Shown here piece after piece: positions 1 through 64,000 of a stretch of 64,000 bases of DNA. The notes under the pieces were generated by a model. It was not told the origin of the DNA and ran no database searches. It was given only the letters and a program-made list of their open reading frames with translations. This DNA is from Candidatus Electronema sp. JM (GTDB lineage: Bacteria > Desulfobacterota > Desulfobulbia > Desulfobulbales > Desulfobulbaceae). Numbering within the stretch: position 1 is the first letter of the stretch; each line of letters begins with the position of its first letter. The stretch spans positions 88,790-152,789 of the forward strand of contig NZ_JBLWEN010000001.1 of assembly GCF_048287415.1 (NCBI RefSeq), written 5' to 3'. Made by a program: the position numbers and the translations under genes.

Positions 1-1486
1 CAATTTGGAAAACGGGGTGATCAAGGCTCGGAATATTTTCATCAAAATCGCGGCCACCGCCCTGACCATCGGCAGCGGCAATTCAGCGGGCGTGGAAGGC
101 CCCATTGCCCAGATCGGCGGCGCACTCGGCTCGCAATTCGGCCAGCGGCTGCGGGTTTCCGGGGCGAGGATGAAGGTTTATGTCGCCGCAGGCTGCGCGG
201 GCGGCGTGGCCGGAATTTTCAACGCTCCGCTGGCCGGGGTCTTTTTCGCGGCGGAGATCATCCTGCTCGGCACCTACGAGATCGCCGCTTTTTCCGCCTT
301 GGTCATTGCCTCAGCGATGGCCACCGTGATTTCGCGGGCTTGGTACGGCGAGGTGGCTGCCTTTCCCATCCCTGCGTATCACATGGTCAATCCGCTGGTG
401 GAATTGCCGCTCTACACCCTGCTGGCTGTCATTATCGGCATCTTGGCGGTGCTGCACATCCGTTTTTTTTATTTTGTCCGCGACCGCTTCGCCGCTCTGC
501 CGCTGCACAGCCAGCTCAAGCCGATTTGCGGGGCCTTTTTTGTCGGCTGCGTCGGCATTTTTTTTCCGCAGGTGATGGGCGACGGCTACGAATACATTGC
601 CGAAGTGCTCGACGGCAAGGGCGAGCTGGGCGTGATGGCCGCCCTCATCCTGCTCAAATCCGCCGCCACTGCTGTGACGCTCGGCTCCGGCGGCGCGGGC
701 GGCGTGTTCGCGCCCTCGCTCTTCATCGGCGCGGTGATCGGCGGTGCCTTCGGCAGTGTGGCTCATGCCTTGCTGCCGGAGCAGACCGCGACCGCAGGGG
801 CTTATGCCACCGTGGGCATCGGGGCCTTTCTCGCCGCCGCAACGCACGCGCCGATGACCGCAATTTTCCTGCTTTTTGAAATGACCGGCAATTATCTGAT
901 CATCATTCCGGTGATGCTCACCGCCATACTCGGCACCGTGGTTGCGGAAAAACTCTACGGCGATTCGATTGACACCGTGGATTTCACCCGCGAAGGCATA
1001 GACATCCACGAAGGACGGGAAGTGGCGGTGCTGAAATCGATCAAAGTCGGCAAAGCGATTACTGAAGATGTGGACTTCATCAGCGAGACAGCGAATATCA
1101 ATCATCTCCTCAATCTTTTTGCTATGGCCGATGATTCATTTTATTTCCCAGTGGTCAATCATGCTGGACACATGGTCGGCGTTGTCTCCATGCAAGATGT
1201 TAAAAATATTATTCATGACGATGAGCAGCGTTGCTGTCATCTTGTCGGCGCAATTTGCAGCCGCGAGGTCATCGCCCTGACTCCTGACCATAATCTCTAT
1301 GACGCAATTCAGCTTTTTGACATCAAAGGCATTGAGGAAATTCCGGTGGTCGAGAATATGGAGGACAAATGGGTGCTGGGCATGTTGAAACGCCGGGACG
1401 TGATCTCGGTGTACAACCGCGAGGTGCTGCGGCGCGGCATCCGCGAAAAAGCGGAGGAAATCAGAATCCTCTGCGCGTCCGCCTGA
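1..1486 (+). CDS. ClC-family chloride channel / H+-Cl- antiporter with C-terminal CBS pair (5' end outside window)
   Basis: The frame is open from the window edge; the TTG at 5 is only the ORF-caller start. ClC selectivity-filter-type motifs GSGNSAGVEGP and GGVFAPSLFIGA are present. Two CBS-like repeats occupy the last ~140 aa (FYFPVVNHAGHMVGVVS, IPVVENMEDKWVLGML). Confidence 0.85.
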   Translation, partial: NLENGVIKARNIFIKIAATALTIGSGNSAGVEGPIAQIGGALGSQFGQRLRVSGARMKVYVAAGCAGGVAGIFNAPLAGVFFAAEIILLGTYEIAAFSALVIASAMATVISRAWYGEVAAFPIPAYHMVNPLVELPLYTLLAVIIGILAVLHIRFFYFVRDRFAALPLHSQLKPICGAFFVGCVGIFFPQVMGDGYEYIAEVLDGKGELGVMAALILLKSAATAVTLGSGGAGGVFAPSLFIGAVIGGAFGSVAHALLPEQTATAGAYATVGIGAFLAAATHAPMTAIFLLFEMTGNYLIIIPVMLTAILGTVVAEKLYGDSIDTVDFTREGIDIHEGREVAVLKSIKVGKAITEDVDFISETANINHLLNLFAMADDSFYFPVVNHAGHMVGVVSMQDVKNIIHDDEQRCCHLVGAICSREVIALTPDHNLYDAIQLFDIKGIEEIPVVENMEDKWVLGMLKRRDVISVYNREVLRRGIREKAEEIRILCASA

Positions 1487-1496
1487 GGAGGCCCGC

Positions 1497-1892
1497 ATGA
1501 AGATCAGGCTTTTTTCCTTCGGCTTCAAATATGGCCGCCCGGAAGCGGACACAGTCTTCGATGTCCGCTTTCTGCCAAATCCCTACTGGGTGCCGGAGCT
1601 GAAGGAGCGCAGCGGTCTCGACGCGGAGGTGGCCGCCTACGTGCTGGAAAGCCAGGCCGGACGGGAATTCCTCTCCCGCTTGGAACCGCTGCTGCTCTTC
1701 ATGCTCGACAGCCACCGGCAGGCTGGCCGCGAGGACTTCAGCTGCGCGGTGGGCTGCACCGGCGGCAGGCACCGCTCCGTGGCTGTGACCGAGCATCTGC
1801 GGCGGTTCTTAGCCGGAACGGCGGGCGATAAATTGGAGTTTTTTCACCGCGATATCGAGCGGACAGATGCACCATCAACTAATTTTCCCTAA
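1497..1892 (+). CDS. Stand-alone RapZ (YvcJ/UPF0042) C-terminal domain protein, lacking the N-terminal P-loop domain
   Basis: ATG is preceded by GAGGAGG, 11 nt after the ClC stop. FGFKYGRPEADTVFDVRFLPNPYW...VGCTGGRHRSV matches my recollection of the C-terminal half of RapZ. There is no Walker A and no room for one upstream. Confidence 0.7.
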   Translation: MKIRLFSFGFKYGRPEADTVFDVRFLPNPYWVPELKERSGLDAEVAAYVLESQAGREFLSRLEPLLLFMLDSHRQAGREDFSCAVGCTGGRHRSVAVTEHLRRFLAGTAGDKLEFFHRDIERTDAPSTNFP

Positions 1893-1904
1893 AGGAGAAC
1901 GAAG

Positions 1905-2960
1905 ATGACTCATGAAGAGCTGCTTCAGGCGATTCAAAGAGCTGCGGATAGCAAAGTGGCACGTTTCAATCTCATCGGCACCCAGCTCAAGGAGCTGCCG
2001 CAGGAACTCTTCGGGTTGAGCAATTTGACCGAACTGAACCTGCGCGGCAACTGCCTGACTGAGCTGCCGCCGGAAATCGGCAGGCTGACCAAGCTGAAAT
2101 CGCTCAACCTCGGCGGCTGCGGCCTGCGCTGTCTTCCTAAAGAAATAGCCAAGCTGAACGCGCTGGAGGAGCTGTATCTGCCCAACAATCTGCTGACGGA
2201 ATTGCCGCCGGAAATCGGCCAGCTCACCCACCTTACCGAACTGAATCTCAACGACAATCAGCTCGAAATGCTGCCGCCGGAGATCGGCAAGCTGACCCGC
2301 CTGCAAGAGCTGTCGCTCAACGGCAACCGCCTGAGCGGGCTGCCTGCGGAATTTTTCCAGCTGACCGAGCTATGCGAGCTGAATCTCGACAGCAACCGTT
2401 TGGCCAGCCTGCCGCCGGAAATTGGCACCTTGGACAAGCTGACTGATTTTTCTATTCTCGACAACCGATTGACCGATCTGCCCGCGACCATTGGCAAGCT
2501 GCGCAGCCTGATCCGCCTCTATCTTGGCGGCAATAAACTGCGCCAGTTGCCGTCGGAAATCACCCAACTGACGAACCTGACCGCCCTCTGTCTCGGCAAC
2601 AACGAGCTGACCGAGCTGCCGCCAGAAGTTTTCCAGCTCACCGGGCTGACTGAGCTGAATCTGCACAGCAACCATCTCAGCGAGCTGCCGCCGGAAATCG
2701 CTAAGTTGAGCGGGCTGGAATCGCTCTGCCTCTACGGCAATAAATTCAATTCCTTCTCGCCTGTGCTTTTCCGGCTGCCGGAACTGACTGAGCTGAATCT
2801 GCACAGCAATCATCTCAGCACGCTGCCGCCGGAAATCACCCAGCTCACCAATCTGGCCGAGCTGCTCGTGGACAACAACCCGCTGATCTCGCCTCCGCCG
2901 GAGATCGCCGAGCAGGGCATTGAGGCGGTGCGGGAGTATTTTGCGGAAACAGAGGCATGA
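1905..2960 (+). CDS. Leucine-rich repeat protein (ROCO-type LRR module only)
   Basis: About 13 tandem 23-aa LRRs (LxELPPEIGxLTxLxxLxLxxNxL). It ends with NNPLISPPPEIAEQGIEAVREYFAETEA, the same LRR-to-Roc linker seen in the ROCO protein at 53413. RBS AAAGGAGAA. Confidence 0.85.
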   Translation: MTHEELLQAIQRAADSKVARFNLIGTQLKELPQELFGLSNLTELNLRGNCLTELPPEIGRLTKLKSLNLGGCGLRCLPKEIAKLNALEELYLPNNLLTELPPEIGQLTHLTELNLNDNQLEMLPPEIGKLTRLQELSLNGNRLSGLPAEFFQLTELCELNLDSNRLASLPPEIGTLDKLTDFSILDNRLTDLPATIGKLRSLIRLYLGGNKLRQLPSEITQLTNLTALCLGNNELTELPPEVFQLTGLTELNLHSNHLSELPPEIAKLSGLESLCLYGNKFNSFSPVLFRLPELTELNLHSNHLSTLPPEITQLTNLAELLVDNNPLISPPPEIAEQGIEAVREYFAETEA

Positions 2961-2973
2961 ACGGATGCTACGG

Positions 2974-5124
2974 CTACGGTTTCGCTTTGGGCAGACTGAT
3001 GGCAAAGACCACGCCGCTTCTGCCGTCATCAAGGTTCCGCACGCTGGCCTTGCCGCCGTGATGCTCCAAAATGGTGCGGACGATATACAGCCCCAAGCCC
3101 ATGTGCGGCCGGTCGTCTTTCACGGGCCGATTTGTTGTCATGGAGTTGAATATCTGCTGCTGGACAGCAGGGTCAATAGTCGGCCCCTGATTGACCACCT
3201 GCATGACAATGAATTCCCCCTGCTCCTCCAGCAGCAGCTCGACCGGCGTTTCCGGCAGATGGAATGAAACCGCATTTTCAACTAATTTGTCGAGGGCCTG
3301 ATGCAGGCGGACTGGATCGCCCTCGACTGCCGCTTCCTGCTCCGGCTGCTGATAGAGAAACTTCACCTCGCTGAAAGCCAACTGCCAGCCATGCTCCAGC
3401 CACATGGAAACGGCCCGGCCCAGATCGAACTGCTCTTTGCTGTCGAGAACCAGGGCATTTTTTAAACTGGCTGCCTCGCGGATTGAGGTGAGCAGGCCTT
3501 CCAGCCGCTGCACATCGCGTTCGGCCCAGCGGATGTACTCCATGATCTGCTTGGGCGGATTTTCCTGCTGCCGCCGCTGCTCCTGCTTGAGATTTTTCAA
3601 CGAAGCGGCGACACCGGCCAGCGGCGTGCGCATTTCATGCTCCAGATTGTCGGCCATCTTCTCCCGATGCTCAATCTGCTGCTGAAGCTGCTCCAGCATG
3701 GAATCCAGAGTCCGGCCCAGATCACCGATCTCATCGTGTGACCGCCGCGCCGGACGGCTGCTGCGGAGATGGCCGTCCGAAGTGATGGCTGTCGCGGCCT
3801 GATCCCGGAGTTTTCTGATCCGGCCTGAGAGGCGGTAGGCGAAGAAGAAAAACACGCCGCCGCCGAAGAGGAAGGCCAAAACGGAAAGGGTGATCGTTTC
3901 CTCAATCATCTGGTTGCCGAGCGCGAGGATGGAGTTGGTGGTCTGCTCAACCACCACCGCAGCAATGACCTTGCCGTTTTCGTGCAGCGGGGCAATGGCG
4001 GCCATTACTTCGGTCTGGCCGTCCTCCATCAGGTATTTGGTGAGCGTGTGCCTTCCTTCCAGCCCTTCCCGGATGCCCTGCATGTCCAGCTCAGTCGGCT
4101 GCGAGGCCTGCTCTTGAATTTTCACATCAGGAGCAATGGTGAAAAAACGGTACAGAGGCCGGAGCAGTTCACCAGCTTGGCGCATGATTTCGGTAAATCG
4201 ATCTGCCTCCTCAGACAGATTTTCAGGATTGCGGAGACTGCCGACCTGCGCCCGGACCCGCTGATTTTGATCCACCACCCGGATGCGGGCATAAGGCCGG
4301 TCCAAGGAACGGAGGATATCCTCTATCGGCTTGGAGGTGCCAAGCAGCCAGCCCGGCTCCTGATTGGCAGAAATATTGGCGGTGCCGATCATGGTGCGGA
4401 CACTCCGCTCCTGCTCATCGTCCACATCAGCTACGATAAAGGCCAGCTTGCTGCCGAGCAGATCAAGGGGAATGCGCAGTTCCAGCACATAGCCTCCGCT
4501 TTTCTGCTTCCATACCCCCTGAATGCGCGGCTCGCTGACCGGAAATTTGATTGGATTGCTCGGCATGAGAAAGGGGCTGATCCAGCCTGGTTCATACGGA
4601 GAAATCAAATACCGCCGCTGGCCTTGCTCATCTTCAATCACCAACTGAAGATGGTCGGAACGATCAAGGCGGAGCGAGCTGCGGCTGCGGTAGATGACCT
4701 GGTCATCTTGCACATCAAAAAAAGCGTAGAGATATTTGTCCTGCTTGCCGGTCAGATGACGGAAGCTGAGGGTTTGCGGCAAATATCCCTCTTGCGGACT
4801 GAGCAGATGCTCTTGACCAAAGGTTTTCGCCTGCTCCAGTTCTGGCTGCCAGTCATCCACATTGCCGTCCAGCCGGATGGTGTTGGAAAGCTGAAACAGG
4901 TAGAGATCGCGGCTTTGGTTGAGTGAGCGGAACTGCTCGCGGTCAAACAGGTCGCTGCGGTTGGTGAGGGCGGCCGCGACGGCCTGCGCCGTGAAATTGA
5001 GGGTGTCTTTCTGGCTGATCATCAGGCTGCGCTTGAGCGTGCTGTTCAGCCGCATTCCCAGCAGCGGGAAGAGCAGCAGCAACAGCGAGAGCAGCGCCAG
5101 TTTAGAGCGGAGGGAAATGCGCAC
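2974..5124 (-). CDS. Sensor histidine kinase with large periplasmic domain, HAMP, HisKA and HATPase
   Basis: GTG start 4 nt after the upstream RR stop. N-terminal TM helix, second TM (VLAFLFGGGVFFFFAY), H-box HEMRTPLAGV, and a G-box region GLGLYIVRTILEHHGG. Confidence 0.85.
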   Translation of the reverse strand: MRISLRSKLALLSLLLLLFPLLGMRLNSTLKRSLMISQKDTLNFTAQAVAAALTNRSDLFDREQFRSLNQSRDLYLFQLSNTIRLDGNVDDWQPELEQAKTFGQEHLLSPQEGYLPQTLSFRHLTGKQDKYLYAFFDVQDDQVIYRSRSSLRLDRSDHLQLVIEDEQGQRRYLISPYEPGWISPFLMPSNPIKFPVSEPRIQGVWKQKSGGYVLELRIPLDLLGSKLAFIVADVDDEQERSVRTMIGTANISANQEPGWLLGTSKPIEDILRSLDRPYARIRVVDQNQRVRAQVGSLRNPENLSEEADRFTEIMRQAGELLRPLYRFFTIAPDVKIQEQASQPTELDMQGIREGLEGRHTLTKYLMEDGQTEVMAAIAPLHENGKVIAAVVVEQTTNSILALGNQMIEETITLSVLAFLFGGGVFFFFAYRLSGRIRKLRDQAATAITSDGHLRSSRPARRSHDEIGDLGRTLDSMLEQLQQQIEHREKMADNLEHEMRTPLAGVAASLKNLKQEQRRQQENPPKQIMEYIRWAERDVQRLEGLLTSIREAASLKNALVLDSKEQFDLGRAVSMWLEHGWQLAFSEVKFLYQQPEQEAAVEGDPVRLHQALDKLVENAVSFHLPETPVELLLEEQGEFIVMQVVNQGPTIDPAVQQQIFNSMTTNRPVKDDRPHMGLGLYIVRTILEHHGGKASVRNLDDGRSGVVFAISLPKAKP

Positions 5125-5128
5125 CGAT

Positions 5129-5821
5129 TCAGGGCTGCCAGCGGTAGCCCATGCCGTATTCCGAACGGATGGCGTTGAATTCTGGGTCAGCTTCCCGGAA
5201 CTTGTCCCGGATGCGGCGGATATGGGCGGCGATGGCGTTGTTGGTCACGATCACGCTGGCCGCCTCCATGAGCTGATCATGATTTTTGACATGGCCGGGC
5301 CGCCGCGCCAGGCAAAGCAGTATCCAAAATTCCGTCAGAGTCAAGCTGACCGGCTCGCCTTTCCAGTGCACCTCTTTGCGGTCCTCGTCAATACGCAAAT
5401 CTTGATGCTCAATGATCCGGTTGTTGGCCGGACTGCTGCGCAGGGCTTCGACCGTGCGGAACAGGGCGGAAATGCGGGCCGGCAGAAAATCCAAGGTGGT
5501 GGTGTCCTTGGTCAGATAATCCCATGCGCCGAGCCGCAGGCCGGAAACCCGGTCCACATCTGAATTGCGGGCGGTGAGGAAAATGATCGGAATCACTGGC
5601 GAAAGCGAGCGCAGATGCTGGCACAGCTCGAAGCCGCCAGCCATCTCCTCGCCGAGCATGATGTCTAAAATGGCCAGATCAGGCAGCGAACGGCTGAAAG
5701 CGGTCATTGCCTCCTGTCTGCTGCTGTAGCTGCTGACTTCATAGCCTTCCCGGTGCAGGGCTTGGGCATAATTGGCCTGAAGCCGTGGGTCATCCTCAAC
5801 CAAGGCGATGCGGTAGGTCAT
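5129..5821 (-). CDS. OmpR/PhoB-family response regulator (REC + winged helix)
   Basis: REC motifs (VEDD, DLAILDIMLG, phosphoacceptor context) and a C-terminal winged-helix tail IRSEYGMGYRW. It lies directly upstream of the kinase. Confidence 0.9.
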   Translation of the reverse strand: MTYRIALVEDDPRLQANYAQALHREGYEVSSYSSRQEAMTAFSRSLPDLAILDIMLGEEMAGGFELCQHLRSLSPVIPIIFLTARNSDVDRVSGLRLGAWDYLTKDTTTLDFLPARISALFRTVEALRSSPANNRIIEHQDLRIDEDRKEVHWKGEPVSLTLTEFWILLCLARRPGHVKNHDQLMEAASVIVTNNAIAAHIRRIRDKFREADPEFNAIRSEYGMGYRWQP

Positions 5822-6018
5822 GGCGGAATGTTGCGGGCGAAATAAGCGGTCATGCTGTTTTTTTAAAACGTTACCACAGATTTTTCTTTTCCGCCAGTTC
5901 GGAATGCGTTGTCATGATTCGTCACCTTTCTTCTCCGACGCGTCATGATTCAGCGGCGGAATGGTCATGGTCATTGATAAAAATACTGACAGGAAGAATT
6001 CTTAGATGGAGAACAATC

Positions 6019-6216
6019 ATGACCACAAAAAAAGCAAACAAACTTGGCAGCCTTCCTGCCGTTGACCCTGGCTCTCTGATGCTGGCTGTTTATGTTTTCG
6101 CGGTGAGTGCGCTGGTGCTGCTTGGCTGGCTTGGCTCCGCCGGCGCCGACGGCAAAACGGATATCGTCTTGGCAAAAACAGAAATTCCGGCGGTGACAGT
6201 TCAAATCCAGCGGTGA
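6019..6216 (+). CDS. Small single-pass membrane protein (hypothetical)
   Basis: ATG with GGAGAA 6 nt upstream. One hydrophobic helix (LMLAVYVFAVSALVLLGWLG). The stop is 4 nt before the next gene. Confidence 0.3.
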   Translation: MTTKKANKLGSLPAVDPGSLMLAVYVFAVSALVLLGWLGSAGADGKTDIVLAKTEIPAVTVQIQR

Positions 6217-6219
6217 ATC

Positions 6220-6747
6220 ATGCGGCACCAGAACATATCACCTGAGTTGCAGTATTGTCCGCAGTGTGGTGACGAATACCGGGCGGACATAGTCCGCTGC
6301 GCCGCCTGCGTTGTTCCTTTGCTCAGTGGTAAAGAGCTGCTGGCACAGCAGCGAGGGCAAGCTGCTGCGCCCCGCCGACCGATCAGCCCGGATGATGAGT
6401 TGGTCACCATCCAGAAAGGGCCGGTGGTGCAGATGCAGATGGTGCAGGCGATGCTGAAGCGGGCGGGCATTCCTTCCTTGGCGGCAGGCGAGTCCTCATC
6501 ATCCTGCGCCAGCGGCGGCTGCGGCGGCCCTAACTTGCTGATTCAAATCAGAAGCAGCGATTATGAGGCTGCCGCTGCGGCACTTGCCGCAGAGTATGTC
6601 CGCAGCACCGGGCTGCGCGATCATGACGTTGCCGCCGCTGGCGCAGTTTTTGACGCGGAAGCCGAAACTGCCCTCTGTCCAGCCTGCGGCTGCCACTTTT
6701 CAACCACGCACGACTCCTGCCCTGACTGCGGCCTCTCCTTTGTCTGA
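6220..6747 (+). CDS. Double zinc-ribbon protein with central DUF2007-like domain (hypothetical)
   Basis: CPQCG...CAAC at the N-terminus and CPACG...CPDCG at the C-terminus. The middle section resembles a small beta-alpha signal-transducing fold (my recollection only). Confidence 0.55.
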   Translation: MRHQNISPELQYCPQCGDEYRADIVRCAACVVPLLSGKELLAQQRGQAAAPRRPISPDDELVTIQKGPVVQMQMVQAMLKRAGIPSLAAGESSSSCASGGCGGPNLLIQIRSSDYEAAAAALAAEYVRSTGLRDHDVAAAGAVFDAEAETALCPACGCHFSTTHDSCPDCGLSFV

Positions 6748-6901
6748 CTTTTTGTTTCCACCTTGATTTTCTCGGCGGAAACGAAAAGTTCTTTTTTTTT
6801 TCAGCCAGGATGATGTACAATTTCTTTTAAAAATCCTGCCAGGCAGCGGCGCGCCGCGCATTCCGCCTGGCTGCGGCAACATTTCAAGGAGAGACAGCAA
6901 C

Positions 6902-7660
6902 ATGAAAAAACTCGCAGCATATGCGGCAGCTGGTCTGATGCTGCTGGCCGTGCATCCGGCGGCAGCAGAGGTCAAATTGGAGACAGAAAGCCAGCGGTTC
7001 AGCTACGCCCTGGGCATGGATTTCGGCACCTATCTGAAAGGGCTGGGCGAGGAGTTTGATCTCAACATCATTGAGCAGGCGATGAAGGATGCCTACACTC
7101 CCGGATCCAAACTGCTGATGACTGCGGAAGAGGCGGCCAAGGCGCAGGAAAACTTCGGCAAGCGGCAGCAGCAGAAGTTCATGGCGATGTTGCAGGCCAA
7201 CAAAGAAGCGGCGAAAAAATTTCTTGATGAGAATAAAACGAAAGAAGGCGTGAAGACTACCGCTTCGGGTCTTCAGTACAAAATCATCAAGGAAGGCAGC
7301 GGAGCTAAACCGACCTCGTCCGACCTCGTCAAAGTGCAGTACAAGGGCACCCTGCTTGACGGCAAGGAATTCGACAGCTCGTACAAACGCAAGGAACCGG
7401 CCAAATTCCGCGTGGATCAGGTCATCCCCGGCTGGACCGAAGCCCTCCAGCTCATGCCGGTCGGCAGTTCTTTTGAGCTGTACATTCCGCCCTCGCTGGC
7501 CTATGGCGACCGGGGTGCGCCGCCGGTGATTCAGCCTGGCTGCCTGCTGAAATTTGAGGTGGAGCTGCTGGAAATCCTGAAGCAGGAGGAAAAGCCGAAG
7601 GCGGAACCGGCGGCAGAGGAGAACAAAGCGGACGACAAGAAGGACGAAGGTAAAAACTGA
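6902..7660 (+). CDS. FKBP-type peptidyl-prolyl cis-trans isomerase (FkpA/Mip-like) with signal peptide
   Basis: Signal peptide [26 protein letters not shown] core [12 protein letters not shown]...[16 protein letters not shown]...[22 protein letters not shown]. Confidence 0.9.
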
Positions 7661-7681
7661 GTTCGTTCTGACGACGGGCAG

Positions 7682-7714
7682 AGCCTGATCCTTTCCGGGA
7701 TCAGGCTTTTTTTT
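7682..7714 (+). terminator. Rho-independent terminator after the FKBP gene
   Basis: AGCCTGATCC (7682-7691) pairs with GGATCAGGCT (7698-7707) and is followed by a T8 run. The hairpin overlaps the last codons of the convergent DUF134 gene. Confidence 0.75.
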
Positions 7715-8003
7715 CTGTCAGTTCATCCTCCTCGAAAATCAAGGCCGCGCCGGAGACCAGCGCATCAGCAGTTTTCTGGCGGGCGGAAGCAAGCAGCCGC
7801 TGCACTGTTCCTCGCGAAACCCCCATCCGCTCCCCAGCCTGTTCTTGAAACAGCCCTTCCAGATCGCAGAGCTTGAGCACCTCCAGCTCGTCGCGAAACA
7901 GCATGATCTGCCTCAGGCTGCGCAGCGGGATGCCGACCGGTTTGAATGCGCTGCTGGGGCAGCCGCCTTCACAGCAGCGTTGTTTCCGGGGGCGCGGCGA
8001 CAT
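7701..8003 (-). CDS. DUF134 (UPF0251) putative DNA-binding protein
   Basis: N-terminal PRPRKQRCC, then FKPVGIP...LFRDELEVLKLCDLEGL.QEQAGERMGVSRGTVQRLL, a sigma-70 region-4-like HTH typical of DUF134. Confidence 0.75.
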   Translation of the reverse strand: MSPRPRKQRCCEGGCPSSAFKPVGIPLRSLRQIMLFRDELEVLKLCDLEGLFQEQAGERMGVSRGTVQRLLASARQKTADALVSGAALIFEEDELTEKKA

Positions 8004-8013
8004 GCGGGGCAGC

Positions 8014-8415
8014 TCAATGGTGGTGGCAGTTGCCGTCGCCTTTGCAGGTCTGCTCAGGCCGCATCAGGGCGAAGCTGCCTGCCAGCAGCCCGGCTGCGGC
8101 ATCCTTGACATGCTTCAGGCCAAGCAATTCAGCACGATAGACCGCAATGCCCACATCCGCGCAGGCCTGCATGGGCCGCGCTCCCATGCCGCCAACCACC
8201 AGTGCGCCGACACCTTTGTTGTGCAGCAATTTCACCGGCCCGACACAGCCGCCTGCGCCATGCTCCACATTGGCGACTGTGTCCACTGAGGCTATGGCCC
8301 CATCCTGAATTTGGATCAGGGTGAACAGATCGCAGTGGCCGAAATGTTCGGAAATTTCCGCATCTAAGCCGCCAGGATTATTGGACGGCACTGCCAGCGT
8401 CATCGTCGCTTCCAT
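8014..8415 (-). CDS. NifB/NifX-family (dinitrogenase FeMo-cofactor-binding fold) protein
   Basis: EHFGHCDLFTLIQI...GAGGCVGPVKLLHNKGVGALVVGGMGARP matches the PF02579-type pattern. Start is ambiguous (ATG at 8415 or 8403). The C-terminus is Cys/His-rich (CKGDGNCHHH). Confidence 0.7.
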   Translation of the reverse strand: MEATMTLAVPSNNPGGLDAEISEHFGHCDLFTLIQIQDGAIASVDTVANVEHGAGGCVGPVKLLHNKGVGALVVGGMGARPMQACADVGIAVYRAELLGLKHVKDAAAGLLAGSFALMRPEQTCKGDGNCHHH

Positions 8416-8627
8416 TTTTTTCGCTCTGCTGAAATTTTTTCTTCTGCGGCAGCCGATTGCTGCCGCACGTTTTGAACATATGCACATTACGCCGCCTGCG
8501 CCAGCATGTCAAGCACGAAAAATCACCGCCTGCCGGTGGACAAGAACAGCGGAATAGTGTACCTTGCAGCAGCTTATCCGCTTCAGAGCAGCGGCGTTCA
8601 GCCTGCTGCCAATTCCCGGAACATCGT

Positions 8628-9194
8628 ATGCGCAGACGTTTTTTTCTTTTTCTTTTTCTTTGTGTTGCCTTGCCCGCTGTCCTGTTTGCGGCAGGAGCTG
8701 AAGATGACAAGCCGACAGTTGCCGGCATCACGCTCACGGCCTCTGGCGGACGGCTGCTGCTGGCCGCCGCTGTCAAAAATTCTTTCACCAAAGAGATGCT
8801 GGAAGGGGTGCAGAACGGCATCCCTGTCATCTTCCGCTTCACCATGAAGCTGGAGCGCGTCCGCAGCTATTGGTTCAACAAGGAACTTGCCGCTCTTGAT
8901 ATCAGCCACACCCTGAGCTACGATCCTATCCGGCGGGAATATCAGATCGTTTTTTCGGAGAAAAAACAGCCGCACAGCACCCGTTCTCTGAGCGAGGCGC
9001 AGCGGCTGATGGCCGAGCTGAAAGGACTTGAAATCGCTAAACTGGATCAGCTTGCCGCTGGTTCAGGCTGCGCCCTGCATATCAAGGCCACGCTGGCGGA
9101 AAATACTTTTCCGCTTGGTCTGCACATGATTATCCCCTTCACTTCGCTGTGGAATATTGAAACCGACTGGCGCACTGTCGAATTCACCTACTGA
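8628..9194 (+). CDS. DUF4390-like periplasmic protein (partner of NtrY-type kinases)
   Basis: ATG at 8628 gives signal peptide MRRRFFLFLFLCVALPAVLFA. It lies immediately upstream of the NtrY-like kinase. The family call is from recollection of this conserved neighbourhood. Confidence 0.55.
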   Translation: MRRRFFLFLFLCVALPAVLFAAGAEDDKPTVAGITLTASGGRLLLAAAVKNSFTKEMLEGVQNGIPVIFRFTMKLERVRSYWFNKELAALDISHTLSYDPIRREYQIVFSEKKQPHSTRSLSEAQRLMAELKGLEIAKLDQLAAGSGCALHIKATLAENTFPLGLHMIIPFTSLWNIETDWRTVEFTY

Positions 9195-9206
9195 GCATGT
9201 GGACCG

Positions 9207-11447
9207 ATGCTGACCCCTGAGCAGCGCAGAAAAAAGCAGCGGCTGATCCGCTGGGTCATAGCCTTCTGCCTGCTGCTGATTCCCTGTCTGATCTGGATGC
9301 AGCGGCAGCTCCTGCAAGGCCAGCTCAACCTGCCGGTATCCAGCACGGTGCTGATCTTCGCCCTGATCAACATCAACGGCCTGCTGCTGCTGCTGCTGCT
9401 TTACCTGATACTCCGCAATCTGGTTGAGCTGCTGTTTGAATGCCGGAACCGAATTATCGGGGCGAGGCTGCGGGCCAAATTGGTGCTTGCCTTTGTCTCG
9501 CTTTCGATTATCCCGACAGCGGCCTTGTTTTTAGTCGCATTAGGATCAGTGTCCACCTCAATGGACTACTGGTTCAACAGCAATGTCGAGGACTCGCTGG
9601 AATCTTCTCTCAAGCTGGCTCAAGGCATATTTCAGGAAACCGAAAACCGGGCCGCCAATATGGGCAGGCAGATCAGTCTGCTGCTGGAAAACATTGATAT
9701 TCGTCTGGAGGACAGCGACGGTCTCCAGCAGCTCTTCAGCAACACCCTTGCTCTTGCCCCTTCCGGCGCGCCAGATGCCTTGGTGCTGATTGATCATCAA
9801 CTGCGGCTGCGGGCCTCTGCCAAAGGGGAGCGGTTGGCTGCAATCGCCCTGCCGGACATCCCCAGCGAGGCACTGCGCCGGGCAGAAAGCAGCCGCAGCC
9901 CGGAGATCGTCACCCGGCAGGTCGGCATCGGCGAGCTGGTGCAGGCTGCTGCGCCGATGCAGTTCAAAGACGGCAGCCGCGCCTTTCTGATCACCAGCCT
10001 GCTCATTCCGTCAGAGCAGTTAGCCCTGATGCAGTCGGTTTCGCAAGGCATCACTGGCTATAAGCAGCTTGTTCTGTTCAAGGCGCCGATCAAGCTGAGT
10101 TTAATCCTCATGCTGCTGATCATCACCCTGCTGATTCTCTTCGGGGCGATTTGGTTCGGTTTTTACATCGCCCGCTCAATGACCAGCTCCATCAACAAGC
10201 TGGCGATCGCCACCCAGCGCATTGCCGAAGGGGATTTGAATTTCACCATCGAGAAGGACTCGGACGACGAGCTGGGCCTGCTGGTGGATTCCTTCAACTC
10301 AATGACCGCCGACCTTTTGGCCAGCAACAGCCAGCTAGCTGAAGCGCATCAGGCCTTGCAGGAGTCAAATCAGATCTCGGAGCAGCGCCGCCGCTATCTG
10401 GAGGCCATCCTCCGCAACGTGGCCGCCGGGGTTATCGCCATCAACGAGCAGCATCAGGTCACGATCATCAATCCCTTTGCCGAAAAGCTGCTGCGCATAG
10501 ACCCCGCGCTCTTCCTGCAACGCGATTTCCATGAGGTGCTGCCCCTCTCGCACGCGGCGATGCTGGAGCAGTTTTTCAGCGACCTGCGCGAGTCCGGCCA
10601 GCGGAGCATTGAGCGGCATCTCAGCCTGACGGTGCGCAAGGGCGAGACCTACTCGCTCTTAGTCAACATCACCCGCCTGCTCGATGACCGCGAGCGGCCC
10701 ATCGGCTACGTCATTGTTTTTGATAATTTGACCAAGCTGGAGAAGGCCCAACGCATCGCAGCCTGGCAGGAAGTGGCCCGCCGCATCGCCCATGAGATCA
10801 AAAACCCGCTCACGCCGATCCAGCTTTCGGCGCAGCGGCTGCGCAAGCGGTATCTGGAAAGCATCAGCAAGGACCGGGAGATATTCGATCAGTGCACAGC
10901 GACCATCATTCAGCAGGTGGACGAGATCAAGCGGCTGGTGACTGAATTCTCCGACTTCGCCCGGATGCCGCGCATCAAGAAGCAGCAGGCGGATTTAACC
11001 GCGCTGGCCGCTGACACGCTGGTGCTCTACCGCGAGGGCTGCAAGCACATTGATTTTCAATTGGAGCGCGGCCAGGTTCCGCCCTTCTCCTTTGATCCGG
11101 TGCAGATCCGCCGCGTGCTGATCAATCTTTTAGACAACGCGGTCAGCGTCCTCAGCAGCGGCGGCGCGGTCAGCCTCGCCATCAGCCTTGACCAGAATGA
11201 GGAAACGGTCAGCGTCTCAGTCAGCGACAACGGCCCCGGCATCCCGGAGGAGGTCAAGCGGCGGCTCTTTGAACCCTACTTCTCCACCCGCAAATCCGGC
11301 ACCGGTCTTGGCTTGGCCATTGCCAACACCATCGTTTCCGAACACAACGGCTCCATCCGCGTGCAGGACAATGCCCCGACCGGCACGACGGTCATCGTGG
11401 AGCTGCCCTTTCTCCGCGAGGAGCCAGCATGTCCGCAAGCATCCTGA
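9207..11447 (+). CDS. NtrY-like sensor histidine kinase (multi-TM, HAMP, PAS, HisKA, HATPase)
   Basis: Four N-terminal TM helices, HAMP (IAEGDLNFTIEKDSDDELGLLVDSFNSM), PAS, H-box IAHEIKNPLTPI, and G-boxes DNGPGIP and GTGLGLAI. Confidence 0.85.
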   Translation: MLTPEQRRKKQRLIRWVIAFCLLLIPCLIWMQRQLLQGQLNLPVSSTVLIFALININGLLLLLLLYLILRNLVELLFECRNRIIGARLRAKLVLAFVSLSIIPTAALFLVALGSVSTSMDYWFNSNVEDSLESSLKLAQGIFQETENRAANMGRQISLLLENIDIRLEDSDGLQQLFSNTLALAPSGAPDALVLIDHQLRLRASAKGERLAAIALPDIPSEALRRAESSRSPEIVTRQVGIGELVQAAAPMQFKDGSRAFLITSLLIPSEQLALMQSVSQGITGYKQLVLFKAPIKLSLILMLLIITLLILFGAIWFGFYIARSMTSSINKLAIATQRIAEGDLNFTIEKDSDDELGLLVDSFNSMTADLLASNSQLAEAHQALQESNQISEQRRRYLEAILRNVAAGVIAINEQHQVTIINPFAEKLLRIDPALFLQRDFHEVLPLSHAAMLEQFFSDLRESGQRSIERHLSLTVRKGETYSLLVNITRLLDDRERPIGYVIVFDNLTKLEKAQRIAAWQEVARRIAHEIKNPLTPIQLSAQRLRKRYLESISKDREIFDQCTATIIQQVDEIKRLVTEFSDFARMPRIKKQQADLTALAADTLVLYREGCKHIDFQLERGQVPPFSFDPVQIRRVLINLLDNAVSVLSSGGAVSLAISLDQNEETVSVSVSDNGPGIPEEVKRRLFEPYFSTRKSGTGLGLAIANTIVSEHNGSIRVQDNAPTGTTVIVELPFLREEPACPQAS

Positions 11448-12796
11448 TCATTGACGACGAAAGCGCCATCCGCGAGAGCCTCTCCGGCATTCTGGAGGAC
11501 GAGGGCTTTCAGCCGCTGACCGCCGCCTCCGCCGAAGAGGGGCTGAACCTGCTGGCGCGGCAGGACGTTGATTTGATTCTTTTAGACATCTGGCTGCCGG
11601 GCATGGACGGCATCGAAGCCCTCAAGCGCATCCGGCAGAACTGGAGCGAGGCCCCGGTGATCATGATTTCCGGTCATGGCAGCGTTGAGACCGCAGTGCA
11701 GACCACCCGCATCGGCGCCTTCGATTTCATAGAAAAGCCGCTCTCTTATGACAAGGTGGTGCTGGCGGTCAACCAGGGCCTGCGGCTGGCCCGCTTGGAG
11801 CGCGAGAACCGCCTTCTGCGCGAGGCCGCGCCTGCCGGAGCGGCGATTATCGGCGAATCCCAAGCCATCCGCCAGCTGCGGCGGCAGATCGAGCGGGTCG
11901 CGCCCACAGACGCTTCCGTGCTGATTCTCGGCGGCCACGGCACCGGCAAGGAGCTGGCCGCGCAGGCTGTGCACCGCCAGTCGTCCCGCGCCGCCAGCCC
12001 GATGGTCGCGGTCAACTGCGCCGCCATCCCAGAGGAGCTGATTGAGTCCGAACTTTTCGGCTATGAGAAAGGGGCCTTCACCGGCGCGGACAAGGCCAAG
12101 CAGGGCAAATTTGACCAGGCCGACGGCTCAACGCTCTTTCTCGATGAAATCGGCGACATGAGCCTGAAGAGTCAGGCCAAGGTGCTGCGCGTCCTGCAAG
12201 AGAAGAACTTCGAGCGGGTCGGCGGCGGCAGGATGATTGAGGTGGATGTGCGCATCCTGGCAGCCACCAACAAGGATTTGGAGCAGGAAATCAAAGCTGG
12301 AAATTTCCGCGCCGACCTTTTCTACCGCCTGAACGTCATCCCGCTGCGCATCCCGGATTTGAAGGAGCGGCTGGAGGACATCCCGCTCCTTGCGGCGGAA
12401 TTCCTCCGCCAGCTCCGCAGCCGGGGCTTGGGCGAGAAGCGTTTAGACGACGGTGCGCTGGCCCTGCTCATGCGCCACAGCTGGCCCGGCAACATCCGCG
12501 AGCTGCGCAACCTGATCGAGCGGTTGGTGATCATGACTCCCGGCCAGCTTATCACCGCCGAGGATGTGAGCTTCTTTCTTCAGCCCAGCGCGGCACGGCC
12601 CATTCAGTCTGTCAGCCTGCCGGATTGGTGCCGCTTCGGCTTCAAGGAGGCGCGGCGGCAATTTGAGCACGATTATCTCTGCAAAAAGCTGGAAGAATGC
12701 GGCGGCAACATTTCCAAGACGGCGGAGACAATCGGCCTGGAGCGCAGCCATCTGCACAAGAAGCTGAAGGCATTGGGCATCAAGGCCGAGGAATAG
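11429..12796 (+). CDS. Sigma-54-dependent response regulator (NtrX/NtrC family: REC + AAA+ + Fis-type HTH)
   Basis: REC (ILIIDDE...DLILLDIWLPGMDG), Walker A GGHGTGKE, GAFTGA loop, ESELFGYEKGAFTGA, and a C-terminal HTH GGNISKTAETIGLERSHLHKKLK. It overlaps the kinase stop by 19 nt. Confidence 0.9.
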   Translation: MSASILIIDDESAIRESLSGILEDEGFQPLTAASAEEGLNLLARQDVDLILLDIWLPGMDGIEALKRIRQNWSEAPVIMISGHGSVETAVQTTRIGAFDFIEKPLSYDKVVLAVNQGLRLARLERENRLLREAAPAGAAIIGESQAIRQLRRQIERVAPTDASVLILGGHGTGKELAAQAVHRQSSRAASPMVAVNCAAIPEELIESELFGYEKGAFTGADKAKQGKFDQADGSTLFLDEIGDMSLKSQAKVLRVLQEKNFERVGGGRMIEVDVRILAATNKDLEQEIKAGNFRADLFYRLNVIPLRIPDLKERLEDIPLLAAEFLRQLRSRGLGEKRLDDGALALLMRHSWPGNIRELRNLIERLVIMTPGQLITAEDVSFFLQPSAARPIQSVSLPDWCRFGFKEARRQFEHDYLCKKLEECGGNISKTAETIGLERSHLHKKLKALGIKAEE

Positions 12797-13061
12797 GGTG
12801 AAGGGCCGACTTGCGCAGGGAATTGCTATCGGCATAGAGCAAGGCATTGCGTGGAAGACTAAACTCGAACCCGCCAGAATCATGCTGTAACGGCATGCCT
12901 GCCGAGCTGATTTGCAGATACACCGTATCGGCAAAGAGACGATTGAACGCCTTCGGGCGGAGATGTAATATGAAATCAAGGATAAATTTGCAATGGCAGA
13001 AAAATTCTGACAGAAGATCAGGAATTGCAAGCATCTCTTTCACCTGAATTAACAAACGCCA

Positions 13062-14159
13062 ATGACTGAAATCACCACAACCATCCCCCACGTCCGCCAG
13101 CGGATTGACGAGATAGACAGCAATATCCTCCGCCTGCTTCAGGAGCGCCTGAGCTGCGCTAAGGAAATCGGCAGGCTCAAGGCGCAGTCCAATCTGCTGA
13201 CTTGGGATCCGCAGCGCGAACGCGCCATTTACGCCCGCCTCTTGGAAGAAAACAGCGGCATCTTCCCGGAAGACGCTGTGCGCAGCGTCTTTCATGAAAT
13301 CATCACCGCCTGCCGCTTGGCCCAGAAACAGGACGAAGTCGCCTTTCTGGGGCCGGAGGGCACCTTCACCCACCTTGCCGGGGTGCGGCATTTCGGCACG
13401 TCCGCCCTCTACCGCCCAGCGGAGTCCATCGAGGATGTCTTCAACGAGGTGGAGAAGGGCCGGGTGCAGCACGGCGTGGTGCCGGTGGAGAACTCCACCG
13501 AAGGCTCGGTCTTCTGGACGCTGGACTCGTTCATGAAGTACAAGGTCAAGATTTGCGGCGAGCTGCAACTGCCTATCCGCCACAATCTCGTGTGCAGCTC
13601 CGGCAGGATTGAGGACATTCAGGCTGTGGCCTCGCACGCCCAGCCGCTGGCGCAATGCCGCGAGTGGCTGCGCAAGCACCTGCCCGGTATTTCCACTCTG
13701 ACCATGCCTTCCACCGCCGCTGCGGCGCAGATGGCGGCGGAGAATCCGAACATCGGCGCAATCGTCAGCGACTTGGCGGTGAAGCTCTACGCGGTGCAGG
13801 TCGCGGTGCCGGGGATTGAGGACTATCAGGGCAACACCACGCGCTTTCTCATCATCAGCAATCACTCGCACTCGCGCAGCGGCAGCGACAAGACCTCGCT
13901 TCTGCTCGGCTTGGCGGACAAGCCCGGCGCGCTGAAGGAGGCGTTGACCATCCTGTCCGACAAAGGCATCAATCTGGCCAAGATTGAATCCAGGCCAATG
14001 AAGGGCAAACGCTGGCAGTACCTCTTCTTCATGGACCTGATCGGCCACATTGAAGACGCGGTGATTCAGGACGGCTGCGAGGCCTTGAAGCAGATATGCT
14101 CCTATTATGAATGGCTCGGCTCCTATCCCAAGGCCGTTGAGCCTGAGGCAGGAATTTGA
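13062..14159 (+). CDS. pheA: Bifunctional chorismate mutase / prephenate dehydratase (P-protein)
   Basis: CM domain (RQRIDEIDSNILRLLQERLSCAKEIGRLK), PDT domain (VAFLGPEGTFTH...VVPVENSTEGSV), and an ACT domain with the ESRP motif (NLAKIESRPMK). Confidence 0.9.
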   Translation: MTEITTTIPHVRQRIDEIDSNILRLLQERLSCAKEIGRLKAQSNLLTWDPQRERAIYARLLEENSGIFPEDAVRSVFHEIITACRLAQKQDEVAFLGPEGTFTHLAGVRHFGTSALYRPAESIEDVFNEVEKGRVQHGVVPVENSTEGSVFWTLDSFMKYKVKICGELQLPIRHNLVCSSGRIEDIQAVASHAQPLAQCREWLRKHLPGISTLTMPSTAAAAQMAAENPNIGAIVSDLAVKLYAVQVAVPGIEDYQGNTTRFLIISNHSHSRSGSDKTSLLLGLADKPGALKEALTILSDKGINLAKIESRPMKGKRWQYLFFMDLIGHIEDAVIQDGCEALKQICSYYEWLGSYPKAVEPEAGI

Positions 14160-14289
14160 CCGCTGGGCTTGCCGCACTCCAAATTTAGCTGACCAATGCT
14201 ATGCTGCGAAGAGCATGATGTCAACTAAGCTGCATTTTTCTCAATGAAGCAGATTTGATGCCGAAGCCGCCGACACGCCGCCTCGTGTC

Positions 14290-14700
14290 CTGCATCCATT
14301 CTTGATGCTGTCAGCTTTCATGCAGCGTATATCAAGCGGCTCCAGCAGACGGTTGAGGATCAATGACCATATTGACAGTCATCCCGGCATGAAGCAGGAC
14401 ATGGAGCTGCTGGTCAACATTCCGGCGGTCGGGCCGCAGACCGGCAGCAAGATGCCCGCAGTCATGAAAGCCCGCCATTTTCAATCTGCCGAGCAGCTCG
14501 CCGCTTATTTGGGCCGGGCACCTCTCGAAGACAGGTCCGGCCAAACTTCGGGCTGTGCCGCACATGGCCGCTGTTGTGGCCGTTCGGCGTAATCCGAACA
14601 TCAAAGCCCCCTATGCACAACTGCTTTCGCGGCAAATCCACAATGTCGGCTTTGGGGGCTGCAATGCGCAAGCTCGCTCATTCTGCTTCGGCGTGGTGCT
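14290..14700 (+). pseudogene. IS110-family transposase remnant (C-terminal third only, at least two frameshifts)
   Basis: Three frames together read ...HPGMKQDMELLVNIPAVGPQTG...FQSAEQLAAYLGRAP...SGQTSG / AAVVAVRRNPNIKAPYAQLLSR / RGKSTMSALGAAMRKLAH. This is the conserved IS110/IS116/IS902 C-terminal region. No N-terminal DEDD domain is present. Confidence 0.7.
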
Positions 14701-14706
14701 CACTTG

Positions 14707-17247
14707 CTATTCTGCTCCAGCTCTATCACTCTCCCCGCTGTCCTCCGCGCCGTCTTCCTCTGCCTCCACATCGCCGGATGAGCGCGCCAAGATGGACATG
14801 TCCACTACCTTTTCGCCCTCGCCGAGATTGATCATCCGCACGCCCTGCGTGTTGCGGCCAATCACCCGGAAGGAGTCCATGGGCAGGCGGATCACCTTGG
14901 CCGAGTTGGCGATCAGCATGACCTGATCGCTGTCCTCCACTTGCAGTGCGCCGACCACCAAGCCATTGCGCTCGCTGGTCTTGATGGTGGAGACACCCTT
15001 GCCGCCACGGCTTTGCAGGCGGTACTCAGAGATGGCTGTGCGCTTGCCGTAACCATTCTCAGTCACAGTGAGGATGGACGTGGACTCGCAGTCGCTCTTC
15101 TTCAGCACCACCGCGCCGACCACCTCGTCCTCGTCCACCAGCGTGATGCCCTTGACCCCGCTGGCGACGCGGCCCATCTCGCGCACGTCATCCTCATGGA
15201 AGTGAATGGACTGGCCGTGCCGCGTGACAAGGAAGACCTCGTCCTCGCCGGAAGTGACAGCCGCGCAGAGTATCTCGTCGTCCTCGCGGATGGTCAGGCC
15301 GATCTTGCCCTTGCGCATGGGCCGCTTGTACTCAGCGATGCTGGTCTTCTTGACGATGCCTTTCTTGGTCACCGTGAGGATGGAGAGGGCCTCGTCAGCA
15401 TGGGCAAGATCAGCTATGGGCAGGATGGCCGCCACCTTCTCGCCCTCGGCCAGCTCCAGCAGATTGACTATTGCCCGGCCTTTCGCTGTACGCCCGCCTT
15501 CAGGCAGCTCATAGACCTTGCGCCAGAAGACGCGGCCCCGGTTGGTGAAGAAGAGGAAGGTGTCGAGCGTCGAGGCGGCATACAGGCCGGAGACAAAGTC
15601 GTCCTTGACATCGGCCATGCCCGCCACGCCCTTGCCGCCGCGCCGCTGCGCCCGGTAGAGACTGAGCGCGGCGCGTTTGATGTAGCCATTGTGCGAGACG
15701 GTGACCACCATCTCCTCGTCGGCGATCATGTCTTCCGGCAGTATCTCATCCGCCGCCTCGATGATCTCCGTGCGCCGCGCGTCGCCGTACTGCTCGCGGA
15801 TCTCGCGGAACTCGTCGCGGATGATCTGCATGACCAGCGCGTCGTCCGCCAGTACCTTCTTCAGCCAGGCGATGCGCTCAAGGATCTCCGCATACTCCTG
15901 CATGATCTTGTCGCGCTCCAAGCCGGTGAGGCGTTGCAGGCGCATGTCCAAGATCACTTGCGCTTGCAGCTCGGACAGAGCGAAGCGCTCCATCAGCCCG
16001 GCCTTGGCCTCCGGCGGGCCAGCAGCGGCGCGGATCATGTCCACCGCCGCGTCGAGATTGTCGAGAGCGATCTTCAGCCCTTCTAAGAGGTGGGCGCGCT
16101 CCTCAGCTTTGCCTAAGTCAAAGGCGGTGCGGCGGTACACCACCGTGCGCCGGTGCTCCAAGAAGTGAACGAGCAGCTGCTTGAGGTTAAGTATCTCTGG
16201 CCTGCCGTTGACGATGCAGAGCATGATCACGCCGAAGCTCTTTTGCAGCGGCGTGAGGCTGTAGAGCTGGTTGATGGTCACGTCCGGGTTCTCGTCCCGC
16301 TTCAGATCCATGACGATGCGCAGGCCGTCGCGGTCAGACTCGTCGCGCACCTCGGCAATGCCCGGCAGCCGCTTCTCCTTCATCAGCAGAGCGATGCGCT
16401 GCACAAGATCGGCCTTGTTCTGCTGATAGGGCACCTCAGTAACAACGATGGCCTCGCCTTCGCCCTTTTTGCGCCGCTCCACGTGCAGCCTGCCGCGCAT
16501 GACGATCCTGCCGCGTCCCGTCTCGTAGGCCTCGCGGATGCCCGCTCTGCCGCAGATGAAGCCGCCGGTGGGGAAGTCCGGGCCGCTGATCTGCTCCAGC
16601 AGCTCCAGCACGCTGATGCCGGGCCGGTCAATCAGCGCGAGCAGGCCGTCCATCAGCTCGCTCAGATTGTGCGGCGGAATCTTGGTGGCCATGCCCACCG
16701 CGATGCCTTCCGAGCCGTTGAGAAGCAGGTTCGGGATGCGCGAGGGCAGGACGGTCGGCTCCTGCTGCGAGCCGTCATAGTTGGGAATGAAATCCACCGT
16801 GTCCTTCTCGATGTCCGCCACCAGCTCCTGATCCAGCCTGCTCATGCGGGCCTCGGTGTAGCGCATGGCCGCCGCCGAGTCGCCGTCCATGGAGCCGAAG
16901 TTGCCCTGGCCGTCCACGAGCGGATAGCGCAGCGAGAAGTCCTGGGCCATGCGCACGATGGTGTCGTACACCGCCGTGTCGCCATGCGGGTGGTATTTGC
17001 CGATCACGTCGCCGACGATGCGGGCCGACTTGACGTAGGGCCGGTTGTGGAATGTGCCCAGCTCGCGCATGGCGTAGAGGCAGCGCCGGTGCACCGGCTT
17101 GAGGCCGTCGCGCACATCAGGCAGGGCGCGGCCGACAATCACGGACATGGCGTAGTCCAGATAGGACTTGCGCAGCTCCTTCTCTATGTCAACGGTCTGA
17201 ATCGCTTCGGGCAGGACTTCGTCCTGCGCTGCTTCTACTGTGGTCAT
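14707..17247 (-). CDS. gyrA: DNA gyrase subunit A
   Basis: An 846-aa full-length match to the GyrA pattern: catalytic region [10 protein letters not shown], the QRDR-type segment [11 protein letters not shown], and a C-terminal beta-pinwheel with an acidic tail. Confidence 0.97.
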
Positions 17248-17280
17248 GCCTTGCCTTGTGTCGTGGTTGCCGGCCGCGGA

Positions 17281-17688
17281 TCAGCGCAGGCCGTTCTCAT
17301 TGAAGAATGCGCTGTACTTCTTGTCTGTGCCCTTGATGTGGCCTTGCAGCCAGTCGCGCAGGAAGTACAGGGTGTCTATGGAGACCGTCAGGCGGCCTCC
17401 CTCAAAGTCGATCTGGAACTCAGTCACCTTCTTGACAAAGGCGGCGTGCTCCTTCACATGCGCCGTTGTGTCCGGGTATTTGAACTGGGCGAAGTACTTC
17501 TCCTCCGCCTTGAAATGGGTGTCGGTGTAGCTGATCAGGCCGCTGAGGATCCTGCCCAGCACATCCTTCCCCTTGCCGCTCTTCATTGCGTCGTGCAGCT
17601 CGTTGATCATCGCCACCAGCTTGCGGTGCTGGCTGTCGATCTCCGCCACATTGACGCTCAAGCTCTCGTCCCACGCTATCAGGCTCAT
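17281..17688 (-). CDS. Bacteriohemerythrin
   Basis: ATG at 17688 with GGGAGGG RBS. WDESLSVNVAEIDSQHRKLV...HF..EE..F......H..EH..F......WL..HI..TD shows the hemerythrin His/Glu/Asp iron-ligand pattern. Confidence 0.85.
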   Translation of the reverse strand: MSLIAWDESLSVNVAEIDSQHRKLVAMINELHDAMKSGKGKDVLGRILSGLISYTDTHFKAEEKYFAQFKYPDTTAHVKEHAAFVKKVTEFQIDFEGGRLTVSIDTLYFLRDWLQGHIKGTDKKYSAFFNENGLR

Positions 17689-17713
17689 TTTGGCACCCTC
17701 CCTGTTTGCTTGG

Positions 17714-18586
17714 TTATTGTGGTGTTGCATTCTTACTGAAATATTTTTTCATGAGAATGAACCGTTCAACAGCGCAATCATTTCTAAGTTTCATGTATTT
17801 GCCATCAAATGGAGTTGGTGCATGCAGGCAGGCGAATTTTTCATCATATACAGTAAGCAGAACACCTCTCGCCCGTGTGAAGAAATCAGCATGTTCTAAT
17901 TTTTTAAGCTTGTTGTCCCAGCCGACTTTTTTTATCCTGTCTGTTCTGCAGATAAAAAAATTTGGCACTTTATCGTAAACAGGAAGGCCTGAAATTTTGC
18001 TGCCGATTGGAGCCACAGGCTGAGAATCAGTCGGATACAAACCTATCTTGCTGTAAGCATGAATTGTAAAAAAAGGAAGGTCAATCACCTTTCCTCCTAA
18101 TATATCAATTCTTGAATCAGAATCTATCAAATAAAGACTATCCTCTATCTTTGTTTTTCTGAAAAAGACAAAATCGTCATCTAAAAAAAGCGTGTACTTT
18201 GTTGCAACGCAACCTAACGCCGCATTTCGTCCTGCGGATATGCCTGAATTATATGGCATGGTTATCTTCTCAACGCTCTTGACTTCTTCTGGATGCAGAC
18301 TGTCATCAACTACAATAATTTTAATAGATGGATAATATTTCCTTATACTCCGCAGAAGACGGACAAGTGCTTTGTAACGTTCAAATGTTTTTATAACAAT
18401 CGTTAGTTCATTCAGCAGCTCGCTGTTGCTTGGAGCGGCAGGTTTTAGTGAATCAAGAAAATTTTGCAGTGCCAATTCAAGATAAATAACAAAATCGTAA
18501 AAAAATTTAGCAACAAATTGAACCCTGCTGCCCATCAGAGCATATTTTATCTTTTTCAGATAAAAAAAAGCGATATTTTTATTCAT
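17714..18586 (-). CDS. Family-2-like glycosyltransferase, strongly AT-rich
   Basis: LTIVIKTFERY...IKIIVVDDS and FLDDDFVF resemble GT-A fold DxD motifs. A hand count of 18101-18200 gives 27% GC. Confidence 0.6.
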   Translation of the reverse strand: MNKNIAFFYLKKIKYALMGSRVQFVAKFFYDFVIYLELALQNFLDSLKPAAPSNSELLNELTIVIKTFERYKALVRLLRSIRKYYPSIKIIVVDDSLHPEEVKSVEKITMPYNSGISAGRNAALGCVATKYTLFLDDDFVFFRKTKIEDSLYLIDSDSRIDILGGKVIDLPFFTIHAYSKIGLYPTDSQPVAPIGSKISGLPVYDKVPNFFICRTDRIKKVGWDNKLKKLEHADFFTRARGVLLTVYDEKFACLHAPTPFDGKYMKLRNDCAVERFILMKKYFSKNATPQ

Positions 18587-19502
18587 GCGACTTGCTTTCC
18601 TTCATTAAATTTTGTTGTTTCTGCTCCTGTAAGCTGGCCAGTTCCTCGCCGGACAGGCCAGTGCTGGCAGCAATAACCTCCAGCGCGACACCGTGCGCCA
18701 GCAGGCTGCGGGCAACAGCGAGCTTCTCCTCACGTTTTCCCTGTTCCATGCCTTGTGCCATGCCCTTCGCCAAGCCATCCTTCTCCGCCTTGGCCAGCGC
18801 TCCCTGCTGGAGCATGATGAAGTCCCGGCGTTTGAACTGCATCTCCAGCTCCTCCTCGTTCAGGGCGGCAGTGTTGGCCAAATCAAAGGCATCAAGCAGC
18901 GGCGGCTCAGTGAAGGTCTTGGGGATGAAGTCAAGGCTGCCAGCGTGCTTGATGAAGTATATCCATTTATCGGTGACGGAATCCAGCTCAGTCTCGCTTT
19001 TGCTGAATTTTGGCAGCTCGATGAAGATCAGCTCAATGTCGCCATTGTACTGAACAAGCTGCTCTTTTTCTCTGAGATCCCAATACGAAATAGCCTTGCC
19101 GAACTCAGGGAACATCGCAAAGTCGGTGATGGTCAGGGCTATGACCGGCTCCAAGCTGGCGTAGTGCTGCGAGCGTTTGAGCTGAGATGAGTAAAGTTTG
19201 GCGGCGTTGTACAACACCCGCTTCTCAAAGCCCTCGACATTCAGCACCTGCATCTCGACGATCACCCTGCGCTGATTGGACAGCACCGCCTTCACGTCCA
19301 CATAGCTGTCTTTCATGCCTTTTAATAGCGGCACCTGATACGGATCAACTATGGTCAGGTCGGTAATTTGCGCATCTTCAAAGTCAATCACGGCATTGAG
19401 GAAGTCAATCAGGATGCCTTTTGACTGCTCGCTGCCGAAGTTTGGCAATCTCTTCTTCAGATAATCCCGTGCTGGCAGCGATGACCGCCGATGCAACGCC
19501 AT
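18579..19502 (-). CDS. Rpn-family (YhgA-like) PD-(D/E)XK recombination-promoting nuclease / putative transposase, paralog 2
   Basis: LIDFLNAV...DLTIVDPY...DSYVDVKA....VIVEMQV shows the nuclease core pattern, with a helical C-terminal tail (LLAHGVALEVIAASTGLSGEEL). Start is uncertain: ATG at 19502 or TTG at 19523. Either start overlaps the upstream paralog by about 100 nt. Confidence 0.65.
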   Translation of the reverse strand: MALHRRSSLPARDYLKKRLPNFGSEQSKGILIDFLNAVIDFEDAQITDLTIVDPYQVPLLKGMKDSYVDVKAVLSNQRRVIVEMQVLNVEGFEKRVLYNAAKLYSSQLKRSQHYASLEPVIALTITDFAMFPEFGKAISYWDLREKEQLVQYNGDIELIFIELPKFSKSETELDSVTDKWIYFIKHAGSLDFIPKTFTEPPLLDAFDLANTAALNEEELEMQFKRRDFIMLQQGALAKAEKDGLAKGMAQGMEQGKREEKLAVARSLLAHGVALEVIAASTGLSGEELASLQEQKQQNLMKESKSHE

Positions 19503-20286
19503 GCGCCAGCAGATTGCGGGCAATAGCGATTTTTTCTTCGTATTTCCCTTCGGTGCGTCCCTCTTCCTTTGAAGACCAGAGCATGGACTGCTGATACGAC
19601 ATATTTAGCATATATTCATCATAGGCTTTGCGCTGCGGCTCATCTAAATTCATCATCCGCAGCCGTGCCGAGGCTTCTTGGATATGCTTGGCCCTGAAAT
19701 CAGGGCGCACTTCGCTGTGCTTGAGCATGTAAATCCATTCATCCAATCCAGACTGCACTTTATCGGGGAAATCCTCAACGCGAATAAGGTAATGCTCAGG
19801 AAATATTTTGCGCACATCGCTGATGCCGAACAGCTCCTGCTGTCTGTTGCTCAGGCTGAGTATATCTTTGCTGTGAACGCCGACAAAATTGGTGGAGCCG
19901 TAATAGAGATAATCTGTGCCGATGCCAAGACTGAAATAGGTGATGCTGACCGAGATGATTTTTTTGATTTCCCGGTACGGCTGGCCTTTTTCTAAATATT
20001 CGGTCATCAGTTTGGCGACACCGTAGGCGATGCGGTGGAAGAAATCGTATTCCGATTTCACCTGCACTTCAATCAGCAGCAACTCGCCTTTGCTGTTTTC
20101 AACCAGCAAATCAACGCGGTTGAATTTATCGAGGCTGTCTTCCTGATTGCTTTCGCTCTCCAAGAGATTGACGACGGTGACATCTTCATCAAGCACGGCA
20201 GTGAGGAAGCCTTCCAGAACGGAAAAATTGGCTTTGTCGCGCAGCAGCTTTTTGATAGCCCAGTCAAAGCGGATGAGTTTTTCCAT
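19405..20286 (-). CDS. Rpn-family (YhgA-like) PD-(D/E)XK nuclease, paralog 1
   Basis: DWAIKKLLRDKANFSVLEGFLTAVL...FNRVDLLVENSKGELLLIEVQV shows the D...E.Q core. The C-terminal tail LLAHGVASAVIAASTGLSEEEI is paralogous to that of the downstream gene. Confidence 0.7.
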   Translation of the reverse strand: MEKLIRFDWAIKKLLRDKANFSVLEGFLTAVLDEDVTVVNLLESESNQEDSLDKFNRVDLLVENSKGELLLIEVQVKSEYDFFHRIAYGVAKLMTEYLEKGQPYREIKKIISVSITYFSLGIGTDYLYYGSTNFVGVHSKDILSLSNRQQELFGISDVRKIFPEHYLIRVEDFPDKVQSGLDEWIYMLKHSEVRPDFRAKHIQEASARLRMMNLDEPQRKAYDEYMLNMSYQQSMLWSSKEEGRTEGKYEEKIAIARNLLAHGVASAVIAASTGLSEEEIAKLRQRAVKRHPD

Positions 20287-20376
20287 GTTACGGTCTATTC
20301 AAAATCAATTACAAGGAAAATTTTTATGGTTATTCCGAGCACAACGAGGAATCTTTGCTGCTTCTGAAACATCCAT

Positions 20377-21864
20377 CTATCGGCTGACACCAGCTTTGCG
20401 CTGGGCTATATCATCCAGTGCTTGCTGAAGCAACTTGGCCTTAGGGTGTTTCATTTTCTGATACAGGTGCAGGCTCCTCTTCCAAGCTGCTTCCGCCTGA
20501 TCAAAATTACCGTATGTCACATACACGCTGCCCAAATTTCCGTATGTGCTCGCCGTTGCTTCTTTTAGCCCCAAGGCTTCGCTGATCTCAAGGCTCTTTC
20601 TGTACATCTCCTCCGCCTTGCCCAATTCGCCGTGTTTGAAGTGTATACTACCCAAATTAGCATACTGTATTGCTGATGTTTCCTTCAACCCCAAGGCTTC
20701 GCTGATCTCAATGCACATCTTGGACATTTTTTTCGCCTTGCCCATCTCGCCGCGTCTTGCATACATATTGCCCAGATTGCCATAATCTTGCGCCATGCAT
20801 TCCCTGCGCCCCAAGGTTTCGTGGATCGCAAGTGCTTTCATGTACATCTCCTCTGCCTCGTCCATCTCGCCGCGCGTAAAGTGTGTATTACCCAGATTGG
20901 CGTACTGGTTCGCTGTTGCTTCCGTCAGTTCCAAGGCTTCGCTGATCTCAAGGCTCTTTTTGTACATTTCCTCTGCCTTGCCCTGCTCGCCACGTATCCT
21001 ATACACATTACCCAGATTCCCGTAATCTTTCGCCATGCCTTCCTTGCGCCCCAAGGTTTCGTGGATCGCAAGTGCTTTTATGTACATCTCCTCCGCCTTA
21101 TATAGCTCACCGCGTGTGCGATACACATTGCCCAGATTACAAATAGCGATTCCCTGTAGCTCGTTGTCCTGATTTGCCTCGCCCAAGGCCAGCACCTTGT
21201 AGTATGCCTCTTCGGCCTGCGCAAATTCCCCTGTGCGGAGGAGTAAGGTGGCAAGCATATTCCAGCCCTCCGCATTGTCCGGGTCAAGCTCCACAGCCTT
21301 CTGATATGCAGTTAGGGCTGCCTTGGTATCGCTCATAAAGGCCAATGCGCCCAAATGCCGGGCGGCGGCGGCTGCTTCCTTGTTCGCCTTCCTTCCTTCT
21401 GCCTCCTTGGTCTTCAGCACTTCAGCAAAGATGGCTTGAGCCAGTTCGGTACGCCCCTGCTCCAAAGCCTTCAAGGCTTCGTTGATGCTCTTTGGTGGCG
21501 CATCCGTCTTGGACAGAGCAGCAATTGCTTCCGTTAATGCCTTGATCTGCTCGTCTTTGGCCTCCAACTGCCCTTGCAATAGCTTTACGGCCAGCTTTCC
21601 CGCATCAACTGCCGGTGCCTTGTCCATGTATTTGTTCCAAACCGCAAGGAAAAAGCCAAGCACCGTCACACTCATCCCAAGCTGGAAGCCATAGGCGAGC
21701 ATCAACTTGATGATCATGCCTGACTCCTCTGGTGAAGGCGGTTGCAGCAGCTTAGAGTCAATGAGCTTAGTGTGGATGCCAAAGACAAGCATCAGGACAA
21801 AGCCCACTAGCACCAGCGGGACAGCCAGATACTTGGCAATCTTCTCAAAGTCTGTGAAGTTCAT
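20377..21864 (-). CDS. Membrane-anchored TPR-repeat protein
   Basis: Two N-terminal TM helices, a coiled-coil stretch, then about 8 TPR units of the YGNLGNVYRxRGExxKAEEMYxKxLxI type. The units are repetitive at the DNA level. Confidence 0.8.
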   Translation of the reverse strand: MNFTDFEKIAKYLAVPLVLVGFVLMLVFGIHTKLIDSKLLQPPSPEESGMIIKLMLAYGFQLGMSVTVLGFFLAVWNKYMDKAPAVDAGKLAVKLLQGQLEAKDEQIKALTEAIAALSKTDAPPKSINEALKALEQGRTELAQAIFAEVLKTKEAEGRKANKEAAAAARHLGALAFMSDTKAALTAYQKAVELDPDNAEGWNMLATLLLRTGEFAQAEEAYYKVLALGEANQDNELQGIAICNLGNVYRTRGELYKAEEMYIKALAIHETLGRKEGMAKDYGNLGNVYRIRGEQGKAEEMYKKSLEISEALELTEATANQYANLGNTHFTRGEMDEAEEMYMKALAIHETLGRRECMAQDYGNLGNMYARRGEMGKAKKMSKMCIEISEALGLKETSAIQYANLGSIHFKHGELGKAEEMYRKSLEISEALGLKEATASTYGNLGSVYVTYGNFDQAEAAWKRSLHLYQKMKHPKAKLLQQALDDIAQRKAGVSR

Positions 21865-22040
21865 GTGTGCTCGTGGTGTATTGCAAGAAACGATGCAGGC
21901 AGGCTGCGGGGACAGTCGCCGCAGCGCCTTTACACATTCGATTCTAAAACTTCCTCATCGCCAACCTACGCTTGGCTGCGCAACTGCTTCGGATAAGGCT
22001 GTATCAACGTTGGCAGGCCAGCTCCGATCTTTTCAAGGCA

Positions 22041-22290
22041 GCCTCCTTTTCTTCCGCGCTCAAGCCCTCTTTTAAAAAGGACAGGCCCTTTTCTTAAAAG
22101 GGCGCATCCTTTCAACGAAAGAGTATCTCCTTTTTTAAATAGGGCTTCCGCTTTTAACAAAAGTGCGCGTTCTTTTCTTAAAAAGAACGCCTCTCTTAAC
22201 GAAAGAGACCTCCCTCTTTAAAAGAGGACACGTCCTATCGAAAAATTAGGGCTTCATTTTCTTAAAAGGACAGCCTCTTTCGTCCAACGG
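22041..22290. repeat. Phased array of ~10 short A/T-cored palindromes with ~21-bp period
   Basis: Units include CCCTTTTCTTAAAAGGG (22086-22102), GCGTTCTTTT-CTTA-AAAAGAACGC (22167-22190, perfect 10-bp arms) and CCTCTTTAAAAGAGG (22213-22227). Unit centres fall at about 22073, 22094, 22115, 22136, 22158, 22178, 22200, 22220, 22242 and 22262. Confidence 0.85.
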
Positions 22291-22336
22291 GGCCGTGCAT
22301 TTGTTCCGCAGCCCCGGTTGTTCGCCGAAGTTCCCT

Positions 22337-25300
22337 TCACACATCCAGCTCAGAAACCTCCAGCGCGTGGTTCTGGATGAACTCGCGCCGTGGCTCGACC
22401 TTGTCGCCCATCAAGGTGACGAACAAATCATCCGCAGCCTCGGCATCCTCAATCCTGACGCGCAGCAGGGTGCGGTTGGCCGGGTTCATGGTCGTCTCCC
22501 AAAGCTGCTCCGGGTTCATCTCGCCCAAACCTTTATACCGCTGCAAATGACTGCCCCGGAAGGTCTCCTCGCGGACAACACGAATCAGCTCGCGCCAATT
22601 TTTAGCCGGAATTTCCTTCTCCTGACCAGAGGCCGCATTCTTGCAGAGGGTGAAACTGCTGCCGATGTGCTCCCTGATTTCAGGATAGAGATCAAGACCG
22701 AGCCGGTATTCGGGAATCAGCGGAATATGCGGCCCGATGACCGCACGGGTGTGGGCCAAACCTTGAAAGGCCGCCTCCGCCTCAAAGCAACTGGGCCGGG
22801 ACGCGCAAACGCGAATGCCGCTGGTGACGGCATTGATGCTGGCGAGCTTATCCAGCAGCCCGTGCAGGAACGCCTCCTCCTTGAATTGATCCGCAGAATG
22901 GACATCGTTTTCAAGCAGGAAGAGGGTGAGCTGCTCCTGAATGTTCATCCGTTCCAAGAAGGTGCTGATGCGCTCAAACAGGGTGAGCTTCTTCAGCAAA
23001 CTGACCAGTTCCTGCCCGGCCAGCACGCTGCCGTTCTCCAAGCGGACTTGCACAAACTGGGCCGCCTGATCGTAAAGGTGGTTGTTGAGCGCGTCCTCAT
23101 CCAGGAAATATTGCTCCTTCTTGCCCCGGCCCAAGCGATAAAGCGGCGGCTGGCCGATATAAACATAGCCTTGCTCGACCAGCGGCAGCATCTGGCGATA
23201 GAAGAAGGTGAGCAGCAAGGTGCGGATGTGCGCGCCGTCCACGTCCGCGTCGGTCATGATGATGATCTTGTGGTAGCGCAGCTTGCTCGCATCAAACTCC
23301 TCCCGCCCGATGCCGGTGCCCATTGCGGCGATCAATTGCTTGATCTCCTCCGAGTCGAGAATCTTGTCGAAACGTGCCTTCTCCACATTCATGATCTTGC
23401 CGCGCAACGGCAGGATGGCTTGGATGGAGCGGTCGCGGCCTTGCTTGGCACTGTTGTGAACAAACACGCCGCTGGCTAAAGCAAAATTGTGCGTGTTCGG
23501 CACTTCGATGTCGTACACATCAATACGCTCGGTCAGCTTCTCCACTGAGACAACGCGGTGGTTGTAATTGCTCACCGCTTCCAGAGCGCGTTCGGTGTTG
23601 TTATCAAAATACCGCTGGCAGAAGGTGTCAAAGCGCAGCAATGATTTGTCCTTTGTGGCAATGCGGTGCTGGCGGTAGCCTTCAAGATCAACTGCGCCGG
23701 GCCGCAGCTCGTGCCGCTTGAGCACGGCCAAAGTTTTCCGGTAATACGTCTGCTGCAACGCAGCTTGGCGGCGGGCGCGGAACTCTGCTGTCCATTGCTG
23801 CTGAGTTTTCTGACTGCGCCACGCCAGCAGCTCGGCATCGCTCCATTGCTCTTTCGCCTTTCGTGACTGCTCCGCACGGGCTTCCGGGTGCTCTTCAAAA
23901 TAGGAACGCACCCGTTCAGCTTGGGCCAAGCGGTTTTCCTCATCCTGCCAGTAGATTTTCTGCGCCTCATTCAACAAAGCGGCATTTTGCTGGCGATATT
24001 CTGCGTTGCTGCGGTAGAACTCCCGCCATTTGTCGGCCATGAAGGCTTTGTACGCCGCATCGTCCCATTGCACTTGAGCGCGTTCAGAGAGCTGCTGCCG
24101 CAACTGCATCATGCGTTGGCTCATCTTGGTGCGGAATTCAGGACTCTGCCGGACAGCCCGACTCTTTTCGATCACATCGGGCCGACGCAGGGTTCGGTCA
24201 GCGTGCTGCCGATGCAGGCGCAAATGCTCTTCCGCCGGAAGCCGCCGGATGTTGGAGGGATTGTTGTTGCGCTTATTGAAATCAAGGTGATGCCGATGTT
24301 CGCCATCTTCAGCCTGATAACCACCTGCCTTGCAGTTATATTTATCGGCAAGGACATGTGTGAATTTCCAGCGGCTGGCATTTGGTTCCCAAACCATTTC
24401 ATAGCCGTCAATGGTGATGCCCGGTTCATTCATATCCGAGAGCTTGCGATACAGCGGCATCAAAGAAGTGCCGACAGTCAGCCGTTCTGCCGGGCAATAG
24501 CTGCCATCGCGAAGCAGGAAGCGGTGATCCGGGGTGCAGACAATCTGCTCGCCATTGTCCAGCGTCACCTGCACAACTTCCTGCTGCCGCTTAGTCAGGC
24601 GCGGATGCAAAATCCGTTCGAGGCCAATCTTGCCGTCTGCTTGAATGGTGTAGCAGAAATGCTCTTTGCCCTGCTCCTGCTCGGCGATCAGCTCCAAAAA
24701 GCTGAGGGCGCGGCCATCGGCCAAAGCCACTTTGGTCTCGCCAGAAAAGCAGCCGCCCGCTGAATCGCCCTCCACGAGAAACAGCTCGCGCTCTGCCGGA
24801 TTCTTCGACTGGCATTCAGCCAGCTTGCCTGCCATCAGCAGAGAAATGCCGTCCTTCTTGCGTGACAAATCACGCGCCTTCCGCGCCGCTTCTCTGGCCC
24901 GCGCCGCCTCGACCGCCTTGCTGAGTATCTGCCGCGCCACCTGCGGGTTGCGCTCCAAGTAATCGCCAAGCTGCTCGGTGCAGATGGAAGCGACGATGCC
25001 CTTCACCTCGGAGTTGCCCAGCTTGGTCTTGGTCTGACCCTCGAACTGCGGATTCGGCACCCGCACTGAAATGATTGCAGTCAGGCCCTCGCGCACATCA
25101 TCGCCCTCCATTTTCTCCTTCATGTGCTTGGGCACAATGTCATCAGTGGCGTATTTGTTGATGCACTTGGTCAGCGCGGCGCGGAAACCCGCCACATGCG
25201 AGCCGCCTTCGCGGGTGTTGATGTTGTTGACAAAGGAAGCCAGCCGCTCAGTGTAGCTGTCCACATATTGCAGACAGACCTCGACCTGCACCTGCTCCTG

Positions 25301-26047
25301 CTCGCCTTCCAGAAAGATCGGCTGCGGATGAATCGGGGTGCGGTTGCGGTTCAGGTGCTCGACATATTCAACCACGCCGCCTTCATAATGAAACACATCC
25401 TCAGCCCCGCTTTGCTCATCCTTCAGGGTGATGTGAACGCCCCGATTGAGAAAAGCCAGCTCGCGCAGCCGGTTGAGGACGATCTCGTATTTGAACACAA
25501 CCGTCTGGGTGAATATCTCCGGGTCTGGCTTGAAAGTAATCGTGGTGCCGGTGTGCTCGCTGGTGCCAACCACCTCCAGCTCGCTGGTCTTTGCGCCGTA
25601 AGAGAAGGTCTGCCGGTAGAGCTTGCCGTTGCGCCGCACCTCAGCGGTGACATGGGTGGAGAGCGCATTGACCACCGACACGCCCACGCCGTGCAATCCG
25701 CCGGAAACTTTATAGGACGAATGATCGAACTTGCCGCCCGCGTGCAAGGTGGTCAGCACCAGCTCAAGAGCGGTCATGTTTTCCGTCGGATGCTTGTCCA
25801 CCGGAATGCCGCGTCCGTTGTCTTCGACCGAGCAGGAACCGTCCTCCAGCAGGATCACCTTAATCTGGTTGCAGTATCCGGCCAGAGCCTCGTCAATCGA
25901 GTTGTCCACCACCTCGTAAATCAGATGATGCAGCCCTTCTTCCGCCGTGTTGCCGATATACATGGACGGACGCTTGCGCACCGCCTCAAGCCCGTCAAGA
26001 ACCTTGATCTGATCCGCCCCGTAGGACGTGTTCTGCTGTTCGCTCAC
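22337..26047 (-). CDS. gyrB: DNA gyrase subunit B, interrupted by an intein
   Basis: GTG at 26047 (AGAAGG 7 nt upstream) gives the canonical N-terminus [31 protein letters not shown]. The GHKL ATPase, transducer and Toprim (EGDSAGG / SAKQGRDR) regions are present. The extein totals about 803 aa once the 433-aa insert is removed. Confidence 0.95.
23453..24751 (-). mobile_element. GyrB intein (433 aa) with HNH-type endonuclease insert
   Basis: The insert lies between EGDSAGG and SAKQGRD. Block [11 protein letters not shown] (Cys codon 24751-24749), block B TPDH, block [15 protein letters not shown], block G VFVHN|S (Asn codon ends at 23453). Internal HNH motif [29 protein letters not shown]. 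Confidence 0.9.
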
Positions 26048-26352
26048 TTGCTTGCCTTCTCTGAAGAATTTATACGGAAAACGGCATGGTTGCGATGCGG
26101 CGCGCCGCATCCTGCCGGAAGCGGCTCATCATACCATAGTTCCGGCAAAAACGGGGAAAAATCTGCGGTTTGCAAGGAATTTTATCCAGATGGCCGCGCC
26201 GCCGCCAAGGAGCATTCCAGCGCGGAGCACTGCTGGCAAAATATGCAATAACGAAGAAAACAGGAACAGCCTGAATACAGTGGCATTTTTTCGCTACGAC
26301 TGGTATGATGGGCGGAGCTTGCCATTTTTATTTTTCATTGAGGAGAAGCGTT

Positions 26353-27045
26353 ATGGAATATTCCCACGAAGTCAAAGAGATGTGCTGCGTCACCAAGGGG
26401 CCGGATCACGGACCTTCGCCCATCCCGCAGGAAGGGCAGTGGAATCAGGTGCGGCAGATCAGCGAAATCAACGGCCTGAGCCATGCGGTCGGCTGGTGCG
26501 CTCCGCATCAGGGGGCCTGCAAGCTGACCTTGAACGTCAAGGGCGGCATTATTGAAGAAGCCTTGGTTGAAACCGTCGGCTGCACCGGCATGACCCATTC
26601 CGCAGCGATGGCGGCGGAAATCCTGCCCGGCAAGACCATTCTGGAAGCCCTGAACACCGACTTGGTCTGCGACGCGATCAACGTGGCCATGCGCGAGTTC
26701 TTCAAGCAGATCAGCTATGGCCGCACACAATCCGCCTTCTCGGAAGGCGGCCTGCCTATCGGCGCGGGCTTGGAGGATTTGGGCAAGGGGCTGCGCACCG
26801 TCACCGGCACCACCTACGGCACCCGCCTGAAAGGGCCGCGCTACTTGGAGCTGGCCGAGGGCTACATCATGGAGCTGGGGCTGGATGCCAACGACGAGAT
26901 CATCGGCTACAAATTCCTCAGAATCGGGCCTATGCTCGACGCGATCAAAAAGGGCGTTGATCCGGCAGAGGCGATGGCCAAGGCCACCGGCACCTACGGA
27001 CGCTTCGCCGAGGCCGTCAAAACAATTGATCCCCGGAAGGAGTAA
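26353..27045 (+). CDS. NifU-N/IscU-like scaffold-domain protein (partner of GGGtGRT protein)
   Basis: ATG at 26353 with GAGGAGAAG RBS. The Cys-containing segments VGWCAPHQGACKL and VGCTGMTHSAAMAAEIL resemble IscU/NifU N-domain motifs. Confidence 0.6.
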   Translation: MEYSHEVKEMCCVTKGPDHGPSPIPQEGQWNQVRQISEINGLSHAVGWCAPHQGACKLTLNVKGGIIEEALVETVGCTGMTHSAAMAAEILPGKTILEALNTDLVCDAINVAMREFFKQISYGRTQSAFSEGGLPIGAGLEDLGKGLRTVTGTTYGTRLKGPRYLELAEGYIMELGLDANDEIIGYKFLRIGPMLDAIKKGVDPAEAMAKATGTYGRFAEAVKTIDPRKE

Positions 27046-27050
27046 CTATC

Positions 27051-28052
27051 ATGGCGCTTTTTGAAGGATACGAACGGAGAATCAGCAAGATCAACGCGGT
27101 GCTGGCCGAACACGGGATCAAGGATTTGGATGCGGCCAAGCAGCTCTGTTTAGATGCGGGCGTGGATGTCTATGCCATTGTCAAGGGCGTGCAGCCGATC
27201 TGCTTTGAGAACGCCTGCTGGGCCTACATCGCCGGTGCGGCCATTGCTTTGAAAAAAAGGCAGAAAAAGGCGGTGGAAATTGCCTCCACTTTGGGCATCG
27301 GCTTGCAGGCCTTTTGCATTCCCGGCTCAGTGGCCGAAAACCGCAAAGTGGGCATTGGTCACGGCAACTTGGCCGCCCGGCTCCTTAGCGAGGAAACAAA
27401 GTGCTTCGCCTTTCTCGCCGGGCATGAGTCCTTTGCCGCTGCGGAAGGCGCCATCGGCATTGCCAGATCCGCCAACCGGGTGCGCACTGAGCCGCTGCGG
27501 GTCATCCTCAACGGCCTCGGCAAAGACGCGGCCTATATCATCTCGCGCATCAATGGCTTCACCTATGTGAAGACACAGTACGACTACTACAGCGGCGCAC
27601 TCAACATTGTTGAGGAAAAGGCGTTTTCCAGCGGCGAGCGGGCCAAAGTGCGCTGCTACGGCGCGGATGACGTGCGCGAGGGCGTGGCCATCAACCACTT
27701 GGAGCTGGTCGATGTGTCCATCACAGGCAACTCGACCAACCCGACCCGCTTCCAGCATCCGGTGGCCGGAACGTACAAGAAGGAATGCCTTGAGCAGGGC
27801 CGGAAGTATTTCTCGGTGGCTTCCGGCGGCGGCACAGGCCGGACGTTGCACCCAGACAACATGGCCGCTGGTCCGGCTTCTTACGGCATGACCGACACCA
27901 TGGGCCGGATGCACAGCGACGCGCAGTTCGCCGGCTCGTCCTCCGTGCCTGCGCATGTCGAAATGATGGGCTTTATCGGCATGGGCAACAATCCGATGGT
28001 TGGCGCATCAGTGGCGGTGGCAGTGGCCTTGCAGCAGGCGGCGGGGCAGTAA
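27051..28052 (+). CDS. GGGtGRT-family protein (function unknown)
   Basis: Contains the family-defining SGGGTGRT motif (FSVASGGGTGRTLHPDN). It starts 5 nt after the upstream gene's stop. Confidence 0.8.
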   Translation: MALFEGYERRISKINAVLAEHGIKDLDAAKQLCLDAGVDVYAIVKGVQPICFENACWAYIAGAAIALKKRQKKAVEIASTLGIGLQAFCIPGSVAENRKVGIGHGNLAARLLSEETKCFAFLAGHESFAAAEGAIGIARSANRVRTEPLRVILNGLGKDAAYIISRINGFTYVKTQYDYYSGALNIVEEKAFSSGERAKVRCYGADDVREGVAINHLELVDVSITGNSTNPTRFQHPVAGTYKKECLEQGRKYFSVASGGGTGRTLHPDNMAAGPASYGMTDTMGRMHSDAQFAGSSSVPAHVEMMGFIGMGNNPMVGASVAVAVALQQAAGQ

Positions 28053-28272
28053 AACAACAGCAGGTCTGCATCACAAATTGGTGCAGACCATGCACAGTTT
28101 ACGGCTCTCGGTAATCAAACAGCAATGAGGACAGGTTCAATTCTGTCCTCAATATCTTTAGTTCATCCGTCAATTGCATCGGCTTTTTCCGAGCGCAGAC
28201 CGGCTGTGATTGGAAATCCGGGAAGATGAATCAATGTGAACGGCCTGAACTGCCACTCTGAACCCGCCTGTC

Positions 28273-31200
28273 ATGCGCATCCTCAAACTCCGCCTGCGCA
28301 ACCTCAACTCCCTTGTCGGCGGGTGGGAGATTGACTTCACCCACCCGGCCTTTGCCGACGGCATCTTCGCTATCACCGGCCCAACCGGCGCAGGCAAGAC
28401 CACTATTCTCGATGCGCTCTGCCTCGCGCTGTATGGCCGCACGCCGCGCTTGGATAAAGTGACGAAGCGCGGCAATGAGATTATGTCTCGGCAGAGCGGC
28501 GAATGCTTTGCCGAGGTGGAATTCTCGGTCGGCAAGGAGGCCCGCCGCTGCTCCTGGAGCCAAGGCCGCAGCCGGAAAAAGGCGGACGGAGAACTTCAGC
28601 AGCCGAAGCGCGAGCTGTCGCTGCTCAACGGCGAGATTCTTGCCAGCAGCGTCAGCAGCGTGGAACAGCTTGTTGAGGAATGCACCGGCATGGATTTCGA
28701 CCGCTTCACCCGCTCCATGCTGCTCGCGCAGGGCGGTTTCGCCGCCTTTCTCCAAGCCTCGCCGGATGAGCGTTCGCCGATTTTGGAGCAGATCACCGGC
28801 AGCACAATTTACAGCGAGATATCCATCCGTGCGCATGAACGCTGGAAACGCGAAAACGACCGCCAGAAGCAGCTTGAGGAACAGGCGGCGGCCTTCCAGC
28901 TTCTCAGCTTGGAAGAAGAGGACGTGCTGCGGCAGGAGCTGGACAGGCTGCGCGGCGAGGTGCGCGTTCAGGGCGACAGGCTGACGCAGCTTGATGCCGC
29001 TCTGAAATGGCTGAAGCGACTTGCTGATCTACGCCAAGACGTGGCAGCGGTCAGCAGGGAGCAGGCCGGGCTGGCTGCGGCGCAAGAGCAGTTTGCCGCC
29101 AGCGAGCAGCGGCTGCGTCTGGACGGACTGGCCCTGCTTGTAGCTGGGGAGCACGCCGCCTTGGCCGCCCGGCGTAAGCAGCAGGCGGATGATCTCAGTG
29201 CAGCGGCAATCTTACGCCGCAGCCTGCCGGAGCTGGAAGCCGCGCTCAAGGCGGCAGACGGGCGGTTGGTCAGCAGCGGCGATGCGCTTGCAGCAGCCAA
29301 AGCAGCGCAGGAGACAGGCCGCGTCCTTATCACCAAAGTGCGCGAGCTGGATTTTCGCTTGCAAGAGAAGCGGGCCGCGCTGCGCAAGCAGGACGAAGCC
29401 TGCGCCGAATTGCGCCGGAAAAATGCTGCTGATCTCGCCGCCTGCGGGAAGCTGGAGCAGGAGCTGCGGCGTGTTCAGGATAGTCAGCAGCAGAGTGCGG
29501 CTTATCTGGCGAAACATGCGGCAGACGAGCGGCTGCTGACAGACTTGACCGGTCTCGGTCAGCAATTGAAGCAGCTTGGCGAGCTGGCCTGGCGGCATGA
29601 GGATGTCAGGCTCGCAGCGGCACTTGCTGAGAAAACCGCTGCCGAGGCGGCGCAGTTCTGGCAGGGCAAAGCTGCGGCGCGGCGCAAGGCGGATGAGCTG
29701 CTTGCCGAAGTGCAAGAGGCACGGGCGGCGGCGGACAACGAATTTGCTCAGCTCCTGCAAGGCCGCCGGGCTGAGGAGCTGTGGCACGAGCAGAACGCCT
29801 TGATCACGCTGACCAAGCTGCTGGCCCAAGCAGATATGCTGGCCAAGGAGCGGGCTGATCTGCATGAGCAGCAGGTTGCGAACAGCGTGGCCAAACAGGT
29901 GCTGGCAGAGACGCTGCGCACGCTGCGGCAGCACTGCAATGCGGCACGGCAGGAGGAGGAAGTCCGGCGGATTGAAGCGGACTTTGCCAAGCGCGTGCTC
30001 AGTCTGGAGGAGCAGCGGGCGCGGCTTCAGGCCGGACAGCCGTGTCCGCTCTGCGGCTCGCCGGAGCATCCCTACGCACAGGGCGGTTTACCTTTGCTGC
30101 ATCAGGCCGAATTGGCCGCGCAGGCAGCCGCTGCGGCCTTGCGGCAGGCTGAGGAAGCTCTGAACAAGGCGGACAAAGAGCAGGCGCGGTTAGATCAGGC
30201 TGCCCAGCATCTCGATGAGCGTCTGACTGAGAAGAACACGGCCATGCAGGCACTTCAGCAGCAGACAGCCAACTGCTGCGCCGAGCTGGCTCTGGTGCCG
30301 GAGCAGCAGCTGTCGGAAATTGAGCAGCGGCTGCATGAGAATCGGCAGACCGTGCAGGCCGCTGAGGCATTGACCAAGAAAATCAGCCAGCTTGGCAAAA
30401 CGCTGGAGCAGCGGCAGGCCGCCTGCATCCAAACTGCGCAGGATGAAAGCAAGGCCGCTGCTGCGCGGGATAAGGCGCAGGAGGCGCGGCAGCGTCTGGC
30501 TGAGGAAGAGCGCAATTTAGCAGAAGATGTGGCGGTAAAGCTGCGGGCGGCGCAAACTGAGCTAGCGGTGTACGGCTGCGCTGAGTTCTCGCTGCGGGAG
30601 ATTGACCAAACCGCCATTGCGTTGACCACCCGCCGCGACACATGGCAGCGGCATCAGCAGCAGCGTATTGCGGCGGAGCAGAAGATTGCCGGGCTTGATA
30701 CAGACGTAAAGGTGCTGCGGGCGGGCATTGAGCAGCGGAACAGGCAGCTTGAGCACGAGGAGCCGCTGCTGCAAGCAGGACGGCAGGAGGCGGAACGGTT
30801 GGCCGCTGAACGGGCCGCGCTCTTTGCCGACAAGCAGCCGGAAGCGGAAGAAAAGCGGCTGGCTGAGGCGGTCAAAGCGGCGGAGCAGGCCGTTGAGCAG
30901 GCGCAGGCGGCGCAGCAGCGACAAGAGAAAACGCTGCATCAGCAACACGCCCTGATCAGCAGCCGGGAGCGTGCCGCTGCGGACAGGATGCCGGAGCTGG
31001 CGCGGCAGGAGGCAGCCTTTGCCGAACGGCTGCGGGCGGGCGGTTTTGCCGATGAAGCGGCTTGGCAGACGGCGCAGCTTGCTGAGGCGGAGCGGGCGGC
31101 CTTGCGGCGGCAGGCGGAAGAGCTGCGTGACCGCCGGACACAGCTTGACGAGCGGCGGCGCGACCGCGAAGCCCGCTTGGCCGAGGAGGAGCAATTAGCC

Positions 31201-31884
31201 CTCACCGACTTGGATCAAGCGCGGCTGGAGGAGGAGCAGGCCGGGCTGACGCTCGCCAGCCGCCGGACAGCGGAGCAGATCGGCTCGCTGACGCAGCGGC
31301 TTGCTGACAACCAGGAGCGGCGCGGCCAGCAGAGCGGCCTGCTCCGTGAGCTGGCGGCGCAGAAAACAGAATGCCTGCGCTGGAAAAGCCTGCATGACCT
31401 GATCGGCTCGGCGGACGGCAAAAAGTACCGCAACTTTGCTCAAGGACTGACCTTTGAGCAGATGGTGCTGCACTCCAACCGCGAGCTGGCCCGCATCCAC
31501 AGCCGCTATCTGCTCCTCCGCGATCCGCAGCAGCCGCTGGAGCTGAGTGTGGCTGATTTCGAGCAGGCGGGCGAAGTCCGCTCCGTCAAAAATCTTTCCG
31601 GCGGCGAGAGCTTCATGGTCAGCCTCGCTCTGGCCCTCGGTTTATCAAGCATGGTCGGCGGCAAGGTGGAATCCCTCTTTCTTGATGAGGGCTTCGGCAC
31701 CTTGGACGACGACGCGCTGGACTCCGCCTTGGCCCGGCTGGCCGAGCTGCGCGGCGAAGGGCGGCTGATCGGGGTGATCTCGCATGTGGCCGCGCTCAAG
31801 GAGCGGATTGCCTGCCAGATTGAGGCCCTGCCCGGCAGCGGCGGGCGGAGTGTGCTGAAAGGGCCGGGCGTGCGGCGGCTGTGA
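28273..31884 (+). CDS. sbcC: SbcC-type SMC-like ATPase (exonuclease subunit C)
   Basis: Walker A GPTGAGKTTILDA, about 900 aa of Ala/Gln/Glu/Arg coiled coil with a central zinc hook CPLCGS, signature LSGGESF, and Walker B LFLDEGFGTLD. Confidence 0.9.
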   Translation: MRILKLRLRNLNSLVGGWEIDFTHPAFADGIFAITGPTGAGKTTILDALCLALYGRTPRLDKVTKRGNEIMSRQSGECFAEVEFSVGKEARRCSWSQGRSRKKADGELQQPKRELSLLNGEILASSVSSVEQLVEECTGMDFDRFTRSMLLAQGGFAAFLQASPDERSPILEQITGSTIYSEISIRAHERWKRENDRQKQLEEQAAAFQLLSLEEEDVLRQELDRLRGEVRVQGDRLTQLDAALKWLKRLADLRQDVAAVSREQAGLAAAQEQFAASEQRLRLDGLALLVAGEHAALAARRKQQADDLSAAAILRRSLPELEAALKAADGRLVSSGDALAAAKAAQETGRVLITKVRELDFRLQEKRAALRKQDEACAELRRKNAADLAACGKLEQELRRVQDSQQQSAAYLAKHAADERLLTDLTGLGQQLKQLGELAWRHEDVRLAAALAEKTAAEAAQFWQGKAAARRKADELLAEVQEARAAADNEFAQLLQGRRAEELWHEQNALITLTKLLAQADMLAKERADLHEQQVANSVAKQVLAETLRTLRQHCNAARQEEEVRRIEADFAKRVLSLEEQRARLQAGQPCPLCGSPEHPYAQGGLPLLHQAELAAQAAAAALRQAEEALNKADKEQARLDQAAQHLDERLTEKNTAMQALQQQTANCCAELALVPEQQLSEIEQRLHENRQTVQAAEALTKKISQLGKTLEQRQAACIQTAQDESKAAAARDKAQEARQRLAEEERNLAEDVAVKLRAAQTELAVYGCAEFSLREIDQTAIALTTRRDTWQRHQQQRIAAEQKIAGLDTDVKVLRAGIEQRNRQLEHEEPLLQAGRQEAERLAAERAALFADKQPEAEEKRLAEAVKAAEQAVEQAQAAQQRQEKTLHQQHALISSRERAAADRMPELARQEAAFAERLRAGGFADEAAWQTAQLAEAERAALRRQAEELRDRRTQLDERRRDREARLAEEEQLALTDLDQARLEEEQAGLTLASRRTAEQIGSLTQRLADNQERRGQQSGLLRELAAQKTECLRWKSLHDLIGSADGKKYRNFAQGLTFEQMVLHSNRELARIHSRYLLLRDPQQPLELSVADFEQAGEVRSVKNLSGGESFMVSLALALGLSSMVGGKVESLFLDEGFGTLDDDALDSALARLAELRGEGRLIGVISHVAALKERIACQIEALPGSGGRSVLKGPGVRRL

Positions 31885-31997
31885 AAGCCTGCCCGGCACT
31901 TCTTTCTTGACAAATGCGGCCCGCCGAAATAAAGTCGGTGTTTATGACCTGTTGCGTAACTGCCCTGCGTTGAGGAGCCGCAAAGCATGTGCTTGAT

Positions 31998-32025
31998 GTA
32001 GGGGCGAAAAATTTTTCGCCCCTGC
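31998..32025. repeat. REP-like element copy 1: perfect 24-nt palindrome AGGGGCGAAAAATTTTTCGCCCCT inside a 28-mer shared with copy 2
   Basis: GTAGGGGCGAAAAATTTTTCGCCCCTGC is identical at 31998-32025 and 60479-60506. It is flanked by the imperfect inverted repeats TATGACCTGTTGCGTAAC (31943-31960) and CTTATGCAAGAGGTCT (32028-32043). Confidence 0.9.
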
Positions 32026-32121
32026 TGCTTATGCAAGAGGTCTGCTGACTGAGGATAAGTTTGCAACAAAACTGGCGGGAACATCCTGCCAAACAAGAAC
32101 TGACATCGGGAGGAGCGGAAA

Positions 32122-32247
32122 ATGGGAGATAAAGGCGGCAAGAAGGATAAAGAAAAGAACAAGAAGCAGCAGGCCCAGAAGCATGACCAGAAGGGCAAGG
32201 CTGCGCCCGCCGCGCAGGAAAAGCCGCCGAAGAAGGCGGAGAAGTAG
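32122..32247 (+). CDS. Small lysine-rich protein (41 aa), absent from the ORF track
   Basis: ATG at 32122 is preceded by GGGAGGAG. It reads MGDKGGKKDKEKNKKQQAQKHDQKGKAAPAAQEKPPKKAEK, with stop TAG at 32245-32247. Confidence 0.45.
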   Translation: MGDKGGKKDKEKNKKQQAQKHDQKGKAAPAAQEKPPKKAEK

Positions 32248-32303
32248 GAGGACAGCTCCCGCCGAGCTGCTGTCTGCGGCTTGGCGGGAGATTGAATCGG
32301 GCA

Positions 32304-32900
32304 ATGATGAAGGACTGCAATGCGATGAAACGGCCAGCAGTTTTTCTTGATCGTGACGGCACCATCAACGAGCAGATGGGCTATGTCAATCATATCAGCC
32401 GCTTTGTCCTTTTGCCCGGCGTGGCGCAGGCAATCCGCAGGCTGAACGAGCATGACATTCCGGCGGTGGTGGTGACAAATCAGTCCGGGCTGGCGCGGGG
32501 CTATTTTCCCGCCTCCCTGCTGGATGAGGTTCACGCGGAGCTGGTGCGGCTGCTGGCAGCGGAAGGGGCGCGGCTGGATGGCATTTATGTTTGTCCGCAT
32601 CACCCGGAGGCGAAAGTGGAGCAGTACCGCCAAGCCTGCCGCTGCCGCAAACCGCAGACCGGGCTGCTGGAGCAGGCCGCCGCCGAGCTTGATCTGGACC
32701 TTGCCCGCTCGTTCATGGTCGGTGACCGCTGGTCAGATTTGGAATGCGGAGTCCGGGCTGGCGCGGCGCCGGTGCTGGTGCTGACGGGCTATGGACGCGG
32801 CGAGCTGGAGTTTATCGGGCCACACAAAAAAATCCAGCCCGCGCTGGTCGCAGCTAATCTGTTGGATGCGGTGGAACAGATTATTCGGCTGAATACTTAG
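32304..32900 (+). CDS. gmhB: D-glycero-D-manno-heptose 1,7-bisphosphate phosphatase (HAD family)
   Basis: HAD motif I FLDRDGTIN, VTNQSG, the Cys cluster CPHHP...CRCRKP, and motif MVGDRWSDLECG. Start is ambiguous (ATG at 32304, 32307 or 32325; the ORF-track start at 32292 is TTG). Confidence 0.8.
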   Translation: MMKDCNAMKRPAVFLDRDGTINEQMGYVNHISRFVLLPGVAQAIRRLNEHDIPAVVVTNQSGLARGYFPASLLDEVHAELVRLLAAEGARLDGIYVCPHHPEAKVEQYRQACRCRKPQTGLLEQAAAELDLDLARSFMVGDRWSDLECGVRAGAAPVLVLTGYGRGELEFIGPHKKIQPALVAANLLDAVEQIIRLNT

Positions 32901-33006
32901 TTTCCAAAAAAAATCGGCATGTTGCACAGGACACTTCCTTTCGGAAGGACATATCCTGCTAATTCCTCTGCACACTGGTGAGGAGGATGGAACATGGATA
33001 GTGAGC

Positions 33007-35025
33007 TTACAGGCCGCGAACTGGCGGCAAGGAAAGGGCAAGCCGGAAGCCCAAGTCGTCGCTGCGGTTGTCCGGCGAGTACCAGTAGCGGAACGCCGCC
33101 CGCACGAACAAGGGTGAGTCGCCCCAGCTACCGCCGCGAAACACGCGGCTCGAGCCTTTCTCAGGGCCAATCGGATTGCCCTTAGGACTGACAGCGTAAT
33201 AACCACTGTTGTACCAATCCGCGCACCACTCCCAGACATTGCCGTGCATGTCGTGAAGGCCCCAAGCGTTGGCCTTCTTTTCACCAACTGGATGGGTTGT
33301 ATTGCCGGAATTTTTGCCGTACCAAGCATAGTCCTGAAGCTGCGCCTCATCATCACCAAAGCACCAAGCCGACTCACTGCCTGCCCGGCAGGCATATTCC
33401 CACTCCGCTTCGGTGGGGAGGCGATAGGTGTGACCTGTTTCCTGACTCAGCCATTGACAGTAGGCAACCGCATCGTCCCAGCTTACATTGATCACCGACC
33501 GCTGCCCTCTGCCCCAGCCCCTGTTTTCTTTACCTGTGGCCTCACAGAAAACATCGTACTCGGCAAAGGTGACTGGATAGCGGCCAATGGCAAAGCTGTC
33601 CAGTTCCACCTCATGCACCGGTCGTGCATCGTCACTGCCATTGCCCTGAATATCTCCCATGCGGAAACGACCGCCGCGTATAAGCATCATCTTTATTCCG
33701 AGTCCACCGCCAAAAGACTCCGGCAAAAGACAAGGTAAGGCAATCTGATCAACGTGCCTGAATATCCCATCAGCAAGATCAACAAAGCGCACGAGCTGAT
33801 CCGTGGCCCGCAGCGGTGTTTGTTCAGCCAACTGCTTCTGCACGATGCCCCAAGCTAAGAGGAACTCCTGCACCGTGTAATGGCTGAAGCGGAAGGCGCG
33901 GTCAGAGTTGCGGTTGAGCAAAGATCGTCCGCCCAGCTCGAACTGCTCCAGCCAGGCTATGTTCGCGTCCGCACGGATGAGCTGCTTCAGCTCATCCTCT
34001 GAGAGTACCCGCGTGCCCTGCCGCTGCATCCGCTCCGCAATCCGCAGGCAGGCCAGAAAGAGTTCCTTGCGCTCAGGCACCTGCTCGCCTTGATGCTGCT
34101 CCCGCAGCTTGCGCACTTCCCGGTCAAGCCATTCCTCCACCGTGTAGGTGTTCCAGTCTTGGCGGCGGCAGTCCTTGGCCAGCAGCTTGTCAATATGCTG
34201 AAGGAGCATGGGCCGCATCCGCAAATCCTGCATGTGCTTGAGCAGACAGTCCGCCTTGGCCCGCTCATCCCTGATCTTCCCAGCCTGAAAGCACAGACGA
34301 TGGTGCCAATGCAAGGGCAGCTTGCGCTCAATGAAGTCCTGCACTTGGGCATCGGTGAAGGGGGAAAGATACAGCACCGGGCAGTGATAGCCGGACAGCA
34401 CCCTGATCTCCGGGCGGCCAAAGCGGTCTGGCTCCATCTCCGGGAAGAACTGCGTCCGGCTGGAGATGAGCACCCGGCGGAAATCCTCGCTGGCGCGCAG
34501 CAGCTCCAGCAGGCGGTCGCGGATGCGCTTCCATGCCTGCGGGTCTTCGTCCAAGGCATCGAGCAGCAGGACGGTCCCGCCCTTGTTCGGCAGAGCCTGC
34601 ACGCGCTCCAAGGTGTCTTTCCCCAGCTTGAACAGGGCGCAGCCATGCCCCTTGGGCCAGAAGCTGGTCAGGTGCATGAGCTTGATCATCAGCAGCAGCG
34701 AGGTCTTGCCCATCCCAGCATCAGAGAGGATGAACATCTGGTGGCGGCCATCCTTCTCCAAAGGCAGACCGCCCTGAAAGAACTCGTTGATCCGCTCAAA
34801 GGCAGGCTGCCGGGCCGCAGAGAGCAGGTCGTCCTGCTGCACATCCGCCGGGTTGCGGTCTTGCAGGAACGGCTCAATGTAGAGGCCGCGCAGGGTTTCA
34901 GGATCAACGAACTCGTCCCGCAGACGGTCAAGCTCCTGCTTCCGCTCGCCGGTCAGTTGCGTGAGCCGCTTCCAAAGATCCTTAATCCACGCTGGCTTGA
35001 CAAAGCTCAGGACTTCCAAGGCCAT
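33007..35025 (-). CDS. NACHT-like STAND P-loop NTPase fused to a C-terminal FGE-sulfatase (SUMF1-type) domain
   Basis: Walker A SDAGMGKTSLL and Walker B VLLLDALDE. The C-terminal ~270 aa carry RGGRFRMGD...PVHEVELDSFAIGRYPVT..EY..F......WDDAVAYCQWLS...YRLPTEAEWEYACRAG...GLHDMHGNVWEWCADWY. RBS AGGAGGG. Confidence 0.8.
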   Translation of the reverse strand: MALEVLSFVKPAWIKDLWKRLTQLTGERKQELDRLRDEFVDPETLRGLYIEPFLQDRNPADVQQDDLLSAARQPAFERINEFFQGGLPLEKDGRHQMFILSDAGMGKTSLLLMIKLMHLTSFWPKGHGCALFKLGKDTLERVQALPNKGGTVLLLDALDEDPQAWKRIRDRLLELLRASEDFRRVLISSRTQFFPEMEPDRFGRPEIRVLSGYHCPVLYLSPFTDAQVQDFIERKLPLHWHHRLCFQAGKIRDERAKADCLLKHMQDLRMRPMLLQHIDKLLAKDCRRQDWNTYTVEEWLDREVRKLREQHQGEQVPERKELFLACLRIAERMQRQGTRVLSEDELKQLIRADANIAWLEQFELGGRSLLNRNSDRAFRFSHYTVQEFLLAWGIVQKQLAEQTPLRATDQLVRFVDLADGIFRHVDQIALPCLLPESFGGGLGIKMMLIRGGRFRMGDIQGNGSDDARPVHEVELDSFAIGRYPVTFAEYDVFCEATGKENRGWGRGQRSVINVSWDDAVAYCQWLSQETGHTYRLPTEAEWEYACRAGSESAWCFGDDEAQLQDYAWYGKNSGNTTHPVGEKKANAWGLHDMHGNVWEWCADWYNSGYYAVSPKGNPIGPEKGSSRVFRGGSWGDSPLFVRAAFRYWYSPDNRSDDLGFRLALSLPPVRGL

Positions 35026-35193
35026 GCTTCCCTCCTTTTTTACTGTTCCTCACCTGCACGACTGTAAATCAGTTCCCAGCCGCAAGCAAGCCGAAAAGCC
35101 CTCTTCGCCTGCCGCAGTTGCAAATTGGCGGCAAGCTGCGTAATATGCTGCGGATGACAATTCTCTCCCGTAACCGCAGCAGACAAGGCCAGC

Positions 35194-38100
35194 ATGAATA
35201 CTACCCAGCCGCCGCCCATCGCCTCCAAGGCTCTTGAAGCCAACTTCCAGCAGACCGCCAGTGCCGTTGCAATTTCTCCCCGCTACGCCCCGCTGCGGGA
35301 GGCCGTGGCCCGCTATCAGGGCTTGTCCGCCCGGCTGGAGCACCTGCTCTACGAAATCAGCCACCCGTTCCGCAACTGGCAGCTCATCATCGCCGAGCTG
35401 CGGCCCTTTGTCCTCAAGAATCTCAATCATTACCTCAGCCATGCGCAGGGGCCGGACTGCTTCGCCCTCTTCAGCTCGATCTTCCTGGACGCGCTGAAGG
35501 ACTCGCGCAAAAACAGCAAGGTCATCGCCCTGACCATGGAGGCCATGCTCGCCTATGCGGACAAAGTCGTCGCCTCGCTCAAGCCGGACATGCTGCCGCT
35601 CTACGGCCCGCAGCTCAACGCTTTTTTCGAGCAGCTCGCCCGCTTGGACGAGATAGACAGCAGCCTGATGGCGCACATGGTGCAGGGCCATCATCCGATG
35701 AAGAAGATGGCGGCCCAGCTCATCAGCCTGAGCCGCAGCGCGGGCGCGGAAACCTTCTCCTGCGCTGCGGCGGCCAAGCTGCTGCGGAAAATCCTCGAAA
35801 TCAACTATGCCTGCTGGCTGGGCGAAGAGGATCCGCAGCCTTGGTTCGAGTCGCAGTGCGGCGGCGGCAGCTGCTGCGGTCAGGCCGGAACCGACTTGGC
35901 GGCGATCTCTCACAGCCGGATGCGCGAGCATCTGACCGCGCTGGAGCAGATCAGCATTGACGAGGATCCGCAGGAGGCCCTCAGCCGCATCTTGGAGCTG
36001 CCCGCGCATATCGACATCGTCCGCCTCTACCGGGAAATCCCCGGCAAATTAGGCGAACATGCTGCGGACACCGACCCGGCGGCGGTGGAGAACCGGAAGC
36101 TCTTCTTCCTCTTCCGCATCATGGAGACCTCCGGCCTCTCGCTCATTCATGAGGAAACCCTGCGCGAGATCAACCGTTCTTTGGTGCAGCTCATCCGCCG
36201 TCAGAGCTTTGACGAGATTGCCGAGTTTTTCACCACCGCCTTTCACTTGCTCAAGGCCAATGTGCGCAAATATCCGCACACTTCGCTGCAATGTATTCAG
36301 GTCATCGGCGGTGAAGTCTTCCAGCGCGGCAACTCGCGTTTAGTTGAAGCCTTCCTCTTCGAGACCGTGCGCTTCGGCTTCCAGCACGCCAATGTCATGG
36401 GCGTGGACGAGGACTGGCAGCCGATCAGCAACCCGGCGCATTTGGCCAACATCCGGGTCTGGCTGAACTTGATCATGCAGGAGCCGAAATGGTGCTCGAC
36501 GCTCTTCTCGGCCCTGATCATCAACCTGCGTCTCTCCGGCACCTGCGTCAAAGACACCGACCTCTTCCAGCGCGACATCACCCAGCTCCTCAATCATCCC
36601 ATCGGCCCGATCTATAACTTGGCCAAGCAGTTCAGCAAGCTGATGCCGGTCTTCTTCAATGAGATCGGCGCGGAAGGCGAGCTGCGCGATGTCTCCACCG
36701 AATTGGATGAACTGCACAAGCGGCACGACGTGCTCATTCATTTTCTCCGCAAGCAGTCGCACGTCGAGTCGTCGAACCTGATTGTCGGCTTCATCCGGGC
36801 CATCTACAGCTTCTGGCTGACCTTGGACAAGAAACCGCTGGCCGCCTATCTGCCGGAAGAAATCCTCAGTCAGGTGGCGAGCAGCGGCCCTTATGTGGAC
36901 GAGCTGCATCTGCTCGCTCAACAGGTGCGCGAGGAATTGGAATACAGCACAGTGGACGAGCTGCTGACCTGGGACGAGGCGGAGCGGAAAGACTGGCTGC
37001 TGCGCCAGAGCGACATTTCCGCTGGCGAGCGCAAACGCTTTGACCTGCTGGTGCGGATGTTCAAGCTGCTCCACCACAAATACAGCTTGGGCATGGATGA
37101 GCTGCGCGGTCAGCTCGAGCACGCGGTGCAGAACGGCTTCCCGGAAATGACCGAGCTGCTGGAGGTTTTGGAGCACGGCGACACCTGGACCTGCTTGGAC
37201 GCAGTGCTGACGCAATTAGAGCAGCTTAAAGAGACCATCCTCAGCGACAAGAAATTTGCGCCGAAGGAGGAAATTTACTACAAGCGGCACATCGCGGTGG
37301 ATATTCCTTCCGTCTATGGCCGCTATTCGGAGCGCAAATTTGACGCGCTCGGCCTGACCTTCCGCTTGGAGAGCCTGGCCAATATTTATTTGGAACGGCT
37401 GAACCGCTCGATCAATCTCGGCTTCATCACCCAAGCCACCTTCATCGGCATCGCCAAAAGCCTCAGCCTCTCTCTCCGCGCCCTGAAGATTGACGGCATC
37501 AGCAGCCGCCGCTTGGACACCTACACCAGCCTGCTCAACTCCTCGATCAGCATCAAACGCTTCACCTACACCCAGCACTTGGACATCTTCCGTGGGTTGT
37601 CAGAAGGGGTGAAGGATGTGATTTATGCCTATTACACCAATATTCATCAGAACAATCTCTCGGTCATCATTCCCCAGATCGGCGGCGAGAATCTGCTGAC
37701 CAAAAACCGGACGCTCTGGGACGAGAAGGACATGTCCTCGACCGTGCACCGCCTTTCCGAGTCCTTCTTCCGCGACCTGATCGCAGCCACCTTCGGCCTC
37801 CAGCATTTGGACAACTTCATCACCCGCATCATCCACACGCTGGAGGCGCAGCGCGACATTCTCGACGAGCAGACCCTCGACCTGCTCATGACCTACAACC
37901 CGGAAATCGCCATCTCCTCGCTCTACAACGAGAATCCGCTCACGCACAACCTGATTCATCTCGGCAACAAGGGCTTCAACCTCATGCTCTTGGCCAACGA
38001 CGGCAAGCCGGTGCCGCCCGCCTTCATCATCACCACTGAAATATTCCGCTGCTGGCAGGCGGTGCAGGGCTTCACCAAGGCGCGGGAGGAGTTTATGCAG

Positions 38101-39444
38101 CGGCTGCACACCTCCATCACCGGCTTGGAGGAGCGCACAGGCCGCCGCTTCGGCTCGCCGGAAAACCCGCTGCTGCTTTCGGTGCGTTCCGGCGCGGCGA
38201 TTTCCATGCCCGGCATGATGACTACGATCCACAACGTCGGCCTGAACGAGGATTTGCTGGAGGAGCTGTGCGTCAAGCACCCGGAGCAGGAGTATTTTCT
38301 CTGGGACACCTACCGCCGCTTCCTGCAATCTTGGGCGATGGGCGAAGGCATGGGCCGCGAGGAGTTCGGCGCGCTGATGAACGCGCACAAGAAACGCTAC
38401 GGCAAGCGGCTGAAACGCGAATTCAGCCCGGCGCAGATGCGCGAGCTGGCTCTTGAATACCGCAACGCCATGCGGCGGCACGGATGCAGCGCGCCGGAAG
38501 ATCCTTGGCTTCAGCTGGTGCGGGCGGTGGAGATGGTGCTGGATTCGTGGAGCACCCATAAAGCCCGCCAGTACCGCCACCTGATGGCCGTCTCCGACGA
38601 CTGGGGCACAGCAGTGATTGTCCAGACGATGGTCTATGGCAACCGCAATCAGCAGTCCGGCAGCGGCGTGCTCTTCACCGCCCATCCCTACCGCAAGGTG
38701 CGGCGGGTCGCGCTCTGGGGCGATTACGCCTCCGGTGATCAGGGCGAGGACATCGTCTCCGGCCTTGTCACCAGCTATCCGATCTCGGTCGAGCAGGCGG
38801 AGCTGGACGGGCGTTCGGTCGAGCAGAGCCTCGAACGCCGCTTCCCGGAGATCTACGAGCAGCTCCTCAGCATCTCCCGCGACTTGGTGTACACTAAAGA
38901 ATGGAACCCGCAGGAGATTGAGTTCACCTTTGAAAGCCCTGACCCGGACGATCTCTACGTGCTCCAGACCCGCGACATGATCACCATCAAGAAGAAGGAG
39001 CATTTCCGGGTCTTCGAGGAAAGCGAGGCGCAGCAGGCGGCGGTGCTCGGCAAGGGCATCGGCGTGAGCGGCTCCGCCATCTCCGGCCTGGCTGTCTTCA
39101 CCGACGAAAACATCCGCCAGCTCCGCCACGAGCAGCCGGACATGCCGCTCATCCTCCTCCGCCAGGACACGGTGCCGGAGGACATCCGGGAAATCTCCAT
39201 GTGCGACGGCCTGCTCACCGCGCGCGGCGGCCAGACCTCGCACGCTTCCGTGGTCGCAACGCGCTTGGAGAAAACCTGTGTGGTCGGCTGCCGCGACTTG
39301 CAGGTCTTCGAGGACAAGGAGCAGGCGGCCATCAACGGCCTTGTGATAAAATTCGGCGACCCGGTCTCCATTGACGGGCGCAGCGGCCTCTTCCTGCGCG
39401 GCATCCATCCGACGCGAGAAGAGGTGCATATTTTGCCGCTGTAG
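35194..39444 (+). CDS. 1416-aa PPDK-like protein: ~900-aa unknown helical N-terminal region + PPDK-type ATP-grasp + swivelling phospho-His domain, with no PEP/pyruvate TIM-barrel domain
   Basis: From about residue 915 it reads HLGNKGFNLMLLA..G.PVPPAFIITTE, LLLSVRSGAAISMPGMMTTIHNVGLN, GVLFTAHPY and GDQGEDIVSG. The mobile domain is GLLTARGGQTSHASVVATRLEKTCVVGC. The protein ends about 65 aa after the catalytic-His motif. Confidence 0.75.
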   Translation: MNTTQPPPIASKALEANFQQTASAVAISPRYAPLREAVARYQGLSARLEHLLYEISHPFRNWQLIIAELRPFVLKNLNHYLSHAQGPDCFALFSSIFLDALKDSRKNSKVIALTMEAMLAYADKVVASLKPDMLPLYGPQLNAFFEQLARLDEIDSSLMAHMVQGHHPMKKMAAQLISLSRSAGAETFSCAAAAKLLRKILEINYACWLGEEDPQPWFESQCGGGSCCGQAGTDLAAISHSRMREHLTALEQISIDEDPQEALSRILELPAHIDIVRLYREIPGKLGEHAADTDPAAVENRKLFFLFRIMETSGLSLIHEETLREINRSLVQLIRRQSFDEIAEFFTTAFHLLKANVRKYPHTSLQCIQVIGGEVFQRGNSRLVEAFLFETVRFGFQHANVMGVDEDWQPISNPAHLANIRVWLNLIMQEPKWCSTLFSALIINLRLSGTCVKDTDLFQRDITQLLNHPIGPIYNLAKQFSKLMPVFFNEIGAEGELRDVSTELDELHKRHDVLIHFLRKQSHVESSNLIVGFIRAIYSFWLTLDKKPLAAYLPEEILSQVASSGPYVDELHLLAQQVREELEYSTVDELLTWDEAERKDWLLRQSDISAGERKRFDLLVRMFKLLHHKYSLGMDELRGQLEHAVQNGFPEMTELLEVLEHGDTWTCLDAVLTQLEQLKETILSDKKFAPKEEIYYKRHIAVDIPSVYGRYSERKFDALGLTFRLESLANIYLERLNRSINLGFITQATFIGIAKSLSLSLRALKIDGISSRRLDTYTSLLNSSISIKRFTYTQHLDIFRGLSEGVKDVIYAYYTNIHQNNLSVIIPQIGGENLLTKNRTLWDEKDMSSTVHRLSESFFRDLIAATFGLQHLDNFITRIIHTLEAQRDILDEQTLDLLMTYNPEIAISSLYNENPLTHNLIHLGNKGFNLMLLANDGKPVPPAFIITTEIFRCWQAVQGFTKAREEFMQRLHTSITGLEERTGRRFGSPENPLLLSVRSGAAISMPGMMTTIHNVGLNEDLLEELCVKHPEQEYFLWDTYRRFLQSWAMGEGMGREEFGALMNAHKKRYGKRLKREFSPAQMRELALEYRNAMRRHGCSAPEDPWLQLVRAVEMVLDSWSTHKARQYRHLMAVSDDWGTAVIVQTMVYGNRNQQSGSGVLFTAHPYRKVRRVALWGDYASGDQGEDIVSGLVTSYPISVEQAELDGRSVEQSLERRFPEIYEQLLSISRDLVYTKEWNPQEIEFTFESPDPDDLYVLQTRDMITIKKKEHFRVFEESEAQQAAVLGKGIGVSGSAISGLAVFTDENIRQLRHEQPDMPLILLRQDTVPEDIREISMCDGLLTARGGQTSHASVVATRLEKTCVVGCRDLQVFEDKEQAAINGLVIKFGDPVSIDGRSGLFLRGIHPTREEVHILPL

Positions 39445-39451
39445 CTGATGG

Positions 39452-39478
39452 CGAAAAAGGGGCGAAGAAAATCGCCCC
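39452..39478 (-). terminator. Rho-independent terminator of the AT-rich operon (hairpin shared with the convergent PPDK-like gene)
   Basis: GGGGCGA (39459-39465) pairs with TCGCCCC (39472-39478). Read on the minus strand, the hairpin is followed directly by TTTTT. Confidence 0.6.
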
Positions 39479-39495
39479 AGTAGAATCAGCGCAAA

Positions 39496-40212
39496 CTATT
39501 GAGCAGTGCCTTTTCGAGGAATCTTCAGCCGTAGTCTTGGATAAATTAAGTTTGGGTTATCCATCAACTGAGGATGCTTCTCTTTATTTGCCAAAATAAT
39601 TTCTTGAACAGAAACGTGGTGTCGTTCAGCGATCTTTCCTAAACAATCGCCTTCCATTACTTGATAGCAGTCTTTGCCTAAATAGCAATCAACAGTCTCC
39701 TTTAGTTCTGTGATATTTTCTGGATTGGCATAGAATATGTAGACTGGCGCGAAAATCAAAGAAACAGCGTACCATCTTTTTTTACGAAATATCCATCTAA
39801 TGTTTATTGTTTTTTCATAAATTTTTTTTATTTTGCTTTTGCAATTTTCAATAAAAATTATGCCGCCGCTCAAGATGCCATCTATTTTATAGACAAAAAC
39901 AGGCAGATTCGACCTGTATTTCCGTATCAATCTATTTCCATATCCTTCCATGTAAAGAAGGATAAAAAACAATGTAAAAACACAGAATGCTATTATTTTA
40001 AATAAAATCATTAAAATCCAAGGAAGCACCCGGAGCGCAAGCCAAGGAATCAACAACATCAATACGAAAAGAATAACAAACGGGAGTGCAACGGATAGCC
40101 ATTCTGATCTTGATGCAGAAAATAGCTGTTCGGAAATAACTTGGAAGAAAAGAATACCTTTTATAAGGTATTCATCTTGAATTTGGTTTAACAGGCTATT
40201 CAGGCGTTCCAT
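39496..40212 (-). CDS. Island gene D: polytopic membrane protein with C-terminal LysM domain
   Basis: There are 3-4 hydrophobic helices (LSVALPFVILFVLMLLIPWLAL, ILMILFKIIAFCVFTLFFILLY, AVSLIFAPVYIFY). The LysM-like C-terminus is YQVMEGDCLGKIAERHHVSVQEIILAN...IYPRLRLKIP. The start overlaps the gene C stop by 17 nt. Confidence 0.7.
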   Translation of the reverse strand: MERLNSLLNQIQDEYLIKGILFFQVISEQLFSASRSEWLSVALPFVILFVLMLLIPWLALRVLPWILMILFKIIAFCVFTLFFILLYMEGYGNRLIRKYRSNLPVFVYKIDGILSGGIIFIENCKSKIKKIYEKTINIRWIFRKKRWYAVSLIFAPVYIFYANPENITELKETVDCYLGKDCYQVMEGDCLGKIAERHHVSVQEIILANKEKHPQLMDNPNLIYPRLRLKIPRKGTAQ

Positions 40213-41437
40213 CTCTCCTTATTGATTCAGGGTGTATATTAATATCCGCACTTTCTTCTTGTTGATCCTGTTGTTTTTCCTCGCTGGATGACTTTTCTCC
40301 AATAAGAGCAGCTCCTTGGTCTGACAATCTTCCTACCTTCTGCACAAGTGATTTGGCAATATCCTCAAACCTCCATTCGCCGATCACACCTTTTTCAACG
40401 AAAATTTTTAATATTTCTATACAAGTTGAATTCTCTTCAACACGCATCTTCTCTTCCCTGTCTATTTGCTGTTTGACAAATGAAAGCAATTCTCTGTCGT
40501 TTGGATTTTCTGGATTGCATATTGCAATAATTCCGCGCCAATTACCAATTGACAGGAGCGGCGACAGCAGCGTTTCCCTATTTAGCCTATGATTGAATTC
40601 AATTCGCTGCATTTCAAGCTGCTTCTCAAATTCAATCTGCTTGATTCGCATCTCTGCTTCCATTTTCTTCAATTCAAAATTCATACTTTGTTCCAGCAGG
40701 ATAGTTTGCCTATAAAGCTCAATTTTCCTATCCTTAAATAGCAGCTCCTGTCTCATGGACTCTATCTCCATTTTCTGCTGCATCAGCCGTTTTTCCATTT
40801 CAGCCTTTATGGCATCTACCGAGAATTGCTCCTGAATGATTTTTTCTTGATTTTTTGCATCTATCGTCCCCAGCTTTCCATCAATCAGCCTTTTGCTGAT
40901 GGATTCATGTGGCGACAGCGTAACGAATGGAGGACGGCTTAACTTGAATCCTAAGTCATGAATTTTATTGCCATATATCAATTGACTTTTAAGCTCCTCA
41001 ACAACAGCTCGTTCTGCCTGCGATGCCTGCTCGTTCGCATAGTTTCGACAGATAGGCCGGATTATATCAAGAGCTGACTCTTTTAAAAAATCCCGAATGT
41101 CTCTCCTTCCATTCTGCACAATAAGCAATGGATTATCTATGCAATAAGTCAATGTGACTTCAGCTTGAAAAGGGAGTTCGTCAGCACAAGGAATACTTAC
41201 TGAAAAAAGAATTGAATATTCCGACAGATCAACTTCATAATACACCTTATATGTGCCGATGAGAATGTCGCCAGCTGTCGGCCCGCCATTTTTTCCTGCG
41301 TAAACAACAATTGGCGGACAATTTTCTCCAAGAAAGACATGTGCCTTTCCGAATTTCGGCGATTCAGGCCGTTTGAAGGAAAATTTTTCCAGTTTTCTCT
41401 CAATAACAAGCGGATATTCTTCAGGAGCGAAATCCAT
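40196..41437 (-). CDS. Island gene C: SPFH/band-7-like N-terminal domain + long coiled coil (flotillin-like architecture), putative
   Basis: FSVSIPCADELPFQAEVTLTYCIDNPLLIVQNG..DIRDFL resembles the SPFH beta-alpha core. Residues ~195-290 are Glu/Lys/Met/Gln-rich heptad-like sequence. The start overlaps the gene B stop by 17 nt. Confidence 0.5.
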   Translation of the reverse strand: MDFAPEEYPLVIERKLEKFSFKRPESPKFGKAHVFLGENCPPIVVYAGKNGGPTAGDILIGTYKVYYEVDLSEYSILFSVSIPCADELPFQAEVTLTYCIDNPLLIVQNGRRDIRDFLKESALDIIRPICRNYANEQASQAERAVVEELKSQLIYGNKIHDLGFKLSRPPFVTLSPHESISKRLIDGKLGTIDAKNQEKIIQEQFSVDAIKAEMEKRLMQQKMEIESMRQELLFKDRKIELYRQTILLEQSMNFELKKMEAEMRIKQIEFEKQLEMQRIEFNHRLNRETLLSPLLSIGNWRGIIAICNPENPNDRELLSFVKQQIDREEKMRVEENSTCIEILKIFVEKGVIGEWRFEDIAKSLVQKVGRLSDQGAALIGEKSSSEEKQQDQQEESADINIHPESIRRDGTPE

Positions 41438-42929
41438 TTTTTATCTCTGTTAAAATTTTCAAGGAAGTTTCAGATTCATCAGACCATTTTTCTAAGTACG
41501 CGCAAATGCAATTGCGATTTCTTGGAATACGAGAGACATCATATAAAATTCTTGCGAGAGTTTTCCAGAATTTTCCGTGCATGTCAATATGTTTCAGCCA
41601 CTTGAATATTTCAGTAAGAGCAAGTCGTCTGATTGGCTCCGAATCAAAAACTCTTTGCAGCAGACGGACAATGAGTTCTTCCGTCTTTGCTTTCTCTTCC
41701 GCAAGAATAAGAAGGCTCGGATGCTGGGAGCCGTCTTTAATTGACCAAGAAATACGCATCAAATCTGAAAATATAAGCAGAGACAAGCGATGAAGCGAGG
41801 ATTTTTTCTCCTGCCGTCCCCATTGGTTAAGAGATTGCAGAACGAGAACCGACGAACTTGATTGCTTGAAGAGCCATTTGACAGCATAAGCTATATCTTT
41901 AAAGAGTATTCCGTTGCCTGAATTTGCAATATTTCTTAAATCTTCGAGAGCTTGTTCAGGAAAATGCTGACCAAGACAAGAGCAATATGCGAAAATTGCA
42001 GTTTGATTCAATTTGACTGAATTTTTCAGACTACTCCAATAATGAATACTATTTAAAGAAAGTTGAGCAACATCTTCGTTTTCATCATATAAAACAACTG
42101 CAAGCGCAAATCCAACTAATTTTTGGATAGATTGACTTTCTGATTTTGCCCAAGGCAACAATATTTGGTCACGAACCGGTTGAAATTCATACCGTGCCAG
42201 CCGACCCGCTGTTGCTGCTGCTCTCAGTCTGATTTGAGAATTTTCATGTTTCCCTAACTCAAACAACCATTGCAGCATTGCTTTTGCATAAACATCACGT
42301 TCATGCCAGATGTGATGCAAAACAGTTTCTGGAGTTTCTTGGTCATCAAATGCAACTTTCTTGACAGGACTTTTGCCGCATTCGGTAACTTCGCAATCAT
42401 TTTCAAGATGCGCTGATATGTCTTTAAGCCACTGACTCCTTTTCTTTTCCTCTATCTCTTCGTCCAGATTAGAAGTATTTTCTATCTCCGCTTCCTTCCG
42501 CGACTGCAACCGAATGATATTTTGCAAATACTGGCTCGCCTCATCAACTAATCGGTAATTGCAGCCATTAAACACTGACAGTGAAATGATAAAACTGCGC
42601 CTGCTTTTGCAGCTATCAAATATAGATTCGATAGAAGAATCAAACGATTTATCTTTGTCCGCTTGCGTTTTTTGGCCAGAATAATTGCTCTGATCTCCGG
42701 CGATTATCGAGCCAGTATTATTTATATTGCTGTTTGATGCATGAAACCCTCCAGTGTAATTATAATTTTTAATTATTTGAATAATAGTTCTGCTGTTCTC
42801 TGTAAAATCATCTGTTTCGTTCGTATGTATTTTATTGTATTTTATAGATTCTTCAACAGATTTTATACCGTCATCTTCAGAAAGATGATCAATTTTTTCA
42901 AAGAAATTTTCTTCGTCGCCTTGTTCCAT
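41421..42929 (-). CDS. Island gene B: hypothetical protein with an acidic/Asn-rich N-terminus and a HEAT/ARM-like helical repeat body
   Basis: A 502-aa ORF at about 35% GC. The HEAT-like motif IRLRAAATAGRLARY is present. The N-terminal motif TGSIIAGDQ echoes the gene A C-terminus. I recognised no enzymatic motif. Confidence 0.6.
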   Translation of the reverse strand: MEQGDEENFFEKIDHLSEDDGIKSVEESIKYNKIHTNETDDFTENSRTIIQIIKNYNYTGGFHASNSNINNTGSIIAGDQSNYSGQKTQADKDKSFDSSIESIFDSCKSRRSFIISLSVFNGCNYRLVDEASQYLQNIIRLQSRKEAEIENTSNLDEEIEEKKRSQWLKDISAHLENDCEVTECGKSPVKKVAFDDQETPETVLHHIWHERDVYAKAMLQWLFELGKHENSQIRLRAAATAGRLARYEFQPVRDQILLPWAKSESQSIQKLVGFALAVVLYDENEDVAQLSLNSIHYWSSLKNSVKLNQTAIFAYCSCLGQHFPEQALEDLRNIANSGNGILFKDIAYAVKWLFKQSSSSVLVLQSLNQWGRQEKKSSLHRLSLLIFSDLMRISWSIKDGSQHPSLLILAEEKAKTEELIVRLLQRVFDSEPIRRLALTEIFKWLKHIDMHGKFWKTLARILYDVSRIPRNRNCICAYLEKWSDESETSLKILTEIKNGFRS

Positions 42930-42942
42930 TTTTGATCTCTCT

Positions 42943-43353
42943 TCATTTTTTATTTATTTGATCCCTGCCTATAAAAGTCCCTTCATTGACAAAGGTGGAA
43001 TTTTTGATAAGCACACCTCCTGTTTGCACAATTCTTTCTACCTTTACCCCATAAAGCCGTGCGATATCTAACGCTAATTCCTGATCTTCTTGGAGCAGCT
43101 TTTTCACTTGAAAGTGCAGAGTCTTCTGCGCATCTTCTTCTGAAGGATCCCGTACCACATCTTCTGCCGCCATTTTCACACCTTCAACTCTTGCAGAAGA
43201 ACGGGAAGAAATTTTTGTCCAGACAGCCTTGGCCGTCTCCCATCCGTCAGAACCTATTTTTTCTAACGCTCCTCCCAGTATCTGTCCCCCACCGCTCAAC
43301 AGATAAGGAAGTACTGGCACTAAAGAAGAAACAACCATTTCAGCAAGTTCCAT
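42943..43353 (-). CDS. Island gene A: small helical protein (136 aa) resembling N-terminal adaptor modules of conflict-system NTPases
   Basis: LVPVLPYLLSGG..ILGGALEKIGSDGWETAKAVWTKI...DPSEEDAQKTLHFQVKKLLQEDQELALDIARL is followed by EGTFIGRDQ. It is the first gene of the operon, 13 nt upstream of gene B. Confidence 0.55.
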   Translation of the reverse strand: MELAEMVVSSLVPVLPYLLSGGGQILGGALEKIGSDGWETAKAVWTKISSRSSARVEGVKMAAEDVVRDPSEEDAQKTLHFQVKKLLQEDQELALDIARLYGVKVERIVQTGGVLIKNSTFVNEGTFIGRDQINKK

Positions 43354-43653
43354 AGTTTTTTCTCAATGTCTCAAGTTGTTCCAGCAGCCAGAGCAATTCA
43401 GGCTTGACAAGGGCAGGCTGCCGATGAATACTGCGCTGCTCAGTATGTGATCACCTGCAATAAATTTCAAGTATTTTAAAAGGGCTTTTGAGCTGCCTTG
43501 CTGCCTGTCTCGGCGGTGCAACAGCGGAGGCCGTCACATCGTTTACATTGAAAAAACAAGGCTACAGGTCACAGCTTGGATTGAGCATTTACGTCGAGGA
43601 AGTTTTCAAATTATCTAAAAACTGAAATACTACAGCTTGCATGTCCGGCAGCT

Positions 43654-45081
43654 TTAATACGCCCCCTTGCCGCTGATCATGCAGCCGACCGTTTTGAGGA
43701 TGATCTTCAGATCGCCGACAAGGGAGTGATTGAGGACATACCAGTCATCCAGCTCAATTCGCTCCTGATAATTTTCCGTATCGCTGCGTTTGCTCACCTG
43801 CCACAGCCCGGTGATGCCCGGCTTCATCGAGACATAGCGGCCCGCGCTCGGCCCGCCGCTGCCCTTGTAGTATTCCTCCAGCTCTCTGCCGACGATAGGC
43901 CGTGCCCCGACCACGCTCATTTCGCCTTTCAGGACGTTGATAAACTGGGGGAATTCATCCAAGCTGCTGCGGCGGAGAAAACGGCCCATCCGCGTCACAC
44001 GGGGGTCATGCTTGAGTTTGAAGGTGCTGCGCCATTCCTCGGCCAAGGCAGAATCACGTTCCAGCAGCTCGTGCAGCTTCTTATCTGCGTCCACCACCAT
44101 CGTGCGAAACTTCAGGCATTCAAATTCCCGGCCTGTCGCGGTGATCCGCCGATGGCGGTAGATCACCGGCCCTCTGCTGTCCAATTTAATCAGCAGCATG
44201 ATCAAGAACATCAGCGGCGCGGTCAGGATGAGGATAAGTAGTGAAAAAACGATATCAAAGCTGCGCTTCCAGCTATGATCTGGGTTGAAGCTGAGAACCA
44301 GCATTTCGCCGATGGACTGTATCTCCGCGTGATGTAAACCGAAAATATAGAGATCAGGCACCAGATAGAGCTGTGCGCCGAGGTCGCGGCATTCGCGCAG
44401 GATCCAGAAGATTTTCCGCTCCGCCCGCATCGGCAAGGCGATATACACGTAGTCAATGTCGTTGACCATCAGATATTCGCGCAAATCACGGATTCTGCCG
44501 AGCAAGGGTTTGTTGACCGCAAGATGGCCTTTTTGCTCCAGCTTGTCGTCAAAAAAACCCAGCACTTCGATGCCCGCCCACGGAATGGCCTCGGTCTGCT
44601 GGGCCATCCGCACCCCCAGTTCGCCCGCGCCGATGACCACCGCATGGCGGATGTTTTTGCCCTGCGCCCGGTAATGGCGCAGAAGCTGACGCACTGCCAA
44701 ATGGGAAAGGAAAAGCAGCAGCGGCGTGGTCAATGACCAGACGATGAAGATTGCCCGCGAGTAGCCTTCCGAAACTTTGCAGATGAAGAAATAGAAAAGC
44801 AGGATGCCGACAACTGCCGCCCAGGCCTTCAGGATGACGAAAAATTCCAGATAGAGCTTCCAGCCCCGCCACGAGCGGTAAAGCTGAAAATAATGAAAGC
44901 TGATAAAACTGGCGACAAAAACGACAGCCTCAAGCCAGGTGTAGTATTGGCTCCACGGCACCTGATGCCAATCCACCAGCAAGCTGAGATAGCCGCAGAC
45001 CAGCAGGCAATCGAGAATATGCAGCAGTTTGTAGATGGACGAGGTGCGCTGACGCAGGTTCCACGACAGGGCAGGGGACAT
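43654..45081 (-). CDS. Polyprenyl-phosphate hexose-1-phosphate transferase (WcaJ/EpsB-type bacterial sugar transferase)
   Basis: Four to five N-terminal TM helices and a Rossmann-like linker. The C-terminal PF02397-type core is KRSFDIVFSLLILILTAPLM...DSRGPVIYRHRR....G..F...KFRTM...A........KHDPRVTRMGRFLRRSSLDEFPQFINVLKGEMSVVGARP. Confidence 0.85.
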   Translation of the reverse strand: MSPALSWNLRQRTSSIYKLLHILDCLLVCGYLSLLVDWHQVPWSQYYTWLEAVVFVASFISFHYFQLYRSWRGWKLYLEFFVILKAWAAVVGILLFYFFICKVSEGYSRAIFIVWSLTTPLLLFLSHLAVRQLLRHYRAQGKNIRHAVVIGAGELGVRMAQQTEAIPWAGIEVLGFFDDKLEQKGHLAVNKPLLGRIRDLREYLMVNDIDYVYIALPMRAERKIFWILRECRDLGAQLYLVPDLYIFGLHHAEIQSIGEMLVLSFNPDHSWKRSFDIVFSLLILILTAPLMFLIMLLIKLDSRGPVIYRHRRITATGREFECLKFRTMVVDADKKLHELLERDSALAEEWRSTFKLKHDPRVTRMGRFLRRSSLDEFPQFINVLKGEMSVVGARPIVGRELEEYYKGSGGPSAGRYVSMKPGITGLWQVSKRSDTENYQERIELDDWYVLNHSLVGDLKIILKTVGCMISGKGAY

Positions 45082-45084
45082 GGA

Positions 45085-46020
45085 TTAACGTGCCCAGCCT
45101 TGCCAGCCGGGATTCATGCTGAGTGTTTTCGCCCAAGACCGGGGCAGCAGGCGGTGCCGTCTGCCGAGCTGATAGGCGATGAATTTGCCTGCATTGCGGC
45201 AAAACCATTCCGGCAGGAGCTGGTATTTTTTCCGGGCCAACAGCAAGGCCAGCTCGGAACGCACATACTGCCTGCCTGCGCCGCCAGCCCCGCCGAACTG
45301 CCGCAGCAGAGCCTGCTCTTCGGCATGAAGCACGCCAATGTCGAAATACCGCCGCGCTTCCTGCATGATAGAGTAATTATGAGAATGCCAGACAAGGGCC
45401 TCGCTGACGTAGAGCACATCATAGCCGTTTTCAAGCAGTTTGGCCAAGGTCAAGGTGTCTTCGCCAAAAAGAAGCCGCTGCGGGAAATAACCAGCAGTAG
45501 CCAGCGGCTCCCGTCGCCATGCGGCAAAGGAATTGGAGATGAAAATGGTTTTGAAGCCGAATTTGGCTCGATCGTTCCAGCGGCGGCATTGCGCCTGCTC
45601 TGGATAATTGAAACGGCGCAGATGCTCGCTGAACAGCGTGGCATCTTGGGCCGGAAGCTGGCGGCCATAGGTGGCGGCCAGCCTGTCTTTATCGTGAAAA
45701 GGCCGGACTAATCGCTCCAGCGCGTCATCTGCCGCCGGAATTGCGTCTTGGCTCATGCAGATGAGAATTTCGCCGGAGGTCTGCTGGGCAGCCCAAGTGC
45801 GAGTGCCGCCGTGATCAAAATCCTGCTGAGGAATTTCCAGCAGGCGGATGGCCGGATTGGTGGTCTGATGCCGCCGGATGATGCTCAAACTGTTGTCAGT
45901 GGAGCCGGAATCCACCAGCAGAATTTCGTCGGGCAGCAAGGTCTGCCGGGCCAGCGCAGTGAGCAGCTCGTCCAGCCAGTACCCGCCGTTCCAAACAGGA
46001 ATAATGAGCGAGACGGTCAT
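45085..46020 (-). CDS. Family 2 glycosyltransferase (rhamnosyltransferase-like)
   Basis: SLIIPVWNGGYWLDELL.....Q......EILLVDSGSTDNS shows the GT-A N-terminal pattern. A 3-nt gap separates it from each neighbouring gene. Confidence 0.8.
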   Translation of the reverse strand: MTVSLIIPVWNGGYWLDELLTALARQTLLPDEILLVDSGSTDNSLSIIRRHQTTNPAIRLLEIPQQDFDHGGTRTWAAQQTSGEILICMSQDAIPAADDALERLVRPFHDKDRLAATYGRQLPAQDATLFSEHLRRFNYPEQAQCRRWNDRAKFGFKTIFISNSFAAWRREPLATAGYFPQRLLFGEDTLTLAKLLENGYDVLYVSEALVWHSHNYSIMQEARRYFDIGVLHAEEQALLRQFGGAGGAGRQYVRSELALLLARKKYQLLPEWFCRNAGKFIAYQLGRRHRLLPRSWAKTLSMNPGWQGWAR

Positions 46021-46023
46021 GCG

Positions 46024-47334
46024 TCACAGCTCGTTCTGCCACTCAGCCAGCAGTCGCAAGGCCAGCTCGGCCCGCTGGCCGCCTCGGTCTTTTTTGCGCA
46101 CTCGGCCCGACAGCGGCGGGAAGAGGCCGAAGTTGACATTCGAGGGTTGAAAATGGGCCGGATCGGTTTCAGTGAGATGACGGATAAGTGCGCCAAGAGC
46201 AGTGCCTGCGGGCGGCGCGGCCATTGTTTGCCCCTGCGCCAAGCGGGCGGCGTTGATACCTGCCAGCAGACCCATCGCCGTTGACTCCACATAGCCCTCG
46301 ACCCCGGAAAGCTGTCCGGCAAGGAAGAGGCCGGGCCGCTTTTTCATCTGTAAAAATGGATCAAGCAAGACCGGGGCGCAGATGAAGGTGTTGCGGTGAA
46401 TGGAGCCGAGACGGACGAACTCCGCCTGCTCCAAGCCGGGAATAGTGCGGAAAACCCGCTGCTGCTCGGCATAGGTGAGCTTGGTCTGGAAGCCGACGAG
46501 ATTGTACGAAGTGCCGTCGAGGTTCTCGGCCCGCAGCTGGACAACCGCGTGCGGCTCCCTGCCGGTGCGCGGATCAGCCAAGCCGACCGGCTTCATCGGC
46601 CCGAAACGCAGGGTGTCCTTGCCGCGTGCGCACATCACCTCAATCGGCAGGCAGCCCTCAAAATACTTCGGCTCCTCGAACGCCTTCAGCGGCACGGTTT
46701 GGGCATTGCCGAGCAAGTCAATGAAGGCGTTGTACTCCGCCTCATCCATCGGGCAGTTGAGGTAATCGCCCGGCGTGTCGTCATCCCAGCGCGATTTGCG
46801 GTAGATACGCTTCATGTTGAGCGAGTCTGCGGCCACAATCGGGGCGATGGCATCGTAGAAAGCGAGATGCTGTTCTCCGGTCAGAGCGATCAAGCTGGCG
46901 GTCATGGCCTCGGAGGTCAGCGGCCCGGTGGCGAGAATCACCGGCCTGTCCGTCTCCGGCAGGGCTGTGACTTCCTCGCGGATGACGGTGATGCGCGGAT
47001 GCGCGTCCATAACTCTGGTCAGATATTCAGCAAACTGCTGCCGGTCAACCGCCAGTGCTGTGCCTGCCGGAACCGCGCTGGCCTCCGCCGCCCGGATGAC
47101 CAATGAATACAGCCGCCGCATTTCCTCTTTCAGCAGGCCGACCGCCGAATCCGGCGCATTGGAGCGCAGCGAGTTCGAGCAGACTAATTCGCCGAGCAGC
47201 TCGGATTCGTGCGCCGGGCTGAAGCGCGTCGGCTTCATCTCGTATAATTCGACGGAGCAGCCGCGCTGCGCAGCCTGCCAAGCGGCCTCGCAGCCCGCTA
47301 AGCCGCCGCCGATGATTTTAATGGATGCGGTCAT
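46024..47334 (-). CDS. trmFO: Methylenetetrahydrofolate--tRNA-(uracil-5-)-methyltransferase
   Basis: FAD-binding [16 protein letters not shown], then YEMKP..FSPAH....[12 protein letters not shown] and a GID/TrmFO-type C-terminal half. The 436-aa length is typical. Confidence 0.85.
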
Positions 47335-47340
47335 GAAAAA

Positions 47341-48318
47341 TCAGTCCTTGCGCCTGCTGATGCTGACGCGTTGCAGCAGGCGGTTCTGGTCTTTGGCACC
47401 GTCATAGGCAATGACAAGCTGCCAGCTGTCCTGCCGCTCCTCAAGCACAGCCAAGCCCTCAGCCTTGGAGTCCTCGTCCGGCGGCGCAATTTCACCAAGC
47501 AGACACAGCCTGCCCATATCCTCCGGCCTGCGGTCTTTGCCCGGCACCGTGTCTTTGCCGTTCCAATGATAAATTTGATACGAATCTGTCCCGTCGCCCA
47601 CCGGCCCGGCCAAGATCAAAAAACCGTCAGCAACAGTGGCGAGATCGCGGATACCCCGCCCGCCGAGCCGGACATACAGCAGCTCGTATTGTTCCGGCTC
47701 CTCCCAACGCAGCCGCAGCACCGGGACGTAATTGTCCCGGAAGACCGGTCCCCGGAAACCGACATGCAGCCAGCCGTCCTTGACAGCAAGGCCTTCAATG
47801 TCAACGCCGTTCTCTTTGCTGGGAATGCCGCAGAAGGCTTTCAAGGCCGGATCATTATAAATGATGCCGCGCAGACTGATTCTGTCCTTCGCCAGCTCCT
47901 TGCCGTCTTCATTCAGCCGCAGGCGGAAGAGCCAGTCCCGGCTGACCTCGTCTTCAATTTTGTCCTGATGAAAAGTCTCCCGGTTTTCCTTCCAGTTGCG
48001 TTCTTTCTTGATCTTCTTCCGTTTGGAGGAGTGCGAGCCGATGACGTAAGCAAGATCGCCTTCAACGCAGATGCCTTCAATATCCAGCTCCTTGCCTTGC
48101 GTTACGAGGATACTGTGCGCCGCCACGCAGCTGCCGTCGCTGTTTATCGTAAGAAACTGAATGCGATTCTCGTCTCCGTCATGGCCTGATGCCTCGTCTG
48201 CGCCGATGATTAAAAAGGAGCGGAACTTTGCGACCGCGCTCACATTCTCAAGGGCCAAAATTTCGCCTGATATGCTTATAAAGCAAGCAGGTGCCATATC
48301 CTCATTTCTCCATAACAT
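47341..48318 (-). CDS. DUF3616-like protein (hypothetical)
   Basis: Repeated D(I/V)EG(I/L)(A/C)V motifs (DIEGICVEG, VDIEGLAVKDGWLHVGFRGP, AEGLAVLEE) match my recollection of DUF3616. The start overlaps the upstream stop by 17 nt; an alternative internal Met exists. Confidence 0.45.
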   Translation of the reverse strand: MLWRNEDMAPACFISISGEILALENVSAVAKFRSFLIIGADEASGHDGDENRIQFLTINSDGSCVAAHSILVTQGKELDIEGICVEGDLAYVIGSHSSKRKKIKKERNWKENRETFHQDKIEDEVSRDWLFRLRLNEDGKELAKDRISLRGIIYNDPALKAFCGIPSKENGVDIEGLAVKDGWLHVGFRGPVFRDNYVPVLRLRWEEPEQYELLYVRLGGRGIRDLATVADGFLILAGPVGDGTDSYQIYHWNGKDTVPGKDRRPEDMGRLCLLGEIAPPDEDSKAEGLAVLEERQDSWQLVIAYDGAKDQNRLLQRVSISRRKD

Positions 48319-48967
48319 TATATTTCTTAATATGCCTGAAAGCGGTCAACGCATCAAGGATGAAATCAAGCGATCCGGCTGGGCCATTGTAATGATAGAC
48401 ATTCTTCTTAGCCATGACCAATTCTCCGATATGCACTGGTGAAAAATCAGGATCAGCGCATGAAAGCTGGAACCATTCTCCTTCTTTTTTTTGAAACTTC
48501 CCCTGCATGGCTTCGATATCATAATTTGCCACCTGGTCATCTGTCGCCCGCCACATATTGTAGCTGCCATGCCCGACAAGCACGATGCTTTGATATTTTG
48601 GATCAGTGAGAACGTTCATGAAATCCGCTTTGGTAGCCGCAAAAAAATAGTCTATTTTTTCTCCTCTTGCATTAAAATACCACGTCCATGCCGGGTAGCT
48701 TCCCAAAAAGCCGAACGGCGGCGCCCAATAATCATAATCTGAAAAGGCATGTGCGGACAGCAGAATTGCGGCGTTCTTATCTGTTTTTGTAAGTAAATTT
48801 GAAGTGAATGCAATCGCCGCTATTGGTATATAAACTGCGATAAGAATAACAACATATTTTATCAGAGGCTTAATGCTGATAGTTCCAAATTTTTTCTTAA
48901 ATATAACGTGATATAAGCTCATGGGTGTCGTGCATGTTGAAATGATATAGCTTTTTCTTATGATCAA
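48302..48967 (-). CDS. AT-rich membrane-anchored hypothetical protein
   Basis: N-terminal TM helix YVVILIAVYIPIAAIAF. I assigned no family. The ORF-track start at 48967 is TTG, and ATG at 48922 is an alternative. Composition is visibly AT-rich compared with both neighbours. Confidence 0.5.
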   Translation of the reverse strand: MIIRKSYIISTCTTPMSLYHVIFKKKFGTISIKPLIKYVVILIAVYIPIAAIAFTSNLLTKTDKNAAILLSAHAFSDYDYWAPPFGFLGSYPAWTWYFNARGEKIDYFFAATKADFMNVLTDPKYQSIVLVGHGSYNMWRATDDQVANYDIEAMQGKFQKKEGEWFQLSCADPDFSPVHIGELVMAKKNVYHYNGPAGSLDFILDALTAFRHIKKYNVMEK

Positions 48968-49025
48968 AACTCTCAGCGTATATCCATGTCGTCACCTGAC
49001 ATGGCTTTAAATTGAAAAAGCAATG

Positions 49026-50480
49026 TTATAGATCACAACTTGGATTGAGTGTATTGTCCTTCATTTTTTTCACCGGCAGGCTGATGAAAAACGCCGCGCC
49101 CTGCCCCTGCGCACTCTCAACCGTGATTGCGCCACCGTGCTTGGTGATGATCTCGCGGGTCACAGCCAAACCAAGGCCGCTGCCCTTGCCAACTTCCTTG
49201 GTGGTGTAGAAAGGATCAAAGATTTTCTCCATATCCACTGCCGCGATGCCGGGGCCGTTGTCGCGCACTTCAATACGGAGCAGCCCTTCCTCTGCCGCGA
49301 TGCCTGCTTTGAGCAAAATCTGCCCTGCGCCGTCCAAGGCTTGCGCTGCATTGCGGAGAATATTGATCAGAGCCTGCTGGAGCTGCCGCTTGTCAGCGCA
49401 GAAGAGGCCGTCCTGCGTGATTTCAGTGCGGAACTCAAGCGTGTCCGGGATGTCGCCTTTGACCAATTTGCAGGTCTCGCGGATGAACGCGCCCAGCTCC
49501 AGCTCTTTGGGCCGCACTTCGCGGTCATGGGCGAACTCCAGCAGAGAGCGGATGATGTTCCGCGCCCGGTCTGTTTCCTCGTCTATCTGCGCGGCCATTT
49601 CAAGCAGAAAGTCGCTGTCCGGCAGGTTTGCCTCCTGCAATTCTTCCAGCAGTATCTGCGCCGAGGTGCTGGCGTTGGAAAGCGGGTTGTTCAGCTCATG
49701 CGCCACGCCCGCCACCAAAGTGCCGACCGCCGCCATCTTTTCGCTCTGGACGAGCTGCTTCTCGCGCTTGTCTAAAATCTCCATCATGTGACAAATCGCC
49801 TTGCTCACCGCCTGGATTTCCACCGGATCAGCAGCATCTTCCCAGCAGGTGAAATTGCCTGCGGCGATGCTGTGGGTGTAATCCACAATATGCTGAAGCG
49901 GCTGCACAATCAAATTGCGCATCTGCCTGCCAAGAAGCAGGGCCATGCCAGCCACAGCAGCGACAAGGAGCAGTCCGGCAACTTTCAGGCGGGCCAGCTT
50001 CCGGTCTATCGCCTCGCGGATGTTCCGGTTCATCGCCCCAGACAGATTCACCAGCTCCTTGCCTGCGCTGCGGATGGCCTCCTCATTCAGATGACGGCGA
50101 TTCGTCTGAAAGAAGGCGAATTCCGCATCCATGAGCTGGCGATAGCGGAACAGCTCGTCCTGCAAGCGCACCTTAGCCTTGCGGTCTTCCCCAACCTGCT
50201 TTTCCCGAAGCAGCATGAAGGCATTCTCAATCTGCGCTTGGTTCTCAAGGAACTCCTGCTGCTCGCGGTACAGGAGCCAGTTCTTCTCATAACGGCGGAT
50301 TTCCAGCACGGTGTCAGTCAGGGCGGCGACAGACTCCAAGGTGGAGACGCGCTGGCGGATGTCGGCAAGGCCCACAGCCACCATGAGGGTGATCGTGGCG
50401 GCCAGCAGCACCATCAGGCAGTAGCCAAGCTGGATGCGCCGGACAAGGCTGTTCGGTAGACGGCTGATAATGGATTGCAT
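49026..50480 (-). CDS. Sensor histidine kinase (TM, HAMP, HisKA, HATPase), orphan
   Basis: ATG at 50480 (MQSIISRL). Two TM helices, H-box VAGVAHELNNPLSN, and G-boxes DNGPGI and GSGLGLAV. Confidence 0.85.
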   Translation of the reverse strand: MQSIISRLPNSLVRRIQLGYCLMVLLAATITLMVAVGLADIRQRVSTLESVAALTDTVLEIRRYEKNWLLYREQQEFLENQAQIENAFMLLREKQVGEDRKAKVRLQDELFRYRQLMDAEFAFFQTNRRHLNEEAIRSAGKELVNLSGAMNRNIREAIDRKLARLKVAGLLLVAAVAGMALLLGRQMRNLIVQPLQHIVDYTHSIAAGNFTCWEDAADPVEIQAVSKAICHMMEILDKREKQLVQSEKMAAVGTLVAGVAHELNNPLSNASTSAQILLEELQEANLPDSDFLLEMAAQIDEETDRARNIIRSLLEFAHDREVRPKELELGAFIRETCKLVKGDIPDTLEFRTEITQDGLFCADKRQLQQALINILRNAAQALDGAGQILLKAGIAAEEGLLRIEVRDNGPGIAAVDMEKIFDPFYTTKEVGKGSGLGLAVTREIITKHGGAITVESAQGQGAAFFISLPVKKMKDNTLNPSCDL

Positions 50481-50726
50481 AATGCAATAGTGCTCTCTGA
50501 AATGCAACAGCCCTTGCAGGCCCAAGCAGTCTGACCTTTTCTATGCAATCGGGCCAGACTGTTGCCTCTTGCAGCAGCGGCAGGCTGACAGGCTGAATCC
50601 GCACCTGCGCTTGTCAGCGTATATCAAGGCATTGCTGGCGTTTTTCTCAACTGGCACAGACCTTGCATTAATTAAACCAAGTGTACTCGGAACTTCCGCT
50701 TTTCACCACATACAAGGAGAAAAATC

Positions 50727-50912
50727 ATGAAACTCGCCTGCACGCTCCGCTGTCTGCTTGAAGAAACCTTTGCCGCCGCCGCTTTTGCTGAAGAAGGCCA
50801 GCATGAAACCGCACGGGAGCTGCTCCGCAAGGAGGAGGCCGAGCGGGCCGCCCGCCGGGCTGCGTCAGTCGGCGGCGACTGCTGCCTGACAGCGGCAGCC
50901 CCTGCCGCATGA
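50727..50912 (+). CDS. Small hypothetical protein (61 aa)
   Basis: ATG with AAGGAGAAAAATC upstream. Its N-terminal motif is shared with the following micro-ORF (see findings). Confidence 0.4.
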   Translation: MKLACTLRCLLEETFAAAAFAEEGQHETARELLRKEEAERAARRAASVGGDCCLTAAAPAA

Positions 50913-50934
50913 AGTCAGCAGTCAAAGGAATAAA

Positions 50935-51000
50935 AATGCAGCTCAACAGCCTGCTCCGCCTGCTGGCAAAGACTTTTGCCGAGGAGGGCGGGCATAAATG
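50935..51000 (+). CDS. Micro-ORF (21 aa) paralogous to the N-terminus of the preceding small ORF
   Basis: MQLNSLLRLLAKTFAEEGGHK, with AAAGGA 7 nt upstream of the ATG. Too short for the ORF track. Confidence 0.25.
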
Positions 51001-51341
51001 AAGGGGAGCAAAGCACGTGCTGCAGCTGCTCCGCCAGCAAAAGAAAGCAGCCTGCCACTCTCGCCGCCGCCATCTGACACCAGCGCGGCTCAACTCGGCA
51101 CTCTTCTGTTTTTTTCTCGCAGCATCCTAAAAATACGGCTGTTTCAGCCTGCCGTGTTATTTCAGCGTTCTTCCTGCTGAAATAATGTGTCAGGCTGCTG
51201 TTTTCCTCTTTGCTTCCGCCGCAGAATTGAGTAAATAACTCCCGCTGAAGCTGCGTGCGCAGCACTGTCTGCCAGTCTGCGCCGCAACCTGCTCTGCCTG
51301 CAAACAAATTGAACCACTTCAACATAAAGGAGAGACCAACG

Positions 51342-52265
51342 ATGTACATGTACCTGCCTGTCGCCCTCACCAGCGTGAACTTCCTGCTGGTGTCGGGCAT
51401 CGGATTCACGGTCGGAATGCTGTCCGGCCTTTTCGGCGTGGGAGGTGGCTGGCTGATGACCCCCCTGCTGATGATGATCGGCATTCCGCCCACCATTGCT
51501 GCGGGCACGGACGCGAACCAGATTGTGGCCGCCTCCACCTCCGGCATGTACACCCACTGGCGGCTGGGCAATGTGGACTACAAGATGGGCATCTGTCTGC
51601 TCATCGGCAGCTTCCTCGGCGGCGCTTTCGGCGTGCAGGTCATCAAAGTGCTCACCGCCACTGGCGGCGCGGACTTCCTGATCAAGATCACCTACGTGCT
51701 CATGCTGGGCATAGTCGGCTCCTTCATGTTTGTCGAGAGCCTGACAGCGATGAAGAAGGCCAAGAGCGGCGAGGCCAAGCCTGCCGCGCCAAAGGACAAT
51801 GCCAAGAAGAGCCTGATCATGCGTCTGCCCTTGCAGACCACCTTTGAGAAGTCCGGCGTGTCCTTCTCCGCGCTGGTGCCGGTGGGCCTTGGCGCCTTTG
51901 TCGGCCTGCTGGCGGCGATCATGGGCGTGGGCGGCGGCTTCCTCATGGTGCCGGTGATGATCTACATGCTGCGCATTCCGATGCACGTGGTGGTCGGCAC
52001 CAGCCTGTTCCAGATCCTCTTCACCTGCATTGAGGTGACCTTCCTGCAAGCCTACTACAACCGGACTGTTGACTTCCTCCTCGCCCTGCTCCTCCTGATC
52101 GGCTCGGTCTTCGGCGCACAGATCGGAGCGAAGCTGGGCCGCAAGCTGCACGGCGACCAGCTCAAGATCCTCCTTTCCGTCATCGTCCTGTCCGTGACCG
52201 TGAAGCTGGTTTTCGACTTGATACTCCAGCCTGCCAACCTGCTTTCCTACGCTGGAGGACATTGA
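51342..52265 (+). CDS. TSUP-family (TauE/SafE) anion exporter/permease
   Basis: ATG at 51342 with AAAGGAGAG RBS. The internally duplicated 4-TM halves each carry a G.GGG..M.P.L motif (GLFGVGGGWLMTPLLM and IMGVGGGFLMVPVMIY). Confidence 0.85.
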   Translation: MYMYLPVALTSVNFLLVSGIGFTVGMLSGLFGVGGGWLMTPLLMMIGIPPTIAAGTDANQIVAASTSGMYTHWRLGNVDYKMGICLLIGSFLGGAFGVQVIKVLTATGGADFLIKITYVLMLGIVGSFMFVESLTAMKKAKSGEAKPAAPKDNAKKSLIMRLPLQTTFEKSGVSFSALVPVGLGAFVGLLAAIMGVGGGFLMVPVMIYMLRIPMHVVVGTSLFQILFTCIEVTFLQAYYNRTVDFLLALLLLIGSVFGAQIGAKLGRKLHGDQLKILLSVIVLSVTVKLVFDLILQPANLLSYAGGH

Positions 52266-52267
52266 TC

Positions 52268-53029
52268 ATGCGCATGATGAAAACAGCCCTGCTCGCAGCC
52301 GCCGCGCTCGCGCTCTCCGTTCATGCCGCCGCTGCGGCAAGCATTCAGGCCGCTCCGTCGGACATCAAAATATCCCTGTTCTACCACGGCGCGGCTGTGG
52401 AGGTCAAAGGACAGGCTGCGCCGGGCGAGGACGTGCTGGTCAAAGTCACGCCCTCCGAGCAGCATGAGTTCCACCTCAAATACAAGGGCAAGGCCGCAGG
52501 CATCTTCTGGATGAAGCTCGGCACCTTGGTGTTTGAGAACCTGCCCAGCACCTATCTGCTCGCCTCCTCCGGCCCGGTTGACAAGGTGCTGGACGCGGAG
52601 GCGCGGACTGCCGAGAACGCGGGCTTGGACGCTTTGCAGAAGAAGGCGGTGATCAAGGCGGAGAAAGGCGCGATGCCTGCTGGCGACTGGTTCGGCCAGT
52701 TCCTTGATTTCAAGAAGAAGGAGAAGCTCTACAATGTTGAGGAAGGCACGGTGAAGGTCGGCGCGGACGGCAGCTACAGCTACACGCTGGCCTGGCCGTT
52801 CCAGGCTCCTCCGGGCAGCTACAAGATTGAGGCTGTCACCGCCAAAAACGGCAAGGTGACAGGCCACGCCGAGACAGCGCTCACGGTTGAGCTGACCGGC
52901 ATTGTCGCCCTGCTGGCTAAGATGTCCGCTGACAACCGCACGCTGTACGGCATCATCTCCATTGTCGTGGCTGTCGCCGCCGGTTTCGGCGTGGGCATGA
53001 TCTTCAAGAAGGGCGGCGGCTCGCACTGA
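52268..53029 (+). CDS. TIGR02186/Alph_Pro_TM-like protein (signal peptide + C-terminal TM anchor)
   Basis: Signal peptide MKTALLAAAALALSVHAAAA and C-terminal helix LYGIISIVVAVAAGFGVGMIF. The family call rests on recollection of its usual pairing with a TSUP permease. Start is ambiguous (52268, 52274 or 52277). Confidence 0.5.
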   Translation: MRMMKTALLAAAALALSVHAAAAASIQAAPSDIKISLFYHGAAVEVKGQAAPGEDVLVKVTPSEQHEFHLKYKGKAAGIFWMKLGTLVFENLPSTYLLASSGPVDKVLDAEARTAENAGLDALQKKAVIKAEKGAMPAGDWFGQFLDFKKKEKLYNVEEGTVKVGADGSYSYTLAWPFQAPPGSYKIEAVTAKNGKVTGHAETALTVELTGIVALLAKMSADNRTLYGIISIVVAVAAGFGVGMIFKKGGGSH

Positions 53030-53061
53030 GCATTTCGTTCGGGACGACGCAGCATGTTCAG

Positions 53062-53093
53062 GGGCAGGCCGCTGGTCTGCCCTGTTTTTATTT
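53062..53093 (+). terminator. Rho-independent terminator after the TSUP operon
   Basis: GGGCAGGCC (53062-53070) pairs with GGTCTGCCC (53074-53082, including one G-U pair) and is followed by TGTTTTTATTT. Confidence 0.7.
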
Positions 53094-53208
53094 GCGCACC
53101 GCCGTGCTTGCAGGGTGATTGCGGAACAGGCGGAAAATTGGTTGAATGGGCAGCGTGGCCACGTAGGGGCGGCTCGCGAACCGCCTCCTACTATGCTGTG
53201 AATCATGC

Positions 53209-53293
53209 TTGCACTATAGTGGAAGCAGCCATTGCACTACAGTGGAAACCTCGGTTGCACCATAGTGCAAACATCGGTTGCACTATAGTGCAA
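53209..53293. repeat. Four 16-bp palindromic sites (TTGCACTATAGTGCAA consensus) on an exact 23-bp period
   Basis: Copies start at 53209 (TTGCACTATAGTGGAA), 53232 (TTGCACTACAGTGGAA), 53255 (TTGCACCATAGTGCAA) and 53278 (TTGCACTATAGTGCAA, a perfect palindrome). Confidence 0.9.
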
Positions 53294-53311
53294 CCGCAAG
53301 CCACAGCCTGC

Positions 53312-53326
53312 TGGCCGCTTGGCTGC
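53312..53326 (+). promoter_or_regulatory. Candidate sigma-54 (-24/-12) promoter
   Basis: TGGCCGCTTGGCTGC fits the TGGC-N8-TGC spacing of the TGGCACG-N4-TTGC consensus. It lies 19 nt downstream of the palindrome array and 87 nt upstream of the ROCO ATG. Confidence 0.3.
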
Positions 53327-53412
53327 GAGGAAGCTGCAAGTATCCGAGCCATGCTCGAAGGCATTGCAGGGGCACCCTTAGCACAACCACACACCCACGG
53401 AGGAACGAGGCG

Positions 53413-55434
53413 ATGAGCAAAGAAGAAGCCTTGCAGCTAATTAAAGAGGCTGCGGAGACAGGGGCAACGTGGCTTAATCTCTTTAATCAAGGATTGAGTG
53501 AAATACCACCTGAGGTGTTTGCGCTTAAGCAGCTCACCTATCTTGGTCTCACTCATAATCGTCTCGCCTTTCTACCGCCAGAACTGTTTGAGATGAAGCA
53601 GCTCACCCAGCTTGAACTCAGCGACAATTGCCTTATCTCATTACCGCCTGAGGTGTTTACACTCAAACAATTAACCTTGCTTAACCTCATTCGCAACCAC
53701 CTTGTCACCCTACCGCCAGAGATTAATCAACTACCCAAGTTAAAAGATATTTGGTCTTTCGATAACCCCCTCGTCTCTCCTCCTTACGAAATAGCTATCA
53801 AAGGCATCTCAGCCATACGCGAATACTTCGCTGAAATGGAAGGCGAGAGCAAGGAGCTGGCCGAGGTCAAGATCATCCTTGTGGGCGAAGGCGCATCGGG
53901 CAAGACCTCATTAGTCAGGCGGCTGCGCGGGGAGCAGTTCGACCCGCACGAGCCAATGACGCACGGCATCAGCATCAACAAATGGCGGCCCGCAAGCGCA
54001 GGCCAGCTGCCCTGCTGCAATGTCTGGGACTTCGGCGGCCAAGAGATCATGCACGCCACGCACCAGTTTTTCCTTTCCCGCCGCAGCCTGTACGTCCTTG
54101 TCCTCGACAACCGGCGCGACGAGCGGCCCGAATACTGGCTGCGCTACATCGAAACCTTCGGCGGCGATTCGCCGGTCTTAGTGGTGCTCAACAAGCAGGA
54201 CATCAATCCCGGCTTTGATCTCAACCGGCCTTTTCTGCACGAGAAATACCCGTTCATCAAGGGCTTTTGGCCGCTTTCCTGCCACAGCGGACAGGGCATG
54301 GCGGCATTCACGCAAGCCTTGCACGAGGAGTTAGACAAGGTGCCCTTGAGCAAGAACCGCTGACCCGCAACCTGGTTCCGGGCAAAGGAAAAGCTGGAGC
54401 AGCTGCACGAGCCGCGCATCAACTACGAACGCTTCGAGCAAATCTGCCTTGAAGCCGGGGTGAAGGGCGCGACCACGCAGCAGGTCTTGGTGGATTTCCT
54501 CAACGATCTGGGCACGGTCATTCACTTTGATCAATTTGAGCTGAACGATCATCACGTCCTTAATCCGCAATGGGTGACAGAGGCGGTGTACAAGATCATC
54601 AACGCGCCGTCGGTGGCACATGCCAAGGGCCTGCTGCACGTGGATGCGCTGGCGGACATCTTAGCAAAGAAGAAGGACAGCGAGCATCGTTATTATCCCG
54701 CTGATCACCATTACATCATCGAGCTGATGAAGAAGTTCGAGCTGTGCTATCAAGTGGGTGAGAGCGAGGTGCTGATACCGCAGCTTTTGGCCGTGCCTGA
54801 GCCTTCCTTCACCTTTTATTACAGCAATGCCCTGCGTTTTGTTCTCCATTATGAGGACTTCCTGCCGCCGTCTGTCATGCCCCGCTTTATTGTCAATCGG
54901 CATAAAGAGATTCAAGGCGAACTGCGCTGGCGCAGCGGCGTTGTCCTGAAGAATGCGCAGCTTGATGCCAGCGCGGTGGTGCGGGCGGATGACGAGGCCC
55001 GCCGCATTCATATCGCTGTGACCGGCAAGGAGCGCAAAATCTTCCTCGCCCTGATTTGGCTCACTCTGCGGGAAATCAATGCGGGCTTTGAAGGCTTGAA
55101 GGTCAGCGAGCGCGTGCCCATGCCGGATGAGCCGGAACGCAGCGTGGATTACGAGACACTTCTCAGCTATGCGGAACAGGGCTTGGAAAAGATTATCCCC
55201 GAAGGCACGAAAAAGGCATATAGTGTGAAAGAGCTGCTGGAACGGGTGCATTTCGCCAATGAAAGCGAGGGCAGGCAGATGCTGGCTTTGGCTGAGGGTG
55301 AACGGAAAGGCGGAGCAGTGAACAAAACAGGCGCCGCATTGAACACCATGTTCAAGCTGGAGCCTTCAGTTTTTGGCGTGGGAATCAACCTCAATGCGAT
55401 GTTTGACGCTCTGCTGAAATGGCAGAGGAAGTAA
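53413..55434 (+). pseudogene. ROCO protein (LRR - Roc GTPase - COR) interrupted by one in-frame TGA at 54361-54363
   Basis: LRRs, then the linker NPLVSPPYEIAIKGISAIREYFAE. Roc G1 GEGASGKTS, G3 WDFGGQE, G4 NKQD. The COR region is (TGA)PATWFRAKEKLEQLHEPRINYERFEQIC...VLVDFLNDLGTVIHF...IIELMKKFELCY. ORFs 53278-54363 and 54460-55434 share a frame, with no other stop between them. Confidence 0.8.
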
Positions 55435-55545
55435 GCCCGCAACCGCTTGGGCCTGAGAATCCTAAGTGCTTGGGATTTTGGCCGAGGCGTTGCTTTGAAT
55501 AACTCGCGCAGCTTATTGGCTGCTCTGAAGATAAAGAAATCTGCA

Positions 55546-55785
55546 ATGAGATGCGTATGCTGCGGAGGGCCGCTCAAAAGCGGCACAGTGACATTCAGCT
55601 ATGAGGATGAGGAAGCATACATCTTTGTTGAGCATGTTCCGGCTGATGTATGCAGTCATTGCGGCGAGAAAGTGTATTCCCCGGCTGTTGCGGACATGCT
55701 GCTGGATATCGCTCAAAGGAAGAGCGAGCCAGTCAAGATGCTCCATATCCCTGTTTATGATTTTGCTCAAACGAAGAGAACATGA
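55546..55785 (+). CDS. YgiT-type (MqsA N-terminal-like) zinc-finger protein, no HTH domain
   Basis: MRCVCCGG...GTVTFSYEDEEAYIFVEHVPADVCSHCGEKVYSP shows the CxxC...CxxC YgiT pattern. The stop overlaps the next start (ATGA). Confidence 0.7.
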   Translation: MRCVCCGGPLKSGTVTFSYEDEEAYIFVEHVPADVCSHCGEKVYSPAVADMLLDIAQRKSEPVKMLHIPVYDFAQTKRT

Positions 55786-57314
55786 CTCCACCTGTCGGCC
55801 TGGCCAAGCACGAGCAGCTGCAAGCGCTTGCAGCTCAATACGGCTGCCCTGTCCTGGAATACAGCGAGAAGGTCAGCGTGCCGTTCCTCATCCTCATTCA
55901 GCTCAATGCGGAGCAGCTGCGGCAGGAAGGCTGGCTGCCGCTACACGTCACGGAAGAGAAGGTGAAAATCCTCACGCACCGCGCCCCGGACGAGGTCGCC
56001 GCCGCTGTCCGCCAGACGCTGGGCGAGGTGGAGCTTGATTTTGTCCTCACTGTGCCGCATGACTTTATCCGGGTCTTTGAGCACAGCTGCGATCTCAACC
56101 CCAGATTCCCCATGCCCGCAGGCCGCACGCCGCTGGCCAGAGTGCGCACTTACTTCGCAGGCCGCCGCTCGCTTTTCGCGCACTACCGCACCTTGATGGC
56201 CAAAAGCCGCACCGATCTGGCCACCGTCCGCACCGCGCTGTCCTTCATGACCATCGCCCTGCTCGGCGTGCGGGTCTTCGGCCTGGGCACGCTGGCAGTG
56301 CTGGAGCTGCCGCTCTTTCTCCTCGGCGCATGGGTCTGCGTTGACAGCATCGTCAGCTACCTGCCTGCCCGCCGGGTGAAAAGCCGTCTGCCCGCCTGCT
56401 CCGGCACCACGCCGACCAACGGCACCACAGTCTTGGCGGCCTCGAACGCGGAGGATTTCCCGCTCTTCCGCCGCCTGCCTGAGACACCGGGCGCAGCCGC
56501 CTTGCGGGCAGGCTGGACCAAGCTCACCCCGCTGATGCGCCGCCGCTTTCTCGCCAGCGACCGCACCGACATGGCCGAGGAGCGGACAACGCTGGCCTGC
56601 CTCCGCACCAAAATGGCGAAGGCGCGCACCGGCCTGGCTTTTGTCCGCACCGGCCTGGCCTTTTTCTCCCTCGGCTTCGGCCTGATGCGGGCCTTTCCCG
56701 AAGTCATTTATTGGCACATCTTAGATGTGAGTTTGATGGCCGCCGGAATCCTCATGGCACTGGAAGGCTTCTTCTGGTATAAAAAAGGTCGGCCTGCGGG
56801 CGAGGAAGGGCAGGCTTCGGTGGAGAAAGCGAACAAGGCGGGCACGATCTGGGATTTCTTCTTCCCGCATGTCGCGGCCTGCCCCAGCCCCAATCCCCTG
56901 CAAACCCCGCCAGTGCGCCGCTCGCACGCGCCGGGCCTCTGGGCGACCACAGGTCTAGCTTTGGAGCGCACCGTCTTAGCTGACCGCCGCAATGTCATGG
57001 CGCGGCTACGGACGGTCATGGCCCGCTCGCGCACGGGCATGGCCTTCATCCGCACCGGCCTGAGCATCCTGCTGATCGGTGTCACCTTCTTGGTCTCCTT
57101 CCCGGATGCGGGCCTGCTCTGGCAGCTGCTCGACTGGTGCCTGATCCTCGGCGGCTCCGTCTTAGTTGCGGACGGCTTTTACTGGACGGTGCCTGCGGAG
57201 CGGAAACGGACGGAGTTCCCCTACTGCTTCGCGGATTTGGAAATAGCTCTGGCGGATTACGGCATTCCCTCCCGCCATTGGCGGAAGACGGTGTTTTATC
57301 GTGCAAGCAAGTAA
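55782..57314 (+). CDS. Membrane protein: T2SSE_N (GspE/MshE N-terminal-like) domain + three DUF202 (YidH-like) modules
   Basis: The N-terminal ~100 aa fit the GspE_N pattern (QYGCPVLEY...LNAEQLRQEGWLPLHV.EEKVKILTHRAPDEVAAAVRQTLG.VELDFVLTVPHDFIRVFE). There are three RTxLAxxRTxLA motifs (SRTDLATVRTAL, ERTTLACLRTKMAKARTGLAFVRTGLA, RNVMARLRTVMARSRTGMAFIRTGL), each followed by paired TM helices. Confidence 0.7.
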   Translation: MTPPVGLAKHEQLQALAAQYGCPVLEYSEKVSVPFLILIQLNAEQLRQEGWLPLHVTEEKVKILTHRAPDEVAAAVRQTLGEVELDFVLTVPHDFIRVFEHSCDLNPRFPMPAGRTPLARVRTYFAGRRSLFAHYRTLMAKSRTDLATVRTALSFMTIALLGVRVFGLGTLAVLELPLFLLGAWVCVDSIVSYLPARRVKSRLPACSGTTPTNGTTVLAASNAEDFPLFRRLPETPGAAALRAGWTKLTPLMRRRFLASDRTDMAEERTTLACLRTKMAKARTGLAFVRTGLAFFSLGFGLMRAFPEVIYWHILDVSLMAAGILMALEGFFWYKKGRPAGEEGQASVEKANKAGTIWDFFFPHVAACPSPNPLQTPPVRRSHAPGLWATTGLALERTVLADRRNVMARLRTVMARSRTGMAFIRTGLSILLIGVTFLVSFPDAGLLWQLLDWCLILGGSVLVADGFYWTVPAERKRTEFPYCFADLEIALADYGIPSRHWRKTVFYRASK

Positions 57315-58539
57315 CGAGACGCTCCTGACGGCCTTGGCCCGGAAGGGCGTTCTGCCGGCAGAGACGCTGGCGGAGATTGAGCAGGCCGCCACGCTGCGCG
57401 GGCTGGCGCCTGCGACGCTGCTGGTCTATGAGTACAATGTGCCGCGCGTCACGCTGCTGGAGGCCTTGGCTGAGATTCACGCCTGCCAGCCGGTGGAGTA
57501 TGATGAGCGGCTGCCCATCCCGCCGGACTTCCTGCCCAAGCTCTCCGGTCCGGCCTTGCTGAAGGAAGGCTGGTTCCCCATCTTCTTGGAGGAGGACGGC
57601 ACTGTGACGGTCGCCGCCTCCAACCCTGCCGCGCCGGGCCTGTGCGCTTCGGTGCGGCAGACGCTCGGATGCAGCAATGTGGTCTGCATGGTCACCCTGC
57701 CGGAGGACGTGCAGTGGTTCATTCAGGATTATCTGCACGCGCCGCCCGGCCTGCTTATCGGCACTGAGCGCACTGGCCTGGCCTATTGGCGCAACACCAT
57801 GGCCCAGTGGCGGACGCTGCTCGCCTGCTGCCGCACCGACATGGCCAAGGCGCGCACAGCACTGGCCTTTGGCCGCTTTGGCCTCTCGCTGATCACGGTC
57901 GCCATGACCTTGCTGCGCCTGACTCCGCCGCGCCTGCCCAAGCCTGCGGCCTTCCTCCTCCTGGCTTTGGGCCTGCTCTGCAACGGACTGGGCGTGGCGG
58001 TGTATCTGCGGATCCGCCGCTCGCAGCTACGCCCGCCCGGCAGCCAGACGATCATGGAAGTGACTGCGGCCACCATCTCGTTCTTGGAGCAGTACCATTT
58101 CCCGGAAGAGCTGAAGGGCAGCCTGCCGCCGCCGCAGACCGGCGCATCCATGCTCGCCCGCCTGGGAGAGCTGCTCGCCGACTACTCGACCATCCTTTTC
58201 CCGGCTCCGCCCAGCCGCGAGCGCACGCATCTGGCCCGTGAGCGCAACGTGCTGGCGGCCCAGCGCACGGTGGCTGCTTGTTACCGCACCATCTATGCCC
58301 GCGCCCGCACTGGGCTGGCCTTCACCCGCACTGGCGTGAGCTTCTTCAGCTTTGGCGTGGGCCTGATCCTCTATTTCGGCCTCGGCCTGAACACCATCTT
58401 TGATGCGCTGCTGATTGCCGCAGGCCTGCTGATGATCACCGACGGCCTGCTCTGGTATCTGCCGGTGCGCAAAGAGCAGGCCGAGCTGCCGCGCTCGCGC
58501 AGCGGTGCCCTGGCTGGCTGGGAGGATGACGACGAATGA
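57301..58539 (+). CDS. Paralogous membrane protein: T2SSE_N-like domain + two DUF202 modules
   Basis: GTG start overlaps the upstream gene by 14 nt. ARKGVLPAETLAEIEQAA...LSGPALLKEGWFPIFLEEDGTVTVAASNPAAPGLCASVRQTLG...MVTLPEDVQWFIQDYL is followed by RNTMAQWRTLLACCRTDMAKARTALAF and ERNVLAAQRTVAACYRTIYARARTGLAFTRTG. Confidence 0.7.
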   Translation: MQASNETLLTALARKGVLPAETLAEIEQAATLRGLAPATLLVYEYNVPRVTLLEALAEIHACQPVEYDERLPIPPDFLPKLSGPALLKEGWFPIFLEEDGTVTVAASNPAAPGLCASVRQTLGCSNVVCMVTLPEDVQWFIQDYLHAPPGLLIGTERTGLAYWRNTMAQWRTLLACCRTDMAKARTALAFGRFGLSLITVAMTLLRLTPPRLPKPAAFLLLALGLLCNGLGVAVYLRIRRSQLRPPGSQTIMEVTAATISFLEQYHFPEELKGSLPPPQTGASMLARLGELLADYSTILFPAPPSRERTHLARERNVLAAQRTVAACYRTIYARARTGLAFTRTGVSFFSFGVGLILYFGLGLNTIFDALLIAAGLLMITDGLLWYLPVRKEQAELPRSRSGALAGWEDDDE

Positions 58540-59942
58540 AGATCCTGCACCGCATCTGCCTGTCTGACGCGATCAACATCTGCCTTTTGGTGCTGATCGG
58601 CCTCTTTGCGATCCACTCCTTTGACGAGCTGCTGGCCAAGTTCCGCTTCACCACGATTGCTGACGGCCTCAACGCGGCCTTTTTGGAAATGCGCATCGCC
58701 GAGAAGAACTATCTTCTTTACGGCGACAAGGAGGCCCTGAACTCCATTTCCACCCGCATTGCTGAGACTGTCCCGGTCTTGGAGAAAGAGCGGGAGAACA
58801 TCGAGCAGGTCACGGGCGGCAGCGACTACAAGTACCTTGTCCAGCTGCTGGCCGAGTACCGCAGCGATGTCCTTGCCCTGCGAGACGGGCATGGCGCGGA
58901 CAAGCGGGTGCGGGAGTCCGGCCACAGCCTGCGCGCCTTCTCCGAACATCTCACCGCCATGGAGCGGGACAAGGTGGCGCAGATCATCGAGCGCTCGAAA
59001 GCCGTGCTCCGTCATTCCTTCTGGGCGGTGATCTTCTTCGCCTTTGTCTTCACCCAGTGGAATGCGCGGAGCATCCGCCGTTCCCTTCGGCAGGTGGAGC
59101 AGCTGACACGCTCGATTGCCAAGGGCGAGTTCTCCCTTATCCAAGAGAAGCCAGCGGCAGATGAGCTGGGTTCCATCGTCCAGGCGATCAGCACGATGTC
59201 GGACGAACTGAACCGGCGCGAAGAGGAGATTGTCCGCTCCAAGCGCCTGGCTTCCATTGGTGTGTTGGTGGCCGGTGTGGCCCATGAGCTGAACAATCCG
59301 CTCAACAACATCTCCATGATTGCGCAGACCTTCACAGAGCTGCACGACAAGCTGAACAGCGGGCAGCAGCTGGAGTTCATGGCCCAGATTGATGAGGAGA
59401 CCGAACGCCTGCGGGTGACAATCAAGAACCTGCTTGATTTCTCCAAGCCCAAGGAGAAGGAAATGGAGCCGCGCTGCCTGAACGAGGTGGCGCAGAAATG
59501 CATTGGCTTAGTGCAGAACATGCTGACCATCGGCAACATCCGCACCAAGCTGGCCTTGGCCGAAAACCTGCCCCAGCTCTGCTTGGACGAGCACCAGATT
59601 CAGCAGGTGCTGGTGAACATGCTGATCAACGCCATTCAGGCCATGCCGCCCGGCGGCGTGCTCAGTGTCAGCACCCGCCTGCTGCCTGAGCAGCACATGG
59701 CGGAAATAGAAATCAGCGACACCGGCAAGGGCATTCCGCCGGAGCTGATCAACCACATCTTCGACCCCTTCTTCACGACTAAAGACGAGGGCGGCACCGG
59801 CCTTGGTCTCTGGGTCAGCTACGGAATCATCAAAAACCACGGCGGGGAGATTCACGTCAAGAGCACAGTGAACAAGGGCACGACCTTCACTGTCACCCTG
59901 CCGACAGACTTGGAGCGATGTCAGCTATGCACAGCATCATGA
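58536..59942 (+). CDS. Sensor histidine kinase (TM, HAMP, HisKA, HATPase)
   Basis: ATGA overlap with the upstream gene. H-box VAGVAHELNNPLNN, N-box NMLINAIQAM, and G-boxes DTGKGIP and GTGLGLWV. Confidence 0.85.
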   Translation: MKILHRICLSDAINICLLVLIGLFAIHSFDELLAKFRFTTIADGLNAAFLEMRIAEKNYLLYGDKEALNSISTRIAETVPVLEKERENIEQVTGGSDYKYLVQLLAEYRSDVLALRDGHGADKRVRESGHSLRAFSEHLTAMERDKVAQIIERSKAVLRHSFWAVIFFAFVFTQWNARSIRRSLRQVEQLTRSIAKGEFSLIQEKPAADELGSIVQAISTMSDELNRREEEIVRSKRLASIGVLVAGVAHELNNPLNNISMIAQTFTELHDKLNSGQQLEFMAQIDEETERLRVTIKNLLDFSKPKEKEMEPRCLNEVAQKCIGLVQNMLTIGNIRTKLALAENLPQLCLDEHQIQQVLVNMLINAIQAMPPGGVLSVSTRLLPEQHMAEIEISDTGKGIPPELINHIFDPFFTTKDEGGTGLGLWVSYGIIKNHGGEIHVKSTVNKGTTFTVTLPTDLERCQLCTAS

Positions 59943-60307
59943 TTATTGACGACGAACGGATAGTGGGCGACATGGCCAAACTGTCCCTCAGTCAGGATGG
60001 CTACGATGTGGAAACGTTTCTCGACGGCGAGAGCGCGCTGAGGCGGCTCAAGGAGAAGAGCTTCGCTGTCGTGGTCACGGATTTGAAGATGAAAGGCGTG
60101 GACGGGCTGGAAGTCTTGCGCAACGTCAAGCAGCTTTATCCGGCAACAGCGGTGATCATGATCACTGCCTTCGCCAATCTTGATGTGGCCATCGAGGCTC
60201 TGCGCGACGATGTTTTTGATTTCTTCCCCAAGCCGGTGAAGATCAAAGACCTGAAAGCGTCGGTCAAGCGGGCAGTGGAAAAGGGAAACATGCCGCAGGC
60301 AGGCTGA
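59927..60307 (+). CDS. Single-domain response regulator (CheY-like REC)
   Basis: IMIIDDE...VVVTDLKMKGVDGLEVL...VIMITAF......A......DFFPKP. Start is ambiguous (59918, 59927 or 59939); 59939 would give an ATGA overlap with the kinase stop. Confidence 0.85.
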   Translation: MHSIMIIDDERIVGDMAKLSLSQDGYDVETFLDGESALRRLKEKSFAVVVTDLKMKGVDGLEVLRNVKQLYPATAVIMITAFANLDVAIEALRDDVFDFFPKPVKIKDLKASVKRAVEKGNMPQAG

Positions 60308-60370
60308 GTCTGTGGCTGCTGTCGGCGATGGAGTTCTTCCTGGCAGCTTATGCTCTGGCAGAGGACACCA

Positions 60371-60448
60371 TTATGCTTGACAAGAGGACAACGTTATCCT
60401 CTTGCGGAGCATAACATTATGCTCTTTGGCTGCATAGTGCTATGCAGC
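60371..60448. repeat. Two consecutive hairpins related to the REP/MITE-like family
   Basis: TTATGCTTGACAAGAGGA (60371-60388) pairs with TCCTCTTGCGGAGCATAA (60397-60414) with a 3-nt internal mismatch. GCTGCATAG (60429-60437) pairs with CTATGCAGC (60440-60448). Confidence 0.75.
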
Positions 60449-60478
60449 GGCAGCAGCAAATATGGTCGTGGCAATGGT

Positions 60479-60506
60479 GTAGGGGCGAAAAATTTTTCGC
60501 CCCTGC
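60479..60506. repeat. REP-like element copy 2 (identical 28-mer containing the 24-nt perfect palindrome)
   Basis: GTAGGGGCGAAAAATTTTTCGCCCCTGC is identical to 31998-32025. Confidence 0.9.
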
Positions 60507-60542
60507 AGCATTGCGGAAAACATGCAAAGGAGGAACGAGGCG

Positions 60543-60674
60543 ATGAACAAAGAAGAAGCCTTGCGGCGGATTAAACACGTGGAGGAGACAGGAGCAACGA
60601 GGCTTGATCTGAGCTTTCAAAGATTGACTGAACTGCCGCCTGAACTCTTTCAAATAAAAAATGAACCAACTTGA
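60543..60674 (+). pseudogene. Truncated duplicate of the ROCO/LRR gene 5' end (43 codons)
   Basis: GGAGGAACGAGGCGATGA(A/G)CAAAGAAGAAGCCTTGC is shared with 53399-53434, with one mismatch in 36 nt. The product MNKEEALRRIKHVEETGATRLDLSFQRLTELPPELFQIKNEPT* parallels the ROCO N-terminus, then terminates where the PpsA-like ORF begins. Confidence 0.7.
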
Positions 60675-63261
60675 TAGTTCTGCCGACAAAGGAGCAACTC
60701 TCCGCAGCCTGTGGACTGCCTTGCTCAAGCTGCTGCCGGGCCGCAGCGCGCCGCCAGTCAGCCCGCGTCTGGTCTTTGAACGCTTTCAGAAGGTGCTGGC
60801 CAGCAACAATCAGGCTTTGGAGATCATTGCCGATCTGGGCGAGAAGCTGGGCGGCGACTACCTCTTTGACATGCGCTATGTTGAGTCCTCGGTTGAGGAG
60901 CTGATTGCGGCGGTGCACAGCTCAGTGCTGGCGGTGAATGAGCTGTGCGGCGACCGTCACGCCAAGCTGCATCAGGTGCATGAGCGTCTGAGCGAGGACT
61001 TGCGCCTGACCCTGGCTGGCCGTGAAGACCGCGAGGGGCCGCTGATCTTCACGCTGGATGAGATCCGCCCGCGCAACTGGGCCTTGGTCGGCGGCAAGGC
61101 CGCGCACTTGGCGGTGATGCGGCATGATCCGCAGCTGCGCGTGCCGGACGGCTTTGTCATCACCGCCCGCGCCTACAACGATCTGATTGACCATAACGGC
61201 CTGCGGCAGCAGCTCACTGCTTTTGAGGAGCTGATGTCCGCCACTGAGCCGGATGCCGACCTGCTGGAGGAGCAGCGCAGCTTGATTGAACAGGCCGTGC
61301 TCGCTGCCGCGCCGCCGCCGGGCCTGTTGGACGCGCTTGCCCAAGCAGCAGGCCGTCTGCCGCAGACCAGCAAGCCGCTCTTCTTGGCGGTGCGCAGCTC
61401 GGCGCAGGAGGAAGACATGGACTTCTCCTTTGCCGGCCAGTTCACGTCGGTGCTCAACGTGCCTGCCCAGCCGGATGCGCTCTTTGCTGCTGCCCGCGAG
61501 GTGATGGCCAGTCTGTTCTGCGCCGGGGCTGTGTCGTACCGCCGCCGCGTCTTCCCGGATGAAGGCAAGATGGCTATTGCCGTGGTCTGCCAGCGGATGG
61601 TGGATTCCCGCAGCAGCGGCATCGTCTTTTCGGTGGACACCATGCAGCTCGCTCACGACACGATGGTGGTGGTGGCCGCGTGGGGCCAAGGCGAGGCGGT
61701 GGTGGAAGGCGGCACAGCCACTGACACCTTCCAGCTCCACAAGGGGCCGCCGCTGCGCATCGCTGCCCGGCAGGTGGCGGACAAAGAGCAAGGCCTCTTT
61801 GCCGGAGCCGAGAGCGGCCTGACCAGCCGGGCCATCGCCAAGGAGCTGCGCACTGCGTCCTGTCTCTCAGACGATGAGCTGCTCCAGCTTGGCAGCACAG
61901 CCCTGCACTTGGAAACGCTCTTCAAGCGGCCGCAGGACATCGAATGGGCCTTTGACAGCAGCGGCCAGCTCTACATTCTCCAAGCCCGGCCCTTGGTGCT
62001 CAACACCCCGGCGCGGGAAAAGGCCCTGCCAGTCCGTGTGGAGCAGCACGAGGTCATCTGCGCCGGACAAGGCAAAGTGGCCCAGCAAGGCATTGCCGCC
62101 GGGCCAGTGCATTTGGTCAATTTTGCTGAGGAGACCGGCGAGTTCACGGAAGGCTCAGTGCTGGTCACGCACCACGATTCCTCCCGCCTCGTCACCTACA
62201 TCCAGCGGGCCGCCGGTGTCATCACCGAGACCGGCACGCCGGTCAGCCACATGGCCACCATCTGCCGCGAGTTCCAAGTGCCCTGCTTGGTCAATGTGGG
62301 CAGCATCCTCGGCAAGGTGCGCGAAGGCGAGCTGATCACCGTGGACGCGGAAGACCGCCGCATCTATCGAGGCTTAGTTGACGAGCTGCTGGTCTATCGC
62401 GCCACCTCCTGCATCAACCTGATGTCCAGCCGCGAGTTCCGCCTGCTCCGCCGCATTCTCAAGAAGGTCTCTGAGCTGCATCTGGTGGATCCGATGATGC
62501 AGGACTTCAGCATAGACGGCTGCCGCACCTATCACGACATTCTCCGCTTCTCGCATGAGTCAGCAGTGCAGGAGATGGTCAACCTTGGCCGCGATGAGCG
62601 GCGGCTGATCAAGGGCAGCATCGTCCGGCCGATGAAGCTGCCCATTCCCACCGGCATTCTGGTGATTGACATCGGCGGCGGCCTTGCCTCTGACGCGCCT
62701 GAGCGCGATGTGCCGTTTCAGGCCATTGCTTCCGTGCCCTTCCGTGCTGTGCTGCAAGGGATGCTCTTCCCGGAGATATGGCACAACAATCCTATGCCGG
62801 TAGGCATCCGCGACCTGATGAACAGCATGTTCAGTCCGATCCGCGAAGAGGCGGCGGAGCAGTACAGCGGCCACAACATCGCCATCATCGGCGGAAATTA
62901 TGTCAATCTTTGCTTTCGTCTGGGCTATCATTATAATATTATAGACGCGCACTGCGGCGAGGCGGAGCAGAACAACCATCTTTACTACCGCTTTCTGGGC
63001 GGCGTGACGGACATGACCAAACGCTCGCGCAGGGCGGCGATGATCGCGCAGATACTCAAGGAGTTCGAGTTCAATGTCCAGACCAAAGGCGACCTGGTCA
63101 CAGCCCGGCTCTCGCGCCTGCCGCAGCGGGAGGCCGAGCGCGCGCTGGACATCCTTGGCAGACTGGTGGGCTACACCCGCCAGCTGGATGTGCGCATGGA
63201 GAGCGACAATGATCCGGGCAGATATGCCGAAGCGTTCCTGAACGGGGAATACAGGGTTTGA
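60661..63261 (+). CDS. PpsA-like protein: PEP synthase-type ATP-grasp + swivelling phospho-His domain + ~300-aa non-canonical C-terminal domain
   Basis: NWALVGGKAAHLAVM, LAVRSSAQEEDMDFSFAGQFTSVLNV, MAIAVVCQRMVDSRSSGIVFSVD, QDIEWAFDSSGQLYILQARPL, and the mobile domain AGVITETGTPVSHMATICREFQVPCLV. The C-terminal region lacks the PEP-utilizer TIM-barrel motifs I know (no GTNDLTQ-like segment). Confidence 0.75.
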   Translation: MNQLDSSADKGATLRSLWTALLKLLPGRSAPPVSPRLVFERFQKVLASNNQALEIIADLGEKLGGDYLFDMRYVESSVEELIAAVHSSVLAVNELCGDRHAKLHQVHERLSEDLRLTLAGREDREGPLIFTLDEIRPRNWALVGGKAAHLAVMRHDPQLRVPDGFVITARAYNDLIDHNGLRQQLTAFEELMSATEPDADLLEEQRSLIEQAVLAAAPPPGLLDALAQAAGRLPQTSKPLFLAVRSSAQEEDMDFSFAGQFTSVLNVPAQPDALFAAAREVMASLFCAGAVSYRRRVFPDEGKMAIAVVCQRMVDSRSSGIVFSVDTMQLAHDTMVVVAAWGQGEAVVEGGTATDTFQLHKGPPLRIAARQVADKEQGLFAGAESGLTSRAIAKELRTASCLSDDELLQLGSTALHLETLFKRPQDIEWAFDSSGQLYILQARPLVLNTPAREKALPVRVEQHEVICAGQGKVAQQGIAAGPVHLVNFAEETGEFTEGSVLVTHHDSSRLVTYIQRAAGVITETGTPVSHMATICREFQVPCLVNVGSILGKVREGELITVDAEDRRIYRGLVDELLVYRATSCINLMSSREFRLLRRILKKVSELHLVDPMMQDFSIDGCRTYHDILRFSHESAVQEMVNLGRDERRLIKGSIVRPMKLPIPTGILVIDIGGGLASDAPERDVPFQAIASVPFRAVLQGMLFPEIWHNNPMPVGIRDLMNSMFSPIREEAAEQYSGHNIAIIGGNYVNLCFRLGYHYNIIDAHCGEAEQNNHLYYRFLGGVTDMTKRSRRAAMIAQILKEFEFNVQTKGDLVTARLSRLPQREAERALDILGRLVGYTRQLDVRMESDNDPGRYAEAFLNGEYRV

Positions 63262-63273
63262 CAAGGAGACGGA

Positions 63274-63717
63274 ATGCAGCTTACAACCACGGCCAGCGAC
63301 AGCTCTGACCTGCTCATTATTGATGACGAGCCGATCATCGGCAAGCGGCTGCAACACACCTTCAGCAAAATTGGACTGAACGCGCAGGCCTTCACCAGCC
63401 CGCAGGCGGCGATGGAGCGTATCAGCAGTGCGCCGGTCCATGTGGTGATCACCGATTTCCGCATGAAGGGCATGGACGGCCTGGAGGTCTTCCGCCAGGT
63501 CAAAAAATTGAGTCCGCGCAGCAAGGTGATCATCATCAGCGGCTACGCCAGCCCGGAGACGGTGGACATCGCTTTTCAGGAAGGGGTGTTCGATTTTCTC
63601 GTCAAGCCGTTCCGCTTGGACGAACTGAAGGAGGCGGTGCGTCGGGCGCTGGAGGAGATCAGCAGGGAGCGGAAAGCAGAAGCGTCAGCCGCGCCATCTC
63701 CAGTGTATGGCATGTAG
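63274..63717 (+). CDS. Single-domain response regulator (CheY-like REC)
   Basis: RBS AAGGAGA. LLIIDDE...HVVITDFRMKGMDGLEVF...VIIISGY......A...G..DFLVKPF. Confidence 0.85.
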   Translation: MQLTTTASDSSDLLIIDDEPIIGKRLQHTFSKIGLNAQAFTSPQAAMERISSAPVHVVITDFRMKGMDGLEVFRQVKKLSPRSKVIIISGYASPETVDIAFQEGVFDFLVKPFRLDELKEAVRRALEEISRERKAEASAAPSPVYGM

Positions 63718-63753
63718 AATTGTCCCCTGCGTTGAGTGGCTACGTGATGCAGC

Positions 63754-63771
63754 AGGGGCGAAAAATTTTTC
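63754..63771. repeat. REP-like element copy 3, truncated after the left arm and loop
   Basis: AGGGGCGAAAAATTTTTC matches the first 18 nt of the 24-nt palindrome and then diverges (ACACCTTATATT...). The upstream motif CCCTGCGTTGAG (63725-63736) is shared with copy 1 (31963-31974). Confidence 0.75.
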
Positions 63772-63860
63772 ACACCTTATATTAGAGCCTGTTACTGTTA
63801 ACACTAGACCTCTTGCGTAAGTCACAACTTATTGATAAAAGAAGCTATGACCTGTTAGCA

Positions 63861-64000
63861 TTATTTGATTGCAATCACGATCAAGGCAAAAACGACAAAC
63901 CCGATGAACATGACATCCAGTTTGTCAAACCGGGTGAAGATGCGGCGGAATCCCTTCAGCCTTCTGAACAGCCGCCCGACTTCATTCCGTTTTTCATACA
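63861..64000 (-). mobile_element. IS5-family (DDE_Tnp_1-type) transposase gene, 3' end only (continues beyond the window)
   Basis: The minus-strand translation YEKRNEVGRLFRRLKGFRRIFTRFDKLDVMFIGFVVFALIVIAIK* matches the conserved Y..RN.vER.F..LK.fRRi.tRydK C-terminal signature of IS5-family transposases. Confidence 0.7.

What the first reader, a model, noticed from the sequence alone, without database searches (positions are those of the whole stretch)
17281..22336. About 5 kb of compositionally mosaic accessory DNA wedged between gyrB and gyrA
gyrB (22337-26047) and gyrA (14707-17247) are co-oriented but separated by several genes. These are a hemerythrin, a 27%-GC glycosyltransferase, two Rpn-type PD-(D/E)XK nuclease paralogs, a TPR membrane protein and the palindrome array. 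In many bacterial lineages gyrB and gyrA are adjacent and cotranscribed. An IS110 remnant also abuts the gyrA stop (14290-14700), and no dnaA or dnaN lies upstream of gyrB. The locus therefore looks like a rearrangement or insertion hotspot inside an otherwise essential operon.
Basis: partly seen in the sequence, partly recalled or inferred. Interest (0 to 1): 0.5.

Follow-up and report, generated by a model that had tools for sequence, protein, structure and literature searches.

The report
Variable gene patch splitting gyrB from gyrA
In this freshwater cable bacterium the two DNA gyrase genes, which sit side by side in its non-cable relatives, are separated by a 5 kb patch of genes of different ages that differs from one related genome to the next; this is ordinary genome plasticity in a heavily rearranged lineage, not one recent foreign insertion.

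Summary
gyrB (22337-26110) and gyrA (14707-17247) lie on the same strand, 5.1 kb apart. Between them are a bacteriohemerythrin, a GT2 glycosyltransferase, two Rpn-family nucleases, a membrane TPR protein and a palindrome array. An IS110 remnant abuts the gyrA stop. One correction: the GT2 gene is 36.7% GC (GC3 0.32), not 27%.

The window comes from Candidatus Electronema sp. JM. Fourteen Desulfobulbaceae and Desulfocapsa outgroup loci keep dnaN-gyrB-gyrA-gpsA with gyrB and gyrA 60-240 bp apart, so adjacency is ancestral.

The spacer is layered:
- Hemerythrin-gyrA is present in every Electronema sequence examined and has native composition.
- The Rpn genes are shared by a subclade and show deletion scars and one chimera.
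- GT2 is patchily present. It has co-diverged with hemerythrin (dS up to 0.9) under purifying selection while keeping GC3 at 0.31.
- The TPR position holds a different gene in each of four genomes.

The flanks outside the gyrB..gyrA block are also scrambled between Electronema species, so the turnover is not special to this spacer. I found no integrase, tRNA or attC site.

Verdict: a real plasticity zone of a known kind, of modest interest. The mechanism is inferred to be illegitimate and homologous recombination, possibly helped by IS elements or the Rpn nucleases.

The parts
14290..14700 (+). IS110-family transposase remnant: the C-terminal Transposase_20 part only, frameshifted, ending 6 nt from the gyrA stop
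   Evidence: Pfam PF02371 at 1.9e-10 on the ORF 14302-14592. The continuation in another frame (14555 onward) was read and the sequence. No DEDD N-terminal domain was found.
14707..17247 (-). gyrA
   Evidence: Pfam DNA_topoisoIV at 1e-161 plus six DNA_gyraseA_C repeats. It is 86-92% identical to Electronema gyrA.
17281..17688 (-). Bacteriohemerythrin, 33 nt upstream of gyrA, with a GGGAGG Shine-Dalgarno site. The ORF is open back to 17730, but homologs start at 17688.
   Evidence: NF033749 at 162 bits against a cutoff of 84. It lies directly upstream of gyrA in all the Electronema genomes (L001-L006, L009, L011) and in metagenomic contigs L081, L082, L086 and L088. GC3 is 0.84.
17714..18586 (-). 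AT-rich family-2 glycosyltransferase. The segment absent from the Rpn_a-type relatives is about 17721-18611.
   Evidence: PF00535. GC is 0.367 and GC3 0.32. It is absent in L001-L004 and L009, with the junction at 18612|17720. It is present upstream of hemerythrin in L081, L082-84 and L085 at 79-90% amino-acid identity. dN/dS is 0.11-0.21 and dS tracks hemerythrin.
18579..19523 (-). Rpn_a, an Rpn-family PD-(D/E)XK nuclease. The start is uncertain (ATG at 19502 is an alternative). The ancestral stop TAA has become AAA, so the ORF runs 13 codons into the GT2 segment.
   Evidence: PF12784 at 1e-44 and TIGR01784 at 162 bits. Orthologs lie directly upstream of hemerythrin in L001-L004, L113 and L151. 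Scars of it remain in L005 and L086.
19405..20286 (-). Rpn_b, the second Rpn-family nuclease. It is 31% identical to Rpn_a, but the two share 77% nucleotide identity over the last ~85 nt.
   Evidence: PF12784 at 1e-22 and TIGR01784 at 111 bits. Orthologs are in L003, L004 and L151. L009 carries an Rpn_b/Rpn_a chimera.
20287..21945 (-). Variable slot. Here it holds the membrane TPR gene (20377-21864), which contains 240-nt internal tandem repeats.
   Evidence: DNA homology to L003, L004 and L009 stops at about 21946 and resumes at the Rpn_b ATG at 20286. The slot holds a 213-aa protein in L003, a 491-aa SEC-C-motif protein in L004 and a 116-aa membrane protein in L009. The TPR protein belongs to a multi-copy cable-bacteria family, with best hits at 53-66% identity.
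21946..22336 (-). Conserved non-coding stretch after the gyrB stop: an array of about 10 short A/T-cored hairpins (about 22036-22300), plus a ~90-nt tail that the first hairpin unit overlaps slightly
   Evidence: Conserved at 81% mean column identity in four genomes. The motif is enriched and confined to this array within the window. 83% of cells pair, against 55-66% when the partners are slid, but covariation is weak. Two units match the terminator-like pattern on the - strand. No Rfam family matches.
22337..26110 (-). gyrB, with a 433-aa intein at 23453-24751
   Evidence: Pfam DNA_gyraseB, Toprim, HATPase_c and Intein_splicing. Intein boundaries are GG|CFSGE...VHN|SAKQ. The intein is shorter in L003 and absent in L004 and the outgroups.

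Best explanation
The 5 kb between gyrB and gyrA in Ca. Electronema sp. JM is a plasticity zone specific to this lineage, built up in layers. It is not a single island.

Shown:
- The ancestor of the family had dnaN-gyrB-gyrA-gpsA in a tight row.
- Every Electronema sequence examined has a bacteriohemerythrin gene directly upstream of gyrA.
- Upstream of hemerythrin there is an allelic series between identical flanks: Rpn_a, GT2, both, an Rpn_a scar, or other genes.
- A subclade has gyrB, the hairpin array, one variable gene, Rpn_b, Rpn_a and hemerythrin in that order, and the variable gene differs in each genome.
- One genome deleted the DNA between the two Rpn paralogs by recombination in their shared 3' ends.
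- GT2 is an old, selectively maintained gene that stays AT-rich.

Inferred:
- The layers arose by repeated illegitimate recombination at gene boundaries. In JM, GT2 is flanked by an imperfect ~12-nt repeat of the CAATAACAACAA sequence that overlaps the Rpn_a stop codon.
- Homologous recombination between paralogs, and between Electronema lineages through the conserved flanks, also contributed.
- This happened in a genome background that is IS-rich and broadly rearranged.
- gyrA is now probably expressed together with hemerythrin rather than from the gyrB promoter. The hairpin array after gyrB may act as a terminator or insulator.
For: - Organism: GT2 is 100% identical to a protein from Ca. Electronema sp. 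JM, and gyrA relatives are 86-92% identical in Electronema.
- Ancestral adjacency: L008, L010, L012-L021, L023 and L024 have gyrB 60-240 bp upstream of gyrA with conserved dnaN upstream. gpsA follows gyrA wherever the contig extends that far.
- Hemerythrin-gyrA: found in L001-L006, L009, L011, L081, L082, L086 and L088. More distant hemerythrins (<=67% identity) are not next to gyrA.
- Variable slot.
- GT2 absence junction and flanking repeat.
- GT2-hemerythrin in other lineages, GC3 0.31 in all of them, and dS(GT2) close to dS(hemerythrin) in two of three comparisons (0.32 vs 0.22 and 0.90 vs 0.93, but 0.92 vs 0.36 for L085, whose hemerythrin is truncated to 87 codons), with dN/dS 0.11-0.21.
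- Allelic series between CxxCxxCC and hemerythrin: L001 has Rpn_a, L081 and L082 have GT2, and L086 has a ~35-nt Rpn_a scar.
- L005 keeps about 60 nt of the Rpn_a 3' end.
- The L009 chimera.
- Flanks outside the block share no ORF families among Electronema.
- Literature: cable-bacterial genomes are IS-rich, with 120 ISs in E. scaldis (PMC10926707). rpn genes are non-autonomous, prone to horizontal transfer and cluster with defence genes (PMC10400941). RpnA promotes RecA-independent recombination (PMC5350276).
Against: - No recombination mechanism is demonstrated. The repeat flanking GT2 is imperfect and short.
- The Rpn_a-GT2 junction is seen only in this genome, so an assembly artefact cannot be excluded. 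Chimeras are reported for amplified cable-bacteria DNA (PMC10926707).
- GT2 presence is patchy relative to hemerythrin distance. L001 lacks GT2 yet is closer to the window than GT2-bearing L082, which needs either several losses or lateral exchange. I cannot tell which.
- The position of gyrB in five Electronema genomes could not be found (one search failed to return them), so the order of events is incomplete.
- Transcription units are not known.
Confidence: 0.72

Rival explanations
1. A single recent horizontally acquired island inserted between gyrB and gyrA in this genome.
For: GC is depressed across 17.6-22.3 kb. GT2 GC3 is 0.32. Mobile-element-like genes (Rpn, an IS110 remnant) are nearby.
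Against: - The components have different phylogenetic depths: hemerythrin is genus-wide, Rpn is subclade-wide, GT2 is shared with three other lineages, and the TPR slot is genome-specific.
- GT2 has co-diverged with hemerythrin to dS ~0.9.
- Rpn_a and hemerythrin have native GC3.
- There is no integrase, no tRNA and no long flanking repeats.
Confidence: 0.03
2. The Rpn nucleases actively drive the turnover: their DNA cleavage next to their own genes promotes RecA-independent insertion and replacement of the neighbouring single-gene cassettes.
For: - Both variable positions directly abut an Rpn gene. The slot ends at the Rpn_b ATG, and GT2 begins at the Rpn_a stop.
- Both proteins are full length and score well above the TIGR01784 cutoff.
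- RpnA increases RecA-independent recombination in E. coli (PMC5350276).
Against: - Genomes without any Rpn gene at this site (L006, L011) also have different upstream content.
- The flanks far from the Rpn genes are equally scrambled.
- Rpn proteins are now viewed mainly as toxin/antiphage nucleases and show no site specificity (PMC10400941).
- No conserved recombination site was found at the boundaries.
Confidence: 0.12
3. The intervening genes are a functional unit selected together with gyrase, for example a hemerythrin-led, oxygen- or redox-responsive gyrA operon. Accessory DNA merely accumulates upstream of that unit.
For: - Hemerythrin-gyrA is the only linkage kept in every Electronema genome while everything around it is shuffled.
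- The gap is short (33 nt here), with a conserved Shine-Dalgarno site and no terminator-like site in it.
- Hemerythrin is under purifying selection, with dN/dS 0.06-0.18.
Against: - Linkage can persist simply because breaks between a promoterless essential gene and its upstream neighbour are lethal. That explains conservation without any functional coupling.
- Electrothrix (L007) lacks the pair.
- There are no expression data.
- This explains only one of the five genes.
Confidence: 0.2
4. Part of the arrangement, namely the JM-specific Rpn_a-GT2 and array-TPR junctions, is an assembly or amplification chimera.
For: These two junctions are unique to this window among all the sequences retrieved. 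Chimeric translocations are documented for MDA-amplified cable-bacteria DNA (PMC10926707).
Against: - Each half of each junction is independently confirmed elsewhere: gyrB-array, Rpn_b-Rpn_a and GT2-hemerythrin-gyrA.
- Reading frames are intact and tightly packed across both junctions.
- Rpn_a reads through its mutated stop into the GT2 segment in frame, to a new stop.
Confidence: 0.05

Closest known systems
Split or unlinked gyrB and gyrA loci, as in E. coli and many other bacteria where the two genes are far apart (established knowledge)
   Same: Two essential gyrase subunit genes that are no longer adjacent and presumably have separate promoters.
   Different: Here the split is caught part-way. 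The genes are still co-oriented 5 kb apart in some Electronema genomes and more than 7-10 kb apart in others. Sister lineages keep the tight dnaN-gyrB-gyrA-gpsA row.
Regions of genomic plasticity, or integration hotspots, between conserved core genes
   Same: Conserved flanking core genes, different accessory genes at the same position in related genomes, defence-type genes (Rpn) and atypical composition in part of the region.
   Different: No integrase, tRNA, attachment sites or recognisable mobile element bounds the cargo. Cargo units are single genes with boundaries at start and stop codons. The surrounding 'core' is itself not syntenic between species.
Rpn (YhgA-like) recombination-promoting nucleases / toxin-antitoxin antiphage genes (PMC5350276, PMC10400941)
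   Same: Both paralogs pass the NCBIfam Rpn model. Their distribution is patchy and prone to horizontal transfer, they neighbour variable genes, and they have a distinct C-terminal module shared between otherwise divergent paralogs.
   Different: They match Pfam PDDEXK_2 (PF12784), not the E. coli Transposase_31 family. The intragenic RpnS antitoxin, nuclease activity and defence function were not tested here.
Persistently AT-rich surface-polysaccharide genes, such as the low-GC O-antigen/rfb glycosyltransferases of enterobacteria (established knowledge, recalled and not tested here)
   Same: A glycosyltransferase whose GC3 (0.31) is far below the host's (~0.7-0.85) and stays so across diverged lineages under purifying selection.
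   Different: It is a solitary gene embedded between a nuclease gene and hemerythrin-gyrA, not part of a polysaccharide cluster. Its substrate is unknown.
REP/BIME-type clustered palindromes and tandem intrinsic terminators
   Same: A cluster of short imperfect palindromes just after a stop codon. Some units match the hairpin-plus-T pattern.
   Different: It is a single-locus element. The motif is not found elsewhere in the window, or in the 85 loci fetched by then (L001-L085) apart from the gyrB 3' sites. Stems are A/T-cored with a variable G/C clamp, and covariation support is weak.

Membership tests
Intact gyrBA operon | gyrB and gyrA adjacent (short intergenic gap) on the same strand | tested here: not met
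   Same strand, but 5,089 nt with five ORFs lie between the gyrB stop (22337) and the gyrA start (17247). Outgroups have 60-240 bp.
Intact gyrBA operon | Co-transcription of gyrB and gyrA | not testable with these tools
   All intervening genes are co-oriented. Hairpins after gyrB match the terminator pattern. There are no expression data.
Classical genomic island | Integrase or recombinase gene and insertion next to a tRNA/tmRNA gene | tested here: not met
   No tRNA in the 64 kb. Pfam finds no integrase among the five ORFs. The only transposase is a truncated IS110 remnant outside the spacer.
Classical genomic island | Flanking direct repeats (att sites) | tested here: inconclusive
   Only an imperfect ~12-nt repeat flanks GT2. 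No repeats bound the whole spacer.
Classical genomic island | Uniformly atypical composition relative to the host | tested here: not met
   GC3 ranges from 0.32 (GT2) to 0.84 (hemerythrin). Only GT2 is a clear outlier against the window median of 0.71.
Integron-type cassette array | IntI integrase, attI and attC sites at cassette boundaries | tested here: not met
   There is no integrase. The palindromes lie in one block after gyrB, not at cassette ends. Boundary alignments show no shared site.
Rpn family nuclease (TIGR01784 / PF12784) | Score above the curated cutoff over the full-length model | tested here: met
   Rpn_a scores 162 bits and Rpn_b 111 bits against a cutoff of 52.1, covering model positions 2-272 of 273. 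PF12784 gives 1e-44 and 1e-22.
Rpn family nuclease (TIGR01784 / PF12784) | Separately translated C-terminal antitoxin (RpnS) and nuclease or defence activity | not tested
   Only an observation: the C-terminal ~28 codons are 77% identical at the DNA level between the 31%-identical paralogs.
Bacteriohemerythrin (NF033749) | Score above the curated cutoff | tested here: met
   161.6 bits against a cutoff of 84.
IS110 family insertion sequence (intact) | N-terminal DEDD transposase domain plus C-terminal Transposase_20 domain in one ORF | tested here: not met
   Only Transposase_20 positions 2-61 of 87 match in a 96-aa ORF, followed by a frameshifted continuation. It is a remnant.
REP/BIME dispersed palindromes | Many copies dispersed through the genome | tested here: not met
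   The motif is confined to 22088-22268 in the window. Among the 85 loci fetched by then (L001-L085), the only hits in Electronema are at the gyrB 3' ends of L003 and L004. Whole genomes were not searched.

The most novel reading that the evidence does not exclude
In the genus Electronema, gyrA has been captured into a hemerythrin-led operon, so that gyrase subunit A expression, and hence DNA supercoiling, is coupled to an O2/redox-binding protein in filaments that span oxic and sulfidic zones. The accessory DNA upstream is tolerated because the hemerythrin-gyrA unit is now autonomous. A second unexcluded oddity is that the GT2 gene keeps GC3 at 0.31 through dS ~0.9 in a GC3 ~0.8 background, which implies selection or a mechanism that maintains AT-richness.
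Probability: 0.12. Interest if true: 0.6.

Novelty: new member of a known kind. Interest (0 to 1): 0.3.

Why it matters
- It documents, with an allelic series, how an ancestral replication and topology gene row (dnaN-gyrB-gyrA-gpsA) is taken apart step by step in cable bacteria. These are an uncultured lineage with IS-rich, poorly syntenic genomes.
- It corrects the natural assumption that low-GC DNA means a recent insertion. The AT-rich GT2 is old and under purifying selection.
- It flags hemerythrin-gyrA as the one linkage that survives all the shuffling. That gives a concrete, testable hypothesis about gyrA regulation in Electronema.
- Beyond that, it is ordinary genome plasticity.

Tried and rejected
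- Rfam gathering scan of the whole window: no hits, so the hairpin array and its tail are not a known RNA family.
- The hairpin array as a small repeat-protein gene. ORFs in the same frame exist in the four genomes, but their starts and lengths vary (43-81 aa), one has an early stop, and by eye the substitutions are not biased to third positions. I rejected this as unlikely. No formal test was run.
- Global RNAalifold fold of the array. It gave long-range pairings between repeat units and a positive (unfavourable) covariation term. I replaced it with a local-hairpin model, which gave only weak covariation.
- PADLOC scan for defence systems. It returned only generic TPR and SEC-C-tail hits and no recognised system.
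- Paralogs of the spacer genes elsewhere in the window, for instance GT2 copied from the low-GC islands: none found. Those islands encode LysM, SPFH and unknown proteins, not a glycosyltransferase cluster.
- Locating gyrB in the Electronema genomes where it is not near gyrA.
- The metagenome scan with hemerythrin returned mostly short contigs. They added the L086, L113 and L151 alleles but no new examples of the variable slot.
- Sigma-70 promoter scan: 8 sites against 5.8 expected, so it is uninformative about a gyrA promoter.
Full report
**What is in the sequence**

The interval 17281-22336 lies between gyrA (14707-17247, - strand) and gyrB (22337-26110, - strand). All the genes in it are on the - strand:
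- a bacteriohemerythrin (ORF 17281-17730; the homolog-supported start is 17688);
- a family-2 glycosyltransferase, GT2 (17714-18586);
- two Rpn-family PD-(D/E)XK nucleases (18579-19523 and 19405-20286; TIGR01784 at 162 and 111 bits against a cutoff of 52);
- a TPR protein with two N-terminal hydrophobic segments (20377-21864).

Next comes about 390 nt of non-coding DNA. It holds roughly ten short hairpins with a CTTTT-loop-AAAAG core.

An IS110 Transposase_20 remnant (14302-14592, frameshifted onward) ends just before the gyrA stop. Upstream of gyrB are divergent NifU-like and GGGtGRT genes, not dnaN or dnaA. There are no tRNA genes and no Rfam matches in the window.

**Composition**

Window GC is 57%. 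The median GC3 of 37 ORFs outside the region is 0.71.

| Gene | GC3 |
|---|---|
| hemerythrin | 0.84 |
| Rpn_a | 0.71 |
| TPR | 0.63 |
| Rpn_b | 0.59 |
| GT2 | 0.32 |

Four further AT-rich genes lie at 39.5-42.9 kb and 48.3-49.0 kb. They encode LysM, SPFH and unknown proteins. AT-rich islets are therefore a general feature of this genome.

**Organism and ancestral state**

GT2 is 100% identical to a protein of Candidatus Electronema sp. JM, a freshwater cable bacterium in the Desulfobulbaceae. A gyrA-anchored scan of one genome per species returned eight Electronema loci (86-92% identity), one Electrothrix locus, and many Desulfobulbaceae and Desulfocapsa loci.

In the 14 outgroup loci that cover the upstream side, gyrB ends 60-240 bp before gyrA. 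The wider row dnaN-gyrB-gyrA-gpsA, plus further genes, is strongly conserved.

**A layered spacer**

1. *Hemerythrin.* It lies directly upstream of gyrA in all eight Electronema genomes and in metagenomic contigs L081, L082, L086 and L088. Hemerythrins at 67% identity or less are not next to gyrA, and Electrothrix L007 lacks the pair. This gene has native composition and is old.

2. *Rpn_a.* It sits immediately upstream of hemerythrin in L001-L004, L113 and L151. L005 keeps about 60 nt of its 3' end, and L086 keeps about 35 nt. These are deletion scars.

3. *Rpn_b.* It precedes Rpn_a in L003, L004 and L151. L009 has a single Rpn gene made of the Rpn_b body and the Rpn_a 3' end. That fits a deletion by recombination in the ~85-130-nt stretch the two paralogs share, which is 77% identical in the window even though the proteins are only 31% identical.

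4. *The variable slot.* In L003, L004 and L009, DNA homology to the window runs from gyrB through the hairpin array and its tail to window position ~21946. It then stops and resumes at the Rpn_b ATG (20286). The gap holds one co-oriented gene that differs in each genome:
   - the 495-aa TPR protein in JM;
   - a 213-aa protein in E. aureum GS;
   - a 491-aa SEC-C-motif protein in PJ;
   - a 116-aa membrane protein in UBA5173.

   The JM TPR protein belongs to a large paralog family found across Electronema and Electrothrix, with best hits at 53-66% identity. It is lineage-native, not foreign.

5. *GT2.* It is absent from L001-L004 and L009, where the Rpn_a stop is followed after 21 nt by the hemerythrin ATG. 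In JM the Rpn_a stop TAA has become AAA. The roughly 890-nt GT2 segment is flanked by an imperfect copy of the CAATAACAACAA sequence.

**GT2 is not recent**

Homologs at 79-90% amino-acid identity sit directly upstream of hemerythrin(-gyrA) in three other uncultured lineages: L081, L082-84 and L085.
- Their GC3 is 0.31 in every case, next to hemerythrin genes with GC3 of 0.66-0.88.
- GT2 dS matches hemerythrin dS for two of the three contig pairs: 0.32 vs 0.22 and 0.90 vs 0.93. For L085, whose hemerythrin is truncated, it does not (0.92 vs 0.36).
- dN/dS is 0.11-0.21.

GT2 is thus a long-standing, selectively maintained resident that has not drifted toward host composition. Its distribution is patchy relative to hemerythrin distance: L001 lacks it yet is closer to JM than L082 is. 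That implies either several losses or lateral allelic exchange, and I cannot tell which.

Between the same flanks (a CxxCxxCC-domain gene on one side, hemerythrin on the other) there is an allelic series: Rpn_a in L001, GT2 in L081 and L082, and an Rpn_a scar in L086.

**Is the spacer special?**

Only partly. Clustering all ORFs from the loci shows that the DNA outside the gyrB..gyrA block shares no ORF families between Electronema species on either side. The outgroups are syntenic over about 20 kb. In five Electronema genomes gyrB is not within 7-10 kb of gyrA at all.

The only trace of the ancestral neighbourhood in the window is the sigma-54 response regulator (11429-12796). It lies a few kb downstream of gyrA in outgroups. 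The IS110 remnant sits where gpsA should follow gyrA.

Published work reports 120 ISs in a closed Electrothrix genome. It also warns about chimeras in amplified cable-bacteria DNA (PMC10926707).

So the locus is one visible piece of lineage-wide rearrangement. What stands out is the one linkage that survives everywhere: hemerythrin-gyrA.

**Mechanism**

Shown:
- events of four kinds: replacement, insertion, paralog-mediated deletion, and deletion leaving scars;
- boundaries at or within a few nucleotides of start and stop codons;
- no integrase, tRNA, attC-like site or long flanking repeat.

Inferred:
- illegitimate recombination at microhomologies, filtered by selection against gene disruption;
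- homologous recombination between paralogs and between lineages.

Active involvement of the Rpn nucleases is possible. Both variable positions abut an Rpn gene, and RpnA promotes RecA-independent recombination (PMC5350276). It is not needed, however: Rpn-free genomes vary as much, and Rpn proteins are currently understood as toxic antiphage nucleases with intragenic antitoxins that hitchhike rather than transpose (PMC10400941). A PADLOC scan found no recognised defence system.

**The hairpin array**

It is conserved in the four genomes that keep gyrB here, at 81% mean column identity. Its motif is confined to this site in the window, and among the 85 loci fetched by then (L001-L085) it recurs in Electronema only at the gyrB 3' ends. 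A local-hairpin model pairs 83% of cells, against 55-66% when the partners are slid. Only five pairs show double changes, and the model was derived from the window itself. Two units match the hairpin-plus-T pattern on the coding strand. A terminator or insulator role after gyrB is a reasonable guess and nothing more.

**Verdict**

The operon really has been split and the spacer really does turn over. But the spacer is a layered mix of old native genes, an old atypical gene and one variable gene, in a genome that is rearranged everywhere. It is a new instance of a known kind of feature, of modest interest.

The most novel reading still open is a functional hemerythrin-gyrA operon that couples oxygen or redox sensing to gyrase expression. 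Conserved linkage alone supports it, and that linkage has a simpler explanation: a promoterless essential gene cannot be separated from its upstream neighbour.

Noticed in passing
window 23453-24751 (within gyrB 22337-26110, - strand); L003 5369-5436; L004: gyrB carries a 433-aa intein inserted at EGDSAGG|C...HN|SAKQGRDR (Pfam Intein_splicing). It is polymorphic. E. aureum GS (L003) has a version lacking roughly aa 584-849 of the JM protein. PJ (L004) and all outgroups have none. An Electrothrix gyrB fragment (P0241) also carries an intein domain. By eye there is an HNH-like motif ([16 protein letters not shown]...H), but Pfam did not report it.
   Followed up: partly
window 21946-22336: An array of about ten A/T-cored hairpins plus a conserved ~90-nt tail lies directly after the gyrB stop. 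It is conserved in four Electronema genomes and matches no Rfam family. Its function is unknown; a terminator or insulator role is a guess.
   Followed up: partly
window 39496-42929 and 48302-48967: Two more AT-rich islets (GC 0.35-0.41, GC3 0.33-0.43) encode a LysM protein, an SPFH/Band 7 protein and two proteins with no Pfam match, set within GC3 ~0.7-0.8 surroundings.
   Followed up: partly
window 18658-18742 vs 19466-19549: The last ~28 codons of Rpn_a and Rpn_b are 77% identical at the DNA level, although the proteins are only 31% identical overall. This fits either gene conversion or a shared C-terminal module, comparable to the RpnS antitoxin region of E. coli Rpn proteins.
   Followed up: no
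window 20528-21138: The TPR gene contains 120/240-nt tandem repeats (80% identity between 240-nt copies). The protein belongs to a family with several paralogs per genome across Electronema and Electrothrix.
   Followed up: partly
window 11429-12796: The sigma-54-dependent response regulator is orthologous to a gene that lies 2-4 kb downstream of gyrA in non-cable Desulfobulbaceae. It is the only trace of ancestral synteny on that side. gpsA, Ham1 and queH are missing, replaced by the IS110 remnant and pheA.
   Followed up: partly
L009 3026-5761: In MAG UBA5173 the gyrA match is split, with aa 1-133 at 3026-3424 and aa 127-824 at 3668-5761, leaving about 240 extra nt between. This could be a small insertion or duplication, or an assembly error.
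   Followed up: no
L011 6125-9382; L002 6445-8292: Other Electronema genomes carry unrelated TPR proteins, and in L011 also an HD-CE domain protein, just upstream of the hemerythrin or Rpn_a position. TPR genes therefore recur at this site without being orthologous.
   Followed up: no

Follow-up and report, generated by a model that had tools for sequence, protein, structure and literature searches.

The gyrB 3′ end and its insert

The window, which is the whole 64-kb stretch of DNA, from a relative of the cable bacteria, that was analysed and whose own numbering is used here, carries the gyrB gene on its minus strand (22337..26110), encoding a protein of 1257 amino acids with an intein inside and with the Pfam domains DNA_gyraseB, Toprim, DNA_gyraseB_C and Intein_splicing. 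Downstream lies a TPR gene (20377..21864, minus strand), and between the two genes there is a non-coding insert of 392 nt (404 nt in the orthologous locus on metagenome contig L083) which contains an array of short palindromes. The array starts just past the gyrB stop codon and is positioned upstream of the TPR gene; both neighbours are on the minus strand, and in the sense of both the array is read from 22296 to 22024.

The insert is bounded by a duplicate of the last 15 to 25 nt of gyrB. The first copy of this direct repeat, GAGCTGGATGTGTGA, takes in the final 15 nt of gyrB with its TGA stop codon (22337..22351, minus strand) and forms the left boundary of the insert. The second copy, GAATCGAATGTGTAA (21930..21944, minus strand), forms the right boundary and agrees at 10 of 15 positions in the window; in L083 it is perfect, the gyrB-end 15-mer occurring twice, 404 nt apart, with similarity that extends to 21 of 25 positions. 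The order at the locus is thus gyrB stop codon, insert, second degenerate gyrB end, and a terminator-like hairpin, GCUGCGGCGACUGUCCCCGCAGC (21903..21925, minus strand), which was recognized past the second repeat copy by an inverted-repeat search and by alignment with L083 and L085.

Within the insert, the 5′ end is occupied by a GC-rich hairpin, CCGGGGCUGCGG...GGCCCCG (22288..22317, minus strand), with no U-tract behind it; in a consensus fold (columns 8-34) it is paired in both orthologs, with G-C to G-U changes. At the other end of the array a 43-nt block (22021..22063, minus strand) is identical in the alignment rows of the window and L083, and includes a Shine-Dalgarno-like AAGGAGG at 22042-22048. 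Reading of the sequence only suggests a candidate 10-codon frame that starts 5 nt past this motif (22004..22036, minus strand; UUG AAA AGA UCG GAG CUG GCC UGC CAA CGU UGA), and L083 has a frame of equal length with the stop codon in place (MKRSELACQR in the window versus MKRSEPSCQR in L083). The insert has a conserved tail that is not repetitive, and its remainder (21945..22020, minus strand) was delimited by alignment with L083.

Pfam scans covered 18 ORFs of the window, among them all genes that lie between gyrA and gyrB and those just past gyrB, and the neighbours of the array in the window are gyrB, the TPR gene, Rpn-family genes, a GT2 gene and a hemerythrin gene. The nearest HTH-bearing candidates are the two Rpn-family genes, in which the HTH is the C-terminal domain. 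PADLOC, applied to the neighbours, returned nothing relevant to defence systems, and no sigma-70 promoters were predicted between 21600 and 22600. Terminator-like sites in that same interval number 6 versus 1.6 expected, five of the six being inside the array and all on the minus strand; those of the array are not conserved in L083. A leader or promoter element linked to the TPR gene was considered and rejected, as the regions upstream of the TPR homologues in Desulfobulbus sp. F5 and Electronema V4 are short and unrelated, and any tie of the array to this gene was likewise rejected because a NERD-domain gene holds the same position in L083.

Array anatomy and phase

The array (22024..22296, minus strand) consists of 13 consecutive 21-nt units which, laid out from 22024, follow one another in strict register with zero gaps. 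Ten of the 13 make up the array core (22066..22275, minus strand), which is orthologous unit for unit with L083 and in which a T-run/A-run palindrome of the form CCTTTT-N3-AAAAGG can be recognized; the degenerate units are those at 22024, 22045 and 22276. On the sense strand, the consensus unit opens with a variable G+C spacer of 6 nt and continues with CCUUUU-N3-AAAAGG, with AAG-loop and GUU-loop types alternating. An earlier note on this DNA, made by inspection, had quoted eight palindromes, all of which lie where it placed them, and a repeat search confirmed the perfect 10-bp arms of one (22167-22176 and 22181-22190). Two palindromic units are not in its list, namely those at 22129 (CCTTTTTTAAATAGG) and 22234 (CCTATCGAAAAATTAGG).

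The phasing of about 21 bp that had been read from these palindromes is borne out by a formal periodicity check, in which the 21-nt signal is strong. At lags 21, 42 and 63 the autocorrelation of the array reaches 0.48, 0.54 and 0.48, respectively; the maximum over all lags in 1000 dinucleotide shuffles was 0.40, with a mean of 0.33. Lag 42 exceeds lag 21 because AAG-loop and GTT-loop units alternate on the minus strand. The dyad centres of the units are spaced 20-22 nt apart. Tandem Repeats Finder, which had been proposed as a means of confirmation, gave zero rows for the array because the units are just 50-60% or so alike; they have diverged from each other by about 50%, yet none has lost register. 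A pattern of three palindromes has one match in the window (0.00 expected), and the array is the window's sole cluster of perfect T-run/A-run hairpins of at least 5 bp. The array signal is far above chance and unique within the 64-kb window.

Occurrence in relatives

A search of relatives, also proposed earlier, located the array in related genomes, and the comparison of arrays rests on two full sequences and one partial sequence. The orthologous array in L083 yields a gap-free alignment of 377 nt with the window, at 83% identity and with the same 13 units. A third array, from Candidatus Electronema sp., is visible only by way of a mis-called ORF and keeps the register over four units. The ‘hypothetical protein’ that one database lists for Electronema is a spurious reading of the array.

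The array is absent from L001, L002, L084, L219 and L220, and is lacking in one relative whose GyrB C-terminus is 86% identical. In L085 the empty site consists of the gyrB stop codon, 11 nt and then a hairpin, which is matched by the hairpin past the second repeat copy in L083; the hairpin of the window at 21903..21925 aligns with both but has diverged. More distant relatives have a terminator or gyrA directly past gyrB. The insert is apparently lineage-specific and present in close relatives. An exact 22-mer of the conserved block had 0 matches in viral and metagenome collections, and BLASTN of the insert against plasmids and phages found no match. The array had been placed at the junction of gyrB and a foreign island, and this placement stands for an island that is lineage-specific: in L001 and L002, gyrA follows about 60 nt past gyrB, and a nuclease-rich island has split this ancestral gyrB-gyrA pair at the position of the array. 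A third copy of the gyrB-end repeat (tandem accretion) was not found at the far side of the island.

Substitutions and constraint

Between the orthologs there are 0 indels in the 377 aligned nucleotides, despite many T/A homopolymer runs, and 3 in about 80 aligned nucleotides of flanking sequence. Identity over the array core is 78%, versus 78.6% at four-fold sites of gyrB, a yardstick exceeded by the insert tail, with 90% identity, and by the 3′ arm of the sense strand (unit positions 15-20), with about 93%. Substitutions number 4/60 in this purine arm and 15/60 in the pyrimidine arm. As judged from the two aligned sequences, the array drifts at about the neutral rate, yet without indels and with its purine arm and the tail conserved, and it is probably a non-coding, constrained cis-element.

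Hairpin potential is retained on the gyrB-sense strand. The summed local hairpin energy is −48.4 kcal/mol in the window and −46.3 kcal/mol in L083, versus −32.3 ± 6.6 (P = 0.021, window) and −25.5 ± 5.8 (P = 0.001, L083) when the same substitutions are placed at random, and the L083 total compares with −27.3 kcal/mol on the antisense strand. Mismatches on the gyrB-sense strand are of the G.U type in 25 cases and of the A.C type in 9, the two orthologs not being independent in this count. Regional G-richness of the minus strand may in part give rise to the G.U excess.

The individual stems, which consist of U4:A4 plus 1-3 G-C pairs, are weak (−1 to −10 kcal/mol each), and certain units fold in just one species. 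There is no position-specific covariation between the orthologs, divergence being 23% at paired and 24% at unpaired sites; 9 of 23 changed pairs are kept and 14 broken, with double compensations in just 2. The outer arms of the palindromes had been described as varying while remaining complementary. Their complementarity is marginal, since Watson-Crick pairs were counted at 20/40 positions in the window versus 15.2 ± 2.5 when permuted (P = 0.045) and at 13/40 versus 12.0 in L083 (P = 0.39). Marginal outer-arm pairing together with equal divergence suggests that the palindromy is mostly that of a repeated palindromic consensus, and not the product of unit-by-unit compensatory evolution. A two-sequence consensus fold of the whole insert was dominated by interchangeable unit-unit pairings and was uninformative.

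A proposed string of hairpins in the gyrB 3′ UTR

With the gyrB stop codon on one side of the insert, a terminator-like hairpin on the other and no convincing terminator before the array, the array is most likely transcribed as part of the gyrB 3′ UTR. We tentatively favour a mechanism at the RNA level, in which the array would be a string of hairpins within this UTR. Each 21-nt unit would fold as a weak RNA hairpin with a 5′ arm of CCUUUU, a loop of 3-5 nt and a 3′ arm of AAAAGG, so that about ten hairpins would be strung along the RNA with 6-nt G+C linkers between them. Their role might be exerted in cis on the transcript, by protecting its 3′ end or slowing exonucleases. Alternatively, the hairpins might bring about leaky, cumulative termination, act as an insulator between gyrB and both the inserted island and gyrA, or present repeated purine-rich sites to a protein. 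Both the formation of the hairpins in vivo and their function are what we infer here. The retained hairpin potential and the bias towards the gyrB-sense strand count for the RNA model, and so does the asymmetry between purine and pyrimidine arms, which a symmetric duplex operator does not predict. The lack of covariation, the marginal outer arms and the weak stems count against it, as does the strict, indel-free 21-nt register, for which independent RNA hairpins offer no obvious reason.

Competing explanations

Strict spacing is more readily accommodated if the array acts as DNA, in which case the 15-bp palindromes would be operator-like sites for a dimeric DNA-binding protein, two helical turns apart on one face and cooperatively occupied. 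The resulting complex, whether like a filament, a roadblock or an assembly of the centromere or iteron kind, might serve as an insulator or a regulator of transcription between gyrB, the island and gyrA. Such a platform is possible, if on the whole doubtful. It fits the strict 21-bp register of all three lineages, the missing indels in 377 nt with homopolymer runs, and a palindrome that is a repeated motif consensus and not a matter of unit-specific covariation; it likewise predicts that palindrome potential is retained above chance. An analogue is provided by sopC of the F plasmid, with 12 phased 43-bp repeats that each contain a 16-bp inverted repeat bound by SopB (PMC3177203). Against this stand the unequal conservation of the arms, individual sites that drift at the neutral rate and are in certain cases badly degraded in one species, and units far more diverged than is known from centromere or iteron arrays. 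The window ORFs scanned include no gene of the Par, Rep, integrase or classical regulator type, and neither a cluster of DnaA boxes nor an AT-rich unwinding element lies nearby. In silico bending, which the earlier note had advised, predicts no static curvature: under a wedge model, the end-to-end/contour ratio is 0.92 for the array, 0.92 for the window mean, 0.87 for shuffles and 0.27 for a phased A6 control. Intrinsically curved DNA (phased A-tracts) was accordingly rejected, as the predicted curvature is not above background. The earlier note had offered both a platform for a dimeric protein and hairpins in the gyrB 3′ UTR, and here the evidence divides, strand asymmetry leaning slightly towards RNA and strict spacing slightly towards DNA. 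A reading that spans both is speculative and rather improbable: an oligomeric protein might read AAAAGG / CCTTTT every 21 nt, either on one face of the duplex or on the gyrB 3′-UTR RNA, and form a filament that gates read-through into the Rpn-nuclease island and gyrA. Such a phased nucleoprotein platform, peculiar to freshwater cable-bacterium relatives, would tie the balance of gyrase subunits, or the silencing of the island, to a single cis-element.

It is unlikely that the array is a functionless relic, that is, a fragment of a tandem repeat that was inserted once at the gyrB 3′ end (as a mobile-element remnant, through ectopic repair, or by target-duplicating site-specific integration) and is now drifting, with phase and palindromy inherited from an original 21/42-nt unit. 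The near-neutral identity of the core, the absence of covariation, the target duplication on the flanks, the single copy in the window and the narrow phylogenetic range, which excludes even the relative with the 86% identical GyrB C-terminus, all agree with such a history, and tandem 21-bp arrays with T-run/A-run cores do occur sporadically in unrelated metagenome contigs. A drifting relic would have to escape indels altogether in 377 homopolymer-rich nucleotides when short flanks acquired three (rough P ~0.005 if indels are uniform), and to keep register in every one of its half-diverged units; the conservation of tail and purine arm beyond neutral sites and the hairpin potential beyond random placement of the same substitutions also speak against it. 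Very unlikely is membership of a REP/BIME-like or MITE-like, genome-wide family of extragenic palindromes amplified in situ. The array is an extragenic sequence that follows a stop codon directly, has a direct repeat at its flanks and is built in tandem from two alternating types of palindromic unit, and REP clusters are known in 3′ UTRs, where they affect mRNA turnover (PMC3479197, PMC3184786). Its stems are A/T-cored and variable rather than conserved and G+C-rich, however, no other copy was found in the window or at any cable-bacterium locus examined, neither a RAYT nor an IS200-type transposase is among the 18 ORFs scanned, plasmid and phage collections gave no match, and terminal inverted repeats are absent (P = 0.02 for an internal 11-mer in the window, 0.32 in L083). 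A MITE- or casposon-like element was rejected on the same test, the 15-25-bp direct repeat being present without significant terminal inverted repeats. The reading of the array as a decayed or cryptic coding heptad repeat, with 21 nt as 7 codons (for example P-F-L-K-R-x-x in a plus frame), is effectively refuted. Its attractions are a period exactly divisible by three, the lack of indels, a plus frame that is open for 74 codons from 21997 with one later stop, and HMMER matches of that frame to other heptad-repeat proteins. These matches are to unrelated low-complexity heptads of many sources (PMNERMG, APFLNQT, SPFTVRS and so on), the single exception being the spurious Electronema ORF, which shifts frame relative to the window. 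Substitutions by codon position (19/24/20) show no periodicity, synonymous to non-synonymous changes stand at about 1:2 to 1:6 over six frames versus 47:17 in gyrB, every frame has stops in both orthologs, and the longest plus frame is without a start codon. Among 5.8 billion proteins, a query in six frames had no match, and no intact coding homologue, which the earlier note had named as grounds for abandoning its reading, was found.

Significance

If functional, the array would be an unusual cis-element, in which spacing rather than sequence has been kept by evolution across about a dozen strongly diverged units, and it would sit in the transcription unit of an essential topoisomerase gene. 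It could then shed light on the means by which cable bacteria shield essential operons from acquired DNA, or lead to a new protein that reads repeats. If a relic, it would illustrate cleanly the insertion of non-coding sequence at the stop codon of a gene, with duplication of the target. The array is also a warning for annotators, a spurious ‘hypothetical protein’ being already in a database.

Comparison with known systems

The array matches no described family. Rfam searches at permissive thresholds gave only sub-threshold noise (a plant miRNA model at 33 bits versus a gathering threshold of 171, the engA motif at 20 versus 46). The REP/BIME elements of Enterobacteria and Pseudomonas are similar in being tandem, short, imperfect palindromes past a stop codon, within a transcription unit and of two alternating unit types. 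REP/BIME clusters are believed to serve as hairpins at the 3′ ends of mRNAs, and those of the BIME-2 class are targets of gyrase as well. REPs are high-copy, alternate in orientation, have conserved G+C-rich stems and are linked to RAYTs, whereas the array is found at a single locus in 64 kb and has A/T-core stems, units about 50-60% alike and a strict 21-nt period.

Among DNA-level systems, the centromeres sopC, R1 parC and pSK41 parC share with the array about a dozen phased repeats with inverted repeats for a dimeric protein, at a period of whole helical turns. Centromeres differ in that their repeats are near-identical and lie beside parA/parB or parM/parR, partition genes of which none is among the ORFs scanned, whereas the units of the array are diverged and their arms unequal. 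Iteron arrays (R6K, 22 bp; lambda ori) have units of 17-22 bp in helical phase, comparable to the 13 units at 21 bp described here, and lambda iterons are A-tract-cored palindromes. They differ in usually comprising 3-7 copies, beside or inside a rep gene, with an A+T-rich unwinding region and DnaA boxes. An oriC or iteron origin was rejected, there being no DnaA-box cluster nearby and no rep gene among the ORFs scanned, and the cumulative GC skew keeping its downward trend at about 22 kb.

At the RNA level, the so-called sponge sRNAs CsrB and RsmZ are also beads-on-a-string hairpins, with purine-rich motifs repeated within a few hundred nucleotides; unlike them, the array resembles a 3′ UTR rather than an independent gene. 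A Csr/Rsm sponge was rejected, as GGA occurs 12 times versus 9.7 ± 2.1 in shuffles (P = 0.2) and the loops are AAG or GUU. A type III toxin-antitoxin system (ToxI-like), in which near-identical tandem repeats are expected ahead of a terminator and a gene for a ToxN-family endoribonuclease, was rejected in view of the diverged units, the TPR (window) or NERD (L083) gene downstream and the lack of a relevant PADLOC match.

A generic three-palindrome pattern retrieved 120 metagenome loci with periods of 15-42 nt, none homologous to the array. Close in form are uncharacterised metagenome or viral loci (L089-L097, L117, L168, L169, L188, L195 and L206) that have the same 21-bp period, CTTTT..AAAAG palindrome and an 8-bp spacer, a likeness to be read in the light of their having come from a pattern requiring this very shape. 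These arrays differ in having no sequence homology to the one at gyrB and in comprising 4-8 units that are often near-identical, and they are found beside Bacteroidetes-type tyrosine integrases or downstream of housekeeping genes.

The phased palindrome array

An array of phased palindromes follows gyrB, confirming an observation that an earlier note had made from the sequence alone. Reading of both strands recovered every palindrome quoted there at its coordinates, and an inverted-repeat search independently returned the perfect 10-bp arms at 22167-22176 and 22181-22190. The extent is somewhat larger than the ten or so palindromes first described, as 13 consecutive units without indels emerge when the region is arranged in rows of 21 nt starting at 22024. 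On the plus strand their consensus is CCTTTTCTAAAAAGGGCACGC, and a clear T-run/A-run palindrome is present in 10 of the 13 units (22066-22275). The proposed phasing of about 21 bp is borne out by base identities of 0.48, 0.54 and 0.48 at lags of 21, 42 and 63, which exceed all 1000 dinucleotide shuffles (maximum at any lag 0.40). The three-palindrome pattern CTTT-N5-AAAG occurs once in the window against 0.00 expected, and no other cluster of perfect array-type hairpins was found within the 64 kb. Tandem Repeats Finder did not detect the array because its units are only about half identical. The strongest 21-nt periodicity elsewhere is coding (55782-57314 and 57301-58539, plus strand) and belongs to two adjacent membrane proteins with 'RTxLAxx' heptads, the first of which, when scanned, showed a DUF202 domain and an MshEN-like N-terminus.

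Genomic setting

The ORF list and Pfam place gyrB at 22337-26110 and a TPR gene at 20377-21864, both on the minus strand. Read in the sense of these two genes, the array extends from 22296 to 22024, starting 40 nt past the gyrB stop. An intein lying between the GyrB and Toprim domains (Pfam Intein_splicing, residues 473-886) accounts for the length of the gyrB product, 1257 aa. On the same strand gyrA lies at 14707-17247, and the intervening stretch, which is lower in G+C, forms a co-directional island of about 5 kb (17281-22336, minus strand) composed of the array insert, the TPR gene, two PDDEXK_2 (Rpn-family) genes, a GT2 glycosyltransferase gene and a hemerythrin gene. Since gyrA follows gyrB by about 60 nt in two Desulfobulbaceae genomes (L001 and L002), these roughly 5 kb are an insertion that split an ancestral gyrB-gyrA pair. 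Among the window ORFs scanned with Pfam there was no gene for an integrase, transposase, Rep or Par protein, and PADLOC reported nothing relevant among the array's neighbours.

Upstream and divergent from gyrB, a GGGtGRT-family protein (27051-28052, plus strand; Pfam E = 1e-193) has a weak NifU-like ORF as its neighbour. In L001 gyrB is preceded by dnaN, which is missing here, so this side has been rearranged as well. Low-G+C patches (0.37-0.49) at 39000-43500 and 48300-49000 encode a LysM protein, an SPFH/Band 7 protein and ORFs without Pfam match, and are probably further acquired DNA.

Relatives were sought with the GyrB C-terminus, and contigs were retrieved for partial GyrB proteins of 71-91% identity. 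In the closest, the metagenome contig L083 (GyrB 91% identical in the search, 93% over 231 aligned residues), an orthologous array directly follows the gyrB stop. The last 15 nt of its gyrB (GAGCTGGATGTGTGA) are repeated 404 nt downstream, with similarity reaching 21/25, and the hairpin after this second copy is homologous to the one after gyrB at the empty site of contig L085 (GyrB 86%), the common sequence being GGGGGCAGTTT...CTGCC. In L085 the gyrB stop is followed by 11 nt and then this terminator hairpin, without an array. The window retains a degenerate second copy (GAATCGAATGTGTAA, 21930-21944) followed by a diverged terminator-like hairpin (21903-21925). In gyrB sense the order is gyrB end, a 392-nt insert (a GC hairpin at 22288-22317, the 13 units and a non-repetitive tail), pseudo gyrB end and terminator-like hairpin. 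No significant terminal inverted repeats were found in the insert, and a third copy of the gyrB end was looked for at the far end of the island and not found. It is thus firmly concluded that the array is carried by an insert that duplicated its target at the stop codon of gyrB.

Both Rpn-family genes have orthologs in L083 (86% and 81% amino-acid identity), whereas the position between them and the array is taken by TPR in the window and by NERD in L083, which suggests a cassette-exchange hot spot. Cable bacteria (Candidatus Electrothrix, Candidatus Electronema, Desulfobulbus sp. F5) supply the best homologues of the TPR protein. The array was also absent from L084 (GyrB 79%), L219 (75%) and L220 (71%). 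A third copy of array and tail underlies P0253 (UniRef UPI004057290B), a 69-aa 'hypothetical protein' of Candidatus Electronema sp. matched by a full HMMER scan to the longest plus-strand frame; since the window tail corresponds in one plus-strand frame to its residues 4-34, and the array in a different frame to residues 34-69, the entry is a spurious ORF read across the same element. The array is, with firm confidence, restricted to a narrow clade around Candidatus Electronema.

Pattern of conservation

Positions 22322 to 21946 of the window align to L083 without gaps over 377 nt (63 differences, 83% identity), and all 13 units match one to one. The ten core units are 78% identical and the four-fold degenerate sites of gyrB 78.6%; overall, the units have therefore drifted roughly as fast as neutral sites. 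Along units and tail the differences are distributed unevenly. In gyrB sense, the spacer and 5′ arm (unit positions 1-12) are substituted at 34 of 120 sites (72% identity) and the 5′ arm alone (positions 7-12) at 15 of 60 (75%), against 4 of 60 in the 3′ purine arm AAAAGG (positions 15-20; 93%) and 12 of 120 in the 120-nt tail (90%). The tail includes a 43-nt block (22021-22063) with AAGGAGG that is identical in both. No indel occurs in the 377 aligned nt, rich as they are in T/A runs, against three in about 80 aligned flanking nt; the chance of this distribution is roughly estimated at 0.005 if indels were uniform. P0253 shows a 1-nt indel relative to the window in the tail block and no frame change over its four array units, of which three keep their CCTTTT (P-F) codons while AAAAGG codons change more often, so that the arm asymmetry recurs. 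The comparison points firmly to an array that has drifted except in its number of units, their register, the purine arm and the tail, which were retained. On the minus strand at 22004-22048, a perfect AAGGAGG in this invariant block is followed after 5 nt by a UUG opening a 10-codon frame, with the same length and stop in L083; this may represent a very short leader ORF or no more than a conserved stretch rich in purines.

Coding potential

Coding was tested carefully because 21 nt equal seven codons. One plus-strand frame reads as P-F-L-K-R-x-x heptads and is open for 74 codons, without a start codon and with a stop further on. Stops occur in every frame of both orthologs, substitutions are split 19/24/20 over the three codon positions, and synonymous to non-synonymous counts over six frames range from 15:34 to 7:43, mostly non-synonymous, against 47:17 in gyrB. 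A concatenated six-frame query gave no match among 5.8 billion proteins, and 30 HMMER matches, P0253 aside, were unrelated heptad-repeat sequences from many sources. With no codon periodicity, stops in all frames and a frame shift of P0253 relative to the window, a protein-coding repeat is effectively excluded and the array is firmly regarded as non-coding.

Hairpins and other signals

The ten core units were folded one by one as RNA. Summed predicted energies in gyrB sense are -48.4 kcal/mol in the window and -46.3 in L083, and in antisense -42.3 and -27.3. When the same substitutions are assigned to random positions, the sums are -32.3 ± 6.6 (window, P = 0.021) and -25.5 ± 5.8 (L083, P = 0.001), so hairpin potential is retained beyond chance. 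Sense-strand mismatches are of G.U type in 25 cases versus 9 of A.C type. Paired and unpaired positions have nonetheless diverged equally (23% vs 24%), and among changed pairs 14 are broken and 9 kept, with only 2 double compensations. Outer-arm complementarity amounts to 20/40 pairs in the window (P = 0.045) and 13/40 in L083 (P = 0.39), and poorly folding units of either species have well-folding counterparts in the other. The evidence for structure-specific selection on the hairpins is weak; what persists is the T-run...A-run pattern and its spacing rather than particular base pairs.

Rfam gave no match above threshold for the array region, GGA motifs are not enriched in it, no sigma-70-like promoter is predicted at the locus and no DnaA-box cluster lies near. 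The bending analysis proposed in the earlier note predicted no static curvature (wedge-model trajectory), whereas a phased A6 control bent strongly. Some units look terminator-like on the minus strand, a property not conserved in L083.

Competing explanations

Ranked first, though only tentatively, is a series of weak hairpins along the gyrB 3′ UTR that would affect the transcript's stability or termination, provide insulation, or serve as a repeat bound by protein. This reading draws on the position between the gyrB stop codon and a terminator-like hairpin, on the retained hairpin potential, and on a G.U excess and arm conservation that are strand-asymmetric and point to the gyrB-sense strand. 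A cooperative DNA-binding platform, somewhat unlikely, predicts just the strict two-helical-turn register without covariation that is seen, although no cognate gene lies nearby and the arms are unequally conserved. The neutral rate and narrow range fit a drifting relic, but the absence of indels and the conserved purine arm and tail are left unexplained by it, and this reading is distinctly unlikely. Membership of a REP/BIME-like family (PMC3479197, PMC3184786), for which nothing was found here in support, is improbable.

Comparison with known arrays

Neither BLASTN searches of plasmid and phage sequences nor exact-word scans of contigs from viruses and metagenomes returned a homologue. A generic palindrome-array pattern retrieved many metagenome tandem arrays of varied period, a few at 21 bp, located beside Bacteroidetes-type tyrosine integrases in some cases and after housekeeping genes in others; none is a homologue of the window array, and their resemblance arises because the search pattern itself imposed that shape. 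Viral and gut-type contigs (L089, at 3405-3500; L090-L097, L117, L169, L188) carry five 21-bp phased units (CTTTTTTAAAAAG plus 8 bp), likewise not homologous. In L089, the one checked, these lie between two tyrosine integrase genes with Arm-DNA-binding domains, adjoining mutS2, and from this position may serve to bind a recombinase or an accessory protein at the end of an element.

The array is similar both to extragenic palindrome arrays and to phased binding-site arrays already known, yet it failed the defining tests of each known family that were tried. If it is a DNA-binding platform, its nearest analogue is F sopC, with 12 x 43 bp units and a 16-bp inverted repeat in each (PMC3177203); set beside these systems, it stands as a confirmed, unusual and unclassified cis-element.

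Follow-up and report, generated by a model that had tools for sequence, protein, structure and literature searches.

The gyrB locus

The window, a stretch of 64,000 nucleotides from the freshwater cable bacterium Candidatus Electronema sp. JM (Desulfobulbaceae, former deltaproteobacteria), contains on its reverse strand a gyrB gene at 22337..26047 that is interrupted in frame by an insert of 433 amino acids. The gene comprises 1236 codons and a stop codon, and starts with GTG at 26045-26047. Its product matches the NCBIfam gyrB model TIGR01059 with an E-value of 3.5e-289 and is 100% identical to the NCBI/UniRef GyrB of this organism (P0269, 1236 aa), so the JM protein is already public, there simply named GyrB. 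The open reading frame reaches an ATG at 26110 (22337..26110, reverse strand), but this was replaced as the gyrB start by the GTG, the product of which is the NCBI protein. A search of the whole window against Rfam gave no match, and exact look-ups for the products of the long open reading frame and of a neighbouring gene and for P0269 gave no entry. The parts of the gene are listed in Table 1, where residues of the insert are numbered from its first cysteine.

Table 1. Features of the interrupted gyrB gene, with positions in the window
Feature	Position	Strand	Evidence
N-extein: GyrB ATPase, transducer and first part of Toprim, ending in EGDSAGG	24752..26047	-	Pfam HATPase_c, DNA_gyraseB; translation checked
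Whole intein, 433 aa, Cys1 to Asn433	23453..24751	-	Intein models; exact ends set by orthologues with uninterrupted EGDSAGG-SAKQGRD (P0268, others)
HINT N-terminal lobe, aa 1-104: block A Cys1, block B T73-P-D-H76	24440..24751	-	
HNH nuclease module, aa 105-186: beta hairpin and helix (GYEMVW...), then beta-beta-alpha-metal motif	24194..24439	-	
HNH core, aa 152-180	24212..24298	-	Conservation in 45 homologues
Trp-rich helical tandem-repeat array, aa 187-346, presumed DNA-binding arm	23714..24193	-	Predicted helices, internal duplication, related repeats
Small beta element and three-helix module, aa 347-396, possibly helix-turn-helix-like	23564..23713	-	
HINT C-terminal lobe, aa 397-433, including block G VFVHN	23453..23563	-	TIGR01443 2.9e-7; kept in all mini-inteins
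C-extein from Ser+1 (SAKQGRD): rest of Toprim, C-terminal domain, stop codon	22337..23452	-	Pfam Toprim, DNA_gyraseB_C; translation checked

Splicing domain of the insert

An earlier sequence-only reading had placed a 433-aa intein with intact splicing blocks exactly between EGDSAGG and SAKQGRD in a deltaproteobacteria-like genome, and both the position and the host agree with what we find. The insert has the residues and the HINT fold of a class-1 intein: an N-terminal nucleophile (Cys1), the block B TxxH motif (TPDH at aa 73-76), and a C-terminal His-Asn pair (VFVH432-N433) that is followed by Ser, and it lies in frame at a conserved site that is uninterrupted in orthologues. Cys1 is invariant in an alignment of 9 sequences, while T73 and H76 are invariant and P74 is at least 90% conserved in an alignment of 45. 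Comparison with intein models gave E-values of 6e-11 for TIGR01445 and 2.9e-7 for TIGR01443. Apart from intein models, Pfam and NCBIfam gave for the insert no more than an HNH_3 match below threshold and a PAS_3 match at aa 43-87 (E 5e-4). The latter falls within the beta structure of the HINT domain and was dismissed as spurious. Comparison of the whole intein with solved structures by sequence returned intein splicing domains only.

The JM intein retains 157 of the 162 positions that are conserved at 90% or more in the family, with no deviation in a catalytic motif. The five substitutions include H189R and T217L in the helical array, and the JM copy, with 433 and not 435 aa, has a 2-aa deletion in repeat unit 2 of the array. 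Across the family dN/dS is 0.11-0.27 in every region of the intein and 0.146 in the helical array, values that come from the 80 best matches, a set that favours intact copies. We consider it probable, at roughly 85%, that the insert is an apparently intact bifunctional class-1 intein of the GyrB HNH-intein allele, with predicted splicing and homing activities.

Distribution of the allele and its state in cable bacteria

The GyrB HNH-intein allele has been known since the 1990s, and alignment assigns the JM intein to it. The allele is very widespread, and in other organisms NCBI annotates it automatically under the name “intein-containing DNA gyrase subunit B”; we obtained 966 protein matches, most of them named in this way or as GyrB. 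At least 570 species genomes carry homologues of 432-436 aa at the same site, in taxa that include cyanobacteria, Chloroflexota, Acidobacteriota, Patescibacteria and Methanoperedens. Of the copies at the 80 best loci 77 were extracted, many of them cyanobacterial. The site is identical in all 77, between GDSAGG and S of the Toprim motif, and in 76 of them it holds an intein of 434-436 aa. The homology extends over the full length including the endonuclease, with identities of 47-67% over 433 aa in 9 sequences and of 45-67% in 45 sequences, and the best E-values reach 6e-194. The statement in the sequence-only reading that cyanobacterial GyrB inteins use this site is borne out by homologues of 434-436 aa between SAGG and S in Trichormus, Dolichospermum, Microcystis, Nostoc, Anabaena and others. 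As an intein the JM copy adds little, given that the allele is long known and the protein already public.

The cable bacteria themselves carry the allele in all stages of a homing cycle, with full inteins, decayed mini-inteins that have lost the endonuclease and empty sites among Electronema and Electrothrix. In Electronema sp. PJ, the GyrB of which is 98% identical, and in VV the site reads EGDSAGGSAKQGRD without interruption. In the gyrB gene of PJ this corresponds to TTTCTCGTGGAAGGAGATTCAGCAGGAGGG followed directly by AGTGCCAAGCAAGGCCGCGACCGCTCCATC, with the insertion point between the two. The GyrB proteins of JC and V4 (95-96% identical, 799 aa) also have no intein. The cable-bacterial mini-inteins, of 155, 181 and 189 aa, precisely lack aa ~102-385, and exteins that are 99.5% identical can carry an intein of 435 aa in one case and of 155 aa in the other.

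The sequence-only reading had named a lineage-specific GyrB domain without intein blocks as the finding that would overturn it. We found nothing in favour of such a domain and give it almost no credence: every splicing block and the HINT fold are present in the insert, GyrB proteins with 96-98% identity lack exactly this segment, and the insert is more alike across phyla than the protein that hosts it. Between phyla the intein is 62% identical while the extein is 49-56% identical (r = -0.17), and in a phylogeny an Anaerolineaceae intein is nested among those of cable bacteria. Strict monophyly of the cable-bacterial inteins consequently has low support (5/30). The higher conservation of the intein and the nested Anaerolineaceae copy therefore point to horizontal spread, as the sequence-only reading had supposed.

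We found no paper in a literature search that combines inteins and cable bacteria. With GyrB proteins that are 98% identical with and without the intein, cable bacteria offer a compact natural system for the homing cycle, and their mini-inteins show exactly where the endonuclease module, as a dispensable part, begins and ends, which is of use to intein engineering. The length variants are also of practical relevance because gyrB is a common phylogenetic marker, so that they can confuse marker-gene pipelines.

The HNH nuclease module

The endonuclease of the intein is of the HNH type and not LAGLIDADG, in agreement with the sequence-only reading. A strand-strand-helix arrangement is predicted at aa 152-186 and corresponds to the beta-beta-alpha-metal motif of HNH/His-Me finger nucleases, with its conserved His, Asn and His/Asn ligand. 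Among 45 homologues H154, H155, D157, N162, N163, P165, N167, R170, H176 and H180 are invariant or at least 90% conserved. From the HNH_3/I-HmuI pattern H155 is presumed to be the general base, while N167 and H176 would have structural and metal-binding roles. Families of HNH endonucleases in PHROG match with E-values of 4.5e-10, 1.5e-7 and 8.4e-7, and nearly all of its neighbours among viral folds are HNH or homing endonucleases. The Pfam model HNH_3 scores 20.1 bits against a gathering score of 24.8 bits (E 5e-4), and matches at all in only three of nine family members. In a published classification of His-Me finger nucleases the “Gyrase subunit B intein” forms an HNH_3 group of its own (PMC5714182). 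A tblastn search of phages matched the HNH part alone, in four records, and gave no homologue of the helical array.

The Trp-rich helical array

Between the HNH module and the small C-terminal module lies a region of approximately nine units of 13-20 aa, which start with [S/T/N/D]-[P/D/E]-E-x-R and mostly end in QW, YW or FY. Eight helices are predicted in it with pLDDT >90, and an internal duplication is detected by HHalign with an E-value of 7e-6. All six Trp residues are conserved, being invariant in the table of units. The array has a pI of 10.0 and a net charge of +10 in JM; it is basic in nearly all members of the family, where the median charge is +16, and its dN/dS indicates a constraint equal to that of the splicing domain. 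Among solved structures a profile of the region gave nothing meaningful, the top match being a viral capsid protein with an E-value of 1.4.

In other proteins the same profile finds multiple copies of a related repeat alongside GIY-YIG, DUF559/Vsr, MTES_1575 and endonuclease-I domains and HNH-like motifs. The array profile found 32 non-GyrB proteins. Many of these have either a recognisable nuclease domain, from one of several unrelated folds, or a domain of the NUMOD1, NUMOD3 or I-HmuI NUMOD-like kind. Those with nuclease features include GIY-YIG proteins (P0210, P0258, P0228), DUF559/Vsr-like proteins (P0230, P0261, P0263), endonuclease-I-like proteins (P0222, P0265) and proteins with HNH-like motifs (P0245, P0238, P0219). 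In P0245 the apparent order is an HNH-like motif, seen by eye and outside any Pfam domain, then the repeats and a possible helix-turn-helix. The repeats of these free-standing proteins match the array with whole-library E-values from 8e-18 to ~1e-8, in 3-6 matched stretches each, though the HMMER matches carry large bias terms. The helical region is a real tandem repeat common to other nuclease families. Part of the similarity could nevertheless be convergent because the helix-capping motif of the repeats (D/S-P-E-aromatic) is a common one, which also draws matches to Pfam GerD and STI1 DP.

The sequence-only reading had suggested that the helical sequence, the quoted Trp-containing strings of which are all present at aa 226-324, might form a DNA-binding array, and this is the best-supported reading of the region. 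Because the array is basic and under purifying selection, because its six Trp are conserved and because its repeat type occurs in other nuclease proteins, it most likely serves the homing endonuclease as its DNA-binding arm. Alternatively the array could be a spacer or scaffold between the HNH and C-terminal modules, or a modulator of splicing, its resemblance to other repeats being no more than the common capping motif. We regard this as rather improbable. Against it stand the basic charge in nearly all members and a constraint like that of the splicing domain, and the association of the repeat with several nuclease folds in many of the 32 proteins is read as the signature of a nuclease-associated DNA-binding module. 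The natural mini-inteins have no array at all and are splice-competent in sequence, so the array is not needed for the HINT fold.

More tentatively, and with the odds somewhat against it, the Trp/Pro-Glu units may represent a so far undescribed family of tandem DNA-binding repeats associated with nucleases. The family would be common to HNH inteins and to free-standing proteins with nuclease domains or HNH-like motifs, would be distinct from NUMOD3 and had no dedicated Pfam model among the matches of our searches. Its helices of 17-19 aa would contact the target one after another, and the recognition site would be as long as the number of units dictates, perhaps in a modular manner that allows re-arrangement. 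The array in any case ties an intein endonuclease to a broad, unnamed repeat that occurs beside several nuclease folds, and makes the repeat a candidate for a modular DNA-binding element that is seemingly uncharacterised.

Proposed splicing and homing mechanism

From the intact motifs we infer that the HINT domain (aa 1-104 and 397-433) would excise the 433-aa insert post-translationally. An N-S acyl shift at Cys1 would be followed by transesterification to Ser+1, cyclisation of Asn433 and an O-N shift, and EGDSAGG would be joined to SAKQGRD, with restoration of the catalytic Toprim motif of the gyrase. The predicted endonuclease, inserted in the HINT domain as aa 105-396, would act through three serial parts, an I-HmuI-like HNH nuclease, the array of ~9 helices and the small three-helix module. 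It would recognise intein-less gyrB and cut or nick it near the codons for EGDSAGG and SAKQGRD, and repair templated by the intein-bearing allele would then copy the intein into the empty gene. The helical array may lie along the DNA and so give a long recognition site, comparable to the NUMOD3 helix and helix-turn-helix of I-HmuI and I-TevI.

The intein may instead splice with an inactive endonuclease, as a passenger that is inherited vertically and is heading for a mini-intein state or for loss, in which case there would be no homing from the JM allele. Close relatives have already lost the endonuclease (the mini-inteins of 181, 189 and 155 aa) or the whole intein, the identity of cable-bacterial inteins roughly tracks that of their exteins as vertical descent predicts, and the JM copy has its 2-aa deletion and its five changes at conserved positions. 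We hold this to be unlikely, though by no means negligible, since the conserved HNH residues are all present in JM, the other conserved positions are almost all kept, the same 2-aa gap occurs in another full-length member (P0060) and purifying selection acts on all endonuclease regions across the family. In the gyrB genes of Electronema synonymous differences are concentrated in the 21 nt on the 5' side of the insertion, where they are common to all three of the intein-bearing alleles. The flank codons that these alleles have in common, GAG GGC ... GGC GGC, suggest homing within Electronema, a co-conversion signal that comes from five alleles only. An AGY codon at Ser+1 was considered as a further mark of intein-bearing alleles and set aside, since PJ has AGT at its empty site as well.

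Comparison with known systems

An apparently intact intein with a predicted HNH homing endonuclease is our preferred reading of the insert, and its closest counterparts are the GyrB HNH inteins of cyanobacteria. These share the host protein, the insertion point between SAGG and S and the length class (434-436 aa, 433 aa in JM), and are 56-67% identical to the JM intein over the whole length, including the HNH module, the array and the C-terminal module. The JM intein differs from them in its cable-bacterial host and in the deletion in unit 2. The type example of the allele is the 435-aa “Ssp GyrB” intein of Synechocystis sp. PCC 6803, which the JM intein presumably resembles. The Ssp GyrB intein serves as an engineered mini-intein and as a split intein (PMC3620165).

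The free-standing nuclease proteins have units of 17-19 aa, for example SERMKKYFEDHPEARKE or WQDPEYRxKMSExxKxxW, that can be aligned to the array of the intein. Compared with these arrays, which are much more regular and have more units (up to ~15), that of the intein is a diverged and shortened version.

NUMOD3 (PF07460) is the minor-groove-binding helix repeat of I-TevI, I-BmoI and I-HmuI. Both it and the array consist of short (~17-aa) helical tandem units beside a homing nuclease, and unit 1 of the array, QS[P/D]EFR[T/A]KMS[Q/E]RM, resembles the NUMOD3 pattern. NUMOD3 is the sole Pfam match for unit 1 of the family consensus, at 12.7 bits against a gathering score of 20.4 bits (E 0.13), and does not match the JM sequence itself; at E-values up to 0.1 it also misses arrays of at least 10 copies in P0210, P0193 and others. 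The units of the array end in a conserved Trp or Tyr whereas those of NUMOD3 have Gly-Lys. There are also other proteins that combine the repeat with NUMOD1, NUMOD3 or I-HmuI NUMOD-like domains. Because the match falls below the gathering score we describe the array as NUMOD3-like and not as a member; it would work like NUMOD3 but is not detectably part of that family.

I-HmuI, the intron-encoded HNH nicking endonuclease of phage SPO1 (PDB 1U3E), combines parts of a similar kind in a different setting. It is described as an HNH nuclease with a NUMOD3 minor-groove helix and a helix-turn-helix (PMC3664794). I-HmuI is free-standing and has one or two NUMOD3-type helices, whereas the predicted nuclease of JM is nested in a HINT domain and its helical part has ~9 units containing Trp over 160 aa.

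The gyrB gene and its intein

GyrB is encoded by the minus-strand ORF 22337..26110 (NCBIfam TIGR01059, 3.5e-289). The ATG at 26110 that opens this ORF mechanically was replaced as start by the GTG at 26045-26047, where the public protein begins; translated from there, the 1236-aa product matches the NCBI/UniRef GyrB of Candidatus Electronema sp. JM at 100% identity, and this exact protein is already public. The 21 additional N-terminal codons of the long ORF (26045-26110) are probably not translated. The sequence AGAGAAGG precedes the GTG. The other close relatives of the protein are from Desulfobulbaceae, the family in which Electrothrix, sister genus of Electronema, is placed, previously within the Deltaproteobacteria. 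The gyrA and gyrB genes lie approximately 5 kb apart. In the intein-less strain PJ, gyrB is followed downstream by a gene for a SEC-C protein and then by two PDDEXK_2 genes, and the region is therefore variable between strains.

Genes around gyrB (window positions) and parts of the intein (aa from Cys1)
Feature	Position	Strand	Remarks
gyrA	14707-17247	minus	without intein
Family-2 glycosyltransferase gene	17714-18586		between gyrA and gyrB
PDDEXK_2 (Rpn-type) transposase-like gene	18579-19523		between gyrA and gyrB; adjoins next
PDDEXK_2 (Rpn-type) transposase-like gene	19405-20286		between gyrA and gyrB
TPR protein gene	20377-21864		between gyrA and gyrB
246-aa ORF	26305-27045		divergently upstream of gyrB; no Pfam match
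GGGtGRT-family protein gene	27051-28052		divergently upstream of gyrB; E 1e-193
SbcC/Rad50-like ATPase gene	28273-31884		after GGGtGRT-family gene
HINT N-lobe	aa 1-104		blocks A and B of the splicing domain
HNH module	aa 105-186		beta hairpin and helix, then beta-beta-alpha-metal motif
Helical array	aa 187-346		eight predicted helices
Three-helix module	aa 347-396		short beta element plus three helices
HINT C-lobe	aa 397-433		blocks F and G of the splicing domain

EGDSAGG and SAKQGRD directly flank the 433-aa insert (window 23453-24751), whose translated sequence has Cys at its first position, TPDH at aa 73-76 and VFVHN at its end, followed by Ser. The sequence-only reading had described this position, these splicing blocks and a deltaproteobacteria-like host, and both that observation and its interpretation are correct. 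The division of the intein into five parts draws on structure models, conservation data and natural deletion variants, all of which are concordant. At positions conserved in at least 90% of the family the window copy keeps 157 of 162 residues, the deviations being R37Q, M79L, D95T, H189R and T217L, and it has a 2-aa deletion in repeat unit 2. These changes could be taken to mean that the endonuclease is already dead, which we consider unlikely; they leave the splicing and HNH motifs untouched, the splicing residues being intact as first proposed, and the intein is most likely active in splicing and homing alike.

Distribution and horizontal spread

The element belongs to a well-known kind of intein, the GyrB HNH-intein allele, whose type example we take to be the 435-aa intein of Ssp GyrB (Synechocystis), reportedly the first intein of the HNH type, described in 1997. 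The title of that paper appears in PMC3359363. Used alone as the query, the intein retrieved 966 proteins, most of which bear the name GyrB or "intein-containing DNA gyrase subunit B"; their sources include cyanobacteria, Chloroflexota, Methanosarcinales/Methanoperedens, Patescibacteria, Nano- and Woesearchaeota, Thermoplasmatota and Campylobacterales. A scan with one genome per species found a relative in at least 570 genomes. Of the best 80 loci, 77 yielded an intact intein at the SAGG|S site, all but one of them 434-436 aa long (76/77; the other is 430 aa). Their hosts include Trichormus, Dolichospermum, Microcystis, Nostoc and Anabaena, so that the proposal of a site shared with cyanobacterial GyrB inteins holds, with homology over the full length, as well as Anaerolineae, Blastocatellia, Capsulimonadaceae, Abditibacteriota, Rubrobacter and Methanoperedens.

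Across 66 loci the mean identity to the window copy is 62% for the intein, 49% for the adjacent 300-aa N-extein and 56% for the 150-aa C-extein, and intein identity is uncorrelated with extein identity (r = -0.17). In its conservation this mobile element surpasses a protein that itself ranks among the best conserved in bacteria, which indicates horizontal spread, as had been suggested. The closest intein outside cable bacteria (73% identical) is in an uncultured Anaerolineaceae MAG (L001, CAZSFD010000038.1, 3001-4305), and in a neighbour-joining tree of low bootstrap resolution it is nested within the group formed by the four full-length cable-bacterial inteins. The GyrB of this Chloroflexota MAG is only 45-57% identical to that of the window. 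A chimeric contig could produce such a pairing, but is less likely than a transferred intein; the sequences suggest transfer between phyla, cable bacteria and Anaerolineaceae being sediment neighbours.

Related inteins occur in other host genes. The NCBIfam model NF052663 ("intein-containing RtcB family protein"), with a 233-position intein segment, matches intein aa 1-433 at 130 bits, and a related but shorter intein therefore resides in RtcB-like proteins. Bacillus phage SP-15 (KT624200.1 12966-13205; BFVD A0A127AYL6) encodes a 539-aa "Hint domain-containing protein" that, among viral proteins, is closest in structure to the endonuclease module (308 aligned columns, E 4e-4). It also matches the HNH part by tblastn and is apparently another HNH intein, similarly laid out but inserted in a different gene. 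A dCTP deaminase intein has been placed in one group with the GyrB intein among His-Me finger proteins (PMC5714182).

The homing cycle in cable bacteria

Alleles at every stage of this cycle are present side by side in cable bacteria. Full inteins of 433-435 aa are found in the window, two metagenome relatives and Electrothrix sp. AU1_5. Mini-inteins that have lost aa ~102-385 are found in E. aureum (181 aa), the database protein P0278 (189 aa), Electrothrix gigas and P0305 (both 155 aa). The site is empty in Electronema PJ, VV, JC and V4, in Electrothrix AR4, GW3-4 and aestuarii, and in most other listed Desulfobulbaceae. The intein-less PJ GyrB is 98.3% identical to that of the window, and the exteins of E. 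gigas (P0311, 155-aa intein) and AU1_5 (P0315, 435-aa intein) are 99.5% identical; both comparisons show that changes of intein state are recent, and the deletion of the endonuclease in the latter pair is therefore very recent. Comparison of these two places the boundaries of the natural mini-intein after SLMPLY and before ...ALE.V..HNHRVV.

At the DNA level the exteins of JM differ from those of PJ by 7.2%; 5 synonymous differences fall in the 21 nt directly 5' of the insertion, and the 31 nt on its 3' side have none. The 5' codons GAG GGC GAT TCx GCx GGC GGC are common to all three intein-bearing Electronema alleles and differ from those of both empty alleles, even though elsewhere in the N-extein no two alleles are closer than PJ and E. 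aureum. Such a pattern, in these five alleles, resembles the co-conversion tract that homing leaves behind. This snapshot of the cycle is of modest added interest.

The tryptophan-rich helical array

The Trp-rich region is a real tandem repeat, as aa ~203-241 align with aa ~270-315 when the family profile is compared with itself (HHalign, E 7e-6). By eye and from helix boundaries it splits into approximately nine units of 13-20 aa, each opening with [S/T/N/D]-[P/D/E]-E-x-R and most ending in QW, YW or FY. Each of the six tryptophans (W229, W242, W268, W303, W311 and W320) is kept in 99-100% of 78 sequences drawn from many phyla. The median dN/dS is 0.146, against 0.11-0.13 in the HINT lobes, and purifying selection on the array equals that on the splicing domain in strength. 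In the natural variant P0090 a deletion fuses one AKxQW unit straight onto another, as would be expected of recombination between units. The array is basic (pI 10.0, net charge +10 in the window copy; family median +16). One member of the helical-region alignment, Asp/Glu-rich in the manner of acidic proteomes, has a net charge of -19 and retains every Trp and the unit pattern; for that copy a purely electrostatic argument for DNA binding fails.

Similar repeats in other proteins

A profile of intein aa 187-396 gave 369 matches among 1.84 billion representative proteins. Beyond GyrB inteins and fragments these are proteins with 3-6 matched stretches each, whose highly regular repeats are 17-19 aa long, for example SERMKKYFEDHPEARKE or WQDPEYRxKMSExxKxxW. 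Among 32 of these non-GyrB proteins Pfam recognised GIY-YIG (7, plus 1 SegE-type), DUF559 (3), Vsr (2), phage endonuclease I (2) and REase_MTES_1575 (2) domains, together with I-HmuI NUMOD-like, NUMOD1 and NUMOD3 domains. The HMMER matches between the array and these repeats carry large bias terms, and the matched repeats share a generic helix-capping motif that also draws the Pfam GerD and STI1 DP models. The only Pfam match for the array itself is NUMOD3, at E 0.13 and with the family consensus only, so the array is not demonstrably NUMOD3. The 17-aa WQDPEYRxKMSExxKxxW unit forms very long and regular arrays in P0193 (597 aa) and P0237 (537 aa), in which Pfam recognised no nuclease domain, and in P0211 (733 aa), beside REase_MTES_1575 and Mom-family domains; the GerD label on these arrays is probably an artefact of the repeat motif.

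The array thus ties the intein to an unnamed nuclease-associated repeat family, which adds modestly to its interest. We infer, with several caveats, that it would act as a DNA-tracking arm of the homing endonuclease. An HNH-like motif is seen, by eye or weakly by Pfam, in P0238, P0245 and P0219. P0245, for which Pfam reported no domain, reads by eye as an HNH-like motif, approximately ten repeats and a possible C-terminal helix-turn-helix, the same order of parts as in the intein endonuclease module. The plan described for I-HmuI, in which HNH is followed by a NUMOD3 minor-groove helix and a helix-turn-helix (PMC3664794), matches that of both the intein module and P0245.
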